From Candidatus Bipolaricaulota bacterium (GTDB taxonomy: Bacteria; Bipolaricaulota; Bipolaricaulia; Bipolaricaulales; Bipolaricaulaceae), in assembly GCA_025060555.1 (NCBI GenBank), contig JANXBC010000001.1, positions 8,904 to 72,903 on the forward strand: a DNA stretch of 64,000 bases, given 5' to 3'. A program made the translations under genes and the position numbers. The notes below the pieces were generated by a model that had not been told where the DNA came from, ran no database searches, and was given only the letters and a program-made list of their open reading frames with translations. Positions 1 to 64,000 of this stretch are shown piece after piece (position 1 is the stretch's first letter; the number at the start of each line of letters is the position of its first letter).

Positions 1-1
1 G

Positions 2-2020
2 CATGAAGAGTGTCTGGCTGGGGTTTTATCCCCTGAGGCCCTGCTCTTTCCCCAACCTTTGGCGCTGGCCAGCACATGGGAACCAAAGCTTGTCGAGGAG
101 ATGGCGAATTTCATACGTGACCAACTGCTTGCCTTGGGCGTACGACACGGTTTAGCTCCCGTCTTGGATGTGGTCAGGGACCCACGCTGGGGAAGAGTCG
201 AAGAGACCTTTGGGGAAGATGCTCACCTTGGCGCCACCATGGGCACAGCTTACGTGCGGGGTCTGCAAGGCCAGAACATCAAAAACGGGGTAATGGCTAC
301 CCTGAAGCACTTCGCGGGCCACGGAGCTTCTGAAGCTGGGAAAAATTGTGCTCCGTCGCACATTCCCGAGCGCGAACTACGGGAGGTGTTCCTTTTCCCC
401 TTCGAATGTGCGGCCTGTGCAGGAGGCGCTTTGGCCGTAATGCCCGCCTATAACGAAATCGATGGTGTACCCTGCACAGGCTCCACCTTTCTCCTCAGCG
501 AGATTCTTCGTGACAGCTGGAAATTTTCAGGTATAGTGGTCTCGGACTACTTCGCTGTGGAAATGCTCTGGTCTTTGCACCGGGTGGCGCGAAATCGCGA
601 GCACGCAGCGCAGCTTGCTCTAGCAGCCGGTGTGGATCTGGAACTGCCCCACGTTCAATGCTTCGGGGAATCACTAGAGCGCGTGGTCAAGGAAGGCAGT
701 GTTCCGGTCGATTTGATCGACCACGCGGTTTTCCGCGTACTTCGCATAAAGTTCCTGCTCGGCCTTTTTGAAAACCCCTTTGTTGAACCTGAGGTTACAA
801 AAAAGGTTTTTTCCCCAAGGAAATACGAGGAGGGGCAGAAATTAGCTCGAGAAATTGTAAGAAAATCCATAATCCTGCTGAAAAACGATGGAATCCTCCC
901 GCTTTCCCCGACAATACGAAAAATAGCTGTCATTGGGCCCAGTGCCGATGACCCGCGAAACTATCTGGGCGATTACCATTTTCCCGCTCACGCGGAAAGA
1001 TTTGACGCCCCGGCGTTGTTTCGCGTGAGCACCGTCCTTCGGTCGTTTGAGAAGCGACTTGGTCCAAATGTAGAGATAATCTATGCCAAAGGTTGCGACG
1101 TTGCCGACCAAAGGATGGCAAGCTTTACAGAGGCTGTAGCTGCCGCCCGTGCTTCTGAGGTGGCCATCGTTGTTGTGGGGGATCGCTCCGGACTTTCCCC
1201 CCTTTGCACAGTTGGCGAATCCCGCGATGCCGCTAATCTCCGGCTTCCCGGGGCTCAAGAAAAACTAGTGCAAGCGATCGCAGAAACGGGTACCCCAGTG
1301 ATATTGGTGCTGCTCATCGGTCGTCCTTACGTTCTTACGAGCATCATCCCTCAGGTTCGGGCAGCTTTAGTCGTGTGGCTACCCGGCGAGATGGGGGGAG
1401 AAGCTATCGTGGACGTTATTCTTGGTGATCACAATCCGGGCGGAAAACTTCCTGTGACCTTTCCCCGCAGCCCTGGCCAGATACCAATCTATTACCGCCA
1501 CAAACCATCTGGTAGCCGTTCTCATCCCCATGGGGATTACGTAGATGAAAAATCTAGTCCCCTTTTCCCCTTTGGCTACGGCCTCTCCTACACGGAGTTT
1601 CAGTACTCTGATCTGAGGATCGAGCCCAAAGAAGTGCCTGCTGAGGGGGAGATTCGCGTAAGTTTTATATTGAAAAATGTGGGGGAAAGGGCAGGGGAAG
1701 AAGTGGTGCAACTTTACATTGGTCAAGAGGGGCGAAGCGTCACGCGACCAATAAAAGAACTGAAAGGATTCGCTCGTGTTGCCCTCAAACCAGGCGAAGC
1801 TAAACTCATTTCTTTCATTATTCCTATGGATATCCTCGCTTTTTACGACCAGAAGATGAACCTAGTTATTGAACCGGGGGCGATTACAATAATGATCGGC
1901 AGTTCATCAGAAGATATCAGGCTTACCGGCACAGTCGTTGTTCGCGGAAGCCGGAGGATCAAGCCCGGGGAACGCAAGTATTTTGGGGAGGTTATCGTTG
2001 GCGCGGACCAAAAAGGGTAA
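2..2020 (+). CDS. Glycoside hydrolase family 3 beta-glucosidase/beta-xylosidase; 5' end lies upstream of the window
   Basis: The frame is open from base 2. GH3-type motifs KHFAGHG and GIVVSDYFAV are present, followed by a C-terminal Fn3-like tail. Length and order fit BglX-like enzymes. Confidence 0.9.
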   Translation, partial: HEECLAGVLSPEALLFPQPLALASTWEPKLVEEMANFIRDQLLALGVRHGLAPVLDVVRDPRWGRVEETFGEDAHLGATMGTAYVRGLQGQNIKNGVMATLKHFAGHGASEAGKNCAPSHIPERELREVFLFPFECAACAGGALAVMPAYNEIDGVPCTGSTFLLSEILRDSWKFSGIVVSDYFAVEMLWSLHRVARNREHAAQLALAAGVDLELPHVQCFGESLERVVKEGSVPVDLIDHAVFRVLRIKFLLGLFENPFVEPEVTKKVFSPRKYEEGQKLAREIVRKSIILLKNDGILPLSPTIRKIAVIGPSADDPRNYLGDYHFPAHAERFDAPALFRVSTVLRSFEKRLGPNVEIIYAKGCDVADQRMASFTEAVAAARASEVAIVVVGDRSGLSPLCTVGESRDAANLRLPGAQEKLVQAIAETGTPVILVLLIGRPYVLTSIIPQVRAALVVWLPGEMGGEAIVDVILGDHNPGGKLPVTFPRSPGQIPIYYRHKPSGSRSHPHGDYVDEKSSPLFPFGYGLSYTEFQYSDLRIEPKEVPAEGEIRVSFILKNVGERAGEEVVQLYIGQEGRSVTRPIKELKGFARVALKPGEAKLISFIIPMDILAFYDQKMNLVIEPGAITIMIGSSSEDIRLTGTVVVRGSRRIKPGERKYFGEVIVGADQKG

Positions 2021-2747
2021 CGCTTCCAAAAAAGCGAGTCTAAAGGCCATTCCGCGGTCGCAAAAGGTTGTTTACGCCATAGTTCAGCGGATGCGGGAGG
2101 CTATGGATCAAGGGAAACTCCGCCGTGGCGATCAGCTTCCCTCGGAATCGGAGCTTTGCAAGGAGCTTGGGGTTTCACGGGTTGCTGTGCGGGAGGCCTT
2201 AAAGATTTTGGAGGCCCTCGGCGCCGTGGAAATTCGCCACGGCAGCGGTACGTTCATCCCCGAGCACCCTCGCCCTCCCGTCATCGACCCTCTGCAGTTC
2301 TTGCTCTCCCTTGGAGATGCTGATCCCGAACACGTCAAAGAGCTCAGATTTATGGTGGAACTGGGTTTTTCCCGCATCGCTCAGCGGAAAATCACTGAAG
2401 CCGAGATCAAAAAGCTCGAAGAAAACCTAAACGCCTTGCGAAAAGCGTCGGAGAAAAAACACGTCACCTTGGATTTAGACCTAGAATTTCACTATCTCAT
2501 TTTGGAAGCCACACGAAACCCTTTGATCATTCAGCTAGGCAAAGCAATCCTTGGGCTATTCCACGACTCCATTGAAGCGGGCATCAGGGAACATCCCGAA
2601 GCTCCGGTGATCCACCACACCCTAATTTTCGAAGCCATGAAATCGCGGGACCCCCAAAAGTTAGAGGAAGCTTTGCTCGAGAGCTATCGCTATTGGCAAG
2701 AGCATTTGAGGCCAACGCGCAAAAGAGAGGGCAAGGATGAGAAATAG
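1938..2747 (+). CDS. GntR/FadR-family transcriptional regulator (wHTH plus FCD domain); true start probably an in-frame TTG near 1983-1998
   Basis: N-terminal GDQLPSESELCKELGVSRVAVREALKILE winged-helix signature and a C-terminal all-helical FCD-like domain. The listed start overlaps the GH3 stop. Confidence 0.85.
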   Translation: MFAEAGGSSPGNASILGRLSLARTKKGNASKKASLKAIPRSQKVVYAIVQRMREAMDQGKLRRGDQLPSESELCKELGVSRVAVREALKILEALGAVEIRHGSGTFIPEHPRPPVIDPLQFLLSLGDADPEHVKELRFMVELGFSRIAQRKITEAEIKKLEENLNALRKASEKKHVTLDLDLEFHYLILEATRNPLIIQLGKAILGLFHDSIEAGIREHPEAPVIHHTLIFEAMKSRDPQKLEEALLESYRYWQEHLRPTRKREGKDEK

Positions 2748-2898
2748 CGCGGAGATTTGGGCGTTTGGCCCTAATGGTACGCGGTTCATGCCAGGTGGTT
2801 ATCATCCCGAAACACAAAAAGAATCGGTGGTGGAGCGCGCAAAGCGCGCTTTGGATGGTTTGAACGTGGATGGCTTTGAGCTAAAGGGGAAACAATGA
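2737..2898 (+). pseudogene. 53-aa stub resembling the N-terminus of a xylose-isomerase-like TIM-barrel sugar isomerase (L-rhamnose isomerase type); likely a gene remnant
   Basis: Manual translation gives MRNSAEIWAFGPNGTRFMPGGYHPETQKESVVERAKRALDGLNVDGFELKGKQ*. The W..G..GTRF..G motif is typical of the N-terminus of these isomerases. The stop overlaps the xylB ATG (ATGA). Confidence 0.35.
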
Positions 2899-4409
2899 CA
2901 GCGGAGCTCCTCATAGGACTGGATATCGGGACCACTGGGGCGAAAGGGCTTCTTGTGTCATTGGATGGGCGAATAGTGGGGAGAAGTTTCGCTGAATACC
3001 CTCTATATACGCCACGTCCGGGCTGGTGCGAACAGATGCCTGATGATTGGTGGGGGGCGGCAGTAAAGGTTCTTAGGGAACTTGCCATCAACGCTTCGGG
3101 AGAAATCGCCGCCATCGGCCTCACCGGACAGATGCATGGCGCCGTGTTTTTGGATGGGAAACTCGAGGTTATCCGGCCTGCCATCTTATGGAATGATGCT
3201 CGTACGGGGCGTGAGTGTGCGGAAATCGAACACATTGTGGGGAAGGAATATCTGCGCAAAATCACGGGAAATCCAGCTTTGGCTGGTTTTCAAGCTCCCA
3301 AAATTCTGTGGTTAAGAAAACATGAGCCGGAAAACTACAAAAGAGTTGGGGCTGTGGTTCTTCCGAAGGACTACGTACGCCTCAAATTGACCGGAGACCT
3401 TGCCACTGATGTCTCTGATGCTTCCGGGACCCTGCTTTTGGACTTAGCTAAAAGGGATTGGTCAAACGAGATCCTCACAGCCCTTGACATCCCAAGGGAG
3501 TGGCTCCCCCAGACCTACGAAAGCCCGGAGGTTACCGGGAAGATCTCCAAGGAGGCGGAAAGGCTGACAGGAATACCGTGTGGGACGCCGGTGGTGGCGG
3601 GAGCGGGTGATAACGCCGCCTCCGCTGTCGGTGCGGGCGTGGTTAAAGATGGGACGGGGTTGGTCTCATTAGGATCATCAGGGGTGGTGTTTGTTCATTT
3701 GGACGAGCCGCGACCAGATCCAGCCGGAGCGATTCATTGTTTTTGCCATGCGGTGCCGGGGAAATATCACCTCATGGGCGTGATCCTCTCGGCTGGGGCC
3801 TCTCTCCGCTGGTTCCGCGATGTCTTGGGCTCCGAGGAAAAGGAGGTGGGGAGTCGAACGGGCCTTGACCCATACGAGCTCTTTACGCGGGAGGCGGAAT
3901 TTGCCCCCCCTGGAGCGGACGGGCTTTTTTTCCTCCCCTATCTCTCAGGCGAGCGCACTCCCCACATGGATCCGGCCGCGCGAGGGGCTTGGATTGGCCT
4001 TTCCCTTGCCCATCGCCGCCCCCATCTTGTGCGCGCACTTTTGGAAGGGGTCGCCTTTGCCCTAAAAGACGCCTTTGTGCGCATCCAGCGTTTGGGCCCG
4101 GACCCGCGGGAACTCCGCGCCGTAGGTGGAGGGATGCGAAGTTCCCTTTGGCGCACGGTCATCGCCTCTGTTTTGGAGGTCCCGTTACGACGTCTGGCAG
4201 TGGAGGAAGGAGCCGCCTATGGAGCTGCGCTCTTGGCCGGTGTTGGAGCAAAGCTTTACAATGACGTCTACGAAGCCGTGGATAAAGCCGTGAAACTTCA
4301 TGCTGAATGCACTTTACCAGATCCTCGTCTTGTGCAAATCTACCAAAAGATTTACCCCCTTTATGCCCGTCTCTATCCCTCCCTTAAGGCTACGGGGGTT
4401 TTCACATGA
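2895..4409 (+). CDS. xylB: Xylulokinase (FGGY carbohydrate kinase)
   Basis: N-terminal LGLDIGTTGAKG phosphate-1 motif, GAGDNAASAVGAG, FGGY C-domain, 504 aa. Confidence 0.9.
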   Translation: MTAELLIGLDIGTTGAKGLLVSLDGRIVGRSFAEYPLYTPRPGWCEQMPDDWWGAAVKVLRELAINASGEIAAIGLTGQMHGAVFLDGKLEVIRPAILWNDARTGRECAEIEHIVGKEYLRKITGNPALAGFQAPKILWLRKHEPENYKRVGAVVLPKDYVRLKLTGDLATDVSDASGTLLLDLAKRDWSNEILTALDIPREWLPQTYESPEVTGKISKEAERLTGIPCGTPVVAGAGDNAASAVGAGVVKDGTGLVSLGSSGVVFVHLDEPRPDPAGAIHCFCHAVPGKYHLMGVILSAGASLRWFRDVLGSEEKEVGSRTGLDPYELFTREAEFAPPGADGLFFLPYLSGERTPHMDPAARGAWIGLSLAHRRPHLVRALLEGVAFALKDAFVRIQRLGPDPRELRAVGGGMRSSLWRTVIASVLEVPLRRLAVEEGAAYGAALLAGVGAKLYNDVYEAVDKAVKLHAECTLPDPRLVQIYQKIYPLYARLYPSLKATGVFT

Positions 4410-5272
4410 TCGAAAAAATAGCTTTTGGAAGGACAGGCCACCACAGCACGCGCGTGATCTTCGGCGGGTTCGCCTTGTCTAACGCTGACGAGTACCAGGC
4501 TGACAGAACGCTAGAAATCCTTCTTTCCTATGGGATCAATCACATCGACACGGCTCGTGATTACGGAAAATCCGAGGAACTGATCGGTAGGTGGATGCGG
4601 CGCCACCGCGCCGATTTCTTCCTCGCCACAAAAACTTCGGCCAGGACTTACCGGGGAGCCAGGGAGGATATCCTGCGCTCTCTTACGCTTCTTAAAGTAG
4701 AAAACGTGGACCTCCTGCAGCTGCATAACTTAGTGGATCCGAAAGAGTGGGAACAGGCTTTGGCCCCAGGTGGAGCCTTGGAAGCGCTCGTCGAGGCGAA
4801 AGAACAGGGGCTGACACGCTTCCTTGGGATCACTGGGCATGGCCTTATGGCCCCGCACATGCATCGGCAAAGCATCGGCCGTTTCCCGTTTGACTCCGTT
4901 CTCGTCCCTTACAATTGGGTACTTATGCAAATCCCAAGTTATGCCAAGGATTTTCTCGCTCTCTACGAGGAATGCCGCCGCAAGAACATCGCGATTCAGA
5001 CAATCAAAGCCCTGGCGCGCAGACTCTGGCCAGGTCCACCCGCCGGTAACACCTGGTATGAACCGCTACAGGACCAAGAGGATATTACCCGCGCTGTTCA
5101 CTGGGTGTTAGCTAAACCCGGGCTCTTCCTAAACTCTGTTGGTGACCTTGACCTTCTCCCTAAGGTGCTTCAGGCGGCTGCCACCTTCGACCCTGAAAAA
5201 CCACCGCGTGAAGAAGAAATGATGGAAATGGTCAGGCGCTTGGGAATGGAACCGATTTTTTCCCCATCATGA
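4406..5272 (+). CDS. Aldo/keto reductase family oxidoreductase
   Basis: INHIDTARDYGKSEELIG and LQLHN motifs, 288 aa. Shares a 4-nt overlap with xylB. Confidence 0.85.
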   Translation: MIEKIAFGRTGHHSTRVIFGGFALSNADEYQADRTLEILLSYGINHIDTARDYGKSEELIGRWMRRHRADFFLATKTSARTYRGAREDILRSLTLLKVENVDLLQLHNLVDPKEWEQALAPGGALEALVEAKEQGLTRFLGITGHGLMAPHMHRQSIGRFPFDSVLVPYNWVLMQIPSYAKDFLALYEECRRKNIAIQTIKALARRLWPGPPAGNTWYEPLQDQEDITRAVHWVLAKPGLFLNSVGDLDLLPKVLQAAATFDPEKPPREEEMMEMVRRLGMEPIFSPS

Positions 5273-6249
5273 GAAGGATTACGGCGATTCCCCAACTCCT
5301 ACGTAAATTATTTTTAGAGCGCGCCACTGCCGGGATATTCTTGGCTCTTTTGGCAATAATTTTGGTTACTGGCATTGTAAACCCGCGCTTTTTCTCCGCG
5401 TATAACCTGCAAACTTTGGGTCGCCAACTCGTTATTTTTGGATTTCTTGCCATCGGGGAAACATTCGTGATTGTCACGGGCGGGATTGACCTTTCTGTTG
5501 GTTCCTTGACGGCATTGCTTAATGTGCTTTTGGCGCTATTTATGACGCGCGGCTTGGGTACAGCTGGAGGCATATTGGCCACGCTTGCCATTGCCATCGC
5601 TTTTGGTCTTTGGCACGGATTGTTCGTCACAAAACTTAGGGTGCCAGCCTTCATCATAACATTGGGCTCTTTTGTGGGTGCGAAGGGCCTTGCGGCTTTG
5701 ATCACAAAAGGGTGGCCAATAAGCGGTTTGCCAAGCGGTTTTTCTCAGCTGTGGGAGGGAATGATTTTCAGGGTCATCCCTGTCCCAGTGTTGGCATTTG
5801 TGGTTGTTGCGATCTTCGCGCACTTTCTCCTTGGGTACACGGTTTGGGGGCGACATTTGTACGCAATAGGTGGGGATATCGAAGCAGCACGACGCTTCGG
5901 CATCAAGATCGATGCCTTAAGGATCATGGCGTACATCATCAGCGCCTTGTCCGCCGGGGTTGTGGCCCTGTTCATCGCGGCCCGCTTGAACCAAGGAAAC
6001 CCCACGGTGGGGACACTCTACGAAATGTACGCCATCGCCGCGGTCGTGATCGGTGGGGCGAGCCTCTTTGGCGGAGAAGGTTCGATCATCGGCTCCATTG
6101 TTGGCGCCTGCATCATAAGTGTGCTGTGGAATGCCCTGGTTCTTATGCGCGTCTCGGCTTACTGGCATGAAGTAACAGTGGGAGCAATAATCGTAGCCGC
6201 AGTCACAGTGGACATCCTTCGGCGCCGCAGGATCCAACAACCGGGTTGA
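5269..6249 (+). CDS. Sugar ABC transporter permease (CUT2/RbsC-XylH family)
   Basis: Polytopic hydrophobic protein with GGIDLSVGS and GGASLFGGEGSI motifs typical of the RbsC family. Confidence 0.9.
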   Translation: MRRITAIPQLLRKLFLERATAGIFLALLAIILVTGIVNPRFFSAYNLQTLGRQLVIFGFLAIGETFVIVTGGIDLSVGSLTALLNVLLALFMTRGLGTAGGILATLAIAIAFGLWHGLFVTKLRVPAFIITLGSFVGAKGLAALITKGWPISGLPSGFSQLWEGMIFRVIPVPVLAFVVVAIFAHFLLGYTVWGRHLYAIGGDIEAARRFGIKIDALRIMAYIISALSAGVVALFIAARLNQGNPTVGTLYEMYAIAAVVIGGASLFGGEGSIIGSIVGACIISVLWNALVLMRVSAYWHEVTVGAIIVAAVTVDILRRRRIQQPG

Positions 6250-6285
6250 ACTAGCCCAAGTTTTCTTCTCATAAAAGTACACCGC

Positions 6286-6314
6286 TTGACACACGATATA
6301 GAATAGACATAATA
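6286..6314 (+). promoter_or_regulatory. Candidate sigma70 promoter for the substrate-binding-protein gene
   Basis: TTGACA (6286-6291), 17-nt spacer, ATAATA (6309-6314), in an AT-richer intergenic stretch. Confidence 0.4.
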
Positions 6315-6397
6315 CATCATGCCACTTTTAAGAAGGAGGTGACGCTCGGGAAAAGTCGAAAAGTATAGGAAGCTACTTGAACACAGGGGGTGAAACC

Positions 6398-7531
6398 ATG
6401 AGGAGGTGGGCAACGCTTTTAGGGATTTTGGTCATCGGTCTAAGCCTGTTGGGGTTCGGTGCGGAGAAAATTGCCATTGGGGTGCTTGGCAAATGCGTAC
6501 ATCCCTATTGGGACGTGGTTCGGATTGGGGTGGAAGCCGCGGCCGCAAAGCTCCCGGATGTACAGGCCACGTTCTGGGTGCCCTTGATCGAGGATATTCC
6601 CGGACAAATAAGCACCGTCGAGGCGTGGATTGCCGCCAAATATCAAGCCCTTTCCTTGGCGCCTTCTGACCCCGCCGCCATGGCCGGGGTTATCAAGCGC
6701 GCGTTGGAAGCGGGGATCCCTGTGATCACCCATGATACGGACGCCCCAGGAACGGGTCGGTATTTCTACCTCGGAACGGGCAACTACGCCTTCGGCAGAG
6801 CTGCCGGCGAAGCCATGCTCAAACTCTTGGGTGGGCCAGAAGCTGCGCGCGGGAAGAAGGTGGTCATCATCACCGGCTCCTTGACCGCCCTAAACTCGCT
6901 GGAGCGGATCAAAGGGTTCCGCGACGTCGTTGAGCCGGCTGGCGTCATCGTCTTGGACGTCTTAAACGACCGTGAGGATGTTTCCACGGCGATAAGCTTG
7001 GTGGAAGCGGCTATTTCTGCCTACCCTGACCTTGCGGGAATCTATGGGGTCTATGCGGCTAGCACAACCGGCCTTGCCCGTGCGCTAGAGACCGCGGGGA
7101 AAACAGCGCAAATCTTCGGGGTCGGTGTCGACACGATCAAAGAGCACCTCCAGTTCCTGGAGAAAGGTGCGCTGGATACAGTCGTTGGGCAGCGTCAGTA
7201 CTACATGGGCTACCACAGCGTGACCTTGATGCGGGTTGCCGTAAAGTACGGGATGGAGCGGGTGATAGCCGCCCTGGCGACCACGGGAGCCCTGCAGGCC
7301 CAAGGCCTTGGAAAGACGGAGATCCTCAAATTCTTAAGCCCTGTCTTTCCCGCAGAGCTTGTGGATACGATTGGGTTGATCCTTGACACCGGGATTGTCG
7401 TGCGCGTTGGCGGCGCCCCCGACGGCGCTATGTTCTTGGACACGGGCTCAGACGTCGTTACCCGCGAGAATCTAGAGGAGATGTTAGCTACTTGGAAAGC
7501 CATGGGTCTACCCATGGAGCTTTTCCGCTAG
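6398..7531 (+). CDS. Sugar ABC transporter periplasmic substrate-binding protein (PBP1/RbsB-like) with an extra C-terminal ~70 aa
   Basis: Signal peptide MRRWATLLGILVIGLSLLGFG. ATG at 6398 is preceded by GGGGGTGA. PBP1-type alternating fold pattern. Confidence 0.85.
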   Translation: MRRWATLLGILVIGLSLLGFGAEKIAIGVLGKCVHPYWDVVRIGVEAAAAKLPDVQATFWVPLIEDIPGQISTVEAWIAAKYQALSLAPSDPAAMAGVIKRALEAGIPVITHDTDAPGTGRYFYLGTGNYAFGRAAGEAMLKLLGGPEAARGKKVVIITGSLTALNSLERIKGFRDVVEPAGVIVLDVLNDREDVSTAISLVEAAISAYPDLAGIYGVYAASTTGLARALETAGKTAQIFGVGVDTIKEHLQFLEKGALDTVVGQRQYYMGYHSVTLMRVAVKYGMERVIAALATTGALQAQGLGKTEILKFLSPVFPAELVDTIGLILDTGIVVRVGGAPDGAMFLDTGSDVVTRENLEEMLATWKAMGLPMELFR

Positions 7532-7588
7532 AAAAGCGAACGGCAAAGGGGCCCTGTTTCAACCAGGGCCCCTTTACACTTTATCCTG

Positions 7589-8362
7589 ATGGATAACGAG
7601 TTTTTTCTCTTAGCGCGGGATATTCATAAGAGGTTCGGTGCTGTTCAAGCTTTGCGCGGGGTGGATTTCGAGGTGCGCTATGGCGAAGTCGTGGGTCTAG
7701 TCGGTGATAATGGCGCAGGAAAATCCACCCTCATGAAGATTTTGGCCGGGGCCTTGCCCCCAGATCGTGGTGAGATTTGGATCGAGGGCAAACGCGCAAA
7801 TATCTCTTCTCCGCACGATTCCCGCCGATATGGCATCGAGATGGTCTATCAAGATTTGGCCCTCGCAGGCAACCTCGATGCTCCCGCTAATGTTTTCATG
7901 GGGCGAGAAAAAACGCACCGCTTTTGGAAGCTAACGACGCCGGTGCTCCATCGACGGGAAATGGAGAAGGTTACCGGAGAACTTCTTTTGCGCTTAGGCG
8001 TACAGTTGCCAAACCTAAGACAGAGGGTGCGGTACTTGTCAGGTGGGCAGCGCCAAGCTGTGGCTATCGCCCGGACCCTCTTGGCGCAGGCGAAGCTAGT
8101 GATTATGGACGAGCCCACCGCGGCCCTCGGGGTATCGGAAGCAGAACGTGTGCTTGACCTCATCCGTCGTCTCAAAGAGGAAGGTATTTCTGTGGTGTTC
8201 ATCACCCACCGTCTCCCCCATATATTTGCAGTATGCGATAGGATCGTAGTGCTTCGCGCCGGAAAACGTGTTGGTGAGCGCACAACGTGCGAAACCACCA
8301 TGGAAGAAATCACACAGCTTATCGTGGGTGGCAAAACTGACGTGAAATACGAGAGAGAGTAA
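7589..8362 (+). CDS. ABC transporter ATP-binding protein (single NBD, FrcA-like)
   Basis: Walker A GDNGAGKST, signature LSGGQRQ, Walker B LVIMDEP. Confidence 0.9.
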   Translation: MDNEFFLLARDIHKRFGAVQALRGVDFEVRYGEVVGLVGDNGAGKSTLMKILAGALPPDRGEIWIEGKRANISSPHDSRRYGIEMVYQDLALAGNLDAPANVFMGREKTHRFWKLTTPVLHRREMEKVTGELLLRLGVQLPNLRQRVRYLSGGQRQAVAIARTLLAQAKLVIMDEPTAALGVSEAERVLDLIRRLKEEGISVVFITHRLPHIFAVCDRIVVLRAGKRVGERTTCETTMEEITQLIVGGKTDVKYERE

Positions 8363-8490
8363 TAATCCACAAGCCGCTTACCGTTGCCTCTCATGGACTT
8401 ACACGTCTAGTAGCAGTTTTCTCCTTCAAGCCTAACCCTTTCTCTTCCGCATTTGCAACCTAGAATCTTTAGGCACCGGCGGATTAGCTT

Positions 8491-9573
8491 ATGATTCACA
8501 AGATGCCTGGCCGGGGTTGGGAAGAGCTTGTGCGTAGGGTGCAGGAGGAGACGGCTCGCCGCTATCGGGAGAATCTCCTCCGACCTCGCCCGTTTCATTC
8601 TGTTTGGGCACCACTTACTGTCTCGGCTTATGAAGAAGCCCACCAATTGAAGAACACCCTGCTTCAGGAGTGTGCAGGGCGCTCCCTCCTCGATTTCTAT
8701 TCCGGCGAGGTGCACACCACGGAATATGGTCCTGTCCTTTCTCTTTGGGAAACGCCCCCGATCAAGCCCTTTATTCCTGAACGGGAGGTAGGCGAAGCTT
8801 GGATCATGCAGACCCTGCGCCTGTTACATGGGATTGGCAAAGCTACTGAGGCGCGCTTGAAACTCTCCGGCTACGTCACCCTGCGGGACCTCCTTTTTCA
8901 TCCGCGCTGGGCTTGGCAAGTGGAGCGGATCCTGGAGGCTGTGGAGAGACGGGACCTTCATACCCTTAACCATCTGGTAGCTCGTTGGTTTCCCGTGTCC
9001 CATCCCATCGCTCTAGCCCTTCTTGGGTTCGTGAAGCCCGAAGAGATCGTTTTCCTCGACATCGAAACCCTTGGGCTCTACACCGAGGCCGTCATTCTCA
9101 TTGGCCTTGCCTACCCACAAAACGGCGTCCTCCTCGTCAAGCACCTTGTTGTGCGAGAGATTGCTGAGGAGCTCCCGGTTCTCGTCGCTTTGCTCAAAGA
9201 GCTCCAAAGGGCAAAGGCGCTTGTTACCTATAACGGGCGAGCCTTCGATGTCAACTTCATCCAGGCCCGGCTGCGTTATTACGACCTTCCCCATAAAATC
9301 GACCTTCCGAATTTCGATCTCCTCCCGTTCACGCGGCGCTGTTTCCGGGAGTCCCTCCCCAACTGCCGCCTGGAGACCGTGGAGAAAGCCATTTCCGTGG
9401 AGCGCACGATCAACATCCCCAGCGCCCTCGTGCCCGAGTTCTACATGGAATATCTGCGGGAGAAGAACGTTGGGCCGTTGGTGGCCATCATCGAGCACAA
9501 CCGTCAAGATCTTCTTTCCCTCGTTCTTATTTTGCGGAAGCTTTGGGAGGAGTTGGTGATGCGTGGCCTTTGA
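8491..9573 (+). CDS. RNase H-like 3'-5' exonuclease domain protein (YprB/MrfB-like)
   Basis: VFLDIETLGL (Exo I-like), TYNGRAFDVNF and HNRQDLLSL motifs. Lies immediately upstream of a YprA-like helicase. Confidence 0.75.
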   Translation: MIHKMPGRGWEELVRRVQEETARRYRENLLRPRPFHSVWAPLTVSAYEEAHQLKNTLLQECAGRSLLDFYSGEVHTTEYGPVLSLWETPPIKPFIPEREVGEAWIMQTLRLLHGIGKATEARLKLSGYVTLRDLLFHPRWAWQVERILEAVERRDLHTLNHLVARWFPVSHPIALALLGFVKPEEIVFLDIETLGLYTEAVILIGLAYPQNGVLLVKHLVVREIAEELPVLVALLKELQRAKALVTYNGRAFDVNFIQARLRYYDLPHKIDLPNFDLLPFTRRCFRESLPNCRLETVEKAISVERTINIPSALVPEFYMEYLREKNVGPLVAIIEHNRQDLLSLVLILRKLWEELVMRGL

Positions 9574-11794
9574 AGAGCTTTTGCGGGACCTTGTTAGCCA
9601 AGACTGGTACGCTGGGCAGATCGTGGCCACATTCACCCTACCTGGCAAGGCTCCGAATTACGCCGAGTCTCGCCTGAGCTTCCACCCCGCGGTCCAGGGG
9701 TTCCTGGAGCGCCAGGGGATAAGACTCTTCACCCACCAGGCCAAGGCTGCGGAGCTCATCCTCGCGGGAGAGCATGTGTTCATCACCACCCCCACGGCCT
9801 CGGGAAAAACCCTTGCCTTCAACCTCCCTGTCCTCTCCCGGCTCCTTGCGGACAAGGAGGCCACAGCCCTCTACCTCTACCCCTTGAAGGCCCTGACCCA
9901 GGACCAGCTTCTGAAGCTGCGGGAACTCGAGGCTGGGGTGGGGTTTTCTCTGCGGCCGGAGATCTACGACGGCGATACGCCCAGCGAGGTCCGCCCAAGG
10001 ATCCGGGCCCAGGCCCGCATCCTCCTCACCAACCCCTACGCTCTCCACCAGTACCTCCCCTGGCACCACAAATGGGCCCGCTTTCTTAGGAACCTGCGGT
10101 TCGTAGTGATCGACGAGGCCCACCACTACCGTGGGGTGTTCGGCAGCCATGTGGCCCTTTTGCTCCGGCGGCTCCGGCGGATCCTCGCCCGCTACGGAGC
10201 TAAACCCCAGTTCATCCTGGCCTCCGCCACCATCGCCAACCCTGAGGAGCATGGGGAGAGGCTCATTGGCCAGCCCGTCGCAGTGGTGAAGGAGGACGGG
10301 GCGCCACGGGGCGAGAAAACCTTCGTGTTTTGGAACCCCTTCCTCGATACCAACACGTCCTGGTCCAATCAGGTGGCCTCCCTCATGGCCTTCCTCATCG
10401 GGGAGGGCCTCCAAACCCTGTGCTTCGCCACGTCGCGCCGGCTGGCGGAAGTGCTCGCAACCCAGGCCCAGGCCAAGCTCCCGGGCAAACGGGTCATGGC
10501 CTACCGGGCCGGGTACCTGCCTGAGGAACGGCGGGCCATCGAACGGGGGATCCGGGAGGGCGAGATCCACGGGGTCGTGTCCACCAACGCCTTGGAGCTT
10601 GGGGTGGACGTCGGCGGGCTGGACGCCGTAATTCTCGGGGGTTACCCGGGCTCGATCATCTCCGTGTGGCAGCAGGCGGGGCGGGCAGGCCGCGGCCCTA
10701 AACCCGCCCTCGTGTTCGTGGTGGGCCAGGGTGATCCACTAGACCAGTACTTCCTGCGCCATCCTGAAGAACTCCTTACTAGGCCGCATGAGCACGCCAT
10801 CATCAACCCGAAAAATGGGCCCATTCTCTTTCGCCAGCTCCTTTGCGCCGCCGGGGAATTCCCCCTCACGACCAAGGACCTGGAGCTCTTCGGAGCGGAA
10901 GGTGACGTGGCCCACGCCCTCCTTGGGAGCGGTCTTGTCGCCGGGACGCCCGTGGGCCTCGTGTACGCCGGGACCGTGCCGGCTGTGGAGCTTGTGAACC
11001 TCAATAACCTCTCAGACCGGACGATTCGCATCGAGGTGGACGGGGAGACCTTGGAGACCATGGATTACGAGCGGGCCCTGAGGGAAGCCCATCCCGGCGC
11101 GGTCCTCCTGCACCAAGGCACGACCTACCTCGTGCGTGAGCTCGATCTTGGGGAGGGTGTAGCCCGCTGCGTGTGGGAAGAGGTGGACTACTACACGGAG
11201 CCCCTCATCTGCGAAGACGTACGGATCCTGCGGGCCCTGGAGGAGCGGCGGTATGGGAATTTGCAGGTGGGGCTGGGCGAGGTGCGAGTGACCCAAGCGG
11301 TGCGGGCCTACCGGATGCGCCGGGCCGGGGTGACCTTGGGCGTAGAGGAACTTTCCCTGCCGCCGGTGGAGTTCGACACCGAGGGTGTGTGGTTTGCCCT
11401 GCCTCGGGAGCTTGCCCGCGACCTTGGGCCGGATTTGGCCGGGGCCCTACACGGCGCGGAGCACGCTCTCGTGGCCATCGCCCCCCTTCATGCCCTGGCC
11501 GACCGGTGGGACTTCGGCGGCCTCTCTACCCCCTTCCATCCCGACCTCACTGCGCCGGCGGTCATCATTCACGAGACCTTCCCCAACGGCGTGGGACTAG
11601 CGCACAAACTTTTCTCGGTCCTTGAGGAATGGCTTAAAGCCGCGGCTGATCTTTTGGAAACCTGCCCATGCCAGGACGGCTGCCCCTCCTGCGTTCTTTC
11701 TCCACGCTGCGGCAACGAGAACGAGCCCATGAGTAAAAACGGTGCGGCCCAACTCCTGCGATACCTTGCGGAAAGCCTTGTCCGGCCGCGTTGA
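9563..11794 (+). CDS. DEAD/DEAH-box helicase with C-terminal DUF1998/MZB Zn-binding domain (YprA/MrfA-like)
   Basis: Walker A TPTASGKT, DEAH box VIDEAHHY, QQAGRAGR motif VI. C-terminal CPCQDGCPSCVLSPRCGNEN four-Cys cluster. Confidence 0.85.
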   Translation: MAFEELLRDLVSQDWYAGQIVATFTLPGKAPNYAESRLSFHPAVQGFLERQGIRLFTHQAKAAELILAGEHVFITTPTASGKTLAFNLPVLSRLLADKEATALYLYPLKALTQDQLLKLRELEAGVGFSLRPEIYDGDTPSEVRPRIRAQARILLTNPYALHQYLPWHHKWARFLRNLRFVVIDEAHHYRGVFGSHVALLLRRLRRILARYGAKPQFILASATIANPEEHGERLIGQPVAVVKEDGAPRGEKTFVFWNPFLDTNTSWSNQVASLMAFLIGEGLQTLCFATSRRLAEVLATQAQAKLPGKRVMAYRAGYLPEERRAIERGIREGEIHGVVSTNALELGVDVGGLDAVILGGYPGSIISVWQQAGRAGRGPKPALVFVVGQGDPLDQYFLRHPEELLTRPHEHAIINPKNGPILFRQLLCAAGEFPLTTKDLELFGAEGDVAHALLGSGLVAGTPVGLVYAGTVPAVELVNLNNLSDRTIRIEVDGETLETMDYERALREAHPGAVLLHQGTTYLVRELDLGEGVARCVWEEVDYYTEPLICEDVRILRALEERRYGNLQVGLGEVRVTQAVRAYRMRRAGVTLGVEELSLPPVEFDTEGVWFALPRELARDLGPDLAGALHGAEHALVAIAPLHALADRWDFGGLSTPFHPDLTAPAVIIHETFPNGVGLAHKLFSVLEEWLKAAADLLETCPCQDGCPSCVLSPRCGNENEPMSKNGAAQLLRYLAESLVRPR

Positions 11795-11841
11795 GCGAGA
11801 CCAGAAAACCTATGTAGACCATAAAGCACAGCTTGCAAAGC

Positions 11842-11880
11842 CCCCGCTTTGTCCTGCCATTTGGGGAAAGGCGGGTTTTT
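11842..11880 (+). terminator. Candidate intrinsic terminator after the helicase gene
   Basis: CCCGCTTT ... AAAGGCGGG imperfect hairpin followed by TTTTT. Confidence 0.45.
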
Positions 11881-11894
11881 CTAGGGCGCGTGCT

Positions 11895-14387
11895 TTACGG
11901 GGGATTAGCAACGGACACGGGTTGGCGTAGTTCACCCAGCGGCCGGATTTCCCGCGCCCGCGGGAGCACACGGATCTCGATGGTCCGTGACTCACCAGCC
12001 GTAAGGACTAGGACGTAAACCTCTTGCTCCACATAGTGCGGTGGCGCCATGGGGGGAAGCTCTACCCGGAGCTCCCAAGTCCCGGGGCAAAGCCCCTGGA
12101 AGAAGAAGCTTCCGCGGTCGTCGGTGAGCGTGCTATGCCGTACGGTTCCGTTGGTGAGGATCACCCTGGCCTGCGCTAGGGGGCGGTCCACCACCCACGT
12201 GTTCTTGTTGGTCAAGGTGAGCGCGTTGCCCGCTGGCCGGTAGGCGAGGACGTGGCCAGAGAGCGTGGCTGCGGGGACGAGGGCAATGCGTACAGTGGTT
12301 ACTTGACCCGCAACGATGCGCACGTTGAGAGGGAGCTCAGGCTGCGGGCAATAAAGGGGCATGGGGGTCAATATCTGAAGCTGGTAGTTTCCGGGGGCCA
12401 TGGGATAGAACCGGAATGCCCCTCCTGTTCCGGTCAAAGCCTGCTCCTTATCCAATTGCAACAGGACCCCTTCCAGGCCACGCTCACCGGGATCTTGAAC
12501 GCCGTTGGCGTTCTCGTCCACAAACACCACCCCCTCCACCCGCCCCATGGTCTCGAACAAGGGGAACGGCGCCTGGAAGCGTGCTTCGAAGTTAAGTCCT
12601 AGGAAACCCTGTTTCTTTGTAACCTGCGCGGTCCAATCCGCACCGCGCAGGCAAAAGCTGAGTTCTTCTTCACCCAAAAGGACCAAGCGGAGCTCACCCC
12701 AAAGCCCCATCGGGAAAGGAAACGTGGTCCCAAGGCAAAGCTCGCTTCGCACCGTGCCCGAAAACCACTGGGTCACCTCACCCGCCATGCAGAGGGAGTA
12801 ATTGGTGGTCGACCAATATGTGAGGTGACCCTTCAAGGTGAAAGTGGCCACGGAGACGGTGGCGAGCCGGTCAGCGGAGCTCAAGAATTCGCCAAGGATG
12901 GACCAGGAAAGCGGGCGCGCGCTGTCATAAAACCCTAGGCACAGCTTGGTATCCAGCGTATCCAACGACGCTGGACCTTCGTCGCGCTTTCCCTCGAGCT
13001 CCAAGGAAACGCGGAAATGCAGGGTACGCAAGAAGTTTGGGCTGAAGCCAAGGCGCCCAAGCACCCGAATACAAGTTCCCTCCCCAGTGTAAGAGAAACG
13101 CGCAAAGAAGGGCAACCACTCCCCACAAAGGCCTACGGTAACCTTGGAACCCCAGGAAAGTTCCCCGGAAATGGCCGGGCTTCCATGGGTGGAGATGCTC
13201 AGGGATGGCGAATTCCCCACTTGGAATTTGAAGGAAGTTTGGTCCGAGAACAGTGTCCCCAAGAGGACGAAATCATCACCAAGTTGAGAATAAAGGTCCA
13301 GCAAAATCTTATCTAGTCGGAAGTAAAAATGGAAGAGGGTTTCTCCGTCGTAGAAATAAATTGTGGATTGGTAGGCGCAAGCCAAGGGATGATAGGAGTA
13401 CCGTAGACCCAGGCCGCTTACGTCCCCGATAGGCGTGGTATAGCCTATTTGTCCCAGCCGTATTTCCCAAGACGGTTCACGGTACTCCACCCATCCGTCC
13501 AGAAATTCTCTTCCTTTTGGCGAAAGCGCGAGTTTCCCAGTTGCGGCGGCGTAACGGTTAGGGGCGATCATCCCGCCTAGAAAGAGGCAGAACTCCGAGG
13601 AGAAGCTATCTGTGAGCTTTCCGGTCCAGGAGAGCCGCGCGGGGACAAGGGGAAACAGGGAGATGGAGACCCGCTCTGGCGGCGGAGGCAGAACCGTTGT
13701 CCAGATCCAGCCCGCCTCATAAACCTCAGGATCGGCTAAAGACCGCACCGTGACCCAGCAGCCGCTGCGCTCCCCAGGCTTTGCCGTTTCCGGGAGGCTG
13801 AGGCTCAGCGTGACCTCTGCCGCCTCCCCGGGCATGAGGTGCACCACGCGTGGAAAAAGGTCAAAACGCCAGGGCGTGTTCACCTCGACCTGGAAGGAGT
13901 CCAAGACGTTCCCGCGATTGATCACCCAGAGGGTGTAGGTGATTTTTGTGCCCGGCCAAGCCTGGGTACCTGCGGGAAGCCGAAGCTCTACCCCGGCTTG
14001 CGGGAGCACAAGCACGCGGGCCTTAGTTTCCGCAGTGTGAGCGGGCACGGTGTGGCTTTGAACCCGCACTCCAATCTCATGTTCCCCTGCCGGCGTCAAG
14101 GCTGACACGAACAGCGAGACCAGTACAACCTTGGTCTCGCCCGGCCCGAGCTCTACCGTCTCCGGGGCCACGAGAACTGAAATCCCTGGGGGAAGAGCAA
14201 ATGAGACCCCGTATGTATCGAGAAAATTCGCCAGGTTTGTGAAGCGGAAGGCGAGGGTGGTTACGGAGCGCGGGGCCACCGTGCGCTCCGGAGAGATACA
14301 TACCAGGGAAACCGGCGCGGCGAAAACGAAAGCGGAAAAGAAGCCCAGAAGAACGGCGCTGAATAACGTCTTCTTCCCGGGCTTCAT
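11895..14387 (-). CDS. Locus A large protein: signal peptide, NEW3/CARDB-like Ig domains, central beta-barrel-like region, SdrD-B/CarboxypepD_reg-like C-terminal domains (putative usher-like or anchor component)
   Basis: ATG at 14387 preceded by GAGGGGG. Signal peptide MKPGKKTLFSAVLLGFFSAFVFA. Repeats of the type LGPGETKVV.V.L. The ~370-aa centre shows amphipathic beta-strand periodicity and ends FEARF. The C-terminus carries VFVDENANGVQDPGE and DDRGSFFFQGLCPGTWEL motifs. The function is inferred. Confidence 0.85.
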   Translation of the reverse strand: MKPGKKTLFSAVLLGFFSAFVFAAPVSLVCISPERTVAPRSVTTLAFRFTNLANFLDTYGVSFALPPGISVLVAPETVELGPGETKVVLVSLFVSALTPAGEHEIGVRVQSHTVPAHTAETKARVLVLPQAGVELRLPAGTQAWPGTKITYTLWVINRGNVLDSFQVEVNTPWRFDLFPRVVHLMPGEAAEVTLSLSLPETAKPGERSGCWVTVRSLADPEVYEAGWIWTTVLPPPPERVSISLFPLVPARLSWTGKLTDSFSSEFCLFLGGMIAPNRYAAATGKLALSPKGREFLDGWVEYREPSWEIRLGQIGYTTPIGDVSGLGLRYSYHPLACAYQSTIYFYDGETLFHFYFRLDKILLDLYSQLGDDFVLLGTLFSDQTSFKFQVGNSPSLSISTHGSPAISGELSWGSKVTVGLCGEWLPFFARFSYTGEGTCIRVLGRLGFSPNFLRTLHFRVSLELEGKRDEGPASLDTLDTKLCLGFYDSARPLSWSILGEFLSSADRLATVSVATFTLKGHLTYWSTTNYSLCMAGEVTQWFSGTVRSELCLGTTFPFPMGLWGELRLVLLGEEELSFCLRGADWTAQVTKKQGFLGLNFEARFQAPFPLFETMGRVEGVVFVDENANGVQDPGERGLEGVLLQLDKEQALTGTGGAFRFYPMAPGNYQLQILTPMPLYCPQPELPLNVRIVAGQVTTVRIALVPAATLSGHVLAYRPAGNALTLTNKNTWVVDRPLAQARVILTNGTVRHSTLTDDRGSFFFQGLCPGTWELRVELPPMAPPHYVEQEVYVLVLTAGESRTIEIRVLPRAREIRPLGELRQPVSVANPP

Positions 14388-14395
14388 GTTCCCCC

Positions 14396-15205
14396 TCATC
14401 TGGCCTCGAGTGTTACTTGGGCACCCCACACGCACTCATCCAGGTTGTCCACGATAAGGAGGGCGGGGTAGGTGCCGGGCTTGAGGAGGGGCAAAGCGAT
14501 GGTTTGGCGGACTGAGCAACCAGGAAGGATCGTACGCTGAGTTTCCACCGCGAACCGGCCTAGATTTTCTCCCTCGGTACTGTAAAGCTCCAAATACACC
14601 ACCGGCCGGAGACGCCGCTCACCCGTGTTCTCCAGGTCCACTTGGAACACGAGCCCTTCCTCCGTCCGGTTAACCCTTGCGTTTGATAATCTCAAATTGC
14701 ACGCCCCCAGGGCTCCGGCGATATCGGTGATCACGAGCACGGCGTATTGCACAATCTGCACCACGCCCACCACGATTTCGCCCGCCCCGGCCAGCGGAGG
14801 GGCAGGCGCAGCGGGGGTGATGAGTATTACACACCAGTAGCTGCCCCGAAGCATCGGATCCGCCGGAACGTTGATACGGTAACGCACAACGGTTTCTTCA
14901 CCGGGGCCCAAGGTGAATTGCTTGGGAAAAACTTCCAGCCAGCCTGCGTTCGTGCGGGGGTTCGTGCCCGGCTCGGCGTAAGCAACCCGACCATCAGCGT
15001 ACATGAGAAAATCACGTATGCTGACATTGACCGTCACCACTCCCTCGGACTTGCTGCGCACAACGATCTCACCGGAGTAGGTGCGACCTGGCTCCACGAA
15101 AAATTCGTGTCGGAGGCCGCCCTCGATCTCCACCACGGGCATTGGTTGGCCACCTACCACCAAGGAAAGGAACACCGCTAATTCCATCCCTAAAAGGATT
15201 TTCAT
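14396..15205 (-). CDS. Locus A secreted two-Ig-domain protein (DUF916/DUF3324-like, PapD-chaperone-like architecture)
   Basis: Signal peptide. Segment AGWLEVFPKQFTLGPGEETVVRYRINVPADPMLRGSYWCVILI aligns by eye with the locus B homologue (25833-26858). Confidence 0.85.
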   Translation of the reverse strand: MKILLGMELAVFLSLVVGGQPMPVVEIEGGLRHEFFVEPGRTYSGEIVVRSKSEGVVTVNVSIRDFLMYADGRVAYAEPGTNPRTNAGWLEVFPKQFTLGPGEETVVRYRINVPADPMLRGSYWCVILITPAAPAPPLAGAGEIVVGVVQIVQYAVLVITDIAGALGACNLRLSNARVNRTEEGLVFQVDLENTGERRLRPVVYLELYSTEGENLGRFAVETQRTILPGCSVRQTIALPLLKPGTYPALLIVDNLDECVWGAQVTLEAR

Positions 15206-15464
15206 GCTCCACCTCTAAGCCGCCTGCCGTTGTTCATCCGCTGTGCTGGCCGCGCTCCTAGTTTTTGTCCTTGAGGCTTCCCAGCAAAGACGGCGCTGCT
15301 GGCACAGAAAGCGCGTTGAGCGCAGGGAAGATAAATCCACGAAAGACAGCAAAAAGAACGGACAAGAATCGCTTAAGGTTGCGAAATACTATGATCAACC
15401 CCGTTTTTGCCCGGCACAACCTGGTTTGGGAAAAACCATGGAGTCCGAGGTCTACCCTACACTG

Positions 15465-15941
15465 TTAGTCAAGCTGCGCCAGCGTGTAGACCAGGGTGAT
15501 CGTGAAAGTTGCGCCAACGAAACTACGATCGGTTACACCGCTTGCGTCAACCATGAGGTACACATCCCTCGTTTGGTCCTGACCAGGGGCGATATCAGTG
15601 TAAAGCCGGACCGCCTCATAAAGCGGGCCTTCAAGGTCAAGCTCGGCCCAATCGGTCCCATTCGTGCTGATCTTGAGGACGAAGCCCGTGGGAACAGTCC
15701 CAGTAATGCTCTGCACACCCACTTGGATATCGCGGTTTGTATGGTCTGTGGTGTATGTGATCGTGAGCTTACCGCTCGTTGCAAAGGACAATCGCGCAAC
15801 AGTTATATTCAAATGCGCCGGAGCAATTATCCTGTCAGGATATGCTGGGTCTATGGTCACTGTGACAGTCTGTGTCGCGGTTACCGCTAATACCCGCAAG
15901 CTAAACCCAAGAATTACCGATGCCAAAATTGCCCTGCGCAT
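15465..15941 (-). CDS. Locus A small secreted beta-rich subunit (pilin-like, 158 aa)
   Basis: Signal peptide MRRAILASVILGFSLRVLA. Strong RBS AAGGAGAAGGAGGTG and its own promoter. The C-terminus ATFTITLVYTLAQLD is shared with the C-domain of the 16105-17058 product. Confidence 0.9.
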   Translation of the reverse strand: MRRAILASVILGFSLRVLAVTATQTVTVTIDPAYPDRIIAPAHLNITVARLSFATSGKLTITYTTDHTNRDIQVGVQSITGTVPTGFVLKISTNGTDWAELDLEGPLYEAVRLYTDIAPGQDQTRDVYLMVDASGVTDRSFVGATFTITLVYTLAQLD

Positions 15942-16023
15942 CCGCCCACCTCCTTCTCCTTAACCCACAACCGCGTCCGTCTTCCTGTGCAAATCTTTTT
16001 CTGAACAACAAAATAAGCACTTT

Positions 16024-16052
16024 ATTATGATCTTGGAAAAGTATGTCGTCAA
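16024..16052 (-). promoter_or_regulatory. Near-consensus sigma70 promoter for the small-subunit gene of locus A
   Basis: On the minus strand: TTGACG (16052-16047), 17-nt spacer, CATAAT (16029-16024). Confidence 0.6.
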
Positions 16053-16104
16053 TAGCTGGACATTCGTAGCTAGCGCGATCCCGCAGGGCAAAAATAAAGG
16101 ATGC

Positions 16105-17058
16105 TCAGCTTATTAGCAGTGTGTAGACTAGAATGACGGTGAGGGAAGCTCCCACGTAACTCCGTGGTACCTCACGCGCCTCTACTTTCAGCTGCAGGGT
16201 AAATGAACCGGATCCGGAGAGATTTGTAACTATGGTCACAGCGTTGTACGGCTCTGAAAGCGGGAGTTCTACGTAACCTAGCTGCGCTGGCCCTTTCACC
16301 CACAGGCGTAACCCCGGGGGAACCGCAGGATAGACGTTCTGTACTCCCACGATAATGCTGCCTCCCGGAGGAACATAGGAATAGGTAACTATGAGGTCTT
16401 CGCTTTCCGCAACGGCCCCGCGCGCCACCCGGGGGCTCCAATCACTAGGGGCGGTGATATTGGGAAGCGCGTAGTACACAGTGATCTCCGCCGCGTCCAC
16501 GAAGCGTGTGCCTGCCGTGGTTCCAGACCCCACCCGTAGGCCAAAGCCCTGGGCGTTGATGTCCGCCGCTGTCCAGGAAGTTCCCCAAAGGTCCGTTGCG
16601 CTGCCCCAAGATTTCCATCCTGTTTCCGTGCAAGTGGTAGCCACACCTGGGCTAACTGTCTTATGACTTCCCACACGATTTCCGTTCTTAAGGAGAAAAA
16701 GGCCGAAGGCCCCGGCGGCGCTATGGCCGGCCTTGAGGGAAACTTTTATCCCAAGGATCGTGGCCATGGCGGGGATTTGGAAACCAAAGCCGCCAAGATA
16801 GAGATAAGCGTTGTTCTCGGTGGTTGTGGCACAGGTACCGTCAGCGGTGCGCAAAGCACTGCCCGCCGCAAGCCACGGGGTGGGAGCATCGGGCTCGTTT
16901 GGGAGAACAACACCCGCAAAACGACTCTGAAAATAGGGCTGGCAAAATGCCCGATAAGGTAAGAAGACCACCAAAGCTAGAAACGAAACTAATAGAAACA
17001 TGCTGCAAAAGCTTCCTTGCCTAGCAGGCCCTGCAAGCCTTCCCATGAATTTTAGCAT
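16105..17058 (-). CDS. Locus A two-domain secreted protein: novel N-domain plus subunit-like C-domain (tip-adhesin-like); start uncertain (17109, 17058, 17046 or 17001)
   Basis: Hydrophobic signal MFLLVSFLALVVFLPYRAFC. The N-domain shares the pattern IP..I.GI.V ... TDLWG..W ... VD...I.VYY with the locus B protein at 24862-25791. The C-domain ends SLTVILVYTLLIS, like the 158-aa subunit. Confidence 0.8.
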   Translation of the reverse strand: MLKFMGRLAGPARQGSFCSMFLLVSFLALVVFLPYRAFCQPYFQSRFAGVVLPNEPDAPTPWLAAGSALRTADGTCATTTENNAYLYLGGFGFQIPAMATILGIKVSLKAGHSAAGAFGLFLLKNGNRVGSHKTVSPGVATTCTETGWKSWGSATDLWGTSWTAADINAQGFGLRVGSGTTAGTRFVDAAEITVYYALPNITAPSDWSPRVARGAVAESEDLIVTYSYVPPGGSIIVGVQNVYPAVPPGLRLWVKGPAQLGYVELPLSEPYNAVTIVTNLSGSGSFTLQLKVEAREVPRSYVGASLTVILVYTLLIS

Positions 17059-17312
17059 CCTAAAAATTGCCCCGAATATTTCCCCCAAACTGCGAAAGGA
17101 ATGATACAACGGCCATGCGCGGTTGTGGAGTGAGGCCGGAAAATATGCGGTTTAATGCATGGCAATTGTGCCTGGGTGTTTAGCACCCGCGCGTATGTAT
17201 TCAAGCGGACATTTCCAGCGCTGTTTTTCCATAATTCGTTTCCAACCTTGACATCCACTTTCGGCCTGGTAACATTGGCCCTTCGGTTTTGGCTATATAA
17301 AGGACGGGGAGA

Positions 17313-19385
17313 ATGGAAAACGTGCTGATTCAGGGCGGGTTGGCTGGGGCGGTTGTCGGGGCTTTAGCCGTATTAATATCTTTTTTTCTTTACCGGCATG
17401 TTATGCGTCAGGACCCAGGCACTTCCAAGATGCAAGCTATCGCCCATTTCATCGAAGAAGGAGCACGAGCCTACCTTTTCCGGCAGAATGTGACCCTGTT
17501 CCTTTTTCTTGGGGTTTTGGCGCCTGTCATTGGCGTCCTTTTTGCCGTGACCAGCGGTGCGGGGCGCGGAGTGGCTGCGGCGCTGGCCTATCTTCTGGGG
17601 GCTGGCTGCTCCACAGCGGCGGCGTCTTTGGGAATGATCGCGGCGGTGCGGGCGAATGTGCGCACCGCGGCCGCGGCACAAAAGGGCCTCAAACCCGCAT
17701 TCACTGTCGCCTATTTCGGCGGGGCTGTGATGGGGTTGGGCATCGTGGGCATGGCCCTCCTCGGGATCAGCCTCATCTACTATATTTGCCGATTCGGCCT
17801 GGGCTGGACGGAAGGGGAGGCCACGGGCACAGCCTTGGGGTTCAGCTTCGGCGCAAGCGCATTGGCTCTTTTTGCTAAGGCTGGGGGTGGTATCTACACG
17901 AAAACCGCGGACATCAGCGCGGATCTCGTGGGGAAAGTGGAATTAGGGATCCCTGAGGATGACCCGCGGAACCCCGCGGTGATTGCGGATAACGTGGGCG
18001 ACAATGTGGGCGATGTGGCCGGTATGGGGGCTGATCTGGTGGACTCCTATATTGCCTCCATTGTGGCGGCCATGATCTTGGGGGCTGAGTCCGGCGGTGG
18101 GGCGTTCACCATCCTCCCTGTTCTCATCTCCGCTGTCGGTCTCCTTTCTTCTCTTTTCGGAACGTTCATCGTGCGGGTGCTAGTGCGGGGCAAGCCGGGC
18201 GCAGCCATGAACTTCGGCACCCTTGCTACTTCTGGGCTTTTCCTCCTCCTGCTTTTCGTTGTGACGTATAAAAGCGGCCTATCTGGACAACAATGGCTTG
18301 GCGTTTTTCTTCCTACCCTGGCAGGGCTCGCGGCGGGCTTGGTGATCGGGTTAACCACCGACTGCTTCACCTCCATTGACCGCGCGCCCACGCGGCGCAC
18401 CGCGGAGGCGGCCAGCCGGGGCACGGCCATCAATATCCTCCTGGGCTTTTCTTACGGGCTTGTGAGCATAGTCCCTTCGATCCTCGGGATCTGTGTCGCC
18501 ACGTACGCGGCTTGGCGATTTGCCGAGATTTTTGGGGTCAGCCCGTTTTATGGGATCGGGATCTCCGCGGTGGGCATGCTTTCTATCGTGGCTACAATCA
18601 TCTCTGGAGACGCCTTTGGTCCGGTGTCAGATAACGCGCGGGGGATCGCCGAGCAAGGAGGACTTGGCGGAGAAGTGATGGAAATAGTCGATGCTTTGGA
18701 TGCGCAGGGCAACACATCTAAGGCCATTACCAAAGGCTTCGCTATCGGTGCGGCAGCGCTCACCGTGCTCGCCTTGTTCGCGGCATACACGCATCTTGCT
18801 GGCATCGACATCATGCGCGGCATCAACCTCATGAGCCATACTGTCATCATCGGGCTCTTCTTGGGAGCGATGATGCCCCCCCTTCTCTCCGCTTTGCTCA
18901 TCCTTGCTGTTGGGCGCAACGCGGAGCGCATGATCGACGAGATCCGCCGACAGTTCCGGGAGATCCCCGGCCTTCTTGCTGGGCAGGCCAACCCCGACTA
19001 CCGGAGGTGCGTGGATATCGCCACACGTGGAGCCTTGCGGGAACTCCTCTTCCCCTGCTCCCTGGCCATCGTTGTACCGGTGCTCGTGTTTTTGGTGCTG
19101 GGCAAAGAGGCCTTAGCGGCGTTCCTGGGTGGCAGCATCCTGACCGGCATCATTTTTGCTCTCTTCATGGCTAACTCCGGTGGCGCCTGGGACAACGCTA
19201 AGAAGTACATCGAAAACGGCGCTTTTGGTGGAAAAGGCTCTGAGGCCCACAAGGCCGCAGTAGTGGGGGACACCGTGGGTGACCCATTCAAGGACACAGC
19301 TGGACCTTCTTTGAACACCATGATCACCGTCATGTCCCTTGCCGCTGAGGTGTTCGTGCCCATCATCCTTTTGGTCTTGGGCTGA
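17313..19385 (+). CDS. hppA: Membrane-bound proton/sodium-translocating pyrophosphatase
   Basis: GGGIYTKTADISADLVGKVE, DNVGDNVGD and DTVGDPFKDTAGPSLN motifs. 690 aa, polytopic. Confidence 0.95.
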   Translation: MENVLIQGGLAGAVVGALAVLISFFLYRHVMRQDPGTSKMQAIAHFIEEGARAYLFRQNVTLFLFLGVLAPVIGVLFAVTSGAGRGVAAALAYLLGAGCSTAAASLGMIAAVRANVRTAAAAQKGLKPAFTVAYFGGAVMGLGIVGMALLGISLIYYICRFGLGWTEGEATGTALGFSFGASALALFAKAGGGIYTKTADISADLVGKVELGIPEDDPRNPAVIADNVGDNVGDVAGMGADLVDSYIASIVAAMILGAESGGGAFTILPVLISAVGLLSSLFGTFIVRVLVRGKPGAAMNFGTLATSGLFLLLLFVVTYKSGLSGQQWLGVFLPTLAGLAAGLVIGLTTDCFTSIDRAPTRRTAEAASRGTAINILLGFSYGLVSIVPSILGICVATYAAWRFAEIFGVSPFYGIGISAVGMLSIVATIISGDAFGPVSDNARGIAEQGGLGGEVMEIVDALDAQGNTSKAITKGFAIGAAALTVLALFAAYTHLAGIDIMRGINLMSHTVIIGLFLGAMMPPLLSALLILAVGRNAERMIDEIRRQFREIPGLLAGQANPDYRRCVDIATRGALRELLFPCSLAIVVPVLVFLVLGKEALAAFLGGSILTGIIFALFMANSGGAWDNAKKYIENGAFGGKGSEAHKAAVVGDTVGDPFKDTAGPSLNTMITVMSLAAEVFVPIILLVLG

Positions 19386-19391
19386 AAGGAT

Positions 19392-22166
19392 GTGCGTGTG
19401 GGAAACGAGGTTAAACAGAATTGGCATGCGTTAGAGACGGAGGAAGTCCTTCGTCGCCTTGGCGTTGACCCCCAACGCGGGCTTTCTTCCGGGGAAGCCC
19501 AAGCCCGTCTGAAAAAACATGGGCCCAACGTCCTTCCCGAGGCCCCGCCAACTCCTTTTTGGAAACGTGTTCTTGAGCAACTAAAAGGTTTCGTGATCCT
19601 GATCCTCCTTGTGGCCACGGTGATCTCCATGGCCCTTGGGGATTGGATCGAGGCCGGGGCTATCCTAGCCATCGTCATCCTCAATGCCTTCATCGGGGCC
19701 ATTCAGGAAAGCCGCGCTGAGCAGGCCCTCCAGAGTCTCAAGAAGATGGCCGCGCCAGAAGCCCAGGTCTTGCGGGATGGGGTGCGCCAGACCATCCCGG
19801 CTCGGGAACTCGTGCCGGGTGATATCGTGCTTCTTGAGGCGGGATCCATCGTGCCTGCGGACCTCCGCCTCCTGGAAACCGCCCAGCTTAGGGTGGATGA
19901 GTCCTCGCTCACCGGAGAGTCTGTGCCTGTGGATAAGGACGCTTCTTCTGCCCTCCTGCAAGATACGGCCCTCGCGGATCAGGTGAACATGGCCTTCTTG
20001 GGAACGACCGTGGTGTATGGCCGTGGCACAGGCGTGGTCGTGGCCACTGGGTCCAATACAGTCCTCGGGGAAATCGCGGGGGTCATCGAGGAGCCTCAGG
20101 AGGAGACCCCGCTTCAGCGCAGGCTGGAGGAACTTGGGCGCGTACTAGGGGTCCTCATCCTCATCGTCTGCGGCGTGGTATTTTTGGTGGAGGTCCTGCG
20201 CGATCCGCACCTTCCGCTCCTTTGGCGCGAGGGTTTCTTGGCATACCTGCGGGCCTCCCAGCATGAACTCCTTGGGTTTTTCATCATCGCTGTGAGCCTT
20301 GCTGTGGCCGCTGTTCCGGAGGGGCTTCCGGCCGTGGTCACTTTGTGCCTGGCTGCCGGCATGCGGGAAATGCTCCGCCGGCATGCCTTGGTGCGAAGAC
20401 TACCCTCCGTGGAAACCTTGGGCTCGGCTACGGTCATCTGCGCTGATAAGACGGGGACCCTCACCCAAAACCAAATGACCGTGACCAACATTTGGGTCGA
20501 CGGAGACCTGGTCGCTGTGACAGGCCAAGGCTATAAACCTGATGGCCAATTCCTACTAAACGGTCATCCTGTGGATCCGCAAAAGCATCCCCTCCTTTTG
20601 AGCGCGCTGTGGCTTGGGCTTGTGTGCAACGATGCGGAATTGCGGGAGGAGAACGGCGCGTATCGGATCGTGGGCGATCCCACCGAAGGTGCGCTGCTTG
20701 TGGCCGCCCTGAAGGCCGGCCTTTCCCGGGACACCATCGTCCGGGTGAGTGAGTTGCCCTTTGACTCCGAGCGGAAACGCATGACCACCATTCATTTGGC
20801 GGCATCTTCTCCTCTCACTTTGACCACCCCTTATGTGGCGGCAGTAAAAGGCGCTCCCGATGTAGTGCTTGCCCACTGTTCCGCTCTGGCCACGAAGGAT
20901 GGGCCAAGGCCGCTTGGCGCCAGCGAGCGGGAGCGAATAAGCCGCGCGAACGAGGAACTTGCCGGTCAAGGACTGCGGGTTTTGGCGGTGGCTTATCGTC
21001 CCCTTCCCGCAGTCCCGGAGGAGCTAAGGCCGGAGGAGATCGAGCAAGACCTTATCTTCCTTGGCCTTTTGGGTATGCAAGATCCGCCCCGGCCGGAGGT
21101 CGCCGAGGCCTTGGCTACGGCCCGGCGGGCAGGCCTGCGCACGATCATGATCACCGGTGACCACGTGGCCACCGCCGTAGCCATCGCCAAACAGATCGGC
21201 CTCCTGCGGCCAAATGGCCGGGTGATAAGTGGAAGCGAACTTGATCGCATGAGCGACGAGGAGCTCGTGCGGGTGATTGATGAGGTGGACGTTTTTGCCC
21301 GGGTTTCCCCACATCATAAGGTGCGTATTGTGGAGGCGCTGCGGGCGCGCGGGGAGATCGTGGCCATGACTGGGGATGGGGTGAACGACGCTCCTGCCCT
21401 CAAGCGGGCCGACATCGGGATCGCCATGGGTATAGCCGGGACGGATGTGGCGAAGGCCACGGCCGACATGGTCCTTCTTGATGACAACTACGCTTCCATC
21501 GTTGCGGCGGTGGAGCAGGGGCGCGTCATTTATGCCAACATCAGGAAGACTGTGTATTACCTGCTTTCCTGCAATTTCGCGGAGATCGCCATCATTTTCT
21601 TCGCCGTGCTTTTGGGCTGGCCGGCCCCACTTACGGCCATTCAGCTTCTTTGGTTGAACCTCCTTACAGATGGAGCGCCGGCCTTGGCCTTGGGGATGGA
21701 GCCGGCGGAGCCGGGGATCATGGAGCGGCCTCCGCGCTCGCCCAAGGAAAAAATCATCAACCGGGAGATGGTGGGCGGCGTTTTCTTTCAGGCTGGAGCC
21801 CTCACCGCCGCGGTGCTCGGCCTTTTCGCCTTCGCTTATCATGGTGCTTGGCGGGAGGACGCCGACACCCTGGCCTTCGTGACCCTTGTGGTCGCCGAGC
21901 TTTTCCGCGCTTATGCCGCGCGCTCTGAGTGGGTCCCGCTTGTTAAGGTCGGGCTCTTTACTAACCGCTGGATGCAGTGGGCCTTCGTCACCTCTGTCGC
22001 CCTCCTTCTCCTTGTGGTCTACACCCCCCCTCTCCGCGCGGTGTTCAACACCCTCCCCCTCACCCTCCCCATGTGGGCGGCGATCTTGCCGCTTTCACTC
22101 GTGCCTTTCCTCGTTGTGGAAGCGCGAAAAATTCTCCTCAATCTGCGGCGAGGTCACGGATCATGA
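19392..22166 (+). CDS. Cation-transporting P-type ATPase (P2, Ca2+-ATPase-like)
   Basis: TGES, DKTGTLT, MITGDH and [11 protein letters not shown] motifs. 924 aa. Starts 7 nt after hppA. Confidence 0.9.
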
Positions 22167-22572
22167 GGATACCATCTTCACCGTCTGCATAATAGCTGGG
22201 GAGGAGGGCAGCCTCGCGAAACCCTTGTTTTTGGTAGAACGCGCGGGCCGCGGTGTTGGAGGCGCGCACCTCCAAGCGCAGGCAGCGGGCACCCTTGGCT
22301 TCCCGAATTACGTGGGCCAAAAGGGCCGTGGCTATCCCCTTGCGCCGATGTTCTGGGGCCACGGCAAGATCGTGAATGTGCACCTCTCCCCCTTCACGAA
22401 CGGCCAGGATGAATGCCACCACTCTGCCCTCCTCAGCTACAAAGGCCATGTTGTCGTGCTCCAAAATATAGGGCAAGAAAGCCAAAAGGGGCCACGGGTC
22501 GGAAAAGCTTGCTTTTTCCACACGATAAATTTCCGGGAGATCCCGAAGCCCGGCGCGCCGTATCCGCAACAC
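22138..22572 (-). CDS. rimI: GNAT N-acetyltransferase (RimI-like)
   Basis: HDLAVAPEHRRKGIATALL acetyl-CoA motif. GTG at 22572 is chosen because the longer ORF (to 22890) would overlap the TatT-like gene. Its 3' end overlaps the ATPase stop by 29 nt. Confidence 0.75.
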   Translation of the reverse strand: MLRIRRAGLRDLPEIYRVEKASFSDPWPLLAFLPYILEHDNMAFVAEEGRVVAFILAVREGGEVHIHDLAVAPEHRRKGIATALLAHVIREAKGARCLRLEVRASNTAARAFYQKQGFREAALLPSYYADGEDGILMIRDLAAD

Positions 22573-22593
22573 ACCGAATTTTAAGGTATAGGA

Positions 22594-23451
22594 TTGAAGG
22601 AGAAGGAGGTCATTGTGCTTAGGCTGGTTTTGCTTGTGCTGCTTGGTACCGCCCTTGCCGGGATGGCCCAAGGCCCGGTGGAGGAGCTTCTTTCTCAGGC
22701 CGATGCCCTTTACGACTGCGGGCATGGCAACTTTGAATTCACGGAGTATGAGGCGCGGCTTAGGGAAGCGATCAGCATCTGGGAAGGGGTTCTTCCTTTG
22801 CTGAACGACAGGGAAAGCCGACGTGCGGTTCTTGTGAAGCTTTCTCGGGCCTGGTTTGAACTTGCCGAAGGGTATCTCCAAAAGGATCAAGACAAAGAAG
22901 CAGCTTACAAGAAGGGCAAAGATTACGGGCTTAGTGCGCTGCGGTTGGACGGGGGGTTCGTGCTTGTGGAGGGGAAAGAGGGTTTTCGCGCAGCTTTACA
23001 AACAGCCTCGGATGTGGAGGCGCTCTTTTGGTATGGGAATAACCTTGGGCGTTGGTTAGCTTACCACTATTGGGAGGCATTGACGGGTGGGACCCGCGAT
23101 GTGTTTGCGGCGTTTGCGCGGTGCGCGGAACTAGATGAGAGCTATTGGGCGGGAGGGCCACGCCGCGCGCTCGCTAATTTTCTCGCCCAGACCCCAGGAT
23201 TCCTGGGCGGGGATTTGCAAAGGGCCAAAACAGAGTTTCAGCGGGCCCTGGAGCTCGCTCCCCATTTCCTCCAGAACTACGTGGATTATGCGGAGCATTG
23301 GGCGAAGAAAGTTGGGGACAGCGCGCTCTTTTGCTCATTAGTAGAGGAAGCTCTGAGACGAGGCGCAGAGCCGGAGGTTTTTTGGTCCTGGCCATTCTAC
23401 AACACTTTGGCCTTGCGGCGGGCGGGAAGTTTGCGCCAGGAATGCCGGTAG
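22594..23451 (+). CDS. TatT-family TPR-like secreted protein or lipoprotein (TRAP-T-associated family); no TRAP genes nearby
   Basis: Signal peptide. ALFWYGNNLGRW and YWAGGPRRALANFLAQTPGFLGGDL motifs are typical of the TatT family. Confidence 0.65.
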   Translation: MKEKEVIVLRLVLLVLLGTALAGMAQGPVEELLSQADALYDCGHGNFEFTEYEARLREAISIWEGVLPLLNDRESRRAVLVKLSRAWFELAEGYLQKDQDKEAAYKKGKDYGLSALRLDGGFVLVEGKEGFRAALQTASDVEALFWYGNNLGRWLAYHYWEALTGGTRDVFAAFARCAELDESYWAGGPRRALANFLAQTPGFLGGDLQRAKTEFQRALELAPHFLQNYVDYAEHWAKKVGDSALFCSLVEEALRRGAEPEVFWSWPFYNTLALRRAGSLRQECR

Positions 23452-23461
23452 TGTGCATCAC

Positions 23462-23489
23462 TTGACACCAGTTTACAGTGGTATATAAT
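23462..23489 (+). promoter_or_regulatory. Near-consensus sigma70 promoter driving the riboswitch leader of locus B
   Basis: TTGACA (23462-23467), 16-nt spacer, TATAAT (23484-23489). Confidence 0.65.
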
Positions 23490-23555
23490 GGAAGCACCTG
23501 GACAAGGATCCGGGTGAAAGGGGTGAGCAGGGCAGCCTAAGGGATCGGAAGACCG

Positions 23556-23648
23556 CCTGGCCTTCCGATAAAGGCAAACCCGTCGCAAGGCGGGGGCGCA
23601 AAGCCACAGGTCCCTCAGGGACGGCTGGGCTGCCGAAGAATGGCCAGG
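23556..23648 (+). promoter_or_regulatory. c-di-GMP-I (GEMM-I) riboswitch aptamer, copy 1 (core 23565-23638)
   Basis: Contains GGCAAACC. Helix CCCGUC/GGCGGG is capped by the GNRA loop GCAA. Also GCGCAAAGCC, hairpin GUCCC-UCA-GGGAC, and GGGCUGCCGAAG. Closing helix CCUGGCC (23556-62) pairs with GGCCAGG (23642-48). Confidence 0.8.
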
Positions 23649-24083
23649 AGATGGCTGCTGTTCATGATGGCATGCGCTTTGGGCTTTCCGGGCCTTGCCG
23701 GAAGTGTCTCCCGAACCGCTACCGTCTCCCTTTCCATCCCCGCCTTGAGCGTTCTTTCTCTCCCTGGGCGAGGGCTTTCCGGTCGGGAAATAGAGCTGGA
23801 GATTAGGCCCGATGAGCTGGTCCAGGGCGTTCTGCTCGTACCCCTTGAGGTAAAAAGCAATGTTCCGTGGGCGGTTACGGCACGGGTTCTCGCCGAGGCT
23901 CGTGCCGATCCCGTAGTCGGAGTACAGGGCGGCCCGGAGGTCTTGGTGGGAACGGAAGAGATCCCCCTCCTCTCGGGTCGGTCGGGGAAACATGAGCTCA
24001 CCTTGGTTGTAAAATTGGCCAATCTGGGGCAAGCACAGGACAAGGTGAGGCTCATGTTGAAGATAGCGGGAATGGGTCAATGA
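23640..24083 (+). CDS. Small secreted protein (147 aa), divergent paralogue of the locus B subunits; possibly decaying
   Basis: Signal peptide MARRWLLFMMACALGFPGLAGS. TATVSLSIPALSVLSL and VKSNVPWAVTARV parallel TATFTVPTLIRLQLS and VWSNRPWTLSVAA of the next gene. It lacks the C-terminal YTL motif. A competing antisense frame exists. Confidence 0.5.
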   Translation: MARRWLLFMMACALGFPGLAGSVSRTATVSLSIPALSVLSLPGRGLSGREIELEIRPDELVQGVLLVPLEVKSNVPWAVTARVLAEARADPVVGVQGGPEVLVGTEEIPLLSGRSGKHELTLVVKLANLGQAQDKVRLMLKIAGMGQ

Positions 24084-24132
24084 GGGACCCAGTTGGGAAA
24101 GGAGGTGAGAGCCGAAAGAAGATTTAGGTGTT

Positions 24133-24219
24133 GGGGTGACCGATAAAGGCAAACCCGTCGCAAGGCGGGGGCGCAAAGCCACAGGTCCCTCAGGGACGGC
24201 TGGGCTGCCGAAGCACCCC
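24133..24219 (+). promoter_or_regulatory. c-di-GMP-I (GEMM-I) riboswitch aptamer, copy 2 (core 24140-24213)
   Basis: The core is 74/74 identical to copy 1. It has a different closing helix: GGGGUG (24133-38) pairs with CACCCC (24214-19). Lies 66 nt upstream of the 24285 start codon. Confidence 0.8.
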
Positions 24220-24284
24220 AAGAGAAGCCAAAAACTCCCGGGGCAAGGAGGCCCGGTAAACAAAACTTCTCTTGGAGGTGCTCA

Positions 24285-24800
24285 ATGAAGAGCGTGAAGG
24301 TTTTGGCGGTTTTAGTGGCTGGAGTGATGGGCGTGGTGAGCGGGATGGCTCAAAGTGTGACAGCGAACTCCACAGCGACGTTTACGGTGCCGACGTTGAT
24401 TCGGTTGCAGCTCAGCGCTTCCACCATCAACTTCGGGACCCTCACCGAGGGTGACTACGATGTGGGCTACAAGGACGCCCTGAGCGCCCAGGTCGTGTAT
24501 GTTTGGAGCAACCGGCCTTGGACGCTCTCCGTGGCGGCGAACAGCGCGGCCTGGAACGGCCCGTGGGCCAAGCCCGCAAGCGACCTGCTTTTGCGTGTGG
24601 CTTCCGTGAACCGGCCGGAGCGCATCTCTTATTACCTAAACACCCTCACCGGCCTCACCACGAGCGGATTCACCGTTGCCCAGGGTCAACCGGGCGGGAA
24701 CTTCCAGCACACCATGGACTTCCGCGTTCTGGTGAGCTGGGACAACGACGTGGCCGGCAACTACTCGCTCGGCTTCACCTACACCCTCACCGCGCCGTGA
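24285..24800 (+). CDS. Locus B small secreted beta-rich subunit (pilin-like, 171 aa)
   Basis: RBS GGAGGTG. Signal peptide MKSVKVLAVLVAGVMGVVSGMAQS. The C-terminus is NYSLGFTYTLTAP. Confidence 0.9.
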   Translation: MKSVKVLAVLVAGVMGVVSGMAQSVTANSTATFTVPTLIRLQLSASTINFGTLTEGDYDVGYKDALSAQVVYVWSNRPWTLSVAANSAAWNGPWAKPASDLLLRVASVNRPERISYYLNTLTGLTTSGFTVAQGQPGGNFQHTMDFRVLVSWDNDVAGNYSLGFTYTLTAP

Positions 24801-24814
24801 CCCAGCGAAGGACG

Positions 24815-24852
24815 GGCAGCCCGGCTCCAGCGAAGAGCCGGGCTGCCTTTAT
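24815..24852 (+). terminator. Perfect 13-bp GC-rich hairpin after the small-subunit gene (attenuator or partial terminator)
   Basis: GGCAGCCCGGCTC (24815-27), loop CAGCGAA, GAGCCGGGCTGCC (24835-47), then TTTAT. Confidence 0.55.
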
Positions 24853-24861
24853 CCCGCTTCC

Positions 24862-25791
24862 ATGACCCGCAAACTCTTCCTCGGTTTAGTGGCATGGGGC
24901 CTCCTCGCGCTCCCCCTGGGGGCTCAGGACACAGGTTGGCGCAACCCCTCGCAAGACTATGGGGATTTTCGCAATCCCAAAGGGGCGTATTATGACGACA
25001 CGGATTACGCCTGGGCGGAACCCGGCCAAACCCACATCTTCTTTGGTTATGAATTCCTTATCCCGCAAACCGTAGAGATCGTGGGGATCGAGGTGCGTCT
25101 GGATGTTCGGCGCCACCCGGCAGGTGGGCCGTTCGTGGCGTATCTGGATGTGCAGCTTTCCGGGGACAGTGGCGCGACCTGGACGCGGGCCTACACTGCC
25201 GGCCCCATTGAGAGCGATTGGTCGGTCTTTATCCTGGGTGGCCCCACCGATCGGTGGGGAAGGGTCTGGCGTCCCGAGGAATTTGAGCCTTCCACGTTCA
25301 GGGTCCGCCTCACAGCCTGGGCGCCGCGCTGGCCCACGATTTACCTGGATTGGGTGGCTGTGCGCATTTACTACAGCACCGGCCTCACTCTAGAGGTGGC
25401 CCCCAAAACGGTGTCCTTGGGCACGCTCACCCTCGTGGACTACGACCAGGGTTATTTGGACCGTCTGGGAGCCCAGGCCGTAGAGCTCCGCAGTCCGGCC
25501 ACTTGGATCTTGTCCATCGCAGCGGTGCGAGCGGTCTGGAGCTACACCGGAACTCTGCCCGACCCCAAAAAGCCTTGCGGCCACCTCCTCTGGCGGGTGG
25601 AGTATGCCGAGGGCTCCGTGGACGCGGTGGAAAAGGACTTCATCCCCCTTTCCCTTTCAGAGCGGGCGGTGGCCAAGGGCCGAGCAGGCATGGCTAAGGT
25701 CAGCCTGAGCTTCCGCCTCCTTGTGGACTACGACACCACCTGGCCCGGCACCTACTCCCTGGACTTCCGCTACACCCTCACCAGCCCTTAG
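24862..25791 (+). CDS. Locus B two-domain secreted protein: novel N-domain plus subunit-like C-domain (tip-adhesin-like)
   Basis: Signal peptide MTRKLFLGLVAWGLLALPLGAQD. The C-domain segment TVSLGTLTLVDYDQGYLDRLGAQAVELRSPATWILSIAA parallels the 171-aa subunit. Ends YSLDFRYTLTSP. Confidence 0.9.
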   Translation: MTRKLFLGLVAWGLLALPLGAQDTGWRNPSQDYGDFRNPKGAYYDDTDYAWAEPGQTHIFFGYEFLIPQTVEIVGIEVRLDVRRHPAGGPFVAYLDVQLSGDSGATWTRAYTAGPIESDWSVFILGGPTDRWGRVWRPEEFEPSTFRVRLTAWAPRWPTIYLDWVAVRIYYSTGLTLEVAPKTVSLGTLTLVDYDQGYLDRLGAQAVELRSPATWILSIAAVRAVWSYTGTLPDPKKPCGHLLWRVEYAEGSVDAVEKDFIPLSLSERAVAKGRAGMAKVSLSFRLLVDYDTTWPGTYSLDFRYTLTSP

Positions 25792-25832
25792 ACCTTGTGC
25801 CGAAGTTTTCCTTCCCCCAAGATTGCCCTCGT

Positions 25833-26858
25833 ATGAAGCGTGCTTTCCTCCTTAGCTTTTTCTTCGTGGGTTTCCTCGGTGCAGCTTTCGAAGTGAACCT
25901 CCTGGAGGTAGACCTCCAGGCCCGACCTGGCCTAGTCCTTCCCTTCTCGTTCATTGTCAGGAACGAACTCGCTCAGCCTGAGCAGATTGTCCTTTACCTC
26001 GGCGACTGGGACCGCAACGAGTTCGGGGAGAATCAGTTTTACCAACCCGGCACGCTTGCCCGCTCCTCCGCTGCTTGGATCACCGTGGTGCCCACCTCCT
26101 TCGTTCTTGGGGCCGGCGAGGTGCGGGAGATCCAGGGTTCGGTGCAGATCCCTAACGACGCCAAACCCGGTACTTACTGGGCCATGGTATTCGTCCAAGG
26201 TGAGCCCCGCCTTGTCCCGTATGAAGGGGTTATGGTCACTGTGACGCGCCGGATCGGCATCAAGGTTTACATCACGGTTGAGCCCGCGGAGGCGCGCGGT
26301 GAGCTTCGGGGCGTGGAGGTGCGCGGCCTCAATCCGCTTTGGGCCTGGGTGAAGTTTGCCAACACCGGCACCCGGAACCTGCGGGAGGTCCGGGCCACGC
26401 TGCGAGTGGTGGATGTACAGGGCCGTACCGTGGCGGAGGCCAGCGCCGCACCTGTGCCGTGCCTTCCCGGCGCGGAGCGGTGGATCCGGGTGAACACGGA
26501 TTTCCGCCCCTCGCCTGGGGTGTACCAGGTTCTCGCCACCGTGGATTACGGCGGTGAGGCTCTCCTAGGCTTGACCCTGCGTTTGGCCGTTCGTCCCCTC
26601 TCCTTGTTTCCCTTGGGAGAAGGGCTTGGGATCCCTCAAGACCTCGACGGCAACGGGTTCTACGAGGACGTGAACGGCGACAGCCTCTTCAATGAGGTGG
26701 ACGTAGAGGTCTTGAGGGGGAACCTCATGAGCCCGGTCGTGCGTGCCAACCTCCGGGCCTTTGATTTCAACAACGACGGGGTTGTGGACGAGCAAGACGT
26801 AAAAGCTCTAGAAGCTCTCCTCGCAGCCATCCCGGCCAAACTTCCCGCCGGAAGATAA
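25833..26858 (+). CDS. Locus B secreted two-Ig-domain protein (DUF916/DUF3324-like, chaperone-like) with a C-terminal dockerin-like module; alternative GTG start at 25797
   Basis: Signal peptide MKRAFLLSFFFVGFLGAA. Segment AAWITVVPTSFVLGAGEVREIQGSVQIPNDAKPGTYWAMVFV is homologous to the locus A protein. C-terminal motifs DVNGDSLFNEVDVEVL and DFNNDGVVDEQDVKAL. Confidence 0.85.
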   Translation: MKRAFLLSFFFVGFLGAAFEVNLLEVDLQARPGLVLPFSFIVRNELAQPEQIVLYLGDWDRNEFGENQFYQPGTLARSSAAWITVVPTSFVLGAGEVREIQGSVQIPNDAKPGTYWAMVFVQGEPRLVPYEGVMVTVTRRIGIKVYITVEPAEARGELRGVEVRGLNPLWAWVKFANTGTRNLREVRATLRVVDVQGRTVAEASAAPVPCLPGAERWIRVNTDFRPSPGVYQVLATVDYGGEALLGLTLRLAVRPLSLFPLGEGLGIPQDLDGNGFYEDVNGDSLFNEVDVEVLRGNLMSPVVRANLRAFDFNNDGVVDEQDVKALEALLAAIPAKLPAGR

Positions 26859-26903
26859 CAAAGCTCTCCCAGACTTAGGTCCTGCGGTCCCATAATTCCC
26901 CGG

Positions 26904-29762
26904 ATGCGAGTTTTTGTCGGCGTGACCCTCGCGGGGTTTCTCGCCTTAGGGCAGGGCCTGGAACTCCTCCGCCTTTCCCCGCCGGCGAAAGTCCGCCCCG
27001 GTGATTTTGCCGTCCAAGTTTGGCAGATCGCCAATCGCTCCCCTTCGCCTATACAGGCCAAATTGCGCCCAGAGATCCCCGCGGGCTGGGAGATCCTAGG
27101 GCTTCCCGAAGCTCTTTCCCTTGGCCCTGGGGAGGAGGAGTTTCTTTTCCTCACGCTTTACGTTCCGCGCACGGCCAAAAGCGGGGTGCAACCGGTGCGC
27201 ATTCTCCTTCGCTGGGATGGGGAGGAGGTGGTTGCGGAGGCTACGGTGGAGGTGGAAACCGTGGCTGCTCTCATCCTTTCTCCCCCGGCTTCCCAGGCCG
27301 CCCCGCCAGGCGCGTCCCTCACATTTCCGCTCCGCGTGACGAACCGGGGAAATGCCCTGGACCGTGTCACCTTAGAGGTGCGCACCGCCGCGGGCTGGCG
27401 AGTGGAAGTGAGCCCTACTGAGCTTCCCTTGGCCCCTGGCGAGACGGGCGAAGCCCGTGTCACCCTGACCCTTCCTGCGGAGGCCCAGGTGGGACTGGAG
27501 GTAGTCTTGGCTACGGCCCGTTCAAGTCTTGCCCCGGAAGTGGAGGCCCGCACTGCCTGGTACGTGGAGGTCCTTCCCCCTGGGCCGGAGCGCGTCCCCG
27601 TGCAGCTTTACGCAGAATTGGCGATGCAGGGGCTGGCGCGTTTGGCCTACGACTTCCTTTCCGGGACCGGCACCTCGTTTTTGGGTTTCACCGGCCGGGG
27701 GACTGTGCTCGACGGGGCTTTGGAGCTTGCCGCACGCTGGTCCGGCCCTTGGGCCGCCCAGCCCTTCCAACTTTTGGATTTCCAGGCCACCTACGTTACG
27801 GACGCTTTAGAGATGCACGCCGGCCGGGTGGGCTTCGCCTTCGATTCCCTCCTTTCCCCGCTTGGCTTTTGGGGCCTGGGCGCGGAGCTTTCCCTTGGGG
27901 ATGTAAACCTGGCTTTGGGCTCGGGCTGGGAAGGCGAGCGTGGCAGGGCCGGTGGGCGGTTGACGTTGCGCGCCACATGGGGTGAGACGGGCAGTGCCTA
28001 CCGAGAAGAGCGAGGCAGTGATCGGCACAGCCAAGCCGGCACGATTTGGCTCGCCCTCCAGGCCCTAGAAAACGTGCGCTTCCAGGCCGAGGGCGGCGCG
28101 GCCCAGGTGAACGGCCTCACCCGCTTCGCCGGAGAAATGCGCCTCACCTGGGAGATCCCCGAACTTTTCCTCCTCGAGGCCCGCGGGTATGCCGTTGACC
28201 CGGGTTTCCCCGCCCTTTCGCCGGATCGGGTGGGGTTCCTCCTTTCCGGACGTTTGGGCGCGGAGGAGGCCGGCTTCCGTTTCACCTGTGAGTGGCAACG
28301 CGATAACCTCCGTGATCTTTCCCGCACTACACGCGTTTGGCAAGGGGCACAGGCAAGCTGGGATTTCTTTCCCATTGGGTGGCCTTTGCACTTTGGTTTC
28401 GGCCTTTCTTTGCGGCGCGCAGCCGATCTCTCGCTTTCGCCCATGCTGGATGAACGCACGGCCCACGCCGAAGTCATCGCTTCTTTCTCCTACCAAGATT
28501 TCACCCTCGGCGCGCAAGGGACATACACTTATTTTCAAAACCTTGTCTCTGGCTTCGCCTGGACGCGGGTTGAGTCTCGAGAATGGCTGGATCTTCGTTT
28601 TTCCCCGAATGTCTTGGTCTCCGTAGAATTTCGGCAAGCACGCTTTTCTTCTCCGAAAGAGGAAAGGACACAAGATGAGGCGGCATTGGTCCTCTCTGTG
28701 GACGAAAAGCTCCGGCTTTCTTGGGAGTATGGGTGTGCAGGTGGTCTAGCCCGCGCGGAATTCACCTGGGAGCCCGCCGCGGCTTTGACCATAAAGCTTG
28801 GGGCCGAGGCCAACTGGCAAGAAGCTGGACGACCCTTACGCTTCGGGGCCTCTTTGGAATTCACTCATAGCTTTTCTTGGGCTCCGCCTTTCTTGCCCGC
28901 CTTTGGCGTCCTTTCCGGCATAGTTTTTGCCGATTTAAACGGAAACAGCCGCCGTGATCGGGGTGAACCCGGCGTCCCTGGAGCAGTCCTCGCCCTCGAC
29001 GATGTCCAGGTTTCCTCCGGGAAAGACGGGGAATTTCGCTTCCCTGCGCGGGCACCCGGTGTGTACACGTTGCAAGTAGTACACACTCCCGCGGGGTACG
29101 CGGCCCCCCTTCACGAGCTATTGGTTTCTCTCGAGCTTGGGGAAAAGATGGAGATCGCCCTTCCCCTTTTGCCTTTGGCGAGGCTGGACGGCCTAATTTT
29201 TCTTGACGTCAATGCGGATGGGGTCTGGACGCCGGGCGAACAAGGTTTAAGTCGGGCTTATGTGCGCATTGTTCCTTCGGAGGGGAAGGTGCTCGAGGTT
29301 CCTTCCGATAGCCAGGGCCGATTCAGCTGGCCCGAGCTTCTTCCGGGGAAATATCGGGTGGAACTGGTTTTGGAATCCCTTCCTCCGCGTCACGAGCCGA
29401 CCACGCCAGTGGTGGCAGAGCTCGTTTTGCTGCCCGGAGAGAAGAAGAACGTGACTTTTGGCGTACGGGAGCGGCCCCGCCCGGTGGTAGTGATCCAGCC
29501 GCCGTTAGCAGATTTCACCTGGACGCCAAGCATTCCCAAGGCTGGTGAACCCGTGCTCTTCGACGGCACCCTCTCCCAGGCCTTCAACGGCGAAATCGTG
29601 AGCTACGCCTGGGATTTCAACAATGATGGCCACGTTGAGGCAGAAGGTGTGCGAGTAACCTGGGTTTTCCCGGAAGCGGGCTTCTATCTTGTCGCCCTCA
29701 TTGTCACCGACTCCGCTGGCTTCACCGGCCAGACCCAGTACCTTCTCCAAGTTCGCCCCTAA
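26904..29762 (+). CDS. Locus B large protein: signal peptide, NEW3/CARDB-like Ig domains, central beta-barrel-like region, SdrD-B/CarboxypepD_reg-like repeats, C-terminal PKD domain
   Basis: Signal peptide MRVFVGVTLAGFLALGQG. Junction LPPGPERVPV is shared with locus A (LPPPPERVSI). A ~430-aa amphipathic-strand region ends SLEFTHSF. Also VFADLNGNSRRDRGEPG, and PKD motif YAWDFNNDG...TDSAG. Confidence 0.9.
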   Translation: MRVFVGVTLAGFLALGQGLELLRLSPPAKVRPGDFAVQVWQIANRSPSPIQAKLRPEIPAGWEILGLPEALSLGPGEEEFLFLTLYVPRTAKSGVQPVRILLRWDGEEVVAEATVEVETVAALILSPPASQAAPPGASLTFPLRVTNRGNALDRVTLEVRTAAGWRVEVSPTELPLAPGETGEARVTLTLPAEAQVGLEVVLATARSSLAPEVEARTAWYVEVLPPGPERVPVQLYAELAMQGLARLAYDFLSGTGTSFLGFTGRGTVLDGALELAARWSGPWAAQPFQLLDFQATYVTDALEMHAGRVGFAFDSLLSPLGFWGLGAELSLGDVNLALGSGWEGERGRAGGRLTLRATWGETGSAYREERGSDRHSQAGTIWLALQALENVRFQAEGGAAQVNGLTRFAGEMRLTWEIPELFLLEARGYAVDPGFPALSPDRVGFLLSGRLGAEEAGFRFTCEWQRDNLRDLSRTTRVWQGAQASWDFFPIGWPLHFGFGLSLRRAADLSLSPMLDERTAHAEVIASFSYQDFTLGAQGTYTYFQNLVSGFAWTRVESREWLDLRFSPNVLVSVEFRQARFSSPKEERTQDEAALVLSVDEKLRLSWEYGCAGGLARAEFTWEPAAALTIKLGAEANWQEAGRPLRFGASLEFTHSFSWAPPFLPAFGVLSGIVFADLNGNSRRDRGEPGVPGAVLALDDVQVSSGKDGEFRFPARAPGVYTLQVVHTPAGYAAPLHELLVSLELGEKMEIALPLLPLARLDGLIFLDVNADGVWTPGEQGLSRAYVRIVPSEGKVLEVPSDSQGRFSWPELLPGKYRVELVLESLPPRHEPTTPVVAELVLLPGEKKNVTFGVRERPRPVVVIQPPLADFTWTPSIPKAGEPVLFDGTLSQAFNGEIVSYAWDFNNDGHVEAEGVRVTWVFPEAGFYLVALIVTDSAGFTGQTQYLLQVRP

Positions 29763-30679
29763 ACTTTCCCGCCCAGGAGAAGGGCGAGCACGGCTTTTTC
29801 GGCATGCAATCGGTTTTCGGCTTGGTCGAAAATAGCGGAATTCTTGCTCCGGGCAGCTTCATAGGTGATCTCCTCCCCGTAATGGGCGGGCAGGCAGTGC
29901 ATGACGAGGCAATCAGGCTTGGCCAGGGAGAGAAGGTCGAGGTCCACCGTATAGCCCTGAAATTTCTTGCGGCGGATTTCGGCCTCGGCCTCTTGGCCCA
30001 TACTCGTCCAAACGTCGGTGTACAAAACATCTGCGTCCTTCGCGGCTTCCTTGGGCGCATGGAGGATCTCGATCTCTGCCCCCAAAGAGCGAGCTTCACC
30101 TACGATGCGCGGACTAGGTTCATGCCCCATTGGGCAAGCGATGCGGAAGCGGAGCCCAAGTTTAGCGGAGGCTTCGATAAGAGAATTGGCCACATTGTTG
30201 CCGTCACCAATGAAAGCGATGGTCAAGCCTTCAAGCTTGCGCTTCTTTTCCCAAATGGTGAGCATATCCGCCAGGGCTTGGCAGGGATGGAGGAGGTCGG
30301 AAAGCCCGTTGATGACAGGGACGGTGGCGAAGCGTGCCAATTCCTCCACGACCTCGTGAGCAAACACACGCGCCATGATCCCATCCACATAGCGGGAGAG
30401 GTTCAAGGCCACATCCTCCACGCTCTCCCGTTGACCAAGCTTTATGTCCTCCGGGCCGAGGTAAAGGGCATAGCCGCCAAGTTGCCACATCCCCACCTCG
30501 AAGGAGACGCGGGTGCGCAGGGAGGGTTTTTGGAAGATCATGGCCAAGGTTTTTCCTCTTAGGATATGATCGTGTTTTATACCTGCGCGCATTTCTCGCT
30601 TCAGATGAATCCCTAGCTCCAGCACCTCCCATATCTCTTCCTGAGACCACTCAGACAGACCCACAAGATCTCGCTTCAT
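29759..30679 (-). CDS. argF: Ornithine carbamoyltransferase
   Basis: SLRTRVSFE, HPCQ and HCLPA motifs. ATG at 30679 is preceded by AAGGAGGGG. Confidence 0.92.
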   Translation of the reverse strand: MKRDLVGLSEWSQEEIWEVLELGIHLKREMRAGIKHDHILRGKTLAMIFQKPSLRTRVSFEVGMWQLGGYALYLGPEDIKLGQRESVEDVALNLSRYVDGIMARVFAHEVVEELARFATVPVINGLSDLLHPCQALADMLTIWEKKRKLEGLTIAFIGDGNNVANSLIEASAKLGLRFRIACPMGHEPSPRIVGEARSLGAEIEILHAPKEAAKDADVLYTDVWTSMGQEAEAEIRRKKFQGYTVDLDLLSLAKPDCLVMHCLPAHYGEEITYEAARSKNSAIFDQAENRLHAEKAVLALLLGGKV

Positions 30680-30779
30680 CACCCCTCCTTTTTGGGGATG
30701 CCGAAACAATGATAACAAAAGGGGTAGGGAAGACTGCGAGGATTGGGAAAGGACGAGGGGGAAGATAAAATCAGAGACT

Positions 30780-32090
30780 ATGGATAGGGTGAGGGTCAGG
30801 TTTGCTCCGAGTCCTACGGGCTACCTCCATGTGGGCGGGGCAAGGACGGCGCTGTTCAATTGGTTGTTTGCTCGCCATCATGGCGGAACGTTCATTCTGC
30901 GCATCGAGGACACAGACCGCACCCGCTCCACCGATGAGGCGATAGAACAAATAATCGCTTCTATGCGCTGGCTCGGCCTGGATTGGGACGAATTCTACCG
31001 ACAAACTGAGCGTTTTCACCTTCACCGGCGCTACGCTGAGGAGCTTCTTCGCCGCGGTGCCGCCTACGAAGCCGACGGCGCTATCTGGTTCCGCATCCCC
31101 AAAGAAGGCGTAACCATAGTAGATGACCTGATTGCCGGGAAAGTGGAGTTTCAAAACCGTGAATTCAAAGATCTCGTGATCCTTCGTTCTGATGGAACCC
31201 CGACTTACAACTTCGCCTGCGTGGTGGATGACACCGAAATGGGCATCACGCACGTGATCCGCGGGGACGAGCACCTTCCCAACACCCCAAAGCAACTGCA
31301 CATCTACCGGGCTTTGGGTCTTACCCCGCCGAAGTTCGCCCATATCCCCCTCATCCTTGGCCCGGACCGCACGAAGCTTTCCAAGCGCCACGGCGCGGTG
31401 TCCGTGCTGGAATACCGCCGAAAAGGGATCCTCCCTGAGGCGATGGTGAATTTTCTGGCCCGCCTGGGCTGGTCATACGGCGATCAAGAAATTTTCTCGC
31501 GGGAGGAGTTGATTCGCTATTTTGACCTGGGAGGAGTAGGCCAATCCCCAGCGGTGTTCGACGAGCAAAAACTTCTTTGGCTGAACCGCGAATGGATGAG
31601 GAGGGTGGACGTCCCGCAACTCGCGGAAATGGTGAAGGAGTTCCTCGTGGTGGAGGGTATCGCCACAAAGGAAGAGGTGGAGGCCTTACCGAAGTCCCGC
31701 TTCTTCCGTGCTGTGGGACTCTTGCGAGATCGCACCCATACCCTTGTCGAGCTGGCACACAGCGCACGGTTCCTCTTCCCTGGGGAAATGTCAATAGCGA
31801 AGGATTTGGAAGATCTGCTCAAACCCGAGCTTGTCCAACCTTTTTTAGCCATAGCAGCGGCGCTGGATGGGCTCACCGATCCGGAACCAGCGGAGATAGA
31901 GGCCACGGTGCGGAGGGTTTTGGATCAGCTTGGGCTTCCCCTCAAAGCTGTGGCGCTGCCAATGCGGGTGGTTGTCACCGGATCACGGGTCGGGCCTGGC
32001 CTTTTCGAGGTCTTGGCGATGGCTGGGCCGAAGCTTGTGGCTGAGCGGCTGCGTACGATGGCTGCTCATCTTGACGCCAAGAAAGGATAA
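30780..32090 (+). CDS. gltX: Glutamyl-tRNA synthetase
   Basis: RFAPSPTGYLHVGGARTA (HIGH region) and KLSKRHG (KMSKS). Confidence 0.95.
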   Translation: MDRVRVRFAPSPTGYLHVGGARTALFNWLFARHHGGTFILRIEDTDRTRSTDEAIEQIIASMRWLGLDWDEFYRQTERFHLHRRYAEELLRRGAAYEADGAIWFRIPKEGVTIVDDLIAGKVEFQNREFKDLVILRSDGTPTYNFACVVDDTEMGITHVIRGDEHLPNTPKQLHIYRALGLTPPKFAHIPLILGPDRTKLSKRHGAVSVLEYRRKGILPEAMVNFLARLGWSYGDQEIFSREELIRYFDLGGVGQSPAVFDEQKLLWLNREWMRRVDVPQLAEMVKEFLVVEGIATKEEVEALPKSRFFRAVGLLRDRTHTLVELAHSARFLFPGEMSIAKDLEDLLKPELVQPFLAIAAALDGLTDPEPAEIEATVRRVLDQLGLPLKAVALPMRVVVTGSRVGPGLFEVLAMAGPKLVAERLRTMAAHLDAKKG

Positions 32091-32093
32091 TAT

Positions 32094-34175
32094 TTGCGCT
32101 ACCTCTTCCTGGCCCTTCTCCTTTGGGTCTCTTTTAGCATAGGCCAAGAGATTTCTTTATTCCCTGGCGAGCCTGCCCAACTAGGAAGTTGGGCCCAAGT
32201 GGCCCAGGCGCTGCGGCTATACCCAACCTCACCCCGCCCCGTGATCTATGAGGGCCCAACCCTCCTCAACCGCCTCTTTGGGGAAATCGTCCTGGGGGAG
32301 GGGAGATACACCATTTTGCTAGGCGTAAGCCCGCAGAACGAGGTAGGGCTTTGGGTGGATTTCGACGAGGATAGCCGCCTTTCCGCAGGGGAGAGGGCAC
32401 AGGGAACAAAAGTGACTGGGGGGATAGCATGGTCTTTCTCGCTGCAAGCTAAACCTAAAGGCGCAGCGCCCTATGCTTACTCGTTACAGGTCCTTTGGCC
32501 CGAAGGCCGAGGTTATGTGTTCCTGGTCGGCGGTGCTCCCAGAACCGGTTTCTTTCAAGATCGGCGGGTGGTCGCGATTGACGGCGATCTGGATGGAGTA
32601 TTCGGCACAAAAGGAGACTTTTTCGGAATAGATGTGGATGGGGATGGAAAGATTTACGCTGAAGCCGACGGACATGAGCGTTTTTCGCTCGCAGAGGCGT
32701 TCACCATCGGCACGGAAAGCTTCAAGCTTACAGAGATTTCTGGCGATGGCTTAAGAGCCCGCGTGGAACCCACAAGTTACGTTTCCCCAAAGGTTCCGCT
32801 TATTCCCGGCTCCCCCGCCCCGAACTTTTTCTTCCGCGACTTCTTAACAGGCCAAGAGCTCTCTTTGCGTGACCTCCGAGGGAGGGTGGTTTTACTCGAT
32901 TTTTGGGCCACCTGGTGTCCACCCTGCATGGCCAGCCTCCCCGAGGTGAAGAAAGTTTATGAAGAGTTCCACACCCAAGGGTTTGAAATTGTCGGCATAA
33001 GTTTGGACGAAAGTCGCGAGGATCTGGAGCGGATTCTCAAGGATTACGGAATTTCATGGCTCGTGGCTTTTGAGGGAAAACGTTGGGATAACGCCTTAGC
33101 CAATCTCTACCGCGTTTCCCAAATCCCCACCACGTATCTTCTCGACAAAGCAGGAACAATTCGTTTCCGCAACATGGAGGGGGAAGAACTCCGTAAAGCC
33201 GTCGTCGAACTTATCGGTGAGGGGATAGAGGAAACAAGCAATGCGCAAGTTTCCACGCTGCCCACGTTGCCCGCCAAGGCTGAACCCATCCTCGAGGTTC
33301 ACCTGCCCACGGAGATTGGTCTTCCTGCTGGCGAAGAAACAGCAATTCCTGTACGGATCGCGAATATCTCTCCTTATCTTGCGGAAGAAATCAATTTTGC
33401 CGTTGAAGAGTTGCCAGCGGGGGTTGAGTTGCACCTGCCCGCGCCTTTTGCTCTTCCAGCCTTTGGTGAGCGCACCGTAACCATAACTTTTTTTGTTCAG
33501 CCTGGTGCCCCGAATGTCTTTCCGACCCCAATTAAATTGCGCTTAGATTACCACTACTGCATCGCGGAAGCTTGTTTTCAAATGACGCAAGAAGCGGTGA
33601 CCACCTTAGTCCTAGGAAAGACCACCACCCGGGGTCTACGTGTGCCGTGGTGGTTGCTCCTGCTATTGGCTGCTGGTGTTTTCATTTCTTGGTTCCTTTG
33701 GGGAAAGGGGCTTGTTGGGCTTTCCTTTTTCCTTTTCGCGATCGCCCTCGCTGCGATGGGATTCGGGGTATATTTAGGTCAGGCTCGCCAGGCTCAACGC
33801 ATCGCGCAAGTCCTATGCACATCGTGCGTGGGCCTCGCAGAGGCTCATCCCGCGCAGGATGGGCTTTCCCCAGAGCTTCGGCAAGCTTTTTCCTCTCTCA
33901 CCAAATCTGGGCATCTTTTGCTCTTCTATACCGAATGGTGTCGCGCCTGCCCGTACGCCAAGAACCTTTTGGCGGAGATCGCCTCCATCAATCCCCGCAT
34001 CTTTGTGGAACTAGTGGATGCAGATTTGGAGCGGGAGAGGGCTGAAGCCGCAGGTGTGATCCACCACGGAAAGGCCGTCGTCCCCGCGGTGTTAGTTGTG
34101 GAAACGCAAAAGGTGTTGTTTGGTACAGAAGGCTTGCCCACGCGGCTGCTTGCGGCACTGAGGGAGATTCCATGA
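32094..34175 (+). CDS. Multidomain thiol-disulfide oxidoreductase: signal peptide, FG-GAP-like region, TlpA/ResA thioredoxin domain, DsbD-N-like/Ig domain, 2 TM helices, second thioredoxin-like domain
   Basis: DFWATWCPPCMASLPE (TlpA CxxC), LRLDYHYCIAEACFQ, hydrophobic WWLLLLLAAGVFISWF and LSFFLFAIALAAMGFGVYL, C-terminal LLFYTEWCRACPYAK. Confidence 0.8.
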   Translation: MRYLFLALLLWVSFSIGQEISLFPGEPAQLGSWAQVAQALRLYPTSPRPVIYEGPTLLNRLFGEIVLGEGRYTILLGVSPQNEVGLWVDFDEDSRLSAGERAQGTKVTGGIAWSFSLQAKPKGAAPYAYSLQVLWPEGRGYVFLVGGAPRTGFFQDRRVVAIDGDLDGVFGTKGDFFGIDVDGDGKIYAEADGHERFSLAEAFTIGTESFKLTEISGDGLRARVEPTSYVSPKVPLIPGSPAPNFFFRDFLTGQELSLRDLRGRVVLLDFWATWCPPCMASLPEVKKVYEEFHTQGFEIVGISLDESREDLERILKDYGISWLVAFEGKRWDNALANLYRVSQIPTTYLLDKAGTIRFRNMEGEELRKAVVELIGEGIEETSNAQVSTLPTLPAKAEPILEVHLPTEIGLPAGEETAIPVRIANISPYLAEEINFAVEELPAGVELHLPAPFALPAFGERTVTITFFVQPGAPNVFPTPIKLRLDYHYCIAEACFQMTQEAVTTLVLGKTTTRGLRVPWWLLLLLAAGVFISWFLWGKGLVGLSFFLFAIALAAMGFGVYLGQARQAQRIAQVLCTSCVGLAEAHPAQDGLSPELRQAFSSLTKSGHLLLFYTEWCRACPYAKNLLAEIASINPRIFVELVDADLERERAEAAGVIHHGKAVVPAVLVVETQKVLFGTEGLPTRLLAALREIP

Positions 34176-35002
34176 GGCTACGGTATTTGCGCCGGGGATC
34201 CCAAGGGCTGGGAATCCTCTTTGGAATCCTTGGAGTAACCGGGATTGGCATGACCCATGTGATCTTCCCTGGGCTTCACTGTTACGCCTGCCCTCTTTCC
34301 GTCACGATCTGCCCTGTCGGGCTTTTGCAAAACCTCGTGATCGCCGGAGCAGCCCCCCTTTACCTTTTCGGCGTTTTAGGCGTATACGGTATGGTACTGG
34401 GGCGCGGTTGGTGTGGATGGTTCTGTCCGTTTGGTACGGTCAATGACCTTTTTGCTTGGCGTAAAGTCCGTTTTCCCCGAGTTTTTTCACCTCTGAAATT
34501 TCTTGTTCTTCTGGGCACAGTAATTGCGGCGTGGCGACTGGCAGACACTTGGTTTTGCAAGCTCTGCCCCGCTGCTTCCCTCACGGCGTCATTGCCGTAT
34601 TTCGGCTTGGGTTTGGCTGAGCTCAACACTCCTTTTCTTCTCCACATGGGAACTCTGGCCGGAAGCCTTCTGGGAATGGTAGTTGTGGCCAGGTTCTGGT
34701 GTCGGTATTTGTGTCCAATGGGGGCCATCCTCGCTTTTTTCAACCGCGCCAGCTTCTTTGGCCTTCGGCTCAGCCAAGAAAAGTGCACGCGGTGTGGGCT
34801 ATGTAAAGCTGCTTGTCCAATGGGAATCGAACCGCATCGGGAGGGGAACTCCACAAACTGCATAAAATGTGGGGAGTGCGTGATTGCGTGCCCACATGCC
34901 GCCTTGACTTTGGGTTTTTCTTCCCCGGGAGCACGAGGATATGCTACGCTACGTCTTCCTTGGCCTGGTGCAAGGTCTGACCGAGTTCCTCCCAGTAAGT
35001 AG
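34172..35002 (+). CDS. Membrane 4Fe-4S ferredoxin-type protein (NapH/MauN/NosR-like)
   Basis: WCGWFCPFG and WCRYLCPMG membrane CxxCP motifs, plus CTRCGLCKAACP and CIKCGECVIACP clusters. Shares a 4-nt overlap with the upstream gene. Confidence 0.8.
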   Translation: MRLRYLRRGSQGLGILFGILGVTGIGMTHVIFPGLHCYACPLSVTICPVGLLQNLVIAGAAPLYLFGVLGVYGMVLGRGWCGWFCPFGTVNDLFAWRKVRFPRVFSPLKFLVLLGTVIAAWRLADTWFCKLCPAASLTASLPYFGLGLAELNTPFLLHMGTLAGSLLGMVVVARFWCRYLCPMGAILAFFNRASFFGLRLSQEKCTRCGLCKAACPMGIEPHREGNSTNCIKCGECVIACPHAALTLGFSSPGARGYATLRLPWPGARSDRVPPSK

Positions 35003-35699
35003 TTCAGCGCACATCCTGTTGGTCCAGAAATGGCTGGGGTTAGAGGAACCGGGCACACTACTTGTGGCCTTCCTCCATTTGGGCACGCTTCTTGCCCTCG
35101 CAGCTTGGTTTTGTCGGGATCTCCTTTGGTTATCCCAAGCCCTAAGACCCCAGGGACGGCCGGCGCGCGCGTATTTATTGCGCTTAGCGGTCGGCTTGTT
35201 CCCTCTTTTCCTTGCCTACCTGGTTTTACGTGGAAAGCTAGGACAAGTTTTTTCCAACCCTAGGCTCGCAGCATGCCTTCTTTTTGTGACGGCGGGGCTC
35301 CTTTTCCTCGCGGACCGTGTACGGCAGGGAAGCGTCCGTTTTCCCACTTATCTGCAGGCCGGAGCAATCGGCCTGGCACAAGCTTTAGCAGTGCTACCGG
35401 GCATTTCTCGAGCAGGAGCCACGGTGGCCACCGGAATTTTCTTTGGCCTTGCCTACGAAGAAGCGTTTCGTTTTTCCTTCCTTTTGGGAATCCCCACGCT
35501 CTTGGGAGCGGCTATTTTTGCGCTCCTGGAGCGTGGAAGTCCCGAAAGCTGGTTGGGATTATTGCTTGGCACTTCTTCTGCCTTTCTTTCCGGTGTTGTG
35601 AGTCTCAGCGTTTTTCGGCTTGCTCTCTCCCGCCGAAAACTTTGGCCATTTGGCCTCTACTGCCTCCTTTTGGGAACTGTCGGCCTGATCCTCATTTGA
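34941..35699 (+). CDS. uppP: Undecaprenyl-diphosphate phosphatase
   Basis: GLTEFLPVSSSAHILL and PGISRAGAT motifs. 252 aa, polytopic. Confidence 0.9.
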   Translation: MLRYVFLGLVQGLTEFLPVSSSAHILLVQKWLGLEEPGTLLVAFLHLGTLLALAAWFCRDLLWLSQALRPQGRPARAYLLRLAVGLFPLFLAYLVLRGKLGQVFSNPRLAACLLFVTAGLLFLADRVRQGSVRFPTYLQAGAIGLAQALAVLPGISRAGATVATGIFFGLAYEEAFRFSFLLGIPTLLGAAIFALLERGSPESWLGLLLGTSSAFLSGVVSLSVFRLALSRRKLWPFGLYCLLLGTVGLILI

Positions 35700-35810
35700 T
35701 CTGAGAGACGAGTGTCCCACAAACCAGGCCGCCACTGGTCGTCCACATAACCCCCAACTCCCTTGGATACGCCCCAGCTTACCTTCTTGTGCGTGCGCGG
35801 AGGCGGCACA

Positions 35811-36734
35811 GTGCGTATGGTTATGCGTACGGCCGGCATCCTCTTAGGTCTTGTCTTTAGCATCCTCGGCAGCGGAAGCGAGTTTTTTGCTAATGGTCGG
35901 CCAGACTCCTCCGGATGGGTATGGCTTCGGATGGGCAATGGTCTAGCTCAATGGCAATTCTATGATATTGCTTGGGAAGGACAATTCCTCAATGTGGAAC
36001 TTGTTTTGCAAACGCGCGGTTGGCAAATACCGCCACCCATTTCCCTTACCATCGCCCTTCAGTTCTCTACTTTCGGCGCGTCGCTAACGCGACGTGTTTG
36101 CCTTCAGCGCGTAGCCGAGGCCTCTGGGGTCATCCAATATTTTGGGCAAGTCGTCATCGCCCGACGGGACTTGAAATTTGGTTCATATCTGTGTATTCAG
36201 CTCTCAGAGGCCCCTCTTGGGGTGGAAGTTGGAGTCCATCCCTCTTCTTTACGCATCTTGGGAGAACATACGGGTTACTTAGGGCAAGGAAGCGCGGGCG
36301 GGGTAGGGGGGCCTTTGGTTGCCTCCCCACCTAAGGATGGGGGCAAAGGAGAGGCAGTGGTCTTTCCTGCGGCAAGCACGGTTGAGAGGAAGCTTCGGGA
36401 ATGCGTGGGGATGGAAGATGCCCCCTATGTGAGTCCCGGAAGGTATTTGGGTGAGCTTGGCTGGCCGGGCCCGGGCTCTAGTGTGGACTGTCGGGACTGG
36501 TTGCGCGTGAACCTCAATACCGGACACGTTCTGGAAGTATTGATAAATACCCCAAGAACTGTGAACCTGTGGCTTCTCAATCCGTGGGGGCAAGAGGTGG
36601 GGCGGGTAAGCGGTTTTGGGAAGATCGGGCTCACCTACCAAGCCACGGCCCGGGGCGTCTATTGGGTATGCATTTCCGTAACCGAGAGCCCCCCTTCTTT
36701 TACTTACACCCTCGACCTTTCCATCCACCGTTAA
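35811..36734 (+). CDS. Secreted hypothetical protein with a C-terminal pre-peptidase C-terminal (PPC)-like domain
   Basis: GTG at 35811 lies 7 nt after GGAGG. Signal-like RTAGILLGLVFSILGSG. The C-terminal pattern D.RDWLRVNL..GHVLEV...NLWLLNPWGQEV...GVYWVCISV is PPC-like. Confidence 0.6.
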   Translation: MRMVMRTAGILLGLVFSILGSGSEFFANGRPDSSGWVWLRMGNGLAQWQFYDIAWEGQFLNVELVLQTRGWQIPPPISLTIALQFSTFGASLTRRVCLQRVAEASGVIQYFGQVVIARRDLKFGSYLCIQLSEAPLGVEVGVHPSSLRILGEHTGYLGQGSAGGVGGPLVASPPKDGGKGEAVVFPAASTVERKLRECVGMEDAPYVSPGRYLGELGWPGPGSSVDCRDWLRVNLNTGHVLEVLINTPRTVNLWLLNPWGQEVGRVSGFGKIGLTYQATARGVYWVCISVTESPPSFTYTLDLSIHR

Positions 36735-36743
36735 ACTTGGGAA

Positions 36744-37613
36744 GTGAACCCTGAAGCTCTCCTCTGTTTACTTCCTGAGGGCGTAGAACCTTGGGAAGAC
36801 CTGGTGCGCAGGACTGGGCTTCCATTGCCCACACTTCAAGAAGTTGTTTCTTATCTGCAGAAACAAGGTTTTCCAGTGCTAAAAGAGGAGAAAGGCGCAG
36901 GTATTGCCCCCGGCAGTCTCGCTCCACAACACTTTTTGCCGCGGCTCCGGGGAAAATTCGGTCGCCATTATCGATACCTCGGGGTAGTCAGCAGCACTCA
37001 AGACGTGCTAAGGGAGTGGGCGGGCGCGGCACCTGGCGCAGTGGTTGCTGCGGAACAACAAACGTGTGGGCGCGGCCGCCTGGGCCGCCGTTGGGAAAGC
37101 CCCCCGGGTAACCTTTATTTCTCGGTGCTGCTCACTACTGAAGTGGACTCCCTTCTTCCCTTGCGGGCGGGGGTGGCGCTGCGTGAGGCCGCCTGCGTAG
37201 GGAAGCTGAAGTGGCCCAACGATCTTTTGGCTCCCGATGGGCGAAAACTCGCGGGCATACTCATCGAGCGCTGCGGAGAGCGCGTCCTTTTAGGGGTAGG
37301 AATAAACGTAGAGGTCGCGCCTTTTCCCACGGCCGCAGCATTGAGCGAATTTCGTGAGGTCCATCGCGCCCAACTCTTGGCGGACTTCCTTTGGGCTTTA
37401 GAGGAATGGCTGGCAGAGAAGCCAGAACTTGTCCTCACTACGTGGAAGGAAGCGAACGCCACGCTGGGAAAGCCGTTGCGGGTGCGGGTTGGGGAAAAAG
37501 TGGTGGAGGGGGTAGGGGTAGACATAGGTCCAAGGGGTGAACTTCTCCTCCGCACTTCAGATGGCGTGTGCGCTGTCCATGCTGGGGAAATAGAAACTGT
37601 CAACCCCGGTTGA
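36744..37613 (+). CDS. birA: Biotin-[acetyl-CoA-carboxylase] ligase / BirA-like
   Basis: QTCGRGRLGRRWESPPGNLYFS and KWPNDLL motifs, with an N-terminal HTH-like segment. Confidence 0.88.
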   Translation: MNPEALLCLLPEGVEPWEDLVRRTGLPLPTLQEVVSYLQKQGFPVLKEEKGAGIAPGSLAPQHFLPRLRGKFGRHYRYLGVVSSTQDVLREWAGAAPGAVVAAEQQTCGRGRLGRRWESPPGNLYFSVLLTTEVDSLLPLRAGVALREAACVGKLKWPNDLLAPDGRKLAGILIERCGERVLLGVGINVEVAPFPTAAALSEFREVHRAQLLADFLWALEEWLAEKPELVLTTWKEANATLGKPLRVRVGEKVVEGVGVDIGPRGELLLRTSDGVCAVHAGEIETVNPG

Positions 37614-38049
37614 CAATGTAAAAGATGCCGAGATAGGCCAGGGAGAGGCGCAATGCGGAGGCGCTAGCCATAGCTAGGGCGAAGGCCCAAGGCCGACGGT
37701 TGAACATGGCAAGGACATAGGTCACTACGGTATCTGGAAAGCCCGGGATGAGGAGCAGAAAAAACAGGGCCGGCGCACCCAACCGGTTCACCCACCGCTC
37801 GGTTCGTATAACCCATCTTTGAATGCGCTTGTCTTTTTCCCGCCAAGCTCGCAGTTTCTGCCAGCTTTTGACCTTAGCGCCCAAAAAGAAAAGGAGATAT
37901 GCGCCCAAAGCTCTCCCAGCTGCGGCTACGGTGATGACCGCCCAACCGGGAGCCGTAGCCACCGCTCCCAACACAAGTTCCTGTGGGGTGGGCAAGGCGA
38001 TCACTGTACCCGCAGCGTAGAGGAAGACGAGGAAAAGGGCGAAGGCCAT
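37600..38049 (-). CDS. Small membrane protein, YqaA/DedA (SNARE-associated/VTT) family
   Basis: 149 aa with 4 hydrophobic segments and a family-typical N-terminus (ALPTPQELVL). The assignment is tentative. Confidence 0.55.
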   Translation of the reverse strand: MAFALFLVFLYAAGTVIALPTPQELVLGAVATAPGWAVITVAAAGRALGAYLLFFLGAKVKSWQKLRAWREKDKRIQRWVIRTERWVNRLGAPALFFLLLIPGFPDTVVTYVLAMFNRRPWAFALAMASASALRLSLAYLGIFYIVNRG

Positions 38050-38052
38050 GCC

Positions 38053-38874
38053 TCATCTGCTTGGCTGGCTCACATTCTGGCACCGCGGACAGTAATTGGT
38101 GCGCTGGCCTTCGGCTAAAACCTCCCCAATAGGGGTCCCGCACACACGGCAAGGCGCGCCAGCCCGACCGTGAACATAAAGGAAATCCCTGACCTCTTTG
38201 TCGAACAAATTTCCACCTACGCGTGCCTTTATCTCCCGGATCGCCCAAAGCAACGTGTCCGGAATCGCTCGCCAAAGAGTTTCCAGTTCGGCATCACTCA
38301 GGGTATGAACATAGCGAAACGGGGATATCTTCGCGCGAAACAATATTTCATCAGCGTAGGCATTGCCTATCCCGGCTATTACAGATTGGTCCATAATGAT
38401 TTTTTTGACCATCCGGCGCTTGCCACGTAGGGCCCGGGCAAAACTCTCCAAGGTGAACTCCGCGGACAGCGGCTCAGGCCCCAATTTCTGCAGGGCCTCG
38501 GCTTGCGCGAGGTCTTGTACTAGCCACACCGCCGCGATCTGAACAGTTCCAGGCTCGATGAGGCGGAGGTCCGTCGTGTCATCAAAAGAAATGAACATAG
38601 TTGTAGCTTTGGTCACCTCATAGTGGGACGGGCCATGCCAAAGCCAAGCGTAGCGCATGAGATGAACGATAAGATAAACGTTGTCAAAATGGAAAAGCAA
38701 ATGCTTGCCGCGGCGAGTGAGGTCGCGGAGACTTTGCCCACGGATAGGCGACAAATCTTGCGGGCCAACCTGGACCAGGCTTGGCCGACGCACTCCCACG
38801 GAGAGAACCGCCCGGCCAAGGAGCCGGGCGGCCAAATTCTCCCTAATTACCTCAAGGTCCGGAAGTTCCGGCAC
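38053..38874 (-). CDS. mutM: Formamidopyrimidine-DNA glycosylase / endonuclease VIII family
   Basis: N-terminal MPELPDLE catalytic Pro, an H2TH region, and a C-terminal Zn finger CRVCGTPI...YCPRCQ. Confidence 0.9.
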   Translation of the reverse strand: MPELPDLEVIRENLAARLLGRAVLSVGVRRPSLVQVGPQDLSPIRGQSLRDLTRRGKHLLFHFDNVYLIVHLMRYAWLWHGPSHYEVTKATTMFISFDDTTDLRLIEPGTVQIAAVWLVQDLAQAEALQKLGPEPLSAEFTLESFARALRGKRRMVKKIIMDQSVIAGIGNAYADEILFRAKISPFRYVHTLSDAELETLWRAIPDTLLWAIREIKARVGGNLFDKEVRDFLYVHGRAGAPCRVCGTPIGEVLAEGQRTNYCPRCQNVSQPSR

Positions 38875-39474
38875 TTATGGTTCGCCCACACCTAGATAGA
38901 TCGTCACCCCGCATGGCCCTACACACGAGGGCGCACACGGGGCCACGCATGTTGGGCAGCGGTATAGCTTTATGTAGGGCGAGCACCAGGAAACCGCGCA
39001 AGGCTTAGAAGAAAGGCCCCAACAACCGAAGAAGAAAAATGGGAAGCAACAAGAGCACGGCTGGCAACACTCAGACTTGGCCACAATCTTCACGGTGTTC
39101 TGGTATTCGCCGGTAGTGGTCACGACGATGATCTTGTAATAGCCCGGCGCAACGGGATTGCCTAGCGTATCCACTTGCTTCCACACCCATTTTCCCGGTG
39201 CCACCGGAGCAGGGAAAATCTCTTGGTACACGACGTTTCCATCCTGGGTTACCACGCGCCAGCCTGTCACCTGGAGCTTGAGATCACAACAGGAACAACA
39301 AAAGTACCAAGGGACAACAAGCTCAAAGCAGATCTCCTCGCCCTGCCAAAAAGCCGTATAGCATGAGGGTTCCGTAGCGGGCGCGGCACAGGAAGTACAC
39401 GACTGTCCGGCGGCCAAAAGCCCGAATACCCCTATCCCTAAAATCAACGCCACCGCTCTCTTCATGCCCAGCAC
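38875..39474 (-). CDS. Cys-rich secreted hypothetical protein with a central FlgD-Ig-like domain
   Basis: Signal peptide MKRAVALILGIGVFGLLAAG. About 21 Cys in 199 aa (CCSCC, CCQPCSCC, CPTCVAPCAPSCVGPC). Middle segment W.W..VD..GNPVAPGYYKIIV. Its stop abuts the mutM start. Confidence 0.75.
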   Translation of the reverse strand: MLGMKRAVALILGIGVFGLLAAGQSCTSCAAPATEPSCYTAFWQGEEICFELVVPWYFCCSCCDLKLQVTGWRVVTQDGNVVYQEIFPAPVAPGKWVWKQVDTLGNPVAPGYYKIIVVTTTGEYQNTVKIVAKSECCQPCSCCFPFFFFGCWGLSSKPCAVSWCSPYIKLYRCPTCVAPCAPSCVGPCGVTIYLGVGEP

Positions 39475-39565
39475 CTCCTCACCCTAGTTTTACACCCCAA
39501 AACATCCGCGAGTTTCATACCGAACACATGCTATGCAAGAAAGGGCCAAGGTCAAGTAGCGCGCA

Positions 39566-40537
39566 TTACATAAGCCAGGCCTCGGGATTGACCAACGTAG
39601 GGGGACGCTCCCCCCGAAAGAAAGCCAACACGTTGTCCACCGCGAGTGCAGCCATGCGCCGCCGCGTGGTCCAGGTGGCTGAGCCAATATGCGGGGTAAG
39701 CACAACATTGGGTAACAGGAGAAGGTCGGGATGAACCTGAGGCTCGTGTTCGAACACATCTAGGCCAGCGCCGAGGATCCGTCCCTCTTTTAGGGCCCGT
39801 GCCAATGCTTCTTCGTCCACTACTGGCCCACGCGCAATGTTCACTAAAATCGCATCCCGCTTCATGAAAGAAAGCTCGCGCTCACCGATGAGGTGACGAG
39901 TATCAGAGGTGAGTGGCACACAAAGGACGACGAAGTCGCTTGCCGAAAGGAGTTCAGCGAGGGGGGTAAAACGGGCGCCCAGTTCCTCTTCAACCTCCGG
40001 TTTAGGTGTTCGCGCGTGGTAAAGAACGGTCATGCCAAAACCTTTAGCCCTCCGGGCAATAGCCTGCCCAATCCGGCCAAATCCGATGATTCCCATGGTC
40101 TTTCCGTACACATCCACCCCGAGGTGCTTGGAGATGAAGGTCCAACCGAGGAAACCCTCACGGCGCAAATCCTGATCAGCTTCAACAATGCGCCGAGCCA
40201 CCGCCAAAAGCAGAGCCCAGGCGAGATCAGCTGTGGCTTCTGTAAGCACGTCCGGGGTGTTCGTTACCAGTATTTTTCTGCGCGTAGCCGCAGCTACATC
40301 AATATTATCCACTCCTACTCCGAGGTTGGCGATGATCTTAAGCGCGGCAAGCCGGGCAATGGTGTCCACGTCAATGCGTAGCGAGAGGGGGATGACGAGT
40401 GCTTCCGCATCGCTTGCGTACTTCACCACCGCGGCCTTATCCCCTCCCTCCTCATGAACGGTCACCAAGTGACCGGCGGCGCAGAGGCGCGCTACCTCTT
40501 CGGGGAAGAACTTCGTCATAATCGCCACTTTGCTCAT
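39566..40537 (-). CDS. D-isomer-specific 2-hydroxyacid dehydrogenase (glyoxylate/hydroxypyruvate reductase-like)
   Basis: GIIGFGRIGQAIARRA NAD-binding motif, ARGPVVDE and TPHIGSAT catalytic region. Confidence 0.88.
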   Translation of the reverse strand: MSKVAIMTKFFPEEVARLCAAGHLVTVHEEGGDKAAVVKYASDAEALVIPLSLRIDVDTIARLAALKIIANLGVGVDNIDVAAATRRKILVTNTPDVLTEATADLAWALLLAVARRIVEADQDLRREGFLGWTFISKHLGVDVYGKTMGIIGFGRIGQAIARRAKGFGMTVLYHARTPKPEVEEELGARFTPLAELLSASDFVVLCVPLTSDTRHLIGERELSFMKRDAILVNIARGPVVDEEALARALKEGRILGAGLDVFEHEPQVHPDLLLLPNVVLTPHIGSATWTTRRRMAALAVDNVLAFFRGERPPTLVNPEAWLM

Positions 40538-40557
40538 CTTGCCTCCTTATCCTGAGT

Positions 40558-41460
40558 CTACCCGCCATAGCGGAGAAGAAAGAGAGTGAGGGATATAGTA
40601 ACCAGGGCAAAGACTGTAGAAAGAAGTAGGACTGCAGCGGCAAAATCGGGTCGGCGCTTATATTGACTAGCCAAAATGTAGGCGTTGACCGCACTTGGAA
40701 CGCTGCCTTCAACCACAAGGGCTTTTCGCACCATAGAGGCTACAGGGACAACGTAGGCTAAGCCCCAAGCAAGGGCGGAAGCCAAGATCAAACGAAGCCA
40801 GGCTGCTAAGACCGCAGGTCTGGCAAGGTTTCGCATGTTTGTGCACGAAAGCTCTAGGCCAAGCACAAGGAGGAATATGGGGATTGCGGCTTGGGAGAGG
40901 AGGGCAGAAGCGCGGGCCAAAACCGCTGGCCACACATGCGTTACTTTCGCAATTAGGGCGAGCAAGATCGCATAAGGCCAAGGTACAGTCAAAATGCCAC
41001 GCAAGAACTCTCCTGGCGTAGGGCGCTCCTCCCAACCAGCGATGCCCACCCCCAAGGTGGCAAGGAGAACAGTGTTTGTGGCCAAGAAAATAACACCAAC
41101 GTCTAGGGTTCCCTGACCGTAAGCAAAAACGAGGATGGGCAGGCCGAAATTTCCGCAATTACCAAAGGTAAGAAGCAGGCTTGTTGCCCGTTGCGCGTTG
41201 CGATCGGTGGGGAAAAGCATGCGTCCCACTGGCAAGGAAAGCAAGAACATCAGCCCGTAGTGGGCAAAAACGAAAAGGGCGACCAAACCAGCCTCCCGCA
41301 TGGGCAGCTGGGCTGTGCGCAAACTCTCAAAGATGAGGGCCGGGGAGAGGATCCAAAAGCTGACCGCCGTAAATGGCTGGGCGGGAATTTTCCCAAAACG
41401 ACCTAAGCAATAGCCAATGCCCATGAGAAGGAGGGTTGGCCCGATGACCTCCGTGATCAC
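40558..41460 (-). CDS. AEC (auxin efflux carrier) family transporter
   Basis: 300 aa, ~10 TM, family-typical N-terminus LLMGIGYCLGRFG. Confidence 0.8.
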   Translation of the reverse strand: MITEVIGPTLLLMGIGYCLGRFGKIPAQPFTAVSFWILSPALIFESLRTAQLPMREAGLVALFVFAHYGLMFLLSLPVGRMLFPTDRNAQRATSLLLTFGNCGNFGLPILVFAYGQGTLDVGVIFLATNTVLLATLGVGIAGWEERPTPGEFLRGILTVPWPYAILLALIAKVTHVWPAVLARASALLSQAAIPIFLLVLGLELSCTNMRNLARPAVLAAWLRLILASALAWGLAYVVPVASMVRKALVVEGSVPSAVNAYILASQYKRRPDFAAAVLLLSTVFALVTISLTLFLLRYGG

Positions 41461-41505
41461 AGGTCAAGCCTACACGGCGGGCGTGGACTTTTACAATTCG
41501 GACTG

Positions 41506-42018
41506 ATGAAGATCGGGATCACCGGTTATCCAGGTGTGGGGAAGACGACTTTGGTCAAACGAGTGCTGGAGGCTGTGCCCCTCAAAGGTGGGGGAATGAT
41601 CACCGAGGAGATTCGGAAATGTGGATATCGTGTGGGTTTTCTTGTGCGGGATATTGCCACTGGTCAAGAGGGGTACCTCGCCCACCTCCATCACTGTGAT
41701 GGGCCGGAATTTGGGAAGTATCGCCTGTGCTTACGCGACCTCGAGGAGGTTGGCGCAGCGGCTATCGAGCGCGCCGTGGAGGAGGCGGAACTCATTGTGA
41801 TCGACGAGGTGGGCCCCATGGAGTTGAAATCACCACGTTTCATTTCCGCGGTGGAAAAAGCTCTGGCTAGCAAAAAACATCTCCTTATCACCGTGCACCG
41901 CGCCTCCAACCACTCTCTAGCTTACCGTGTTCGCCATGAGGTGGACCTTTTGATTCGGCTCACGAAAACTAACCGCGAGGAAAAAATTCACGAGGTCATC
42001 AGGCTTCTTTCAGGCTGA
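41506..42018 (+). CDS. Nucleoside-triphosphatase, THEP1 family
   Basis: MKIGITGYPGVGKTTL Walker A, VIDEVGPMEL Walker B, 170 aa. Confidence 0.8.
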   Translation: MKIGITGYPGVGKTTLVKRVLEAVPLKGGGMITEEIRKCGYRVGFLVRDIATGQEGYLAHLHHCDGPEFGKYRLCLRDLEEVGAAAIERAVEEAELIVIDEVGPMELKSPRFISAVEKALASKKHLLITVHRASNHSLAYRVRHEVDLLIRLTKTNREEKIHEVIRLLSG

Positions 42019-42430
42019 GCCCAACCGGGCCAGGAAGGCCATGAAACTCTTGCCGAGTTAGCGAAAGACAGGGTTTGGGATCAGGTTAAATGGGCTTAGG
42101 CAAGTGCATGGCGATCTATACTCTCTACGGCGCACAGGTGAAGCCGCGCTAAATTATGGTAACCCTAGTCTCAGGCTTATCGGCTAAGTTGTCCCCAATC
42201 CCTTGGGTGTAGTAAGGCTCCCGTTGGGAAAACGTTACCGAAACTTTCGCGATAAAGTGCGACAACACATGGAATGGAGCGGCCAATGAACACACTGCTG
42301 CTAAGCGCAGCCGCTGCCTAAAGTGAAATGTTTAGCATGCGAATTCCGCGCGAAGATCAAGGGTCAAAAAAACACCCTTTTAAGGCGATTTGTCAAGCTA
42401 GGGCCATTTATTTATCTTTGTACTTAAGAG

Positions 42431-43159
42431 ATGAGCACAGGTGCAACGCGGGTGACTGTTGTGGTCCCCGTGCTCAACGAAGAGGATTTCCTTGAAGAAA
42501 CATTAAGATCTTTGCGTCACCAAACTTTTCGTGATTTTGAGTTAATCGTTGTAGACAACGGGAGCACCGATGCTAGCATAGACATCGCCCAACAATTTGC
42601 GGATAGGGTGGTCATTGAACCCCAAAAAGGGTATGACTTTGCGCTACATCGCGGCATTTTGGAAGCCCAAAGCCCACTGATCGCCCAAGCAGATGCGGAT
42701 ACGCTTTATCCACGTGACTGGCTCTCCAAAATGGTTCGGGCTTTGGACAATAGCGGAGTTGTATGTGCTTATGGTCCGTGGGCCTTTCGAGAAAATCCTA
42801 AATGGAGACGCCATTTGGAGTTAAGCCTTTGCTGGAGCACGCAGCTCATCACTCACCTTTTTGGGTTTCCCTTGGCTACGGGATGTAATATGGGATTTAG
42901 GCGAGAAGCATATTTCCGTGTCGGCGGTTATCCTGCCCTGAATCACCTTGCCGGTGCTGATACTAGACTTGGGTTGCGGCTACGACAGGTGGGCAAAGTC
43001 CGCTTTGTGCCAGACATGATAGCCTATACTTCAAACCGTGTGGTCAGGCAACAAGGGGTTTGGCGGCGCTGGGCATTGACGGTGAGGGTTTTGGTAGACA
43101 TCTTGATGCATCGGGATCAGGTAACCCTCGACCAATGGTACGATTGGAGGCGATCCTAA
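42431..43159 (+). CDS. Glycosyltransferase family 2
   Basis: VVVPVLNEEDFLEETLRSL, VVDNGSTD and ADAD (DxD-like) motifs. Confidence 0.85.
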   Translation: MSTGATRVTVVVPVLNEEDFLEETLRSLRHQTFRDFELIVVDNGSTDASIDIAQQFADRVVIEPQKGYDFALHRGILEAQSPLIAQADADTLYPRDWLSKMVRALDNSGVVCAYGPWAFRENPKWRRHLELSLCWSTQLITHLFGFPLATGCNMGFRREAYFRVGGYPALNHLAGADTRLGLRLRQVGKVRFVPDMIAYTSNRVVRQQGVWRRWALTVRVLVDILMHRDQVTLDQWYDWRRS

Positions 43160-43419
43160 AATTCCCGGTTAACGCTTGGCTTACGGTTACAATCACTGAT
43201 CCGGCGCTGATCGCCCCGGCCTTGCATGCGTCTCTTTGTCGCCCAAAACTTTTCTCACCGCTTAGACCATGGGCCTGGCTGCTCTAAGTGCCTCTTGCGC
43301 CGCGTACTTAAAGAGTCCGTAGTGTTAAAAACGCAGAGAGGTTTCGCCGTGTGGAAACCCTTGGTTGCGTGCGCTTTCATGATAAGAAAGAGGCCGTTCC
43401 CAGAACGCTAATTCGTAAC

Positions 43420-44178
43420 TCATTTGGCCTCGGAACGCCAGACTGGTCCGGGGAGGCCATAAAACTTTTGGTAGAACTCTCCGAAGGCCTGTTCAAGTTT
43501 GCGCATCATTCTGTCAACGTCTTCGTCTTCGCTGCTGCTTGGATCCGGGAAAATAGGGTCTGCAAAATGCACGGCGACCCACCGTTTTCGAAATGTCTTG
43601 CCCAAAGCTCGCAGGACGCCGCGCCAAACGGGAAGTTTTTCAACTCCAGGCTCATACATAGGCACATTCTCCAGGCCCACCGGGATCAAAGGCACCTGCG
43701 CCCGATGCGCTAAGATGGCAGCCCCGGGATAGAGCTTTCGCTCCCAAAACCTATCCCCCTCCGGATAAACCTGGAGGCTTCCCTGTTTTTTCAGGAATTG
43801 AACGGCGGCTTCGATGGTCCTGGGGTTGATCACCTTTTTCTTTTGCGGATCCTGGGTGACCCCAAAGCGCCAAAAGCTGTGAGCAAGCAAACGCGCGAGA
43901 CGACCAGGCCGATCCAATGAATAGAGGGCGAAGCCGCGGAAATGGCGGCTGGCCCAGGTCACGAAGAGGGGGTCGAATCCATAGCCGCTGATGTGCGTCA
44001 CCGCAAGAACGCAGGGCCGGCGAGGTCTATCTCCCTCACGGCGGATTCGCACAAGGCTAGCCAAAAGGAAGATGAAAAAGACGTACCAACACCAAAAGAA
44101 TTCGTACACTGCCTGCAGTAAAGCGCTTTTGAGGCGGGCAGCAAAGCCTGAATTCATCCCTTTTTCTTTTTCGACCAA
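43420..44178 (-). CDS. Lysophospholipid/1-acyl-glycerol-3-phosphate acyltransferase family protein (PlsC-like)
   Basis: An N-terminal TM segment, H(x)4D-like THISGYGFD, and a YPEGDR block (compare FPEGTR). Confidence 0.65.
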   Translation of the reverse strand: MVEKEKGMNSGFAARLKSALLQAVYEFFWCWYVFFIFLLASLVRIRREGDRPRRPCVLAVTHISGYGFDPLFVTWASRHFRGFALYSLDRPGRLARLLAHSFWRFGVTQDPQKKKVINPRTIEAAVQFLKKQGSLQVYPEGDRFWERKLYPGAAILAHRAQVPLIPVGLENVPMYEPGVEKLPVWRGVLRALGKTFRKRWVAVHFADPIFPDPSSSEDEDVDRMMRKLEQAFGEFYQKFYGLPGPVWRSEAK

Positions 44179-44876
44179 CCGAACGTGTACCGGAAACGAT
44201 CGTACGGGATGCGGCCAAAGGGGCGCGCGAGCTCGGTGTAGAGGTAGATAGCCAGGGTGCGGAGAGTCCCTTCGGTGGCAAACCTTCGGGTGGAGCCGAA
44301 GATCGGCCCCACTCGCAAAAAGCCGATCTTACCGTGGCGGCGAATGCGGCTGATGTAGTCGTGATCCTCGCGGAAAGCCGGGGTTTCGTCGAACCCCCCA
44401 ATCTTCTGGTGCAGTTCCTTTCGCACCAGGATGGCCCACCCGGGCACGTGGGGGTCAATCCTCTGGGTCGCCCAAAACAGGGCGTTTCCGAACAGGAAAA
44501 GAAGGCGATGCCCAATATGCCCGTCCCAGGCGCGGATGTAAAACCCGGCCGCTCCCAATGCCCTTCGCTCAAACTCTTCCACCGCCTTGCGCAAAAAATC
44601 CTTCCCGGGCAAGCGTACGTCAGCATCCAGGAAGAGAAGGAGTTCGCCCTGGGCCATCTCCGCCCCGCGGTTGCGCCCATACCCCGGGCCGCGCTTCGGG
44701 CCCACCACAACCTTCGCTCCGTAATGCTCGGCGATCCTCACCGTGTCGTCAGAAGAACCCGCGTCGGATACGATGATCTCGTAATCCTTCCAAGCCTGAG
44801 ACGTGATGGATTCCAAAAGACCCGGAAGATAATCCTCCTCGTTGAGTGTAGGTATGACGATGGAGAGCTTTGGCAT
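44154..44876 (-). CDS. Glycosyltransferase family 2
   Basis: LSIVIPTLNEEDYLPGLLESI, VSDAGSSD and LDADV motifs. Confidence 0.85.
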   Translation of the reverse strand: MPKLSIVIPTLNEEDYLPGLLESITSQAWKDYEIIVSDAGSSDDTVRIAEHYGAKVVVGPKRGPGYGRNRGAEMAQGELLLFLDADVRLPGKDFLRKAVEEFERRALGAAGFYIRAWDGHIGHRLLFLFGNALFWATQRIDPHVPGWAILVRKELHQKIGGFDETPAFREDHDYISRIRRHGKIGFLRVGPIFGSTRRFATEGTLRTLAIYLYTELARPFGRIPYDRFRYTFGWSKKKKG

Positions 44877-44878
44877 CT

Positions 44879-46003
44879 TTACCCCCTTTCCCGCCGCACC
44901 TTATACCACGGTTGGGGGCCACGGAAAGAGCGGAAGAACGCCACGGCCACAGTCAGTTGCATCCAAAAGTACAGGAAGGGGAAGGCCCAAAGGAGCACAA
45001 GCCCGGGTTTTCCTTGGTCCAAAAGGCTGGGGACGGAGGCAGCCGCCCAGAGGAAGGCTAAAAATCCCGGAAGGACAAGCGGAACAAGGAGCCATGTCCC
45101 CCGTATCCCGTCCACCAAAAGGGCGATCTGAGGGAAGTAAATCACGAGCGCAAGTCCCGCCATAAGTAAGAGGTAGGAAAGATCGCCATTTTTGATCTCC
45201 TCCACCATCTCCCGGATACCCCCGGTATACCAGCGCAGAAATTGATAAAAGAGATCGCGTAGGGTTGGTGCGTATTGGATGAGGCACCGCGGACCGCGCA
45301 CAAACGGCACTTTTACCTTTGCCCGCGCCAAACGAATCCCAAGGTCGAAGTCATCCACCAACGTCTTGGGATCGAACTCTCCCACCTCCTGCAGAAGGTC
45401 CTTCCGCACAAATAGCCCGCAGGTCATGAACACTGGACGCCAAAACAGGCCGGAGAACACGAAACGGCGTGCAAAAGAAAAGAAGTACTCTTGGGCCCTG
45501 ATAACCCAAGTTTTGCGCAGGTTGTAGGGGGCAAAGTCCGCGTAGACCGCCCGCACCGCGGGTTGGGCCAAAAGCTGGGGATAGAAGGTCAGCCCCGCAT
45601 GGTCCATCCGGGCATCGGCATCCAAAAAGAGGATGACCTCCCCTGTCACGTGTTTGAGGGCGTAATTGAGGGCCGCGGGCTTGCCCGTGCGGTATGGATC
45701 GCGGAGCACTTTGAGCGCCGGGATTTCTTGACACAGGCGGGCGAGGATCTGCGGGGTGGAATCCGTGGACCCATCCACCACCACTATCTCCGTTCGCAGT
45801 GGCGCATGGGCTGCCAGGGTCCGCAGGGTGTTTTCGATCACCGCCTCTTCATTGCGGCTGGCGATGACGATGGAAAGCGTTGGTGGGGAGCCAGCACGCG
45901 CCGCCAACCTTTTCAGGGTCCAACGATTTTTCGCCTCCCCCAGGAGCGCAAGCGCCGCTCCCACGAGGATCCCTACTACAATGCCCCAAAGGGTTGGGCT
46001 CAT
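44879..46003 (-). CDS. Membrane-embedded glycosyltransferase family 2 (processive NodC/IcaA-like architecture)
   Basis: N-terminal TM segment, [23 protein letters not shown], a QxxRW-like QFLRWYTGG, and C-terminal TM helices. Confidence 0.8.
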
Positions 46004-48885
46004 CGCGCCACGATGGAGACGAGTTTCTCCGGCACGGCGATGACCTTCTCGATACGCAAGCCTTGGAGACGCTGTTTCACTTCGGGAGCGGCAAGGACTA
46101 GAGCTTCCAAAGCCTTGGGATCCGCAGCTTTTGCACGGGGGAAACGAAGTTTCACCCGCACCTTCCCATTGATCTGTATGGGAATTTCTACCTCTGCTTC
46201 TTCCAAAACCCTCGGATCATAAGTGGGCCAGGGTGTCTCCAGCACTGCCTTTTCCTCACCAAGACGGTGCCACAGTTCCTCACAGATGAAAGGAGTGAAT
46301 GGGGAGAGGAGCAAGATGAGGTTCCGGAGGGCCCAGCGGAGGAGTTTCGGATCCGCCGCGGGATCCTCAGCATAACTAGAAAGCTCGTTGGTGAACTCCA
46401 TGAGCGCGGCGACCGCTGTGTTTAAGGCTAGTCGTCCTTCGAACTCCTCAGTCACCTTCTTCACCGTGGCTTGCAGCTTGACCCAAAGTGCTTGTTCCTT
46501 GGGGCCAAAGGATTCTGGTACGGGCTGTTCTTGGCATTCACCAGTCCTCGCGATGATGGTTAACGCCGTGTTCCAAAACCGATTGAGGAAGCGCCAACAG
46601 CCCCGCACACCCTCCTCGCTCCACTCGATCTCCTTTTCCGGCGGCCCCATGAACAGGGTATAAAGCCTTTCGGTGTCCGCACCATATTGGGCAATGAGCT
46701 CATCAGGAGACACCACGTTCTTCTTGGACTTGGACATGGCGACCACCGATACCACTAGTTCTGCGCCGCATCTGGGACAGCGGGTCCCAGGGGAGACCTC
46801 TTTGGGAGGAATCCAATGATGATTAGGGCACCAATAAGCTGGGTAAGTCACCATCCCTTGGGTAAAAAGTTTCTTGAATGGTTCATCGAAGGTGAGCAGA
46901 CCCAAATCAAAGAGGAACTTGGTGATGAACCGTGAATAGAGGAGATGAAGGATAGCATGCTCTACGCCCCCTACGTAAAGATCCACGGGTAGCCAGCGAT
47001 TAACCAGATCTGAGTCGAATGGACGTTCTTCGTCCTTTGGCGAAATGTAGCGCAGGAAGTACCACGAAGAATCAACGAAAGTATCCATGGTGTCCGTATC
47101 TCGTTGCGCTACCCCTCCGCAGCGAGGGCAAGTGGTAGGGATGAACTCTGGAATATCCGCAAGACCCAGTTTTCCAATCCTCCGCACCTCAGGAAGCCTC
47201 ACGGGGAGATCTTTTTCGGGGACAGGCACGATCCCGCACCTCGGGCAGTGGATTATGGGGATAGGTGCTCCCCAGTAGCGTTGCCGAGAAATGAGCCAAT
47301 CGCGGAGTTTATAAGTCACTGCGGATTTCCCTATCCCTTGCCGCTCCAGCCACTCCACCGTTCGCGCTACCGCCGCAGACCCCGCTGTTCCGGAAAGTGG
47401 GCCGCAGTTGATCATCGTTCCATAGTCGGCGTGGAAGAGGAGGTCACGGAGGAAAGCCTCAGCCCAAAGAACCTCTGCGATCGTCTTTTTTGGGCGCTGA
47501 GCTTGGTCCCGCTCCTTGATCATCGCCAAGGCCCGCCGTTCCTCAGCTTGTGAGCCTACATTTACCACCTCTTCTTGGAAGACGATCCGCCAGCCCTGGC
47601 CGACAATCGCTGCCCATCCCTCAGGGCGAAGATGCTGTTGGATTAAAGCCTCTACTGTTTGCTGTTTCTCCACTGAAAACCGGAGGAGGAGAGCCCCTTC
47701 CTTTTCCTCCACCTCAATCCCCTGCGTCTGTAGCGCCGGGAGAATTTCCTTCCGATAGGCTCCAGCGGGAATCAGGGCTTTGGCGACGGCAGCGGGATGG
47801 GCAATGACGGGGATCACGGGAAGACCGTATTTGAGGGCAAACAAAAAGTCTCGTTCATCATGAGCGGGCACTCCCATTACCGCTCCAGTTCCATAGCCAA
47901 AGAGGACATAATCCGCAATCCAAATGGGAATGCGCTCTCCATTCGCCGGATTAATGGCATATGTTCCAAGGAAGACACCGGTCTTCTCTTTTTCGGCAGA
48001 GGTGCGTTCCACTTCGCTTAGGCGCTCCGTGATCTCCCGGTAAGCCTGGACTTCTTGGCGTTTCGCTGGGCTGGTAAGCCTTTCCACAAGCGGATGTTCG
48101 GGGGCAATGACGAGGAAGGTCGCTCCCCAAAGGGTGTCTGGCCGCGTAGTGAAGACCTTTATTTCCTGGCCGTTCTCGCTGCGAAACAGCACTTCCGCCC
48201 CTTCGGAACGACCGATCCAGTTCTCCTGCATCTTCTTCACGTGTTCTGGCCAATCGAGCTTCTCTAAATCCCGCAAAAGCCGCTCCGCATAAGCGGTGAT
48301 TTTGAAATACCATTGTTCGAGCTCTCTTTTCTCCACCAAGGAATTGCAGCGCCAGCAGCGGCCACCGATAACTTGCTCGTTGGCCAAGACCACCTCGCAA
48401 TGGGGGCACCAGTTGACCTTGCCCTTCGCCCGGTAAGCTAAACCTTTTTCATAGAGCTTGAGGAATAGCCATTGGGTCCACTTGTAGTAGTCCGGCTCGC
48501 AGGTCGCAATCTCCCGGTCCCAATCGTACTCCACCCCCCAGGCCCGGAATTGGCGCTTGAATTCCCGAATGTTTTGCCAGGTCCAATCCCGTGGGTGTAC
48601 ACCCTGCTCGAGGGCCGCGTTCTCCGCAGGCAACCCGAAAGCATCCCATCCCATGGGGTTCAGGACGTTCCAACCCCGCATAAGAAGGAAACGGACAATG
48701 GCATCCCCAAGGATATAGTTGCGACCATGCCCAGCGTGAAGCTTCCCCGAAGGATAGGGAAACATGTTGAGGTAGTAGAACTTCTTGTGGGTGTCATTGA
48801 TTTTGGCCTTAAAGAAGCCGCGGCTGCGCCAAAAGTCACGCCATTTCTCCTCGATGGCTTGCGGATTGTATGGTTCGCGGTTCAC
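46000..48885 (-). CDS. leuS: Leucyl-tRNA synthetase (961 aa, with an extra ~100-aa insertion after the CP1 editing domain)
   Basis: [11 protein letters not shown] (HIGH), KMSKSKKN (KMSKS), [12 protein letters not shown] editing motif. Confidence 0.95.
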
Positions 48886-50336
48886 AGGAGACCTCCTTTC
48901 ACTAACCCTTTCGCCGCTTCCAGCACCTTTCGCACTTCCTGCGGGTCATCCATTTCACAGTAGAGGCGGAGGATGGGCTCGGTCCCCGAGGCACGAAAGA
49001 GCACCCAGCCACGGGCGAACCGAAGTTTTAGACCATCAAGGGTCTCCACTTCTTTCACCGCATGTCCGGCCAAGGATTCAGGCGGTCTTTTCTGAAGTTT
49101 ATCGGCGATTTCGAAGCGGTTGGGAAGATGAAGATCACAGCGGGAATAATGATGGGGGCCAACTCGTGCGAAGAGGTCCGCTACCAATGCCGAAATGGGC
49201 TTTCCCGTTGTAGCTATAAACTCAAGCAAAAGGAGGTTGGAAAGGATTCCATCACGCTCAGGCAGGTGCCAAGCGTACCCATAACCACCGGACTCCTCCC
49301 CGGCAAACACCGCCTGGCCTGTAACCAATCCTTCTACCGCCCATTTGAATCCAATCTTAATCTCATGGCAAGCGACACTGGCCTCATCCGCAATTTTTTT
49401 GATCATGTCTGTCAAAGCGAAGGATTTCAATACCGGTCCAAAGACGCGGCGGTTTTGAAAAAGGTGCCAAAGGAGAAGGGCAGCAGTACGGTGGGTATCC
49501 AGGAATTCCCCGTGCTCATCCATGCCAGCGGCGCGATCGCCGTCGCCGTCGGTGACAAGGCCGACGACGATGCGGCCGCGCACCCGCCCCCGCAGCCCAC
49601 GAATGACCGCGCGCAGGGGGCCCATGTTCTCCGCAATTGGTTCCGGCTTTTTCCCGCCAAAAAGAGGATCTCGCCCAGAGCGAATAGCGACGTATGGGAT
49701 ACGCAACTCCCGCAATATCGTGGGCAAATACCCCTGCGCTGAGCCGTACATCGCGTCCACCACGGGAAAGAGGGGGGCGCGGCGCAGGAGGGGGAGATCC
49801 ACGGCCTTTCTGATCCTCTCTAAATAAAGTTCCCGTACAGCCCGCGTGGGGATGTCCGTAGCATCCAGGGCAGGGGGAAACGGAGGGAGACGGGCTTCGA
49901 TCTCCCGCGTGACCTCCTCTGTCGCTGAACCTCCGTATTCAGGCTTGAATTTAACCCCGTTATATTCAGAAGGGTTGTGGGAAGCGGTGATCATCACTCC
50001 TCCAGCCAATCCTTCCTCGCGCACGGCCAGGGAGAGAGCGGGGGTGGGGATGGGCTCCGGCGTTATCCAAGCGGGAACCCCATTTTTGGCCAAAGCACGG
50101 GCGAGCTCCAACGCGAATTGCCCGGAAAGGAAGCGCGTGTCGTATCCCACCAACACCCCGGCTTCCGCCGGTCTGAATGGCACCCCCCACTCTTTATAGA
50201 TCCGCACCCCCTTGCGGGCCGGATCCCGGAGGTATACGGCTAACGCCGCTCCCACCCGCGCAACGTTCGCGAACGTGAAATCGCGGGCGATCACGCCCCG
50301 CCAACCATCCGTGCCAAACTTAATGTCAGCGTTCAC
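48882..50336 (-). CDS. Phosphoglucomutase/phosphomannomutase (alpha-D-phosphohexomutase)
   Basis: [13 protein letters not shown] active-site serine loop, DGDGDR metal loop, GEESGG sugar loop. Confidence 0.9.
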
Positions 50337-50569
50337 TTCCTACCCTTTCTCTTTGCCTTTCCCAAATCCACCCTCTCCACATGGGGAGGAATCTTTACGC
50401 CATCGCTCTCCAATAGCTCAACGATGAGATCAATAGGTATCGCTGTCTCCAGCCAAAGGTCCTCAACAGCTACGACCCCGTTGCGCACGGGGACGCGCTC
50501 GAACGCTTTTTCCAATGCCCGGCAATATCCCTCCCGCAGCCGGGCTAACTCCTCCTCGAATTCCGGCAT
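50333..50569 (-). CDS. Small hypothetical protein (78 aa)
   Basis: The ORF overlaps both neighbours by 4 nt or fewer in an operon-like array. I recognise no motif. Confidence 0.5.
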   Translation of the reverse strand: MPEFEEELARLREGYCRALEKAFERVPVRNGVVAVEDLWLETAIPIDLIVELLESDGVKIPPHVERVDLGKAKRKGRK

Positions 50570-50570
50570 A

Positions 50571-51806
50571 CTAGTAACGCCACTCTACAACGTACTCTAA
50601 CGCGGTCTCACTCCCCGGAAGTATGGGGACTACGAATTTTACGCGCTGGGCATCGACGATCTCATAGGGAAAGGAGGCACTCAAAATCCGCCAATAGCCG
50701 GAAAGGGTCTCGATGACCTCCACTTCCACTTTTTTATCCTTCGCGGAACGCAAAGTGATGCACCATGTGTCGCGATATAGGTTTTCGCCGATACGTTCAC
50801 GCCGTACCTGTACGCGGGTACCGGTGAGGTCGAAGGCTGCACCAACGACAAGCTCTGCGTCTTTCCCTTTGGGGAGGTGCCCGATGTTGTTAGCGCCCAC
50901 GAATATCCCTTCTGCGTAAACGCGAATCTCGCCCGCGGGGAAAACCGTTTCTTTAGTGTTGAATCTTAATCCCACTTCCACAGGTCCTCCGCTGAACCTG
51001 TAGAACTCTGTCGCAGGAATAGTAGCGTGTACAAGCGGAAGAACCATGCGTCCCTGGGGAAGGTCCCAGGTGCCGAAAAGATCGTATCGGTGGTATTCGA
51101 ACGCCTCTCCAGCTTCTGTGGAAGCGGCCTCGGGAGCAAAAGCCAGCGCCCGCAGCCCCGTATCCTTCGCCGGGCCACGCACCGCCCCAGCGATCAAGGT
51201 TATCTTTGCGTTCCTAAAGTCCATACCCGTGTCGTTTTGCACTAGCGCCTTTCCCAAAATCGTTAGGTTACCCCCCGCGAATTCCGCATCATAAGAAATT
51301 TCCCAGGTGAGGCCCTGAGCAAGGTACCTAAAGCGCACGTTCTTTTCCCCGGGCTCCGCACAGCGGTAGCAAAGGATAACTTGGCTTTGTCCTGTTGGGG
51401 TGTAGGTCGGACCCAGTAGCCAGAGATACTCGCGAACCAAAACCACACCTTCTTCGGTTTCCACCACCAATCCTTCCTCACTGATTTCTCGCAAAACGCC
51501 GCGAAACGCCCCGGCTTTGGTCTGCACCGTTATTTCTTTCCCCAAAAGATCTTGTAGGCTCCAGGCCTTTGGCGGAACGGGGCGAAGAGCAAGGATCTCT
51601 ACTCCCTCAACCACCAATGTCTCCCATAGGGTGCCGCGCGGAAAACCCCAGAGTTCAAGAACGCCCTCCTTGGCCAGTGTGACCGTTCTTGTCTCCTCGA
51701 CCAGGGCTGTGCCGGTGGAATAAAGCACAAGGGAAGTCTGGCCGAAGGCCATAACCCCAAGCATCCCTAAAAGTCCAAAGATAAGCATGAAATCACCCCA
51801 CCCCAT
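50571..51806 (-). CDS. DUF4139-like secreted protein
   Basis: N-terminal signal or anchor. An all-beta sequence with a C-terminal pattern typical of DUF4139 proteins. The family assignment is from memory and is tentative. Confidence 0.6.
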   Translation of the reverse strand: MGWGDFMLIFGLLGMLGVMAFGQTSLVLYSTGTALVEETRTVTLAKEGVLELWGFPRGTLWETLVVEGVEILALRPVPPKAWSLQDLLGKEITVQTKAGAFRGVLREISEEGLVVETEEGVVLVREYLWLLGPTYTPTGQSQVILCYRCAEPGEKNVRFRYLAQGLTWEISYDAEFAGGNLTILGKALVQNDTGMDFRNAKITLIAGAVRGPAKDTGLRALAFAPEAASTEAGEAFEYHRYDLFGTWDLPQGRMVLPLVHATIPATEFYRFSGGPVEVGLRFNTKETVFPAGEIRVYAEGIFVGANNIGHLPKGKDAELVVGAAFDLTGTRVQVRRERIGENLYRDTWCITLRSAKDKKVEVEVIETLSGYWRILSASFPYEIVDAQRVKFVVPILPGSETALEYVVEWRY

Positions 51807-51824
51807 CTTACCCGGTTTCCGGGA

Positions 51825-52034
51825 CTATCCCCCGAGCCCCTCCAGCTCTTTTTTCACCGCTGCGATCTCCTCTTCCAAGTCCTTTTTATACCGCTCTAAC
51901 TCTTCCAAATATTCCTGAAGGAAGCGGCGGTATTCCTCACGGCTCCACCAGGGAGCAAAGCGGGACGGACCGAAACGAAAGAAGAAAAACGGAGGGAAAC
52001 CGAAACCAAAAGCACCATAGCGCCACCAACGCAT
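51825..52034 (-). CDS. Small protein with a Phe/Gly/Trp-rich N-terminus and a coiled-coil C-terminus (DUF5320-like?)
   Basis: ATG at 52034 is preceded by GGAGGTGA. Sequence MRWWRYGAFGFGFPPFFFFRFG...EELERYKKDLEEEIAAVKKELEGL. Confidence 0.55.
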   Translation of the reverse strand: MRWWRYGAFGFGFPPFFFFRFGPSRFAPWWSREEYRRFLQEYLEELERYKKDLEEEIAAVKKELEGLGG

Positions 52035-52050
52035 GGGGATCACCTCCCCA

Positions 52051-53241
52051 TCAATGATAGCGGACAGAAGCTGGTAGGGGGGACCGCTCAGGAAGAAGTT
52101 CAGCAATGAGTTGGGAAAGTTCCGGTAGATTTTCCCCGGTCTTCGCAGAAATCACGAGCCCCGGCTGGGCTTCCAAAAGGAGGCCCTCAACCCTTGCCCA
52201 GTCCTCACTTGTTCGAAGAAGATCAAGCTTGTTGAGAGTGTAAATGATGGGTGGACGTTGCTTTTCTGGCCCAAAGAGGTCCTCAAAGAGCACCCTGCGC
52301 ACAGTACGCAAATGTTCGAACACCGCGGGTGAGGCAGCATCCAGCACCACCACGATCAATGCAGCCTCACGCACCGCTTCCAAGGTTGCGTGGAAAGCGG
52401 GGATTAGCTGGGGAGGGAGGTCGCGGATGAACCCTACGGTGTCGGTGAGGAGGGCGCTGCGGTTATCGGGGAGGAAGAACCGGCGTACTTTTGTGTCCAG
52501 GGTCGCGAAGAGCTGGTCGGCAACGAGGGCGTCACCATGCGTGAGGGCATTGAAAAGCGTGGATTTTCCGGAATTGGTATAGCCAACGAGGGCGATTTCG
52601 GGGGGGCCGAAGCGCCGGCGGCGGGCACGGCGAACTTCCCGGGCGCGTTCCGCTTCCTTAAGCTCCCGTTCCAGGGCCTGGATGCGGCGGCGGATGGCGC
52701 GGCGGCTTTGCTCAAGTCGCGTCTCCCCAGGTCCCATCGTGCCCACAATCCCCCCGGGGTCGGACAAAGCCTGCCCCCAACCTCGCAATCGGGGCAAAAG
52801 GTACCTAAGCTGCGCGAGTTCCACAGCCAGCGCGGCTTCTTTAGTGCCGGCATGAAGTGCGAAGATATCCAGAATGAGCTGAGAACGATCAATAATCTTG
52901 AGGCCTGTGAATTCCTCAAGGTTCCGCGCTTGGGCTGGGGTGAGTTCCACACCGAAGATCAGGGTATCGGCGTTCACTTGCTGAGCCAAGGCCAAGATTT
53001 CCAGAACTTTTCCCCGCCCAATATATGTGGCGGGATCTGGCCGATCCCGCCGCTGCGTAGCTGTGGCTACCGGCAAGACCCCGGCGGTCTCAGCCAATGC
53101 GGAAAGCTCAGCCAGGCGTTCCTTAGCATCTGCGCCAGCTGGGGTCACCTCAATGAGGATCGCCCGTTCCCCCCCATAAATTCGGGCTCGTTGTCCAAGA
53201 TAGTCCTCAATAACTAGTCTTCTTAGCCCTCTTCCTCCCAT
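52051..53241 (-). CDS. hflX: GTPase HflX
   Basis: HflX N-domain, G1 GYTNSGKST, DTVGF, NKLD. Confidence 0.92.
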   Translation of the reverse strand: MGGRGLRRLVIEDYLGQRARIYGGERAILIEVTPAGADAKERLAELSALAETAGVLPVATATQRRDRPDPATYIGRGKVLEILALAQQVNADTLIFGVELTPAQARNLEEFTGLKIIDRSQLILDIFALHAGTKEAALAVELAQLRYLLPRLRGWGQALSDPGGIVGTMGPGETRLEQSRRAIRRRIQALERELKEAERAREVRRARRRRFGPPEIALVGYTNSGKSTLFNALTHGDALVADQLFATLDTKVRRFFLPDNRSALLTDTVGFIRDLPPQLIPAFHATLEAVREAALIVVVLDAASPAVFEHLRTVRRVLFEDLFGPEKQRPPIIYTLNKLDLLRTSEDWARVEGLLLEAQPGLVISAKTGENLPELSQLIAELLPERSPLPASVRYH

Positions 53242-54467
53242 ATCTGGGCTCCCAGCCCCCGAAGCTTTCCCTCCATATTTTCGTATCCTCGGCGCAGATG
53301 TTGTTCGCCGCGCACATAGCTTACCCCCTGCGCGGCGAGGGCGGCCAAAACCAAAGCCGCGCCGGCGCGAATGTCCGTAGCCTCCACCGCAGCCGGCCGA
53401 AGTTCCCCCACGCCTTCCACGATCTGTACGCTACCACTCACCTGAATCTTGGCGCCCATTTGGATGAGAGGTTCTACGTGGCCAAAGCGTGCAGCATACA
53501 CCGTTTCGGTGACCGTGGAACGCCCTTCAGCTATGGCGAGAAAGCTCACCATGGGGGGTTGCAGATCCGTAGGGAACCCCGGATAAGGCCATGTGCGAAA
53601 ATCCACAGCCCTTGGGCGCTGGGCCCCTCTGACTTCGATCCAATCCTCTCCGTAGTCGATTTCGCAACCTGCACAGGAAAGGCGGTCCAACAATGCGAAA
53701 AGATGGCGGGGCTCAGCGTTCACCGCCCGCACCCTTCCGCCGGTGATTGCGCCAGCCAAAAGATAAGTTCCTGCCTCGATGCGATCGGGAAGGAGGGTGT
53801 GTTCAGCCCCCCCAAGCTCCTCTTGACCGCGTATGACCACGTGGTCAGTGTTCCAGGTGACCTCCGCCCCCATTTTCCTAAGAAGTTCCGTGAGGTTTGT
53901 CAGCTCTGGCTCACGGGCGGGATTGATCACCACTGTCTCCCCTTCCGCCAGGGCCCCGGCCAAAAGGAGCTGCTCTGTGGCCCCCACGGACGGGAAGTCA
54001 AGGTAGACGATAGCCCCGCGCAAGCGCTGGGCTTCGGCCAAGACCGCACCATCGATAAAAGTGATCCGCGCACCAAGGCGGGAAAGACCATGAAGATGAA
54101 AATCTACAGGGCGTGGGCCTAAGGCACATCCTCCAGGAAGGGGAACGCGGGCAAGCCCAGTCCGCGCCAGCACGGGGCCGAGGACCAAGAAGGAAGCCCG
54201 CATACGTTGCACAAGCTCTGCGGGCGCCTCGGAGCTCAACTTCTCCCCACCCCAAATTTTCAAAGTATCCTTCTCCCAACAAACCTCTTTACCCAGGGCT
54301 TGTACCAATCTCACCGCGGTTTCCACATCCAAAAGTCGCGGCACGCGGTGAAGGATCACTGGTTCCGTGGTAAGAAGGCTCGCAATGATCGCTGGGAGTG
54401 CCGCGTTCTTTGCCCCTGAGATGGGGACTACGCCGCGGAGGCTTCTGCCGCCCAAAACGCAGATCAC
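53223..54467 (-). CDS. murA: UDP-N-acetylglucosamine 1-carboxyvinyltransferase
   Basis: ISGAKNAALP, the active-site loop with Cys (LPGGCALGPRPVD), 414 aa. Confidence 0.95.
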   Translation of the reverse strand: MICVLGGRSLRGVVPISGAKNAALPAIIASLLTTEPVILHRVPRLLDVETAVRLVQALGKEVCWEKDTLKIWGGEKLSSEAPAELVQRMRASFLVLGPVLARTGLARVPLPGGCALGPRPVDFHLHGLSRLGARITFIDGAVLAEAQRLRGAIVYLDFPSVGATEQLLLAGALAEGETVVINPAREPELTNLTELLRKMGAEVTWNTDHVVIRGQEELGGAEHTLLPDRIEAGTYLLAGAITGGRVRAVNAEPRHLFALLDRLSCAGCEIDYGEDWIEVRGAQRPRAVDFRTWPYPGFPTDLQPPMVSFLAIAEGRSTVTETVYAARFGHVEPLIQMGAKIQVSGSVQIVEGVGELRPAAVEATDIRAGAALVLAALAAQGVSYVRGEQHLRRGYENMEGKLRGLGAQIWEEEG

Positions 54468-55285
54468 GGAAGAAGAGGCCGTGGATCCACAGGGGAATCA
54501 CTGTAGCGGACTTCGAAATGAAGGTGAGGACCCGTAGAAAGCCCGGTGTTCCCGGAGAGGGCAATTGTTTCTCCCGCCAAAACTTTTTGCCCTGTGCTTG
54601 TCAGAAGCTTCGAAAGATGGCCATAGTAGCTCTTGTAACCATCGCCATGGTCAATAACCACGAGCAATCCGAAGCCCTCCTCCCAGCCAGCGAAAGACAC
54701 CGTTCCGGCTGCAGCCGCGCGCACTGGAGTCCCCTCGGGAACAGCGATGTCGATCCCCGTATGGAAGGAAGGAACTCCGTAGATCGGGTGAATGCGTGGC
54801 CCAAACGTCGAGGAAATGGTCCCCCTTACCGGCCATATAAACCGATATCCAGTGCTGGAAGAACTTCCGGGCAGCGTGTTCGGATTTGGTATGTACAGAC
54901 GTGTGCCAGGCTTGGGTTCATCTGCAACGCCATTGGCCGTGCGGATGACGTCCTCGGCTACTCCATAGGCTTTAGCAATAGAGCTCAGGGTTTCGCCGGA
55001 TTTCACGGTGTGTAGAACCCCATCCTTTGGGATGAGGAGCCTTTGTCCGGGATAGATAGTGGTGGAGGTGAGATTATTAGAAATCGCAAGCCAGGAGAGA
55101 GGCACGCCATAGCGGGTGGCGATGGCGCTCAGCGTATCGCCCGCGCGAACCTCGTACACTGTGGCCTGGGTTTGCAGGGAGTCCAGGGCCTGGGAGGGGC
55201 CACCAAGCTCGGGTTGGAAGACAGCAGTGAAAATGGCAAGGGGCAGACAAAGCGCCAAGACTGCGATGATCCACATGTTATTCAC
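54464..55285 (-). CDS. LysM-domain M23 metallopeptidase
   Basis: Two LysM repeats (YEVRAGDTLSAIA, HTVKSGETLSSIA). HTGIDIA and GPHLHFEV M23 Zn motifs. Confidence 0.9.
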   Translation of the reverse strand: MNNMWIIAVLALCLPLAIFTAVFQPELGGPSQALDSLQTQATVYEVRAGDTLSAIATRYGVPLSWLAISNNLTSTTIYPGQRLLIPKDGVLHTVKSGETLSSIAKAYGVAEDVIRTANGVADEPKPGTRLYIPNPNTLPGSSSSTGYRFIWPVRGTISSTFGPRIHPIYGVPSFHTGIDIAVPEGTPVRAAAAGTVSFAGWEEGFGLLVVIDHGDGYKSYYGHLSKLLTSTGQKVLAGETIALSGNTGLSTGPHLHFEVRYSDSPVDPRPLLP

Positions 55286-56525
55286 TGTTCATCAGCTCCA
55301 GGAATTGTTTGTTAGTTTTCGTCCGTTCCATCCTCTGTTTTATGAATTCCAGGGCTACCCCTGGGTCCGGCATCTCGGAGATGAGCTTACGGAGAATCCA
55401 CACGCGGCGAAGGACATCTGGCTCAAGGAGGAGTTCCTCTTTTCTCGTGCCGGACTGGATGAGATCGATGGCTGGAAAGATGCGGCGGTTGGCAAGGTCC
55501 CGGTTGAGGACCAGCTCCATATTCCCCGTGCCTTTGAACTCCTCGAACACAACTTGATCCAGGCGGGAACCGGTGTCGATGAGGGCGGTGGCGATGATGG
55601 TGAGGGAGCCGCCATCCTCGATATTGCGGGCCGCGCCGAAGAACTCCTTGGGCTTATAGAGAGCAGTGGGGTCGATGCCGCCGGAAAGGAGCTTCCCCGA
55701 GGGGGTGATGGAGAGGTTATACGCCCGGGCCAGGCGGGTGAGGGAGTCCATGAGGATCACCACGTCGTAGCCCACCTCCACCAGGCGCTTGGCTTCGGCG
55801 GTGACAAGCTCCGCGAGCTTCGTGTGGTGCTGGGGCTCCATGTCGAAGGTGGCGGCGATGACCTCCGCCCGCTTCACCGAGCGCTTGAAATCCGTGACCT
55901 CCTCGGGACGTTCGTCCACAAGGAGGATGAGGAGCTTGATGTTGGGGTAGTTGGCTTCCAGGCCCTGGGCGATGTGCTTGAGGAGGGTGGTCTTCCCGGC
56001 CTTGGGTGGAGAGACGATGAGACCGCGCTGGCCCTTCCCGATGGGAGCAAAGAGGTCGATCATGCGGGTAGAGAGCTCTTCGGGATCATGCTCAAGAACA
56101 TACTGCTCATTGGGATGGAGGGGGGTGAGCTGGGCAAAATCCTTGCGTTTTCTCACTACCTCGGGATCTAGCCCATTGACTTCTTCCACACGTAAAAGAG
56201 CAAAATAGCGTTCACCCTCGCGGGGTGGACGCACAGCCCCTTTTACGATGTCTCCATCCTTGAGGGCAAACTTTCTGATTTGGGAAGGGGAGACGTAAAC
56301 ATCGTACCGGCTGGGCAAACAGGATTTATCCCGAAGGAAGCCGTAGCCATCGGGCATTATCTCCAAAACCCCGGTTACGCTGAGCTCTTGGCGATCGGCC
56401 AACGCCCGCATCACCGCCATCTCGAGCTCCGCTGGGGAAAGTTCACTTGTCCCATCGATGCCGAGCTTCTCCGCGATTTCCAAAACCTTTTCGTGCCCGA
56501 GGGCTCGGACTTCACTGATCTCCAT
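55278..56525 (-). CDS. rho: Transcription termination factor Rho
   Basis: Rho N-terminal and CSD-like domains, Walker A PPKAGKTT, ILLVDERPEEV. Confidence 0.95.
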   Translation of the reverse strand: MEISEVRALGHEKVLEIAEKLGIDGTSELSPAELEMAVMRALADRQELSVTGVLEIMPDGYGFLRDKSCLPSRYDVYVSPSQIRKFALKDGDIVKGAVRPPREGERYFALLRVEEVNGLDPEVVRKRKDFAQLTPLHPNEQYVLEHDPEELSTRMIDLFAPIGKGQRGLIVSPPKAGKTTLLKHIAQGLEANYPNIKLLILLVDERPEEVTDFKRSVKRAEVIAATFDMEPQHHTKLAELVTAEAKRLVEVGYDVVILMDSLTRLARAYNLSITPSGKLLSGGIDPTALYKPKEFFGAARNIEDGGSLTIIATALIDTGSRLDQVVFEEFKGTGNMELVLNRDLANRRIFPAIDLIQSGTRKEELLLEPDVLRRVWILRKLISEMPDPGVALEFIKQRMERTKTNKQFLELMNSE

Positions 56526-56547
56526 CGCACCTCACCTCCCCGCTCGC

Positions 56548-57183
56548 TCAGATCCGCTGAAAGAGGGAGCGCACCACATCTCCGTACATTCTCAAGCGGT
56601 CGCAAAGGCCCAGCCAAAAGCCGCGCTTTTCTTCTTTGCGCACGTGACTTACACCCTCCCATACCACCGTTTTTTGCCGCCAACCTTCGCGAAAGGCCAA
56701 CTTAGTCAGTGCTGTTTCGATCCCAAAATCGCTCGTATTCGCCAAGGCCTGTGCCTTCTCCCAAAGTTGGCGTCCCATGATCCTCTGGCCGGAAAGGAAG
56801 GGAACAACACGTTGAGATAAGTCGGTAGCCATGCGTCCCTTGCGGAACACAGCAATCACCACCTCAGCATCACCTGCCCGGTATGCCTGAACCAGATCCT
56901 CGATGTGTTGGGCGGTGAGCCCGGTGAGGTCAGCGTCCAAAAAAAGAAGAGTATCACCGCTTGCCTCCTGGGCCCCAGCGGCCATAGCTGCTCCTTTGCC
57001 TTGGTTCTCCCCAAGCCGCACGACTTTGACGCCGTAGCGGTGGGCGACGTCCCCGGTTTTGTCCGTGGAGCCGTCATCGACCACGATGACCTCAGCCACA
57101 GACGGCGCAGCCAGGAGTGCTTCCAAGACAGCGCCAATACGCGCAGCCTCGTTGTATGCTGGGACGATAGCGGAGATCTTCAT
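56548..57183 (-). CDS. Glycosyltransferase family 2 (soluble, GpgS/Dpm-like)
   Basis: MKISAIVPAYNEAARI, VVDDGSTD and LDADL motifs. The start is set at 57183 to avoid overlapping the proS 3' end. Confidence 0.8.
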   Translation of the reverse strand: MKISAIVPAYNEAARIGAVLEALLAAPSVAEVIVVDDGSTDKTGDVAHRYGVKVVRLGENQGKGAAMAAGAQEASGDTLLFLDADLTGLTAQHIEDLVQAYRAGDAEVVIAVFRKGRMATDLSQRVVPFLSGQRIMGRQLWEKAQALANTSDFGIETALTKLAFREGWRQKTVVWEGVSHVRKEEKRGFWLGLCDRLRMYGDVVRSLFQRI

Positions 57184-57236
57184 GTGGCAAGATTCAAGGC
57201 CTACAAAAGGCACTATAGCATCGCGAGCGGCGGTGG

Positions 57237-58961
57237 TCAAGCCCCCTGCAAGAGCTCCATAACTTTGGATACCACAAGTTCAGGCTTGGCTTCAACAACG
57301 CGTTTTTCTCCATCCCGCCTGCGCTCTAGCTCCACCTGGTTCTGCCCCACCGCCCGCGGACCGACAACCACAAGCAACGGTATCCCCAGGAGCTTGGCGT
57401 CGTGAAACTTTTCGCCCGCGCTCTGATCCCGCTCATCCAGAAGCACTTCCAAACCAGCCTCGGCCAAAGCTTGGGCCAACCTCTCCCCCAGCGAGAGAAG
57501 GAGGACCTGCTTCGGATCCAAAACACTCACGATCACCTGAAACGGCGCCAAGTTTGCCGGCCAGATAATCCCGGCCTCATCGTGGTGGGCCTCGATCACG
57601 GCGGCAAGTAGCCTTCCCACCCCAATTCCGTAGCAACCCATGATCAGGGGGCGGGACTTCCCCATGCGGTCGAGGAAGGTCGCACCCATGGCTTCCGAGT
57701 ATTTCGTGCCGAGTTTGAAGATGTGCCCGAGCTCAATGGCCCGTTGGATTCGGAGCGGGGCGCCGCAGCGCGGGCAAGGATCGCCCTCCTTCGCCATCGC
57801 CACGTCGGCCACGATGTCCGCCGTGAAATCCCGGGGGAAATTCACATTGCGCAGGTGGAATCCCTCCTCATTTGCTCCCGCCACAAGGTTCCGGGCTTTG
57901 AGGATGGAATCGTCCACCACCACTTTAACCCCGTCTCTGCTGATCCCAATGGGCGAGGCATAGCCAGGGACAGCACCGATCTCTTTGATCTCCTCCTCCA
58001 GGGCTGGACGAAAGTCTGTGCGGCCCAAAGCGCGCGCTAACTTCGCCTCATTCACCTCTAAATCCCCGCGGATGACCACGAACACCAACTCTTCCCCCGC
58101 CTTGTAAAAGACGGCTTTCGCCGTCTTTCGCGTGGGGACACCCAGGAATTTCGCCACAGCCTCGATGGTGTAGCAGTTGGGTGTCGCCACCTCCTGTAAG
58201 GGGAGAAGGGGCTCAGGTGGATCTGCGTCCTTCACACTTATTGCCCCTTCCAAGTTCGCCGCGTAGTCCCCGCTTTCGCACTGGATAAAGGAATCCTCCC
58301 CATAGGGGCTGGGGAGCATGAACTCGTGGGACTCCGATCCGCCCATCAACCCTGGATCGGCCTCCACTACAACCACATCTAGGGCACAGCGGTGGAAGAT
58401 GTTGAGATACGCCTGGTAGATCTCGCGGTAGAACCGATCCAAGTCAGCTTTGGATTCGTGGAAGCTGTAGCCATCCTTCATGGTGAACTCGCGGGCCCGG
58501 ATCAAACCGCCCCGGGGGCGGGGTTCATCCCGGAATTTCGTCTGGATTTGATAAAAAACGAGGGGAAGTTGGCGCCAAGACCGGATTTCCCTTCGCGCCA
58601 AATCCGTGATCACTTCCTCATGCGTTGGGCCGAGAACCATCTCCCGCCCCGCGCGGTCCCGCAGGCGTCCGAGGATGGGCCCGAAGTCCTGTAGGCGACC
58701 GGTCTCCGCCCAAAGCTCAGCAGGATGAAGGACGGGCATGGTGATCTCCAGCCCACCAATGGCGTTCATCTCCTCGCGGATGATGTTCTCGATTTTGTGG
58801 AGAACGCGCCTTGCGAGCGGAAGGTATATGTAAATCCCAGCCGCAAGCTTACGGATCATCCCCGCCCGTAGCATGAGCTTGTGGCTCGGAAGCTCGGCCT
58901 CGGCGGGATCCTCTTTCCAAGTGGGTAAAAAGTATTGACTCGCCCTAACCAGAGCCATCAT
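57237..58961 (-). CDS. proS: Prolyl-tRNA synthetase (bacterial type with INS editing domain)
   Basis: RASQYFLPTWKEDPAEAE...HKLMLRAGMIRK N-terminus, class II motifs, 574-586 aa depending on the start. Confidence 0.95.
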   Translation of the reverse strand: MMALVRASQYFLPTWKEDPAEAELPSHKLMLRAGMIRKLAAGIYIYLPLARRVLHKIENIIREEMNAIGGLEITMPVLHPAELWAETGRLQDFGPILGRLRDRAGREMVLGPTHEEVITDLARREIRSWRQLPLVFYQIQTKFRDEPRPRGGLIRAREFTMKDGYSFHESKADLDRFYREIYQAYLNIFHRCALDVVVVEADPGLMGGSESHEFMLPSPYGEDSFIQCESGDYAANLEGAISVKDADPPEPLLPLQEVATPNCYTIEAVAKFLGVPTRKTAKAVFYKAGEELVFVVIRGDLEVNEAKLARALGRTDFRPALEEEIKEIGAVPGYASPIGISRDGVKVVVDDSILKARNLVAGANEEGFHLRNVNFPRDFTADIVADVAMAKEGDPCPRCGAPLRIQRAIELGHIFKLGTKYSEAMGATFLDRMGKSRPLIMGCYGIGVGRLLAAVIEAHHDEAGIIWPANLAPFQVIVSVLDPKQVLLLSLGERLAQALAEAGLEVLLDERDQSAGEKFHDAKLLGIPLLVVVGPRAVGQNQVELERRRDGEKRVVEAKPELVVSKVMELLQGA

Positions 58962-58971
58962 CACCTGGAGA

Positions 58972-61233
58972 TTACCGGAAGACCGCGTGCAAAACAACGT
59001 CTAGCTCCGCTAGGCTATGGATGGTGTCTGGTGCAATGGGCAACGCGGAGAGGAAGGCATTCCGGTATGGGCGGGAGGTGAGCCGGGGATCGGCGATAAG
59101 GATCACCCCGCGGTCCGTGGGGGTTCGCACAAGCCGCCCCAATCCTTGCCGCAATTTCAAAACCGCAAGGGGCAGGGAAAGCTCGCGGAAATCACTTCTC
59201 CCTTGGGCCCGCAATTTCTCGGCCTCGGCCTCAAGGAGCGGCTCAGCAGGATGGGGGAAGGGCAGTCGCGCGATAACCAGGATCTCCAATTCTCTTCCGG
59301 GCAGGTCCACACCCTCCCAAAAGCTCTCCAAGCCCAAAAGGAACGCAGGGGGTGGCATAGATTTGAATCGGCGGAGGAGTTGGTCGCGTTCCCCATCCCA
59401 GCCCTGCGCAAGGTGCGGAACTTTAAGGTGCATGCGCACCGCCGCAAGCGCGCGCTTCGCCGTAAAGAGGACCATGCCTTTCACTGCCACCTTTTGGGCC
59501 ACATGGTGAAGGAGTTCCGCTAACGCTTGGGGATATCTCGGGTCGTCTGGCTCCGGGACATTGTCGAGGATTGCGATCCTCACGCATTCATAGCTAAAGG
59601 GAGAAAGCCAGGAAGCAAAAGGCGTTTCCCCAGGAAGACCCAGACGCGAAAGGAGAAATTGCGGGTTTCCCTGCACGGCTAAGGTCGCAGAGGTCAGAAT
59701 GCCCGCGCGCACGCGAGGCCAAAAATCCTGGGCAAGCTCTAAGGAGATATCCAAGGGGGTCACTCCCAAACTCACCCCCTCTTCGCGGTTCGACCACTGC
59801 ACCCATTCCCCTGGCCCAGGAGAGAGGATGCGAAACAAATCCCCTCTATACCCAGCAAGGCTATTTATGAGCTCGTCCCCCTCCCCTTCCTTTGCCTCTG
59901 CTTTTAACTTCCGCACAAGCGCATCGATGGCATGGAAAAGGGGCTCAGCCGCGATTAAAAGGGCATTCGCTATTTCTGGCTTAAGCCGGCTTCGGCCGGA
60001 CGGAATAAGACCGCGCACGGTTTCCCAAAAATCCCGATGAGAAGCGCGAATTTCCTCCTCTAACGCGTTTATTTCGTGGATTCTTTGGGGATCTATATCG
60101 ACTCGCCTCACCTCGGATAAAATAAGAGGAAGCACATCGGGTGTTAATTCCGTTCCCAGGCTTTCCCGTAGCACGCTGGCTAAGGCGTGGGCTTCGTCTA
60201 CCACAAGATAGTCATAGGGGCCAAGGAGGGCATTTTCGGTGGCCCAGTCTGCCCCAAGAAGGGCGTGGTTGACCACCACGAGTTGGGCTGAGTGCGCGGC
60301 CTCCCGGGCCCGGCGTGACGGACAATGTGGCCAAAGCCGACAGCGTTGACCTTGACACCGCCATGGCCGATCTCGTAACCCCTCGATGAGCCATGGCTCA
60401 CTCAAAAAACCAAGCTCATCGAGATCGCCGCTGCGCGCAGCCAGGACATGCAGCGGAGCAACGATATCTTCCGGAATCAGTTGGTGCTCGAGCTCTTGAA
60501 CGCGCCGAAGACAGAGATAATTTTCCCGGCCCTTGAGAAGTGCCCGCTCCACCCGCAGACCAAGATGCTCTTCAAGCCAAGGCAGATCCTTTTTCCAAAG
60601 TTGATCTTGAAGGGTGCGCGTGCGGGTGGCAACCACGGCTCTTGTGCTGGTATTTCGCAAGGCGAGGAGGAGCGGGATCAAGTACCCGAAGGTTTTTCCT
60701 GTACCAGGGCCAGCTTCAAGGAGCACAACCTCGTTGGAATTCAAGGCCTGCGCCACACGCTGCGCATATTCCCACTGCGCTGAGCGCGGGGACAAACCCA
60801 CCTTCGTCAAGCGGTGGAAGGCCTCGGCAAGGGTTCGCGGGGGACGGGGAAGGGGGCGCGGACGGAAAGCAGGCAGAGCCCACGTGCTTGGGAAAACACG
60901 AGCTAGGGCTTGGCGGGCCTGCGCGGGCCAACGCTGGACTTCGGCTAGGGCCAAAAGGACGAGTTTTCCCAGCGCTTCCGCGCGCGTCCATGGGTCAGGG
61001 TCAGCCAAAGGAAGGCCGGTGTTCGCACATAACCCTTGGAGATCGGGGATTTCCGGCCACACTGCGCGGGCAAGAAGACGGAGATCCAACACCTCTTTGT
61101 CCTTTGCCCCCCAAGTCGCGCGAGGTAGTTCAGGCCAAGCATCAGTTGGGGTGAGTCGCTTTTGTGGTCCTAAAGCGGAAAAGATTATCCTCGCCAAAAC
61201 GTCGGTGGTCTCAACAAAAACGATGAATTCCAC
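58972..61233 (-). CDS. dinG: DinG/XPD-family ATP-dependent DNA helicase with a degenerate exonuclease-like N-terminal region
   Basis: Walker A EAGPGTGKT, DEAH box VVDEAHAL, four-Cys cluster WRCQGQRCRLWPHCPS (Fe-S-like), C-terminal helicase motifs. Confidence 0.85.
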   Translation of the reverse strand: MEFIVFVETTDVLARIIFSALGPQKRLTPTDAWPELPRATWGAKDKEVLDLRLLARAVWPEIPDLQGLCANTGLPLADPDPWTRAEALGKLVLLALAEVQRWPAQARQALARVFPSTWALPAFRPRPLPRPPRTLAEAFHRLTKVGLSPRSAQWEYAQRVAQALNSNEVVLLEAGPGTGKTFGYLIPLLLALRNTSTRAVVATRTRTLQDQLWKKDLPWLEEHLGLRVERALLKGRENYLCLRRVQELEHQLIPEDIVAPLHVLAARSGDLDELGFLSEPWLIEGLRDRPWRCQGQRCRLWPHCPSRRAREAAHSAQLVVVNHALLGADWATENALLGPYDYLVVDEAHALASVLRESLGTELTPDVLPLILSEVRRVDIDPQRIHEINALEEEIRASHRDFWETVRGLIPSGRSRLKPEIANALLIAAEPLFHAIDALVRKLKAEAKEGEGDELINSLAGYRGDLFRILSPGPGEWVQWSNREEGVSLGVTPLDISLELAQDFWPRVRAGILTSATLAVQGNPQFLLSRLGLPGETPFASWLSPFSYECVRIAILDNVPEPDDPRYPQALAELLHHVAQKVAVKGMVLFTAKRALAAVRMHLKVPHLAQGWDGERDQLLRRFKSMPPPAFLLGLESFWEGVDLPGRELEILVIARLPFPHPAEPLLEAEAEKLRAQGRSDFRELSLPLAVLKLRQGLGRLVRTPTDRGVILIADPRLTSRPYRNAFLSALPIAPDTIHSLAELDVVLHAVFR

Positions 61234-61664
61234 TATAGTCGGGAAAGAAGATCGATACGGCGGACCACCCCTACGAGCCGTCCTTGCTCATCCACAACCG
61301 GAAGCTGCTTCAAACCCTTCCGCAGCATAAGGTCAGCGACATAAAGATCGGTGTCCTCCAGCCGGACAGATATGACCTCTTTTACCATGTAGCGCTCAAT
61401 TGGGTGGTCCCCGATTTCCCTGAGTTTCTTGGTTAGCCTGTCCAAGCTGGGAAGGAAGGAAGGGGAGCGGAGCATGTCCACATATTCTGGGAGAAGGGCG
61501 CGGATGATATCACGCTCGGAGATCACCCCGACCACCTTCCCTTCATCGTCAACCACAGGAAGGGAAGAGAGGCCAGAGTTCTCTAGGAGTTTAATGGCCT
61601 GACTCACACGGGTGTCGCGTTCCACTGCGGTCAAATCCCGGCGCACGAAGTCCCGCACTTTCAT
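61233..61664 (-). CDS. CBS-pair domain protein
   Basis: Two CBS repeats (LPVVDDEGKVVGVISERDI, LPVVDEQGRLVGVVRRIDL). Confidence 0.85.
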   Translation of the reverse strand: MKVRDFVRRDLTAVERDTRVSQAIKLLENSGLSSLPVVDDEGKVVGVISERDIIRALLPEYVDMLRSPSFLPSLDRLTKKLREIGDHPIERYMVKEVISVRLEDTDLYVADLMLRKGLKQLPVVDEQGRLVGVVRRIDLLSRL

Positions 61665-62629
61665 GATCCCTCTCTCCTCCGCACCTCCACCTTTTCCAAT
61701 TCAGCTAGGATTTTCTTACGATCAAGGCAAAGCTTTTCCTCCACCTCGGCGGAGGCCACCGCGGCGGCCATCCCATATTTCACGCTTTCGATGAGGTCCG
61801 CGCCCTGGTGCAGCCCCACCAGCACTCCCCCCACCAGGGCATCATCAGCCCCAACGAGGTTTCTGAAAGCGCTTAGAGGAGTTTTCGCCTCGAATTTCCA
61901 TATCCCCTCAGCACTAACTAAGATGTCCCCGGTCAATTGATGGGAAATGAGACAGATCTCCGCGCCTTGAGCGATGGCACGGCGGCCAGCGGCTATCACT
62001 CCTTCCTCCGTATGGAGGGGCAGATCTCCAAACCGCAGACCCTCGCGCACGTCAGGTTTCACCAAGAATGGGCGCTCGGCGAGGCTGCGTAACATCGGCT
62101 CCCCACCCGCGTGCACCACCACGCGCACCCCCTTCTCGCGCGCCCGTCGTGCTAAGTCTTGGTAGAAGTCCAGAGGGATACCCGGGGGGAGGGCCCCGGC
62201 CAAAACTACATAGCTTGCGCGCAGAAGCATCCGTTCGTATTTACGCAGGAAGATGCGCAAAGCCTCCGCGGGGATGGGGGGGCCTTCTTCGTGGATGTGA
62301 ATGGGGCAATATTCATGGCCCCGCACAATTAACGCGACATTGGTGCGGTTTTCCTCGTCAATCCATACGAAATTCGTGCTCACCCCCCGGGCAAGAAGAT
62401 CTCGCAAGATGACCTGCCCAGTATGCCCACCAAGAAAACCCATGGCTACAGTGTCAATATCGTGGGCTGCGAGGAAGACAGAAACGTTTATGCCCTTCCC
62501 CCCAGCAGAGGTCAACGATTTTGTCGTGCGAATCGTGACCCCCTCTTCGCTTGGCGCCAAACTTTCGGGAAGGTGCTCTAGCCAATAAAACTTGTCCAGG
62601 GCCGGGTTGAGGGTTACGGTGAGGATCAT
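61661..62629 (-). CDS. PfkB-family hexose-phosphate kinase (1-phosphofructokinase/tagatose-6-P kinase type)
   Basis: MILTVTLNPALD N-terminus, GGKGINV, and the C-terminal GADDALVGG motif. Confidence 0.85.
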   Translation of the reverse strand: MILTVTLNPALDKFYWLEHLPESLAPSEEGVTIRTTKSLTSAGGKGINVSVFLAAHDIDTVAMGFLGGHTGQVILRDLLARGVSTNFVWIDEENRTNVALIVRGHEYCPIHIHEEGPPIPAEALRIFLRKYERMLLRASYVVLAGALPPGIPLDFYQDLARRAREKGVRVVVHAGGEPMLRSLAERPFLVKPDVREGLRFGDLPLHTEEGVIAAGRRAIAQGAEICLISHQLTGDILVSAEGIWKFEAKTPLSAFRNLVGADDALVGGVLVGLHQGADLIESVKYGMAAAVASAEVEEKLCLDRKKILAELEKVEVRRREGS

Positions 62630-63930
62630 AGAACAGGTTCCTTCACTCCACCGAGAAGAGCCGCGGGGGTAGCTCCGCTGACCTCCACCTCGACCAGGGT
62701 TCCCACTAGCTCCGGTCCACCTGTGGCCAAAACCGTCCGGAAATCGCGCGTCTTTCCTATCACCATCCCCTTTTCCGGCAAATGCTCCTCCACCAAGACC
62801 TCTACGGTTTGCCCCACCCGTTCCTGGTGGAGTTCCAGCGCGATTTTACGGGCTAAGTTCAGGACTTCTTGGAGGCGGCGGGCCTTTTCCCCTTTGGAAA
62901 CGGGATCACCCAAAGCTTCCGCGGGCGTATTGGGCCTAGGCGAGTACGCAGCCACATACACCGTGCCAAACCGCACCTCTTCGATGAGGGAAAGGGTCTC
63001 CTCAAAATCTCGCTCCTCTTCCGTGGGAAAGCCTACGATCAAATCCGTGGTGATGTTCAAAGCAGGGATAGCCCGACGCAGACGCTCCACAAGAGCGAGG
63101 AACTGCTCGCGGGTATAGCCACGCCGCATCGCCCGAAGTACGCGGTCGCTCCCGGACTGCACAGCAAGATGCACATGCTCACAGATGTTTTTCTCCTCCG
63201 CAAGGACAGAAATAACTTCCTCTGTCATGTACGCCGGATGAGAACTGGTGAAACGCACGCGCGGAATGTCAATCTTCCCAATTCGGCGCAGAAGCCCAGC
63301 GAAACTCGTCCCATCATGGAGATCCAGGCCATAAGCATCCACGTTCTGGCCAAGCAGGGTGATCTCCATGTACCCCTTTTGTGCGAGTTCTTCCACCTCG
63401 GCCAAGATTTCACCCATTGGGCGAGAGCGCAGAGGTCCGCGCACCTTGGGGATCACGCAGTAGGCGCAGGAATGAGAACACCCTTCTGCGATGGTCACGT
63501 ATGCCTGGAATGAGCTTTTCCGCAATATCGGCAAGTATTCTAACCCTGTAGGCTCCGGGATGAATGCGATGCGTTCCCCTCTTTGCGCCCGCTGAATGAG
63601 TTCAGGAAGGTAGCGCAGCCCCGTGGTGCCAAAAAGGAAATCAGCCGTAGGACAGAGGGAGAAAAGTTGGGAGCCGCGGCCTTGGGGCATACACCCGCCC
63701 ACGCCGATGAGCACCGACCTTTCTCGCTTGAGACGGGAAAGCTCGGCAACCCGACTGACCACTTTGTCTTCGCTCTTTTGCCGAACCATACAAGTGTTGA
63801 GGAGTATCACATCCGCTTCCTCCGGCTTTTCCACAATGCTGAACCCCGCCGCGGCAAGGACCCCGGCGATCTCCTCGCTTTTGTGATGATTGAGCTGGCA
63901 GCCCCAGGTAAGGATGCACGCGCGCATCAT
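62626..63930 (-). CDS. miaB: tRNA-i6A37 methylthiotransferase (radical SAM, MiaB); alternative start at 63987
   Basis: UPF0004 N-domain TWGCQLNHHKSE, radical-SAM CSHSCAYC, C-terminal TRAM domain. Confidence 0.9.
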   Translation of the reverse strand: MMRACILTWGCQLNHHKSEEIAGVLAAAGFSIVEKPEEADVILLNTCMVRQKSEDKVVSRVAELSRLKRERSVLIGVGGCMPQGRGSQLFSLCPTADFLFGTTGLRYLPELIQRAQRGERIAFIPEPTGLEYLPILRKSSFQAYVTIAEGCSHSCAYCVIPKVRGPLRSRPMGEILAEVEELAQKGYMEITLLGQNVDAYGLDLHDGTSFAGLLRRIGKIDIPRVRFTSSHPAYMTEEVISVLAEEKNICEHVHLAVQSGSDRVLRAMRRGYTREQFLALVERLRRAIPALNITTDLIVGFPTEEERDFEETLSLIEEVRFGTVYVAAYSPRPNTPAEALGDPVSKGEKARRLQEVLNLARKIALELHQERVGQTVEVLVEEHLPEKGMVIGKTRDFRTVLATGGPELVGTLVEVEVSGATPAALLGGVKEPVL

Positions 63931-64000
63931 TTCGATCCTAGCAAGTTTACCTTCGTCCACAACCCCTGTGCTTCCTTCGAGTATCATCGTTTTGTGCGGC

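Follow-up and report, generated by a model that had tools for sequence, protein, structure and literature searches.

What do large secreted proteins do in which a stretch resembling an outer-membrane barrel lies between Ig-like modules, and with which partners do they act? We addressed this question in a 64,000-nt stretch of Candidatus Bipolaricaulota DNA (assembly GCA_025060555.1, contig JANXBC010000001.1), hereafter the window, which carries two previously unannotated four-gene operons, locus A on the reverse and locus B on the forward strand (Table 1). At both barrel genes the set consists of a small secreted subunit, a two-domain subunit, a two-Ig periplasmic protein and, last, the barrel protein. 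An earlier note on this DNA had not recognised the domain combination as described, and our searches agree: no curated family covers the barrel, and NCBI names these proteins only by their flanking domains ('PKD/NEW3/SdrD B-like domain-containing') or as hypothetical. The evidence below led us to the view that the system is probably a very divergent variant of the chaperone-usher pathway that has so far escaped notice and has no plug, each locus being a four-gene operon for a surface fibre.

Table 1. Features of loci A and B. Positions are nucleotides of the window; AF2, AlphaFold2.
Feature	Position	Strand	Locus	Evidence or remark
Small secreted subunit, 171 aa	24285..24800	+	B	Signal peptide, homologue alignment, AF2, Foldseek
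Two-domain subunit, 309 aa	24862..25791	+	B	C-domain match to small subunit; N-domain match to locus A
N-terminal domain of two-domain subunit	24862-25371	+	B	
C-terminal subunit domain of two-domain subunit	25372-25788	+	B	Ends YTLTSP
Chaperone-like periplasmic protein, 353 aa	25797..26858	+	B	Signal peptide, two Ig-like domains
RRIGIKVYITV strand of chaperone-like protein, aa 151-161	26247-26279	+	B	
Type I dockerin, C-terminal, of chaperone-like protein	26661-26816	+	B	Pfam E 3e-7
Usher-like, putative outer-membrane protein, 952 aa	26904..29762	+	B	Signal peptide, Pfam, AF2, Foldseek
Ig-like domain 1 of usher-like protein	26961-27254	+	B	
Ig-like domain 2 of usher-like protein	27270-27572	+	B	
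Predicted 26-strand transmembrane beta-barrel, aa 238-659	27615..28880	+	B	AF2, Foldseek, strand statistics
Beta-sandwich 1, C-terminal, of usher-like protein	28905-29174	+	B	
Beta-sandwich 2 of usher-like protein	29178-29471	+	B	
PKD domain of usher-like protein	29499-29756	+	B	Pfam match aa 866-945 = nt 29499-29738
Two-domain secreted protein, 334 aa	16105..17109	-	A	Positional counterpart of the 309-aa subunit
Small secreted protein, 158 aa	15465..15941	-	A	Position, size, signal peptide and C-terminal motif only
Chaperone-like protein, 269 aa, two Ig-like domains	14396..15205	-	A	Paralogue of the 353-aa protein
Usher-like protein, 846-aa ORF as listed	11895..14435	-	A	Barrel roughly nt 12561-13673, ends ...NFEARF

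The central segments had been placed exactly by the earlier note, at residues 228-657 of the locus B protein (nt 27585-28874) and 255-625 of the locus A ORF (nt 12561-13673), and all 11 peptides quoted as barrel-like are present in the translations: WEIRLGQIGY, GLGLRYSY, LHFRVSLELEG, LSWSILGEF and NFEARF in locus A, and RLTLRATWGE, VRFQAEGG, EMRLTWEI, GFRFTCEW, LRLSWEYG and SLEFTHSF in locus B. Their reported aromatic richness was also reproduced (12.8% vs 7.8% in B, 14.6% vs 7.8% in A). The argument drawn from alternating hydrophobic and polar residues proved weak, with a simple alternation score that did not tell the centre apart from the beta-rich Ig flanks. Neither central segment has a Pfam or NCBIfam match even at E ≤ 10, nor a match among PDB sequences. 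Around the centre of the locus B protein Pfam recognises NEW3/Ig_VWA7 (aa 130-206) and, downstream as had been proposed, SdrD_B and CarboxypepD_reg (best stretches aa 764-829) and a PKD domain. The locus A protein, which is 830 aa long from the NCBI start at nt 14387, has the same flanking set without PKD, its C-terminal part consisting of two SdrD_B/CarboxypepD_reg-like domains. The two barrel proteins are full-length paralogues (25% identity, E 6e-38).

Structure prediction by AF2 was performed for the locus B protein (mean pLDDT 86). The model consists of two Ig-like domains, a segment of 26 consecutive long antiparallel strands (aa 238-659, pLDDT about 90) and three beta-sandwich domains; of the two to three Ig domains expected upstream, two are seen and the third is not. 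The strands, 8-17 residues long and paired as nearest-neighbour hairpins, make up 76% of the segment and have a mean length of 12.3 residues compared to 6.8 in the flanks. The strands are amphipathic, with means of +1.26 on the hydrophobic and -1.23 on the polar face, and the putative outer loops average 5.4 residues vs 2.6 for the periplasmic turns. According to DSSP every inter-strand connection of the model spans 2-10 residues, leaving no inserted plug domain. All 10 aligned family members share F657, the final Phe of SLEFTHSF, and a conserved PPFLP linker comes after it. It could be argued that the segment is a soluble beta-rich domain (sandwich, solenoid or open sheet) of a secreted multi-Ig protein, as the alternation score does not set it apart from the Ig flanks and the prediction is based on a shallow alignment of 10 sequences, with a pTM of 0.46. 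We consider this highly improbable in view of the 26 confidently predicted hairpins, the conserved terminal aromatic strand, the diderm host and the fold matches to usher barrels described below. Hence the barrel proposed from the letters alone gains support against a soluble fold from a confident 26-strand meander, and on this model aa 238-659 may form a closed barrel that would conduct subunits.

A Foldseek search of the PDB with the full-length locus B model ranked the FimD and PapC ushers first (E 1.3e-15 to 1.3e-8, probability 1.0, 720-810 aligned columns), and the isolated FimD translocation domain (3ohn) was matched as well (E 8e-8). Given low TM-scores of 0.23-0.42 to these two ushers, the match to the usher fold is one at the level of architecture. 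The predicted order of N-terminal domains, large barrel and C-terminal beta-sandwich domains is that of an usher, in which case the terminal domains would face the periplasm. The barrel proteins gave no match to the usher family PF00577 at E ≤ 1, and HHalign against five E. coli ushers yielded E 0.23 for the barrel and 0.055 for the full-length protein. In contrast to classical ushers, with 24 strands and a plug between strands 6 and 7, the locus B model has 26 strands and is plug-less; furthermore, its C-terminal domains are of the SdrD_B/transthyretin type followed by PKD, and its two N-terminal Ig domains are paralogous to the chaperone-like protein. When 1.84 billion representative proteins were searched exhaustively with a profile, 16 relatives were found, and a wider family came to light by profile-profile comparison only. 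Among the candidates that the earlier note had listed, the usher stands, being both the top Foldseek match and in keeping with the gene neighbourhood, whereas LptD, intimin and FhaC do not appear among the 50 matches listed.

LptD and inverse autotransporters were rejected also on the lack of any LptD/OstA or intimin Pfam match in the barrel proteins. LptD does have 26 strands, yet it carries an N-terminal beta-jellyroll and belongs to LPS-producing hosts, and LPS genes are reported lacking in a Bipolaricaulota genome study. A barrel in the outer membrane presupposes a diderm host, and the Bipolaricaulota are indeed described in published work as diderm, with a toga-like outer membrane, Omp-alpha and Omp-beta, and a gene for an outer-membrane 'bacterial surface antigen'; within the window itself we found no outer-membrane biogenesis genes. 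A genome study of the phylum reports no pili genes, and no pili on Bipolaricaulota are reported in the literature.

At every related locus of sufficient length the gene order subunit(s), chaperone-like protein and barrel recurs, namely at L002, L004, L081-L086, L102, L103 and L104, and in L003, where the contig starts within the chaperone-like gene, the barrel gene follows. Of the metagenome loci retrieved by way of the subunit alone, nine continue beyond it, and in 9/9 the chaperone-like gene comes next. ORFs ending in YTLT[AS]P occurred exclusively at cassette loci among the 98 sources scanned, and one locus, L087, holds an orphan chaperone-like gene. The cassette is also present in other, mostly unidentified bacteria, on soil and other metagenome contigs. 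This synteny bears on the idea that the barrel exports its own C-terminal domains as an inverse-autotransporter-type adhesin, the upstream genes coding for unrelated secreted proteins. SdrD_B, CarboxypepD_reg and PKD are typical C-terminal domains of surface adhesins, and in L005 and L006 the barrel gene has no cassette genes within the stretch fetched. Nevertheless, the inverse autotransporters known so far have 12-strand barrels, in intimin and invasin followed by a C-terminal passenger, as opposed to the 26 strands predicted here, and neither of the two is among the 50 fold matches listed. In addition, the linkage to subunit and chaperone-like genes is conserved, and PKD, unlike the barrel and two C-terminal sandwiches, is found neither in locus A nor in the wider family, a pattern that fits the usher domains CTD1/CTD2 better than a passenger. 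We therefore regard an adhesin of this type as quite unlikely.

The 171-aa protein of locus B, putatively the major pilin-like subunit, carries a signal peptide and a W-T-L motif; its N-terminal stretch STATFTVPTLIRL is conserved and its C-terminus, Y.L.F.YTLTAP, invariant. In its AF2 model (pLDDT 86) the conserved N-terminal stretch is unstructured, and aa 26-38, outside any strand, represent a putative donor strand. We found 71 homologues at 51-100% identity and two at 27-31%; those with a named source all come from Bipolaricaulota/Acetothermia. There was neither a Pfam match nor a PDB sequence match. The Foldseek results are dominated by donor-strand fibres, with TLP-1a/b first (E 7e-5 and 2e-4, query TM 0.54-0.59) and then CfaB, PapE, PapA, the PapG and FimH pilin domains, FimG and CsuA/B. 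The 309-aa protein, itself without Pfam match, carries a C-domain that matches the small subunit (E 3e-20, 39% identity) and an N-domain common to the locus A 334-aa protein (E 2e-6). The free N-terminal extension is absent from this two-domain subunit and, in the wider family, from a third subunit. In architecture the two-domain subunit recalls tip adhesins of the FimH/PapG type or 'large WxL' proteins. In locus A the 334-aa protein ends in ...LTVILVYTLLIS and the 158-aa protein in ...FTITLVYTLAQLD; homology of the 334-aa C-domain to the locus B subunit family is undemonstrable by sequence, and the 158-aa protein, at E 0.05 against the subunit profile, is likewise not tied to that family.

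The chaperone-like proteins of both loci are paralogues (E 2e-10), and no other family here matches at profile level both WxLIP and, with less certainty, PapD-type chaperones. HHalign of profile A7, which like A6 has the 269-aa protein as its first sequence, against five WxLIP proteins from Enterococcus, Melissococcus and Listeria gave 97.3% (E 2.2e-11, 225 columns, both domains). Pfam WxLIP_PGBD (DUF916, PF06030) matched two family members weakly, under the Pfam cut-off (E 0.054 for the 269-aa protein and 0.0046). Against the E. coli chaperones FimC, SfmC, YadV, YehC, ElfD and YcbF the family reached 87.4% (E 3.7e-6, 213 columns, both domains), whereas the N- and C-terminal modules of the barrel protein, used as controls, remained at ≤0.3%. 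The family also matches the N-terminal Ig pair of the barrel protein at 96% in HHalign and therefore falls within a broader Ig-tandem group; the 87% match to PapD is suggestive rather than conclusive. A family strand RIGxK[VI][YF], with alternating hydrophobic residues, aligns on the PapD G1 strand in the Lys112 region (sRiKLfyRP). PapD-type chaperones anchor the C-terminal carboxylate of the subunit by Arg8 and Lys112, and Arg8 (TRvIY position) is not conserved in the family alignment. Pfam PapD_N/C (PF00345/PF02753) did not match the chaperone-like proteins, and in the independent JGI annotation many members of the family bear the name 'P pilus assembly chaperone PapD'. No C-terminal membrane helix is present: the 269-aa protein stops past the second Ig domain and has no dockerin, and the 353-aa protein ends in one.

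The homology to WxLIP raises the question whether the cassette is a WxL-type complex adapted to a diderm, that is an adhesive platform, not a polymer, at the cell surface or on peptidoglycan, in which the barrel serves as secretion pore or anchor and no fibre is made. The WxL (Csc) clusters of Lactobacillales and Bacillales contain the same trio of small WxL, large WxL with the same C-terminal domain, and two-Ig WxLIP (DUF916 + DUF3324) (PMC9772566, PMC10599100), and in a published AF2 model a hairpin strand of WxLIP inserts into WxL (PMC10599100). Moreover, WxL proteins are not known to form polymers, and the subunit motifs ..FG..lt, SNR.W[TS]L and Y.L..YTLTAP are collinear with the two WxL motifs, although the second reads YTL, not WxL, and lies at the extreme C-terminus. 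Pfam WxL matched 0/20 subunit family members, and HHalign of the subunit was not significant either against WxL (E 0.008-0.028) or against E. coli pilins (E 0.0014). In contrast to the WxL clusters, our loci are from a diderm host, include a barrel gene and lack an LPXTG partner, and the two-Ig protein is devoid of the WxLIP membrane helix. Against a platform speak furthermore the polymerising donor-strand fibres among the best fold matches of the subunit and the tip-versus-rod pattern of an N-terminal extension that is strongly conserved yet unstructured in the monomer model and missing from the two-domain and third subunits. Such a platform seems to us an unlikely, though not far-fetched, reading.

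The chaperone-usher pathway was compared in its classical (Fim/Pap), alternative (CFA/I) and archaic (Csu/CupE) forms. The operon logic is shared, namely subunit, tip-type two-domain subunit, two-Ig chaperone-like protein and a predicted barrel flanked by beta-sandwiches, and the closest PDB folds are those of ushers in the case of the barrel protein and mostly of pilins in that of the subunit. Nevertheless, the proteins of our loci have no sequence match to the usher, PapD_N or fimbrial Pfam families, and the invariant YTLTAP terminus, the dockerin on one chaperone paralogue and the lack of conservation at Arg8 differ from these pili. TLP-1a/b (PDB 9IKJ, 9IKK) are orphan donor-strand-exchange fibrils from pond-water cryo-EM (PMC11494351). 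Besides heading the PDB fold matches of the small subunit, they rank second and third among its PDB sequence matches (E 0.13-0.29, not significant), in an alignment that covers the N-terminal donor strand (QNVTVTM vs TQTVTVT) and PGVYTL, and in both cases monomer predictions leave the N-terminal strand disordered. TLP-1 protomers are larger (about 236 aa, with extra elements, vs 171 aa). We take this link to the orphan fibrils as a lead only. The newly described Pam pili of the Candidate Phyla Radiation are encoded by a donor-strand-exchange operon outside Proteobacteria, in which the two-Ig chaperones are PapD/FimC-like and the tip pilin has no linker strand (bioRxiv 10.64898/2026.03.03.709456). 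Compared by description, the Pam chaperones are membrane-anchored and, the host being monoderm, the system is reported to lack trans-envelope machinery, whereas our loci code for a soluble chaperone-like protein and a predicted barrel.

In the fibre pathway that we favour, the subunits would enter the periplasm via Sec export, where the two-Ig protein would cap their incomplete Ig-like fold by its RIGxK[VI][YF] beta-strand (donor-strand complementation). The chaperone-subunit complex would dock on the Ig-like modules of the large protein, taken as periplasmic, and the N-terminal extension of the next subunit would displace the chaperone strand (donor-strand exchange), the growing fibre leaving through the 26-strand outer-membrane barrel. 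The two-domain subunit, because it has no free N-terminal extension, would enter first and be positioned at the tip as an adhesin. Strand exchange and the formation of a fibre are inferred.

The cassette might even be a missing link that places chaperone-usher pili, WxL clusters and TLP-1-type fibrils in one ancient donor-strand-exchange superfamily, a possibility that we put forward tentatively and with more doubt than belief. If the proposed function is true, the pore would be a plug-less 'usher' of 26 strands that evolved independently and is fused to a chaperone-like Ig pair, and the cassette could be the machinery that builds TLP-1-like pili. It would then represent a new class of machine for secretion and assembly at the outer membrane, present in the deep-branching, toga-bearing Bipolaricaulota and in other bacteria.

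The barrel gene, coding for the usher-like protein, stands last in both locus A and locus B, the two paralogous four-gene sets of the window, after a like set of genes for signal-peptide proteins comprising subunits and a chaperone-like protein with two Ig-like domains (two-Ig protein); we refer to subunit, two-Ig and barrel genes together as the cassette. The barrel proteins of the two loci are full-length paralogues (25% identity, E 6e-38) and the two-Ig proteins are homologous (E 2e-10), as are the N-domains of the two-domain subunits (E 2e-6), while the C-terminal domain of the locus B two-domain subunit is the small-subunit domain itself (E 3e-20). Against a profile of the locus B subunit family built without them, the small proteins of locus A reached E 0.05, being too diverged for a link by sequence, thus their membership rests on position, size and a short ..LVYTL.. 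motif at the C-terminus (..LVYTLAQLD and ..LVYTLLIS, versus YTLTAP/SP in the locus B family). A Pfam scan of the partner proteins of the barrel genes returned no significant family except for a dockerin. Several proteins of the window are identical to NCBI entries of a Candidatus Bipolaricaulota MAG (76.6-kb contig, locus tags NZ651_00100 to 00150). Outside the two loci the window carries housekeeping genes only; among the remaining ORFs, one for a 360-aa RNase_H_2-superfamily protein and the next for a 743-aa DEAD-box helicase that has an MrfA Zn-binding domain look like an MrfAB-like pair, which would serve DNA repair and has no relation to the cassette, and a 411-aa ORF had no Pfam match at E<=1e-5.

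Features of the two cassette loci, of further ORFs in the window and of related loci (L-numbers) from MAGs and metagenomes
Feature	Source	Coordinates	Strand	Remarks
Barrel protein, locus B	window	26904-29762	+	952 aa
N-terminal Ig pair of barrel protein, locus B	window	26961-27572	+	aa 20-223
Barrel protein, locus A	window	11895-14435	-	846-aa ORF; NCBI start at nt 14387 gives 830 aa
Small subunit, locus B	window	24285-24800	+	171 aa
Small subunit counterpart, locus A	window	15465-15941	-	158 aa
Two-domain subunit, locus B	window	24862-25791	+	309 aa
Two-domain subunit counterpart, locus A	window	16105-17109	-	334 aa
Two-Ig protein, locus B	window	25797-26858	+	353 aa, dockerin at C-terminus
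Type I dockerin, locus B two-Ig protein	window	26661-26816	+	aa 289-340; Pfam E 3e-7
Two-Ig protein, locus A	window	14396-15205	-	269 aa
RNase_H_2 protein and helicase	window	8491-11794	+	
ORF	window	50571-51806	-	411 aa
Third small subunit	L081	14480-14974		
Third small subunit	L085	11865-12353		
Third small subunit	L086	12066-12560		
Third small subunit	L102	6107-6598		
Third small subunit	L104	4301-4792		
Barrel fragment P0001	L001	212-1204		330 aa
Barrel homologue	L005	9941-12847		
Barrel homologue	L006	1598-4552		

The earlier note had proposed, from sequence alone, an outer-membrane barrel held between folded domains; its residue-to-nucleotide conversions were exact and every peptide it quoted was found in the translations. 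Pfam confirmed the flanking domains it had named, in locus B a NEW3/Ig_VWA7 match at aa 130-206, SdrD_B and CarboxypepD_reg matches with the best stretches at aa 764-829 and a PKD domain at aa 866-945, and in locus A the same set without the PKD domain, whereas for the central 370-430 residues no match came from Pfam, NCBIfam or PDB sequences, permissive thresholds included. An AlphaFold2 model of the locus B protein, computed from a 10-sequence family alignment (mean pLDDT 86, pTM 0.46), bore out the proposed arrangement, with two N-terminal Ig-like domains (aa 20-117 and 123-223) where two or three had been counted, a meander of 26 successive antiparallel strands at aa 238-659 (pLDDT near 90), and two beta-sandwich domains and the PKD domain behind it. 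Strands make up 76% of aa 238-659 and average 12.3 residues, versus 6.8 in the flanks, with mean hydropathies of +1.26 on the hydrophobic and -1.23 on the opposite face; the connections are 2-10 residues long, the odd-numbered ones being longer (mean 5.4) than the even-numbered ones (mean 2.6), a pattern expected for extracellular loops versus periplasmic turns. The last strand closes on an invariant Phe (SLEFTHSF in B, NFEARF in A), followed by a conserved PPFLP linker. Of the barrel-like composition claimed earlier, the aromatic residues were indeed enriched about 1.7-fold, but the alternation score failed to separate the centre from the beta-rich Ig flanks. A rival reading takes the central segment for a soluble beta domain outside the membrane; the failure of this score speaks for it, but it was rejected, since it is contradicted by the pattern of the strands and by the matches in fold. 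In a Foldseek search of the PDB with the locus B model, the ushers FimD and PapC came out on top (E 1.3e-15 to 1.3e-8, probability 1.0) in alignments spanning 720-810 columns, and the isolated FimD translocation domain was matched at E 8e-8. The TM-scores against FimD and PapC were low (0.23-0.42), so the usher resemblance is architectural. E. coli ushers gave no match to the barrel in HHalign; classical ushers have 24 strands and a plug insertion, whereas the model has 26 strands and no plug insertion. Of the three likenesses suggested previously the evidence favours that to ushers, and the LptD-like and inverse-autotransporter readings were rejected for want of support from Pfam or among the 50 fold matches listed. 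The host phylum is reported to be diderm: the first Bipolaricaulota isolate showed a Gram-negative, toga-like outer membrane in cryo-EM (bioRxiv 10.1101/2025.11.21.689855), Thermotogae-like Omp-alpha/Omp-beta tethering has been described for the phylum (bioRxiv 10.1101/2021.05.31.446380), and a genome study reported an outer-membrane 'bacterial surface antigen' gene and no LPS genes (PMC6092417). These published features make an outer-membrane barrel plausible in this host.

For the partner proteins, profile-profile comparisons (HHalign) were run against the E. coli K-12 fimbrial operons as chaperone, pilin and usher set and against WxL loci from Enterococcus, Melissococcus and Listeria plasmid records, found with a published peptide as query. 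The two-Ig family aligned over both domains with WxLIP (97.3%, E 2e-11, 225 columns) and with six E. coli PapD-type chaperones (87.4%, E 3.7e-6, 213 columns); WxLIP and the E. coli chaperones compared directly gave 7.5% (E 0.005, 138 columns), and the control comparisons of these chaperones with the N-terminal and C-terminal modules of the barrel protein gave 0.3% (E 0.19, 60 columns) and 0.0% (E 0.88, 18 columns). Judged by these profiles, the two-Ig family is the sole family of this comparison that links WxLIP to PapD-type chaperones. Its strand RIGxK[VI][YF] aligns onto the G1 donor strand and Lys of the E. coli chaperones, whereas PapD Arg8 is not conserved. The family also matched the two Ig-like domains at the N-terminus of the barrel protein (96.1%, E 3e-9, 182 columns), hence the usher-like protein may have a chaperone-like module of its own in this part. 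Orthologues in L002 and L083 share the dockerin of the locus B two-Ig protein, whereas neither the paralogue of locus A nor the wider family (about 282 aa) has it; a cohesin to pair with it was not identified, and its binding partner might be the Ig-like modules of the barrel protein.

The locus B small subunit has 71 homologues at 51-100% identity and two more at 27-31%, and all those carrying a source name are Bipolaricaulota/Acetothermia. Its members end in the invariant Y.L.F.YTLTAP; also conserved is the N-terminal stretch STAxFTVPTLIRL, which the AlphaFold2 model (pLDDT 86) left outside the fold. A Pfam scan of 20 members and a profile search of PDB sequences gave nothing relevant, and by HHalign the subunits matched neither WxL domains (5%, E 0.008, 121 columns, motifs collinear) nor, in the default run, E. 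coli pilins (17.8%, E 0.0014, 35 columns) significantly. The best PDB fold match of the model was TLP-1a/b (PDB 9IKJ, 9IKK; E 7e-5), which also ranked second and third among the PDB sequence matches of the subunit, at weak E-values (0.13-0.29), and further fold matches were the chaperone-usher pilins CfaB, PapE, PapA, FimG and CsuA/B, the pilin domains of PapG and FimH and archaeal donor-strand filaments. TLP-1 fibrils, seen by cryo-EM of pond water, are built by donor-strand exchange and are orphans with respect to both organism and assembly machinery (PMC11494351).

An exhaustive search of 1.84 billion representative proteins with the profile of the A and B barrels alone retrieved only 16 proteins. 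Full-length orthologues at 59-65% identity occur in Candidatus Bipolaricaulota MAGs. A word-indexed search with the central segment gave a single match, the fragment P0001 on a 1.2-kb contig, 64% identical up to about residue 250 and divergent from there on in what looks like a frameshift or assembly error. No encoding contig came up when the locus B barrel protein was looked up by exact match. With the two-Ig profile 65 proteins of about 280 aa were retrieved, many of them named 'P pilus assembly chaperone PapD' by JGI and one from a Chthoniobacteraceae MAG. The loci L081, L085 and L086 share the order of two small subunits ending PPGTYTL..VYTLTAP, the two-Ig gene, a gene for a protein of about 1000 aa and a third small subunit; these large proteins have the end domains of the window barrel proteins and are homologous to them throughout, centre included (HHalign 99.9%, E 5e-32, 838 columns). 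The third subunit, encoded 3' of the barrel gene, has no N-terminal TTQTVTVT extension and terminates in YTLTSP, as does the two-domain subunit of the window, which is a tip-subunit-like pattern. A metagenome scan with a narrow subunit alignment yielded 10 contigs, mostly short and soil-type; the two-Ig gene followed immediately 3' in 9 of the 9 reaching past the subunit gene, and the barrel gene came next in all three that were long enough. ORFs ending YTLT[AS]P were confined to cassette loci in the 98 sources scanned, and L087 holds an orphan two-Ig gene. According to a rival explanation, the barrel protein is an adhesin exporting itself. For two barrel homologues from other Bipolaricaulota MAGs (L005 and L006, 30% identity), the stretch fetched contained neither subunit nor chaperone-like genes, and the ORFs 5' of them proved to be uracil phosphoribosyltransferase-like rather than chaperone-like; the partner genes of these two may be located elsewhere or these copies may work alone.

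Parts list, predicted folds, homologies and synteny are established here, and the most economical way to read them is a chaperone-usher-type pathway, for which we infer strand exchange, polymerisation, gating and topology. Sec would carry the subunits out, the two-Ig protein would cap every subunit via strand donation, and the complex would dock onto the barrel protein at its periplasmic modules, where the N-terminal extension of the next subunit would replace the chaperone by donor-strand exchange so that the fibre grows; the 26-strand barrel would extrude it with the two-domain subunit, devoid of the extension, at the tip. Alternatively, the cassette could build a non-polymeric WxL-type surface platform with the barrel as pore or anchor. 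It does have the gene trio by which Firmicute WxL clusters are defined, a small subunit, a large subunit with a like C-terminal domain and a two-Ig protein (PMC9772566, PMC10599100); the small subunit model has its best fold matches in donor-strand fibres. We class the cassette as a very divergent, plug-less chaperone-usher-like system whose two-Ig protein ties PapD-type chaperones to WxLIP. Barrel, subunits and two-Ig protein all lie outside the curated families, and their public names are hypothetical or 'PKD/NEW3/SdrD B-like domain-containing', thus the system escapes annotation pipelines. In a full-text literature search no research article came up that connects WxL clusters with ushers, and the sole recent report of a comparable kind concerns the usher-less Pam pilus of CPR bacteria (bioRxiv 10.64898/2026.03.03.709456). 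If true, this would be a new, deeply divergent chaperone-usher branch in a phylum whose genome survey reported pili and adhesin genes absent (PMC6092417), and a plug-less pore of 26 strands with a chaperone-like N-terminal module would pose the question of usher gating. The cassette family may be the assembly machinery of TLP-1 fibrils and would provide candidate assembly genes for such orphan environmental fibrils. Furthermore, it would connect the pilus chaperones of Gram-negative bacteria, through an evolutionary link open to testing, with the WxL/WxLIP clusters of enterococci, listeriae and lactobacilli, which are poorly understood; this suggests that strand donation may operate in those clusters too.
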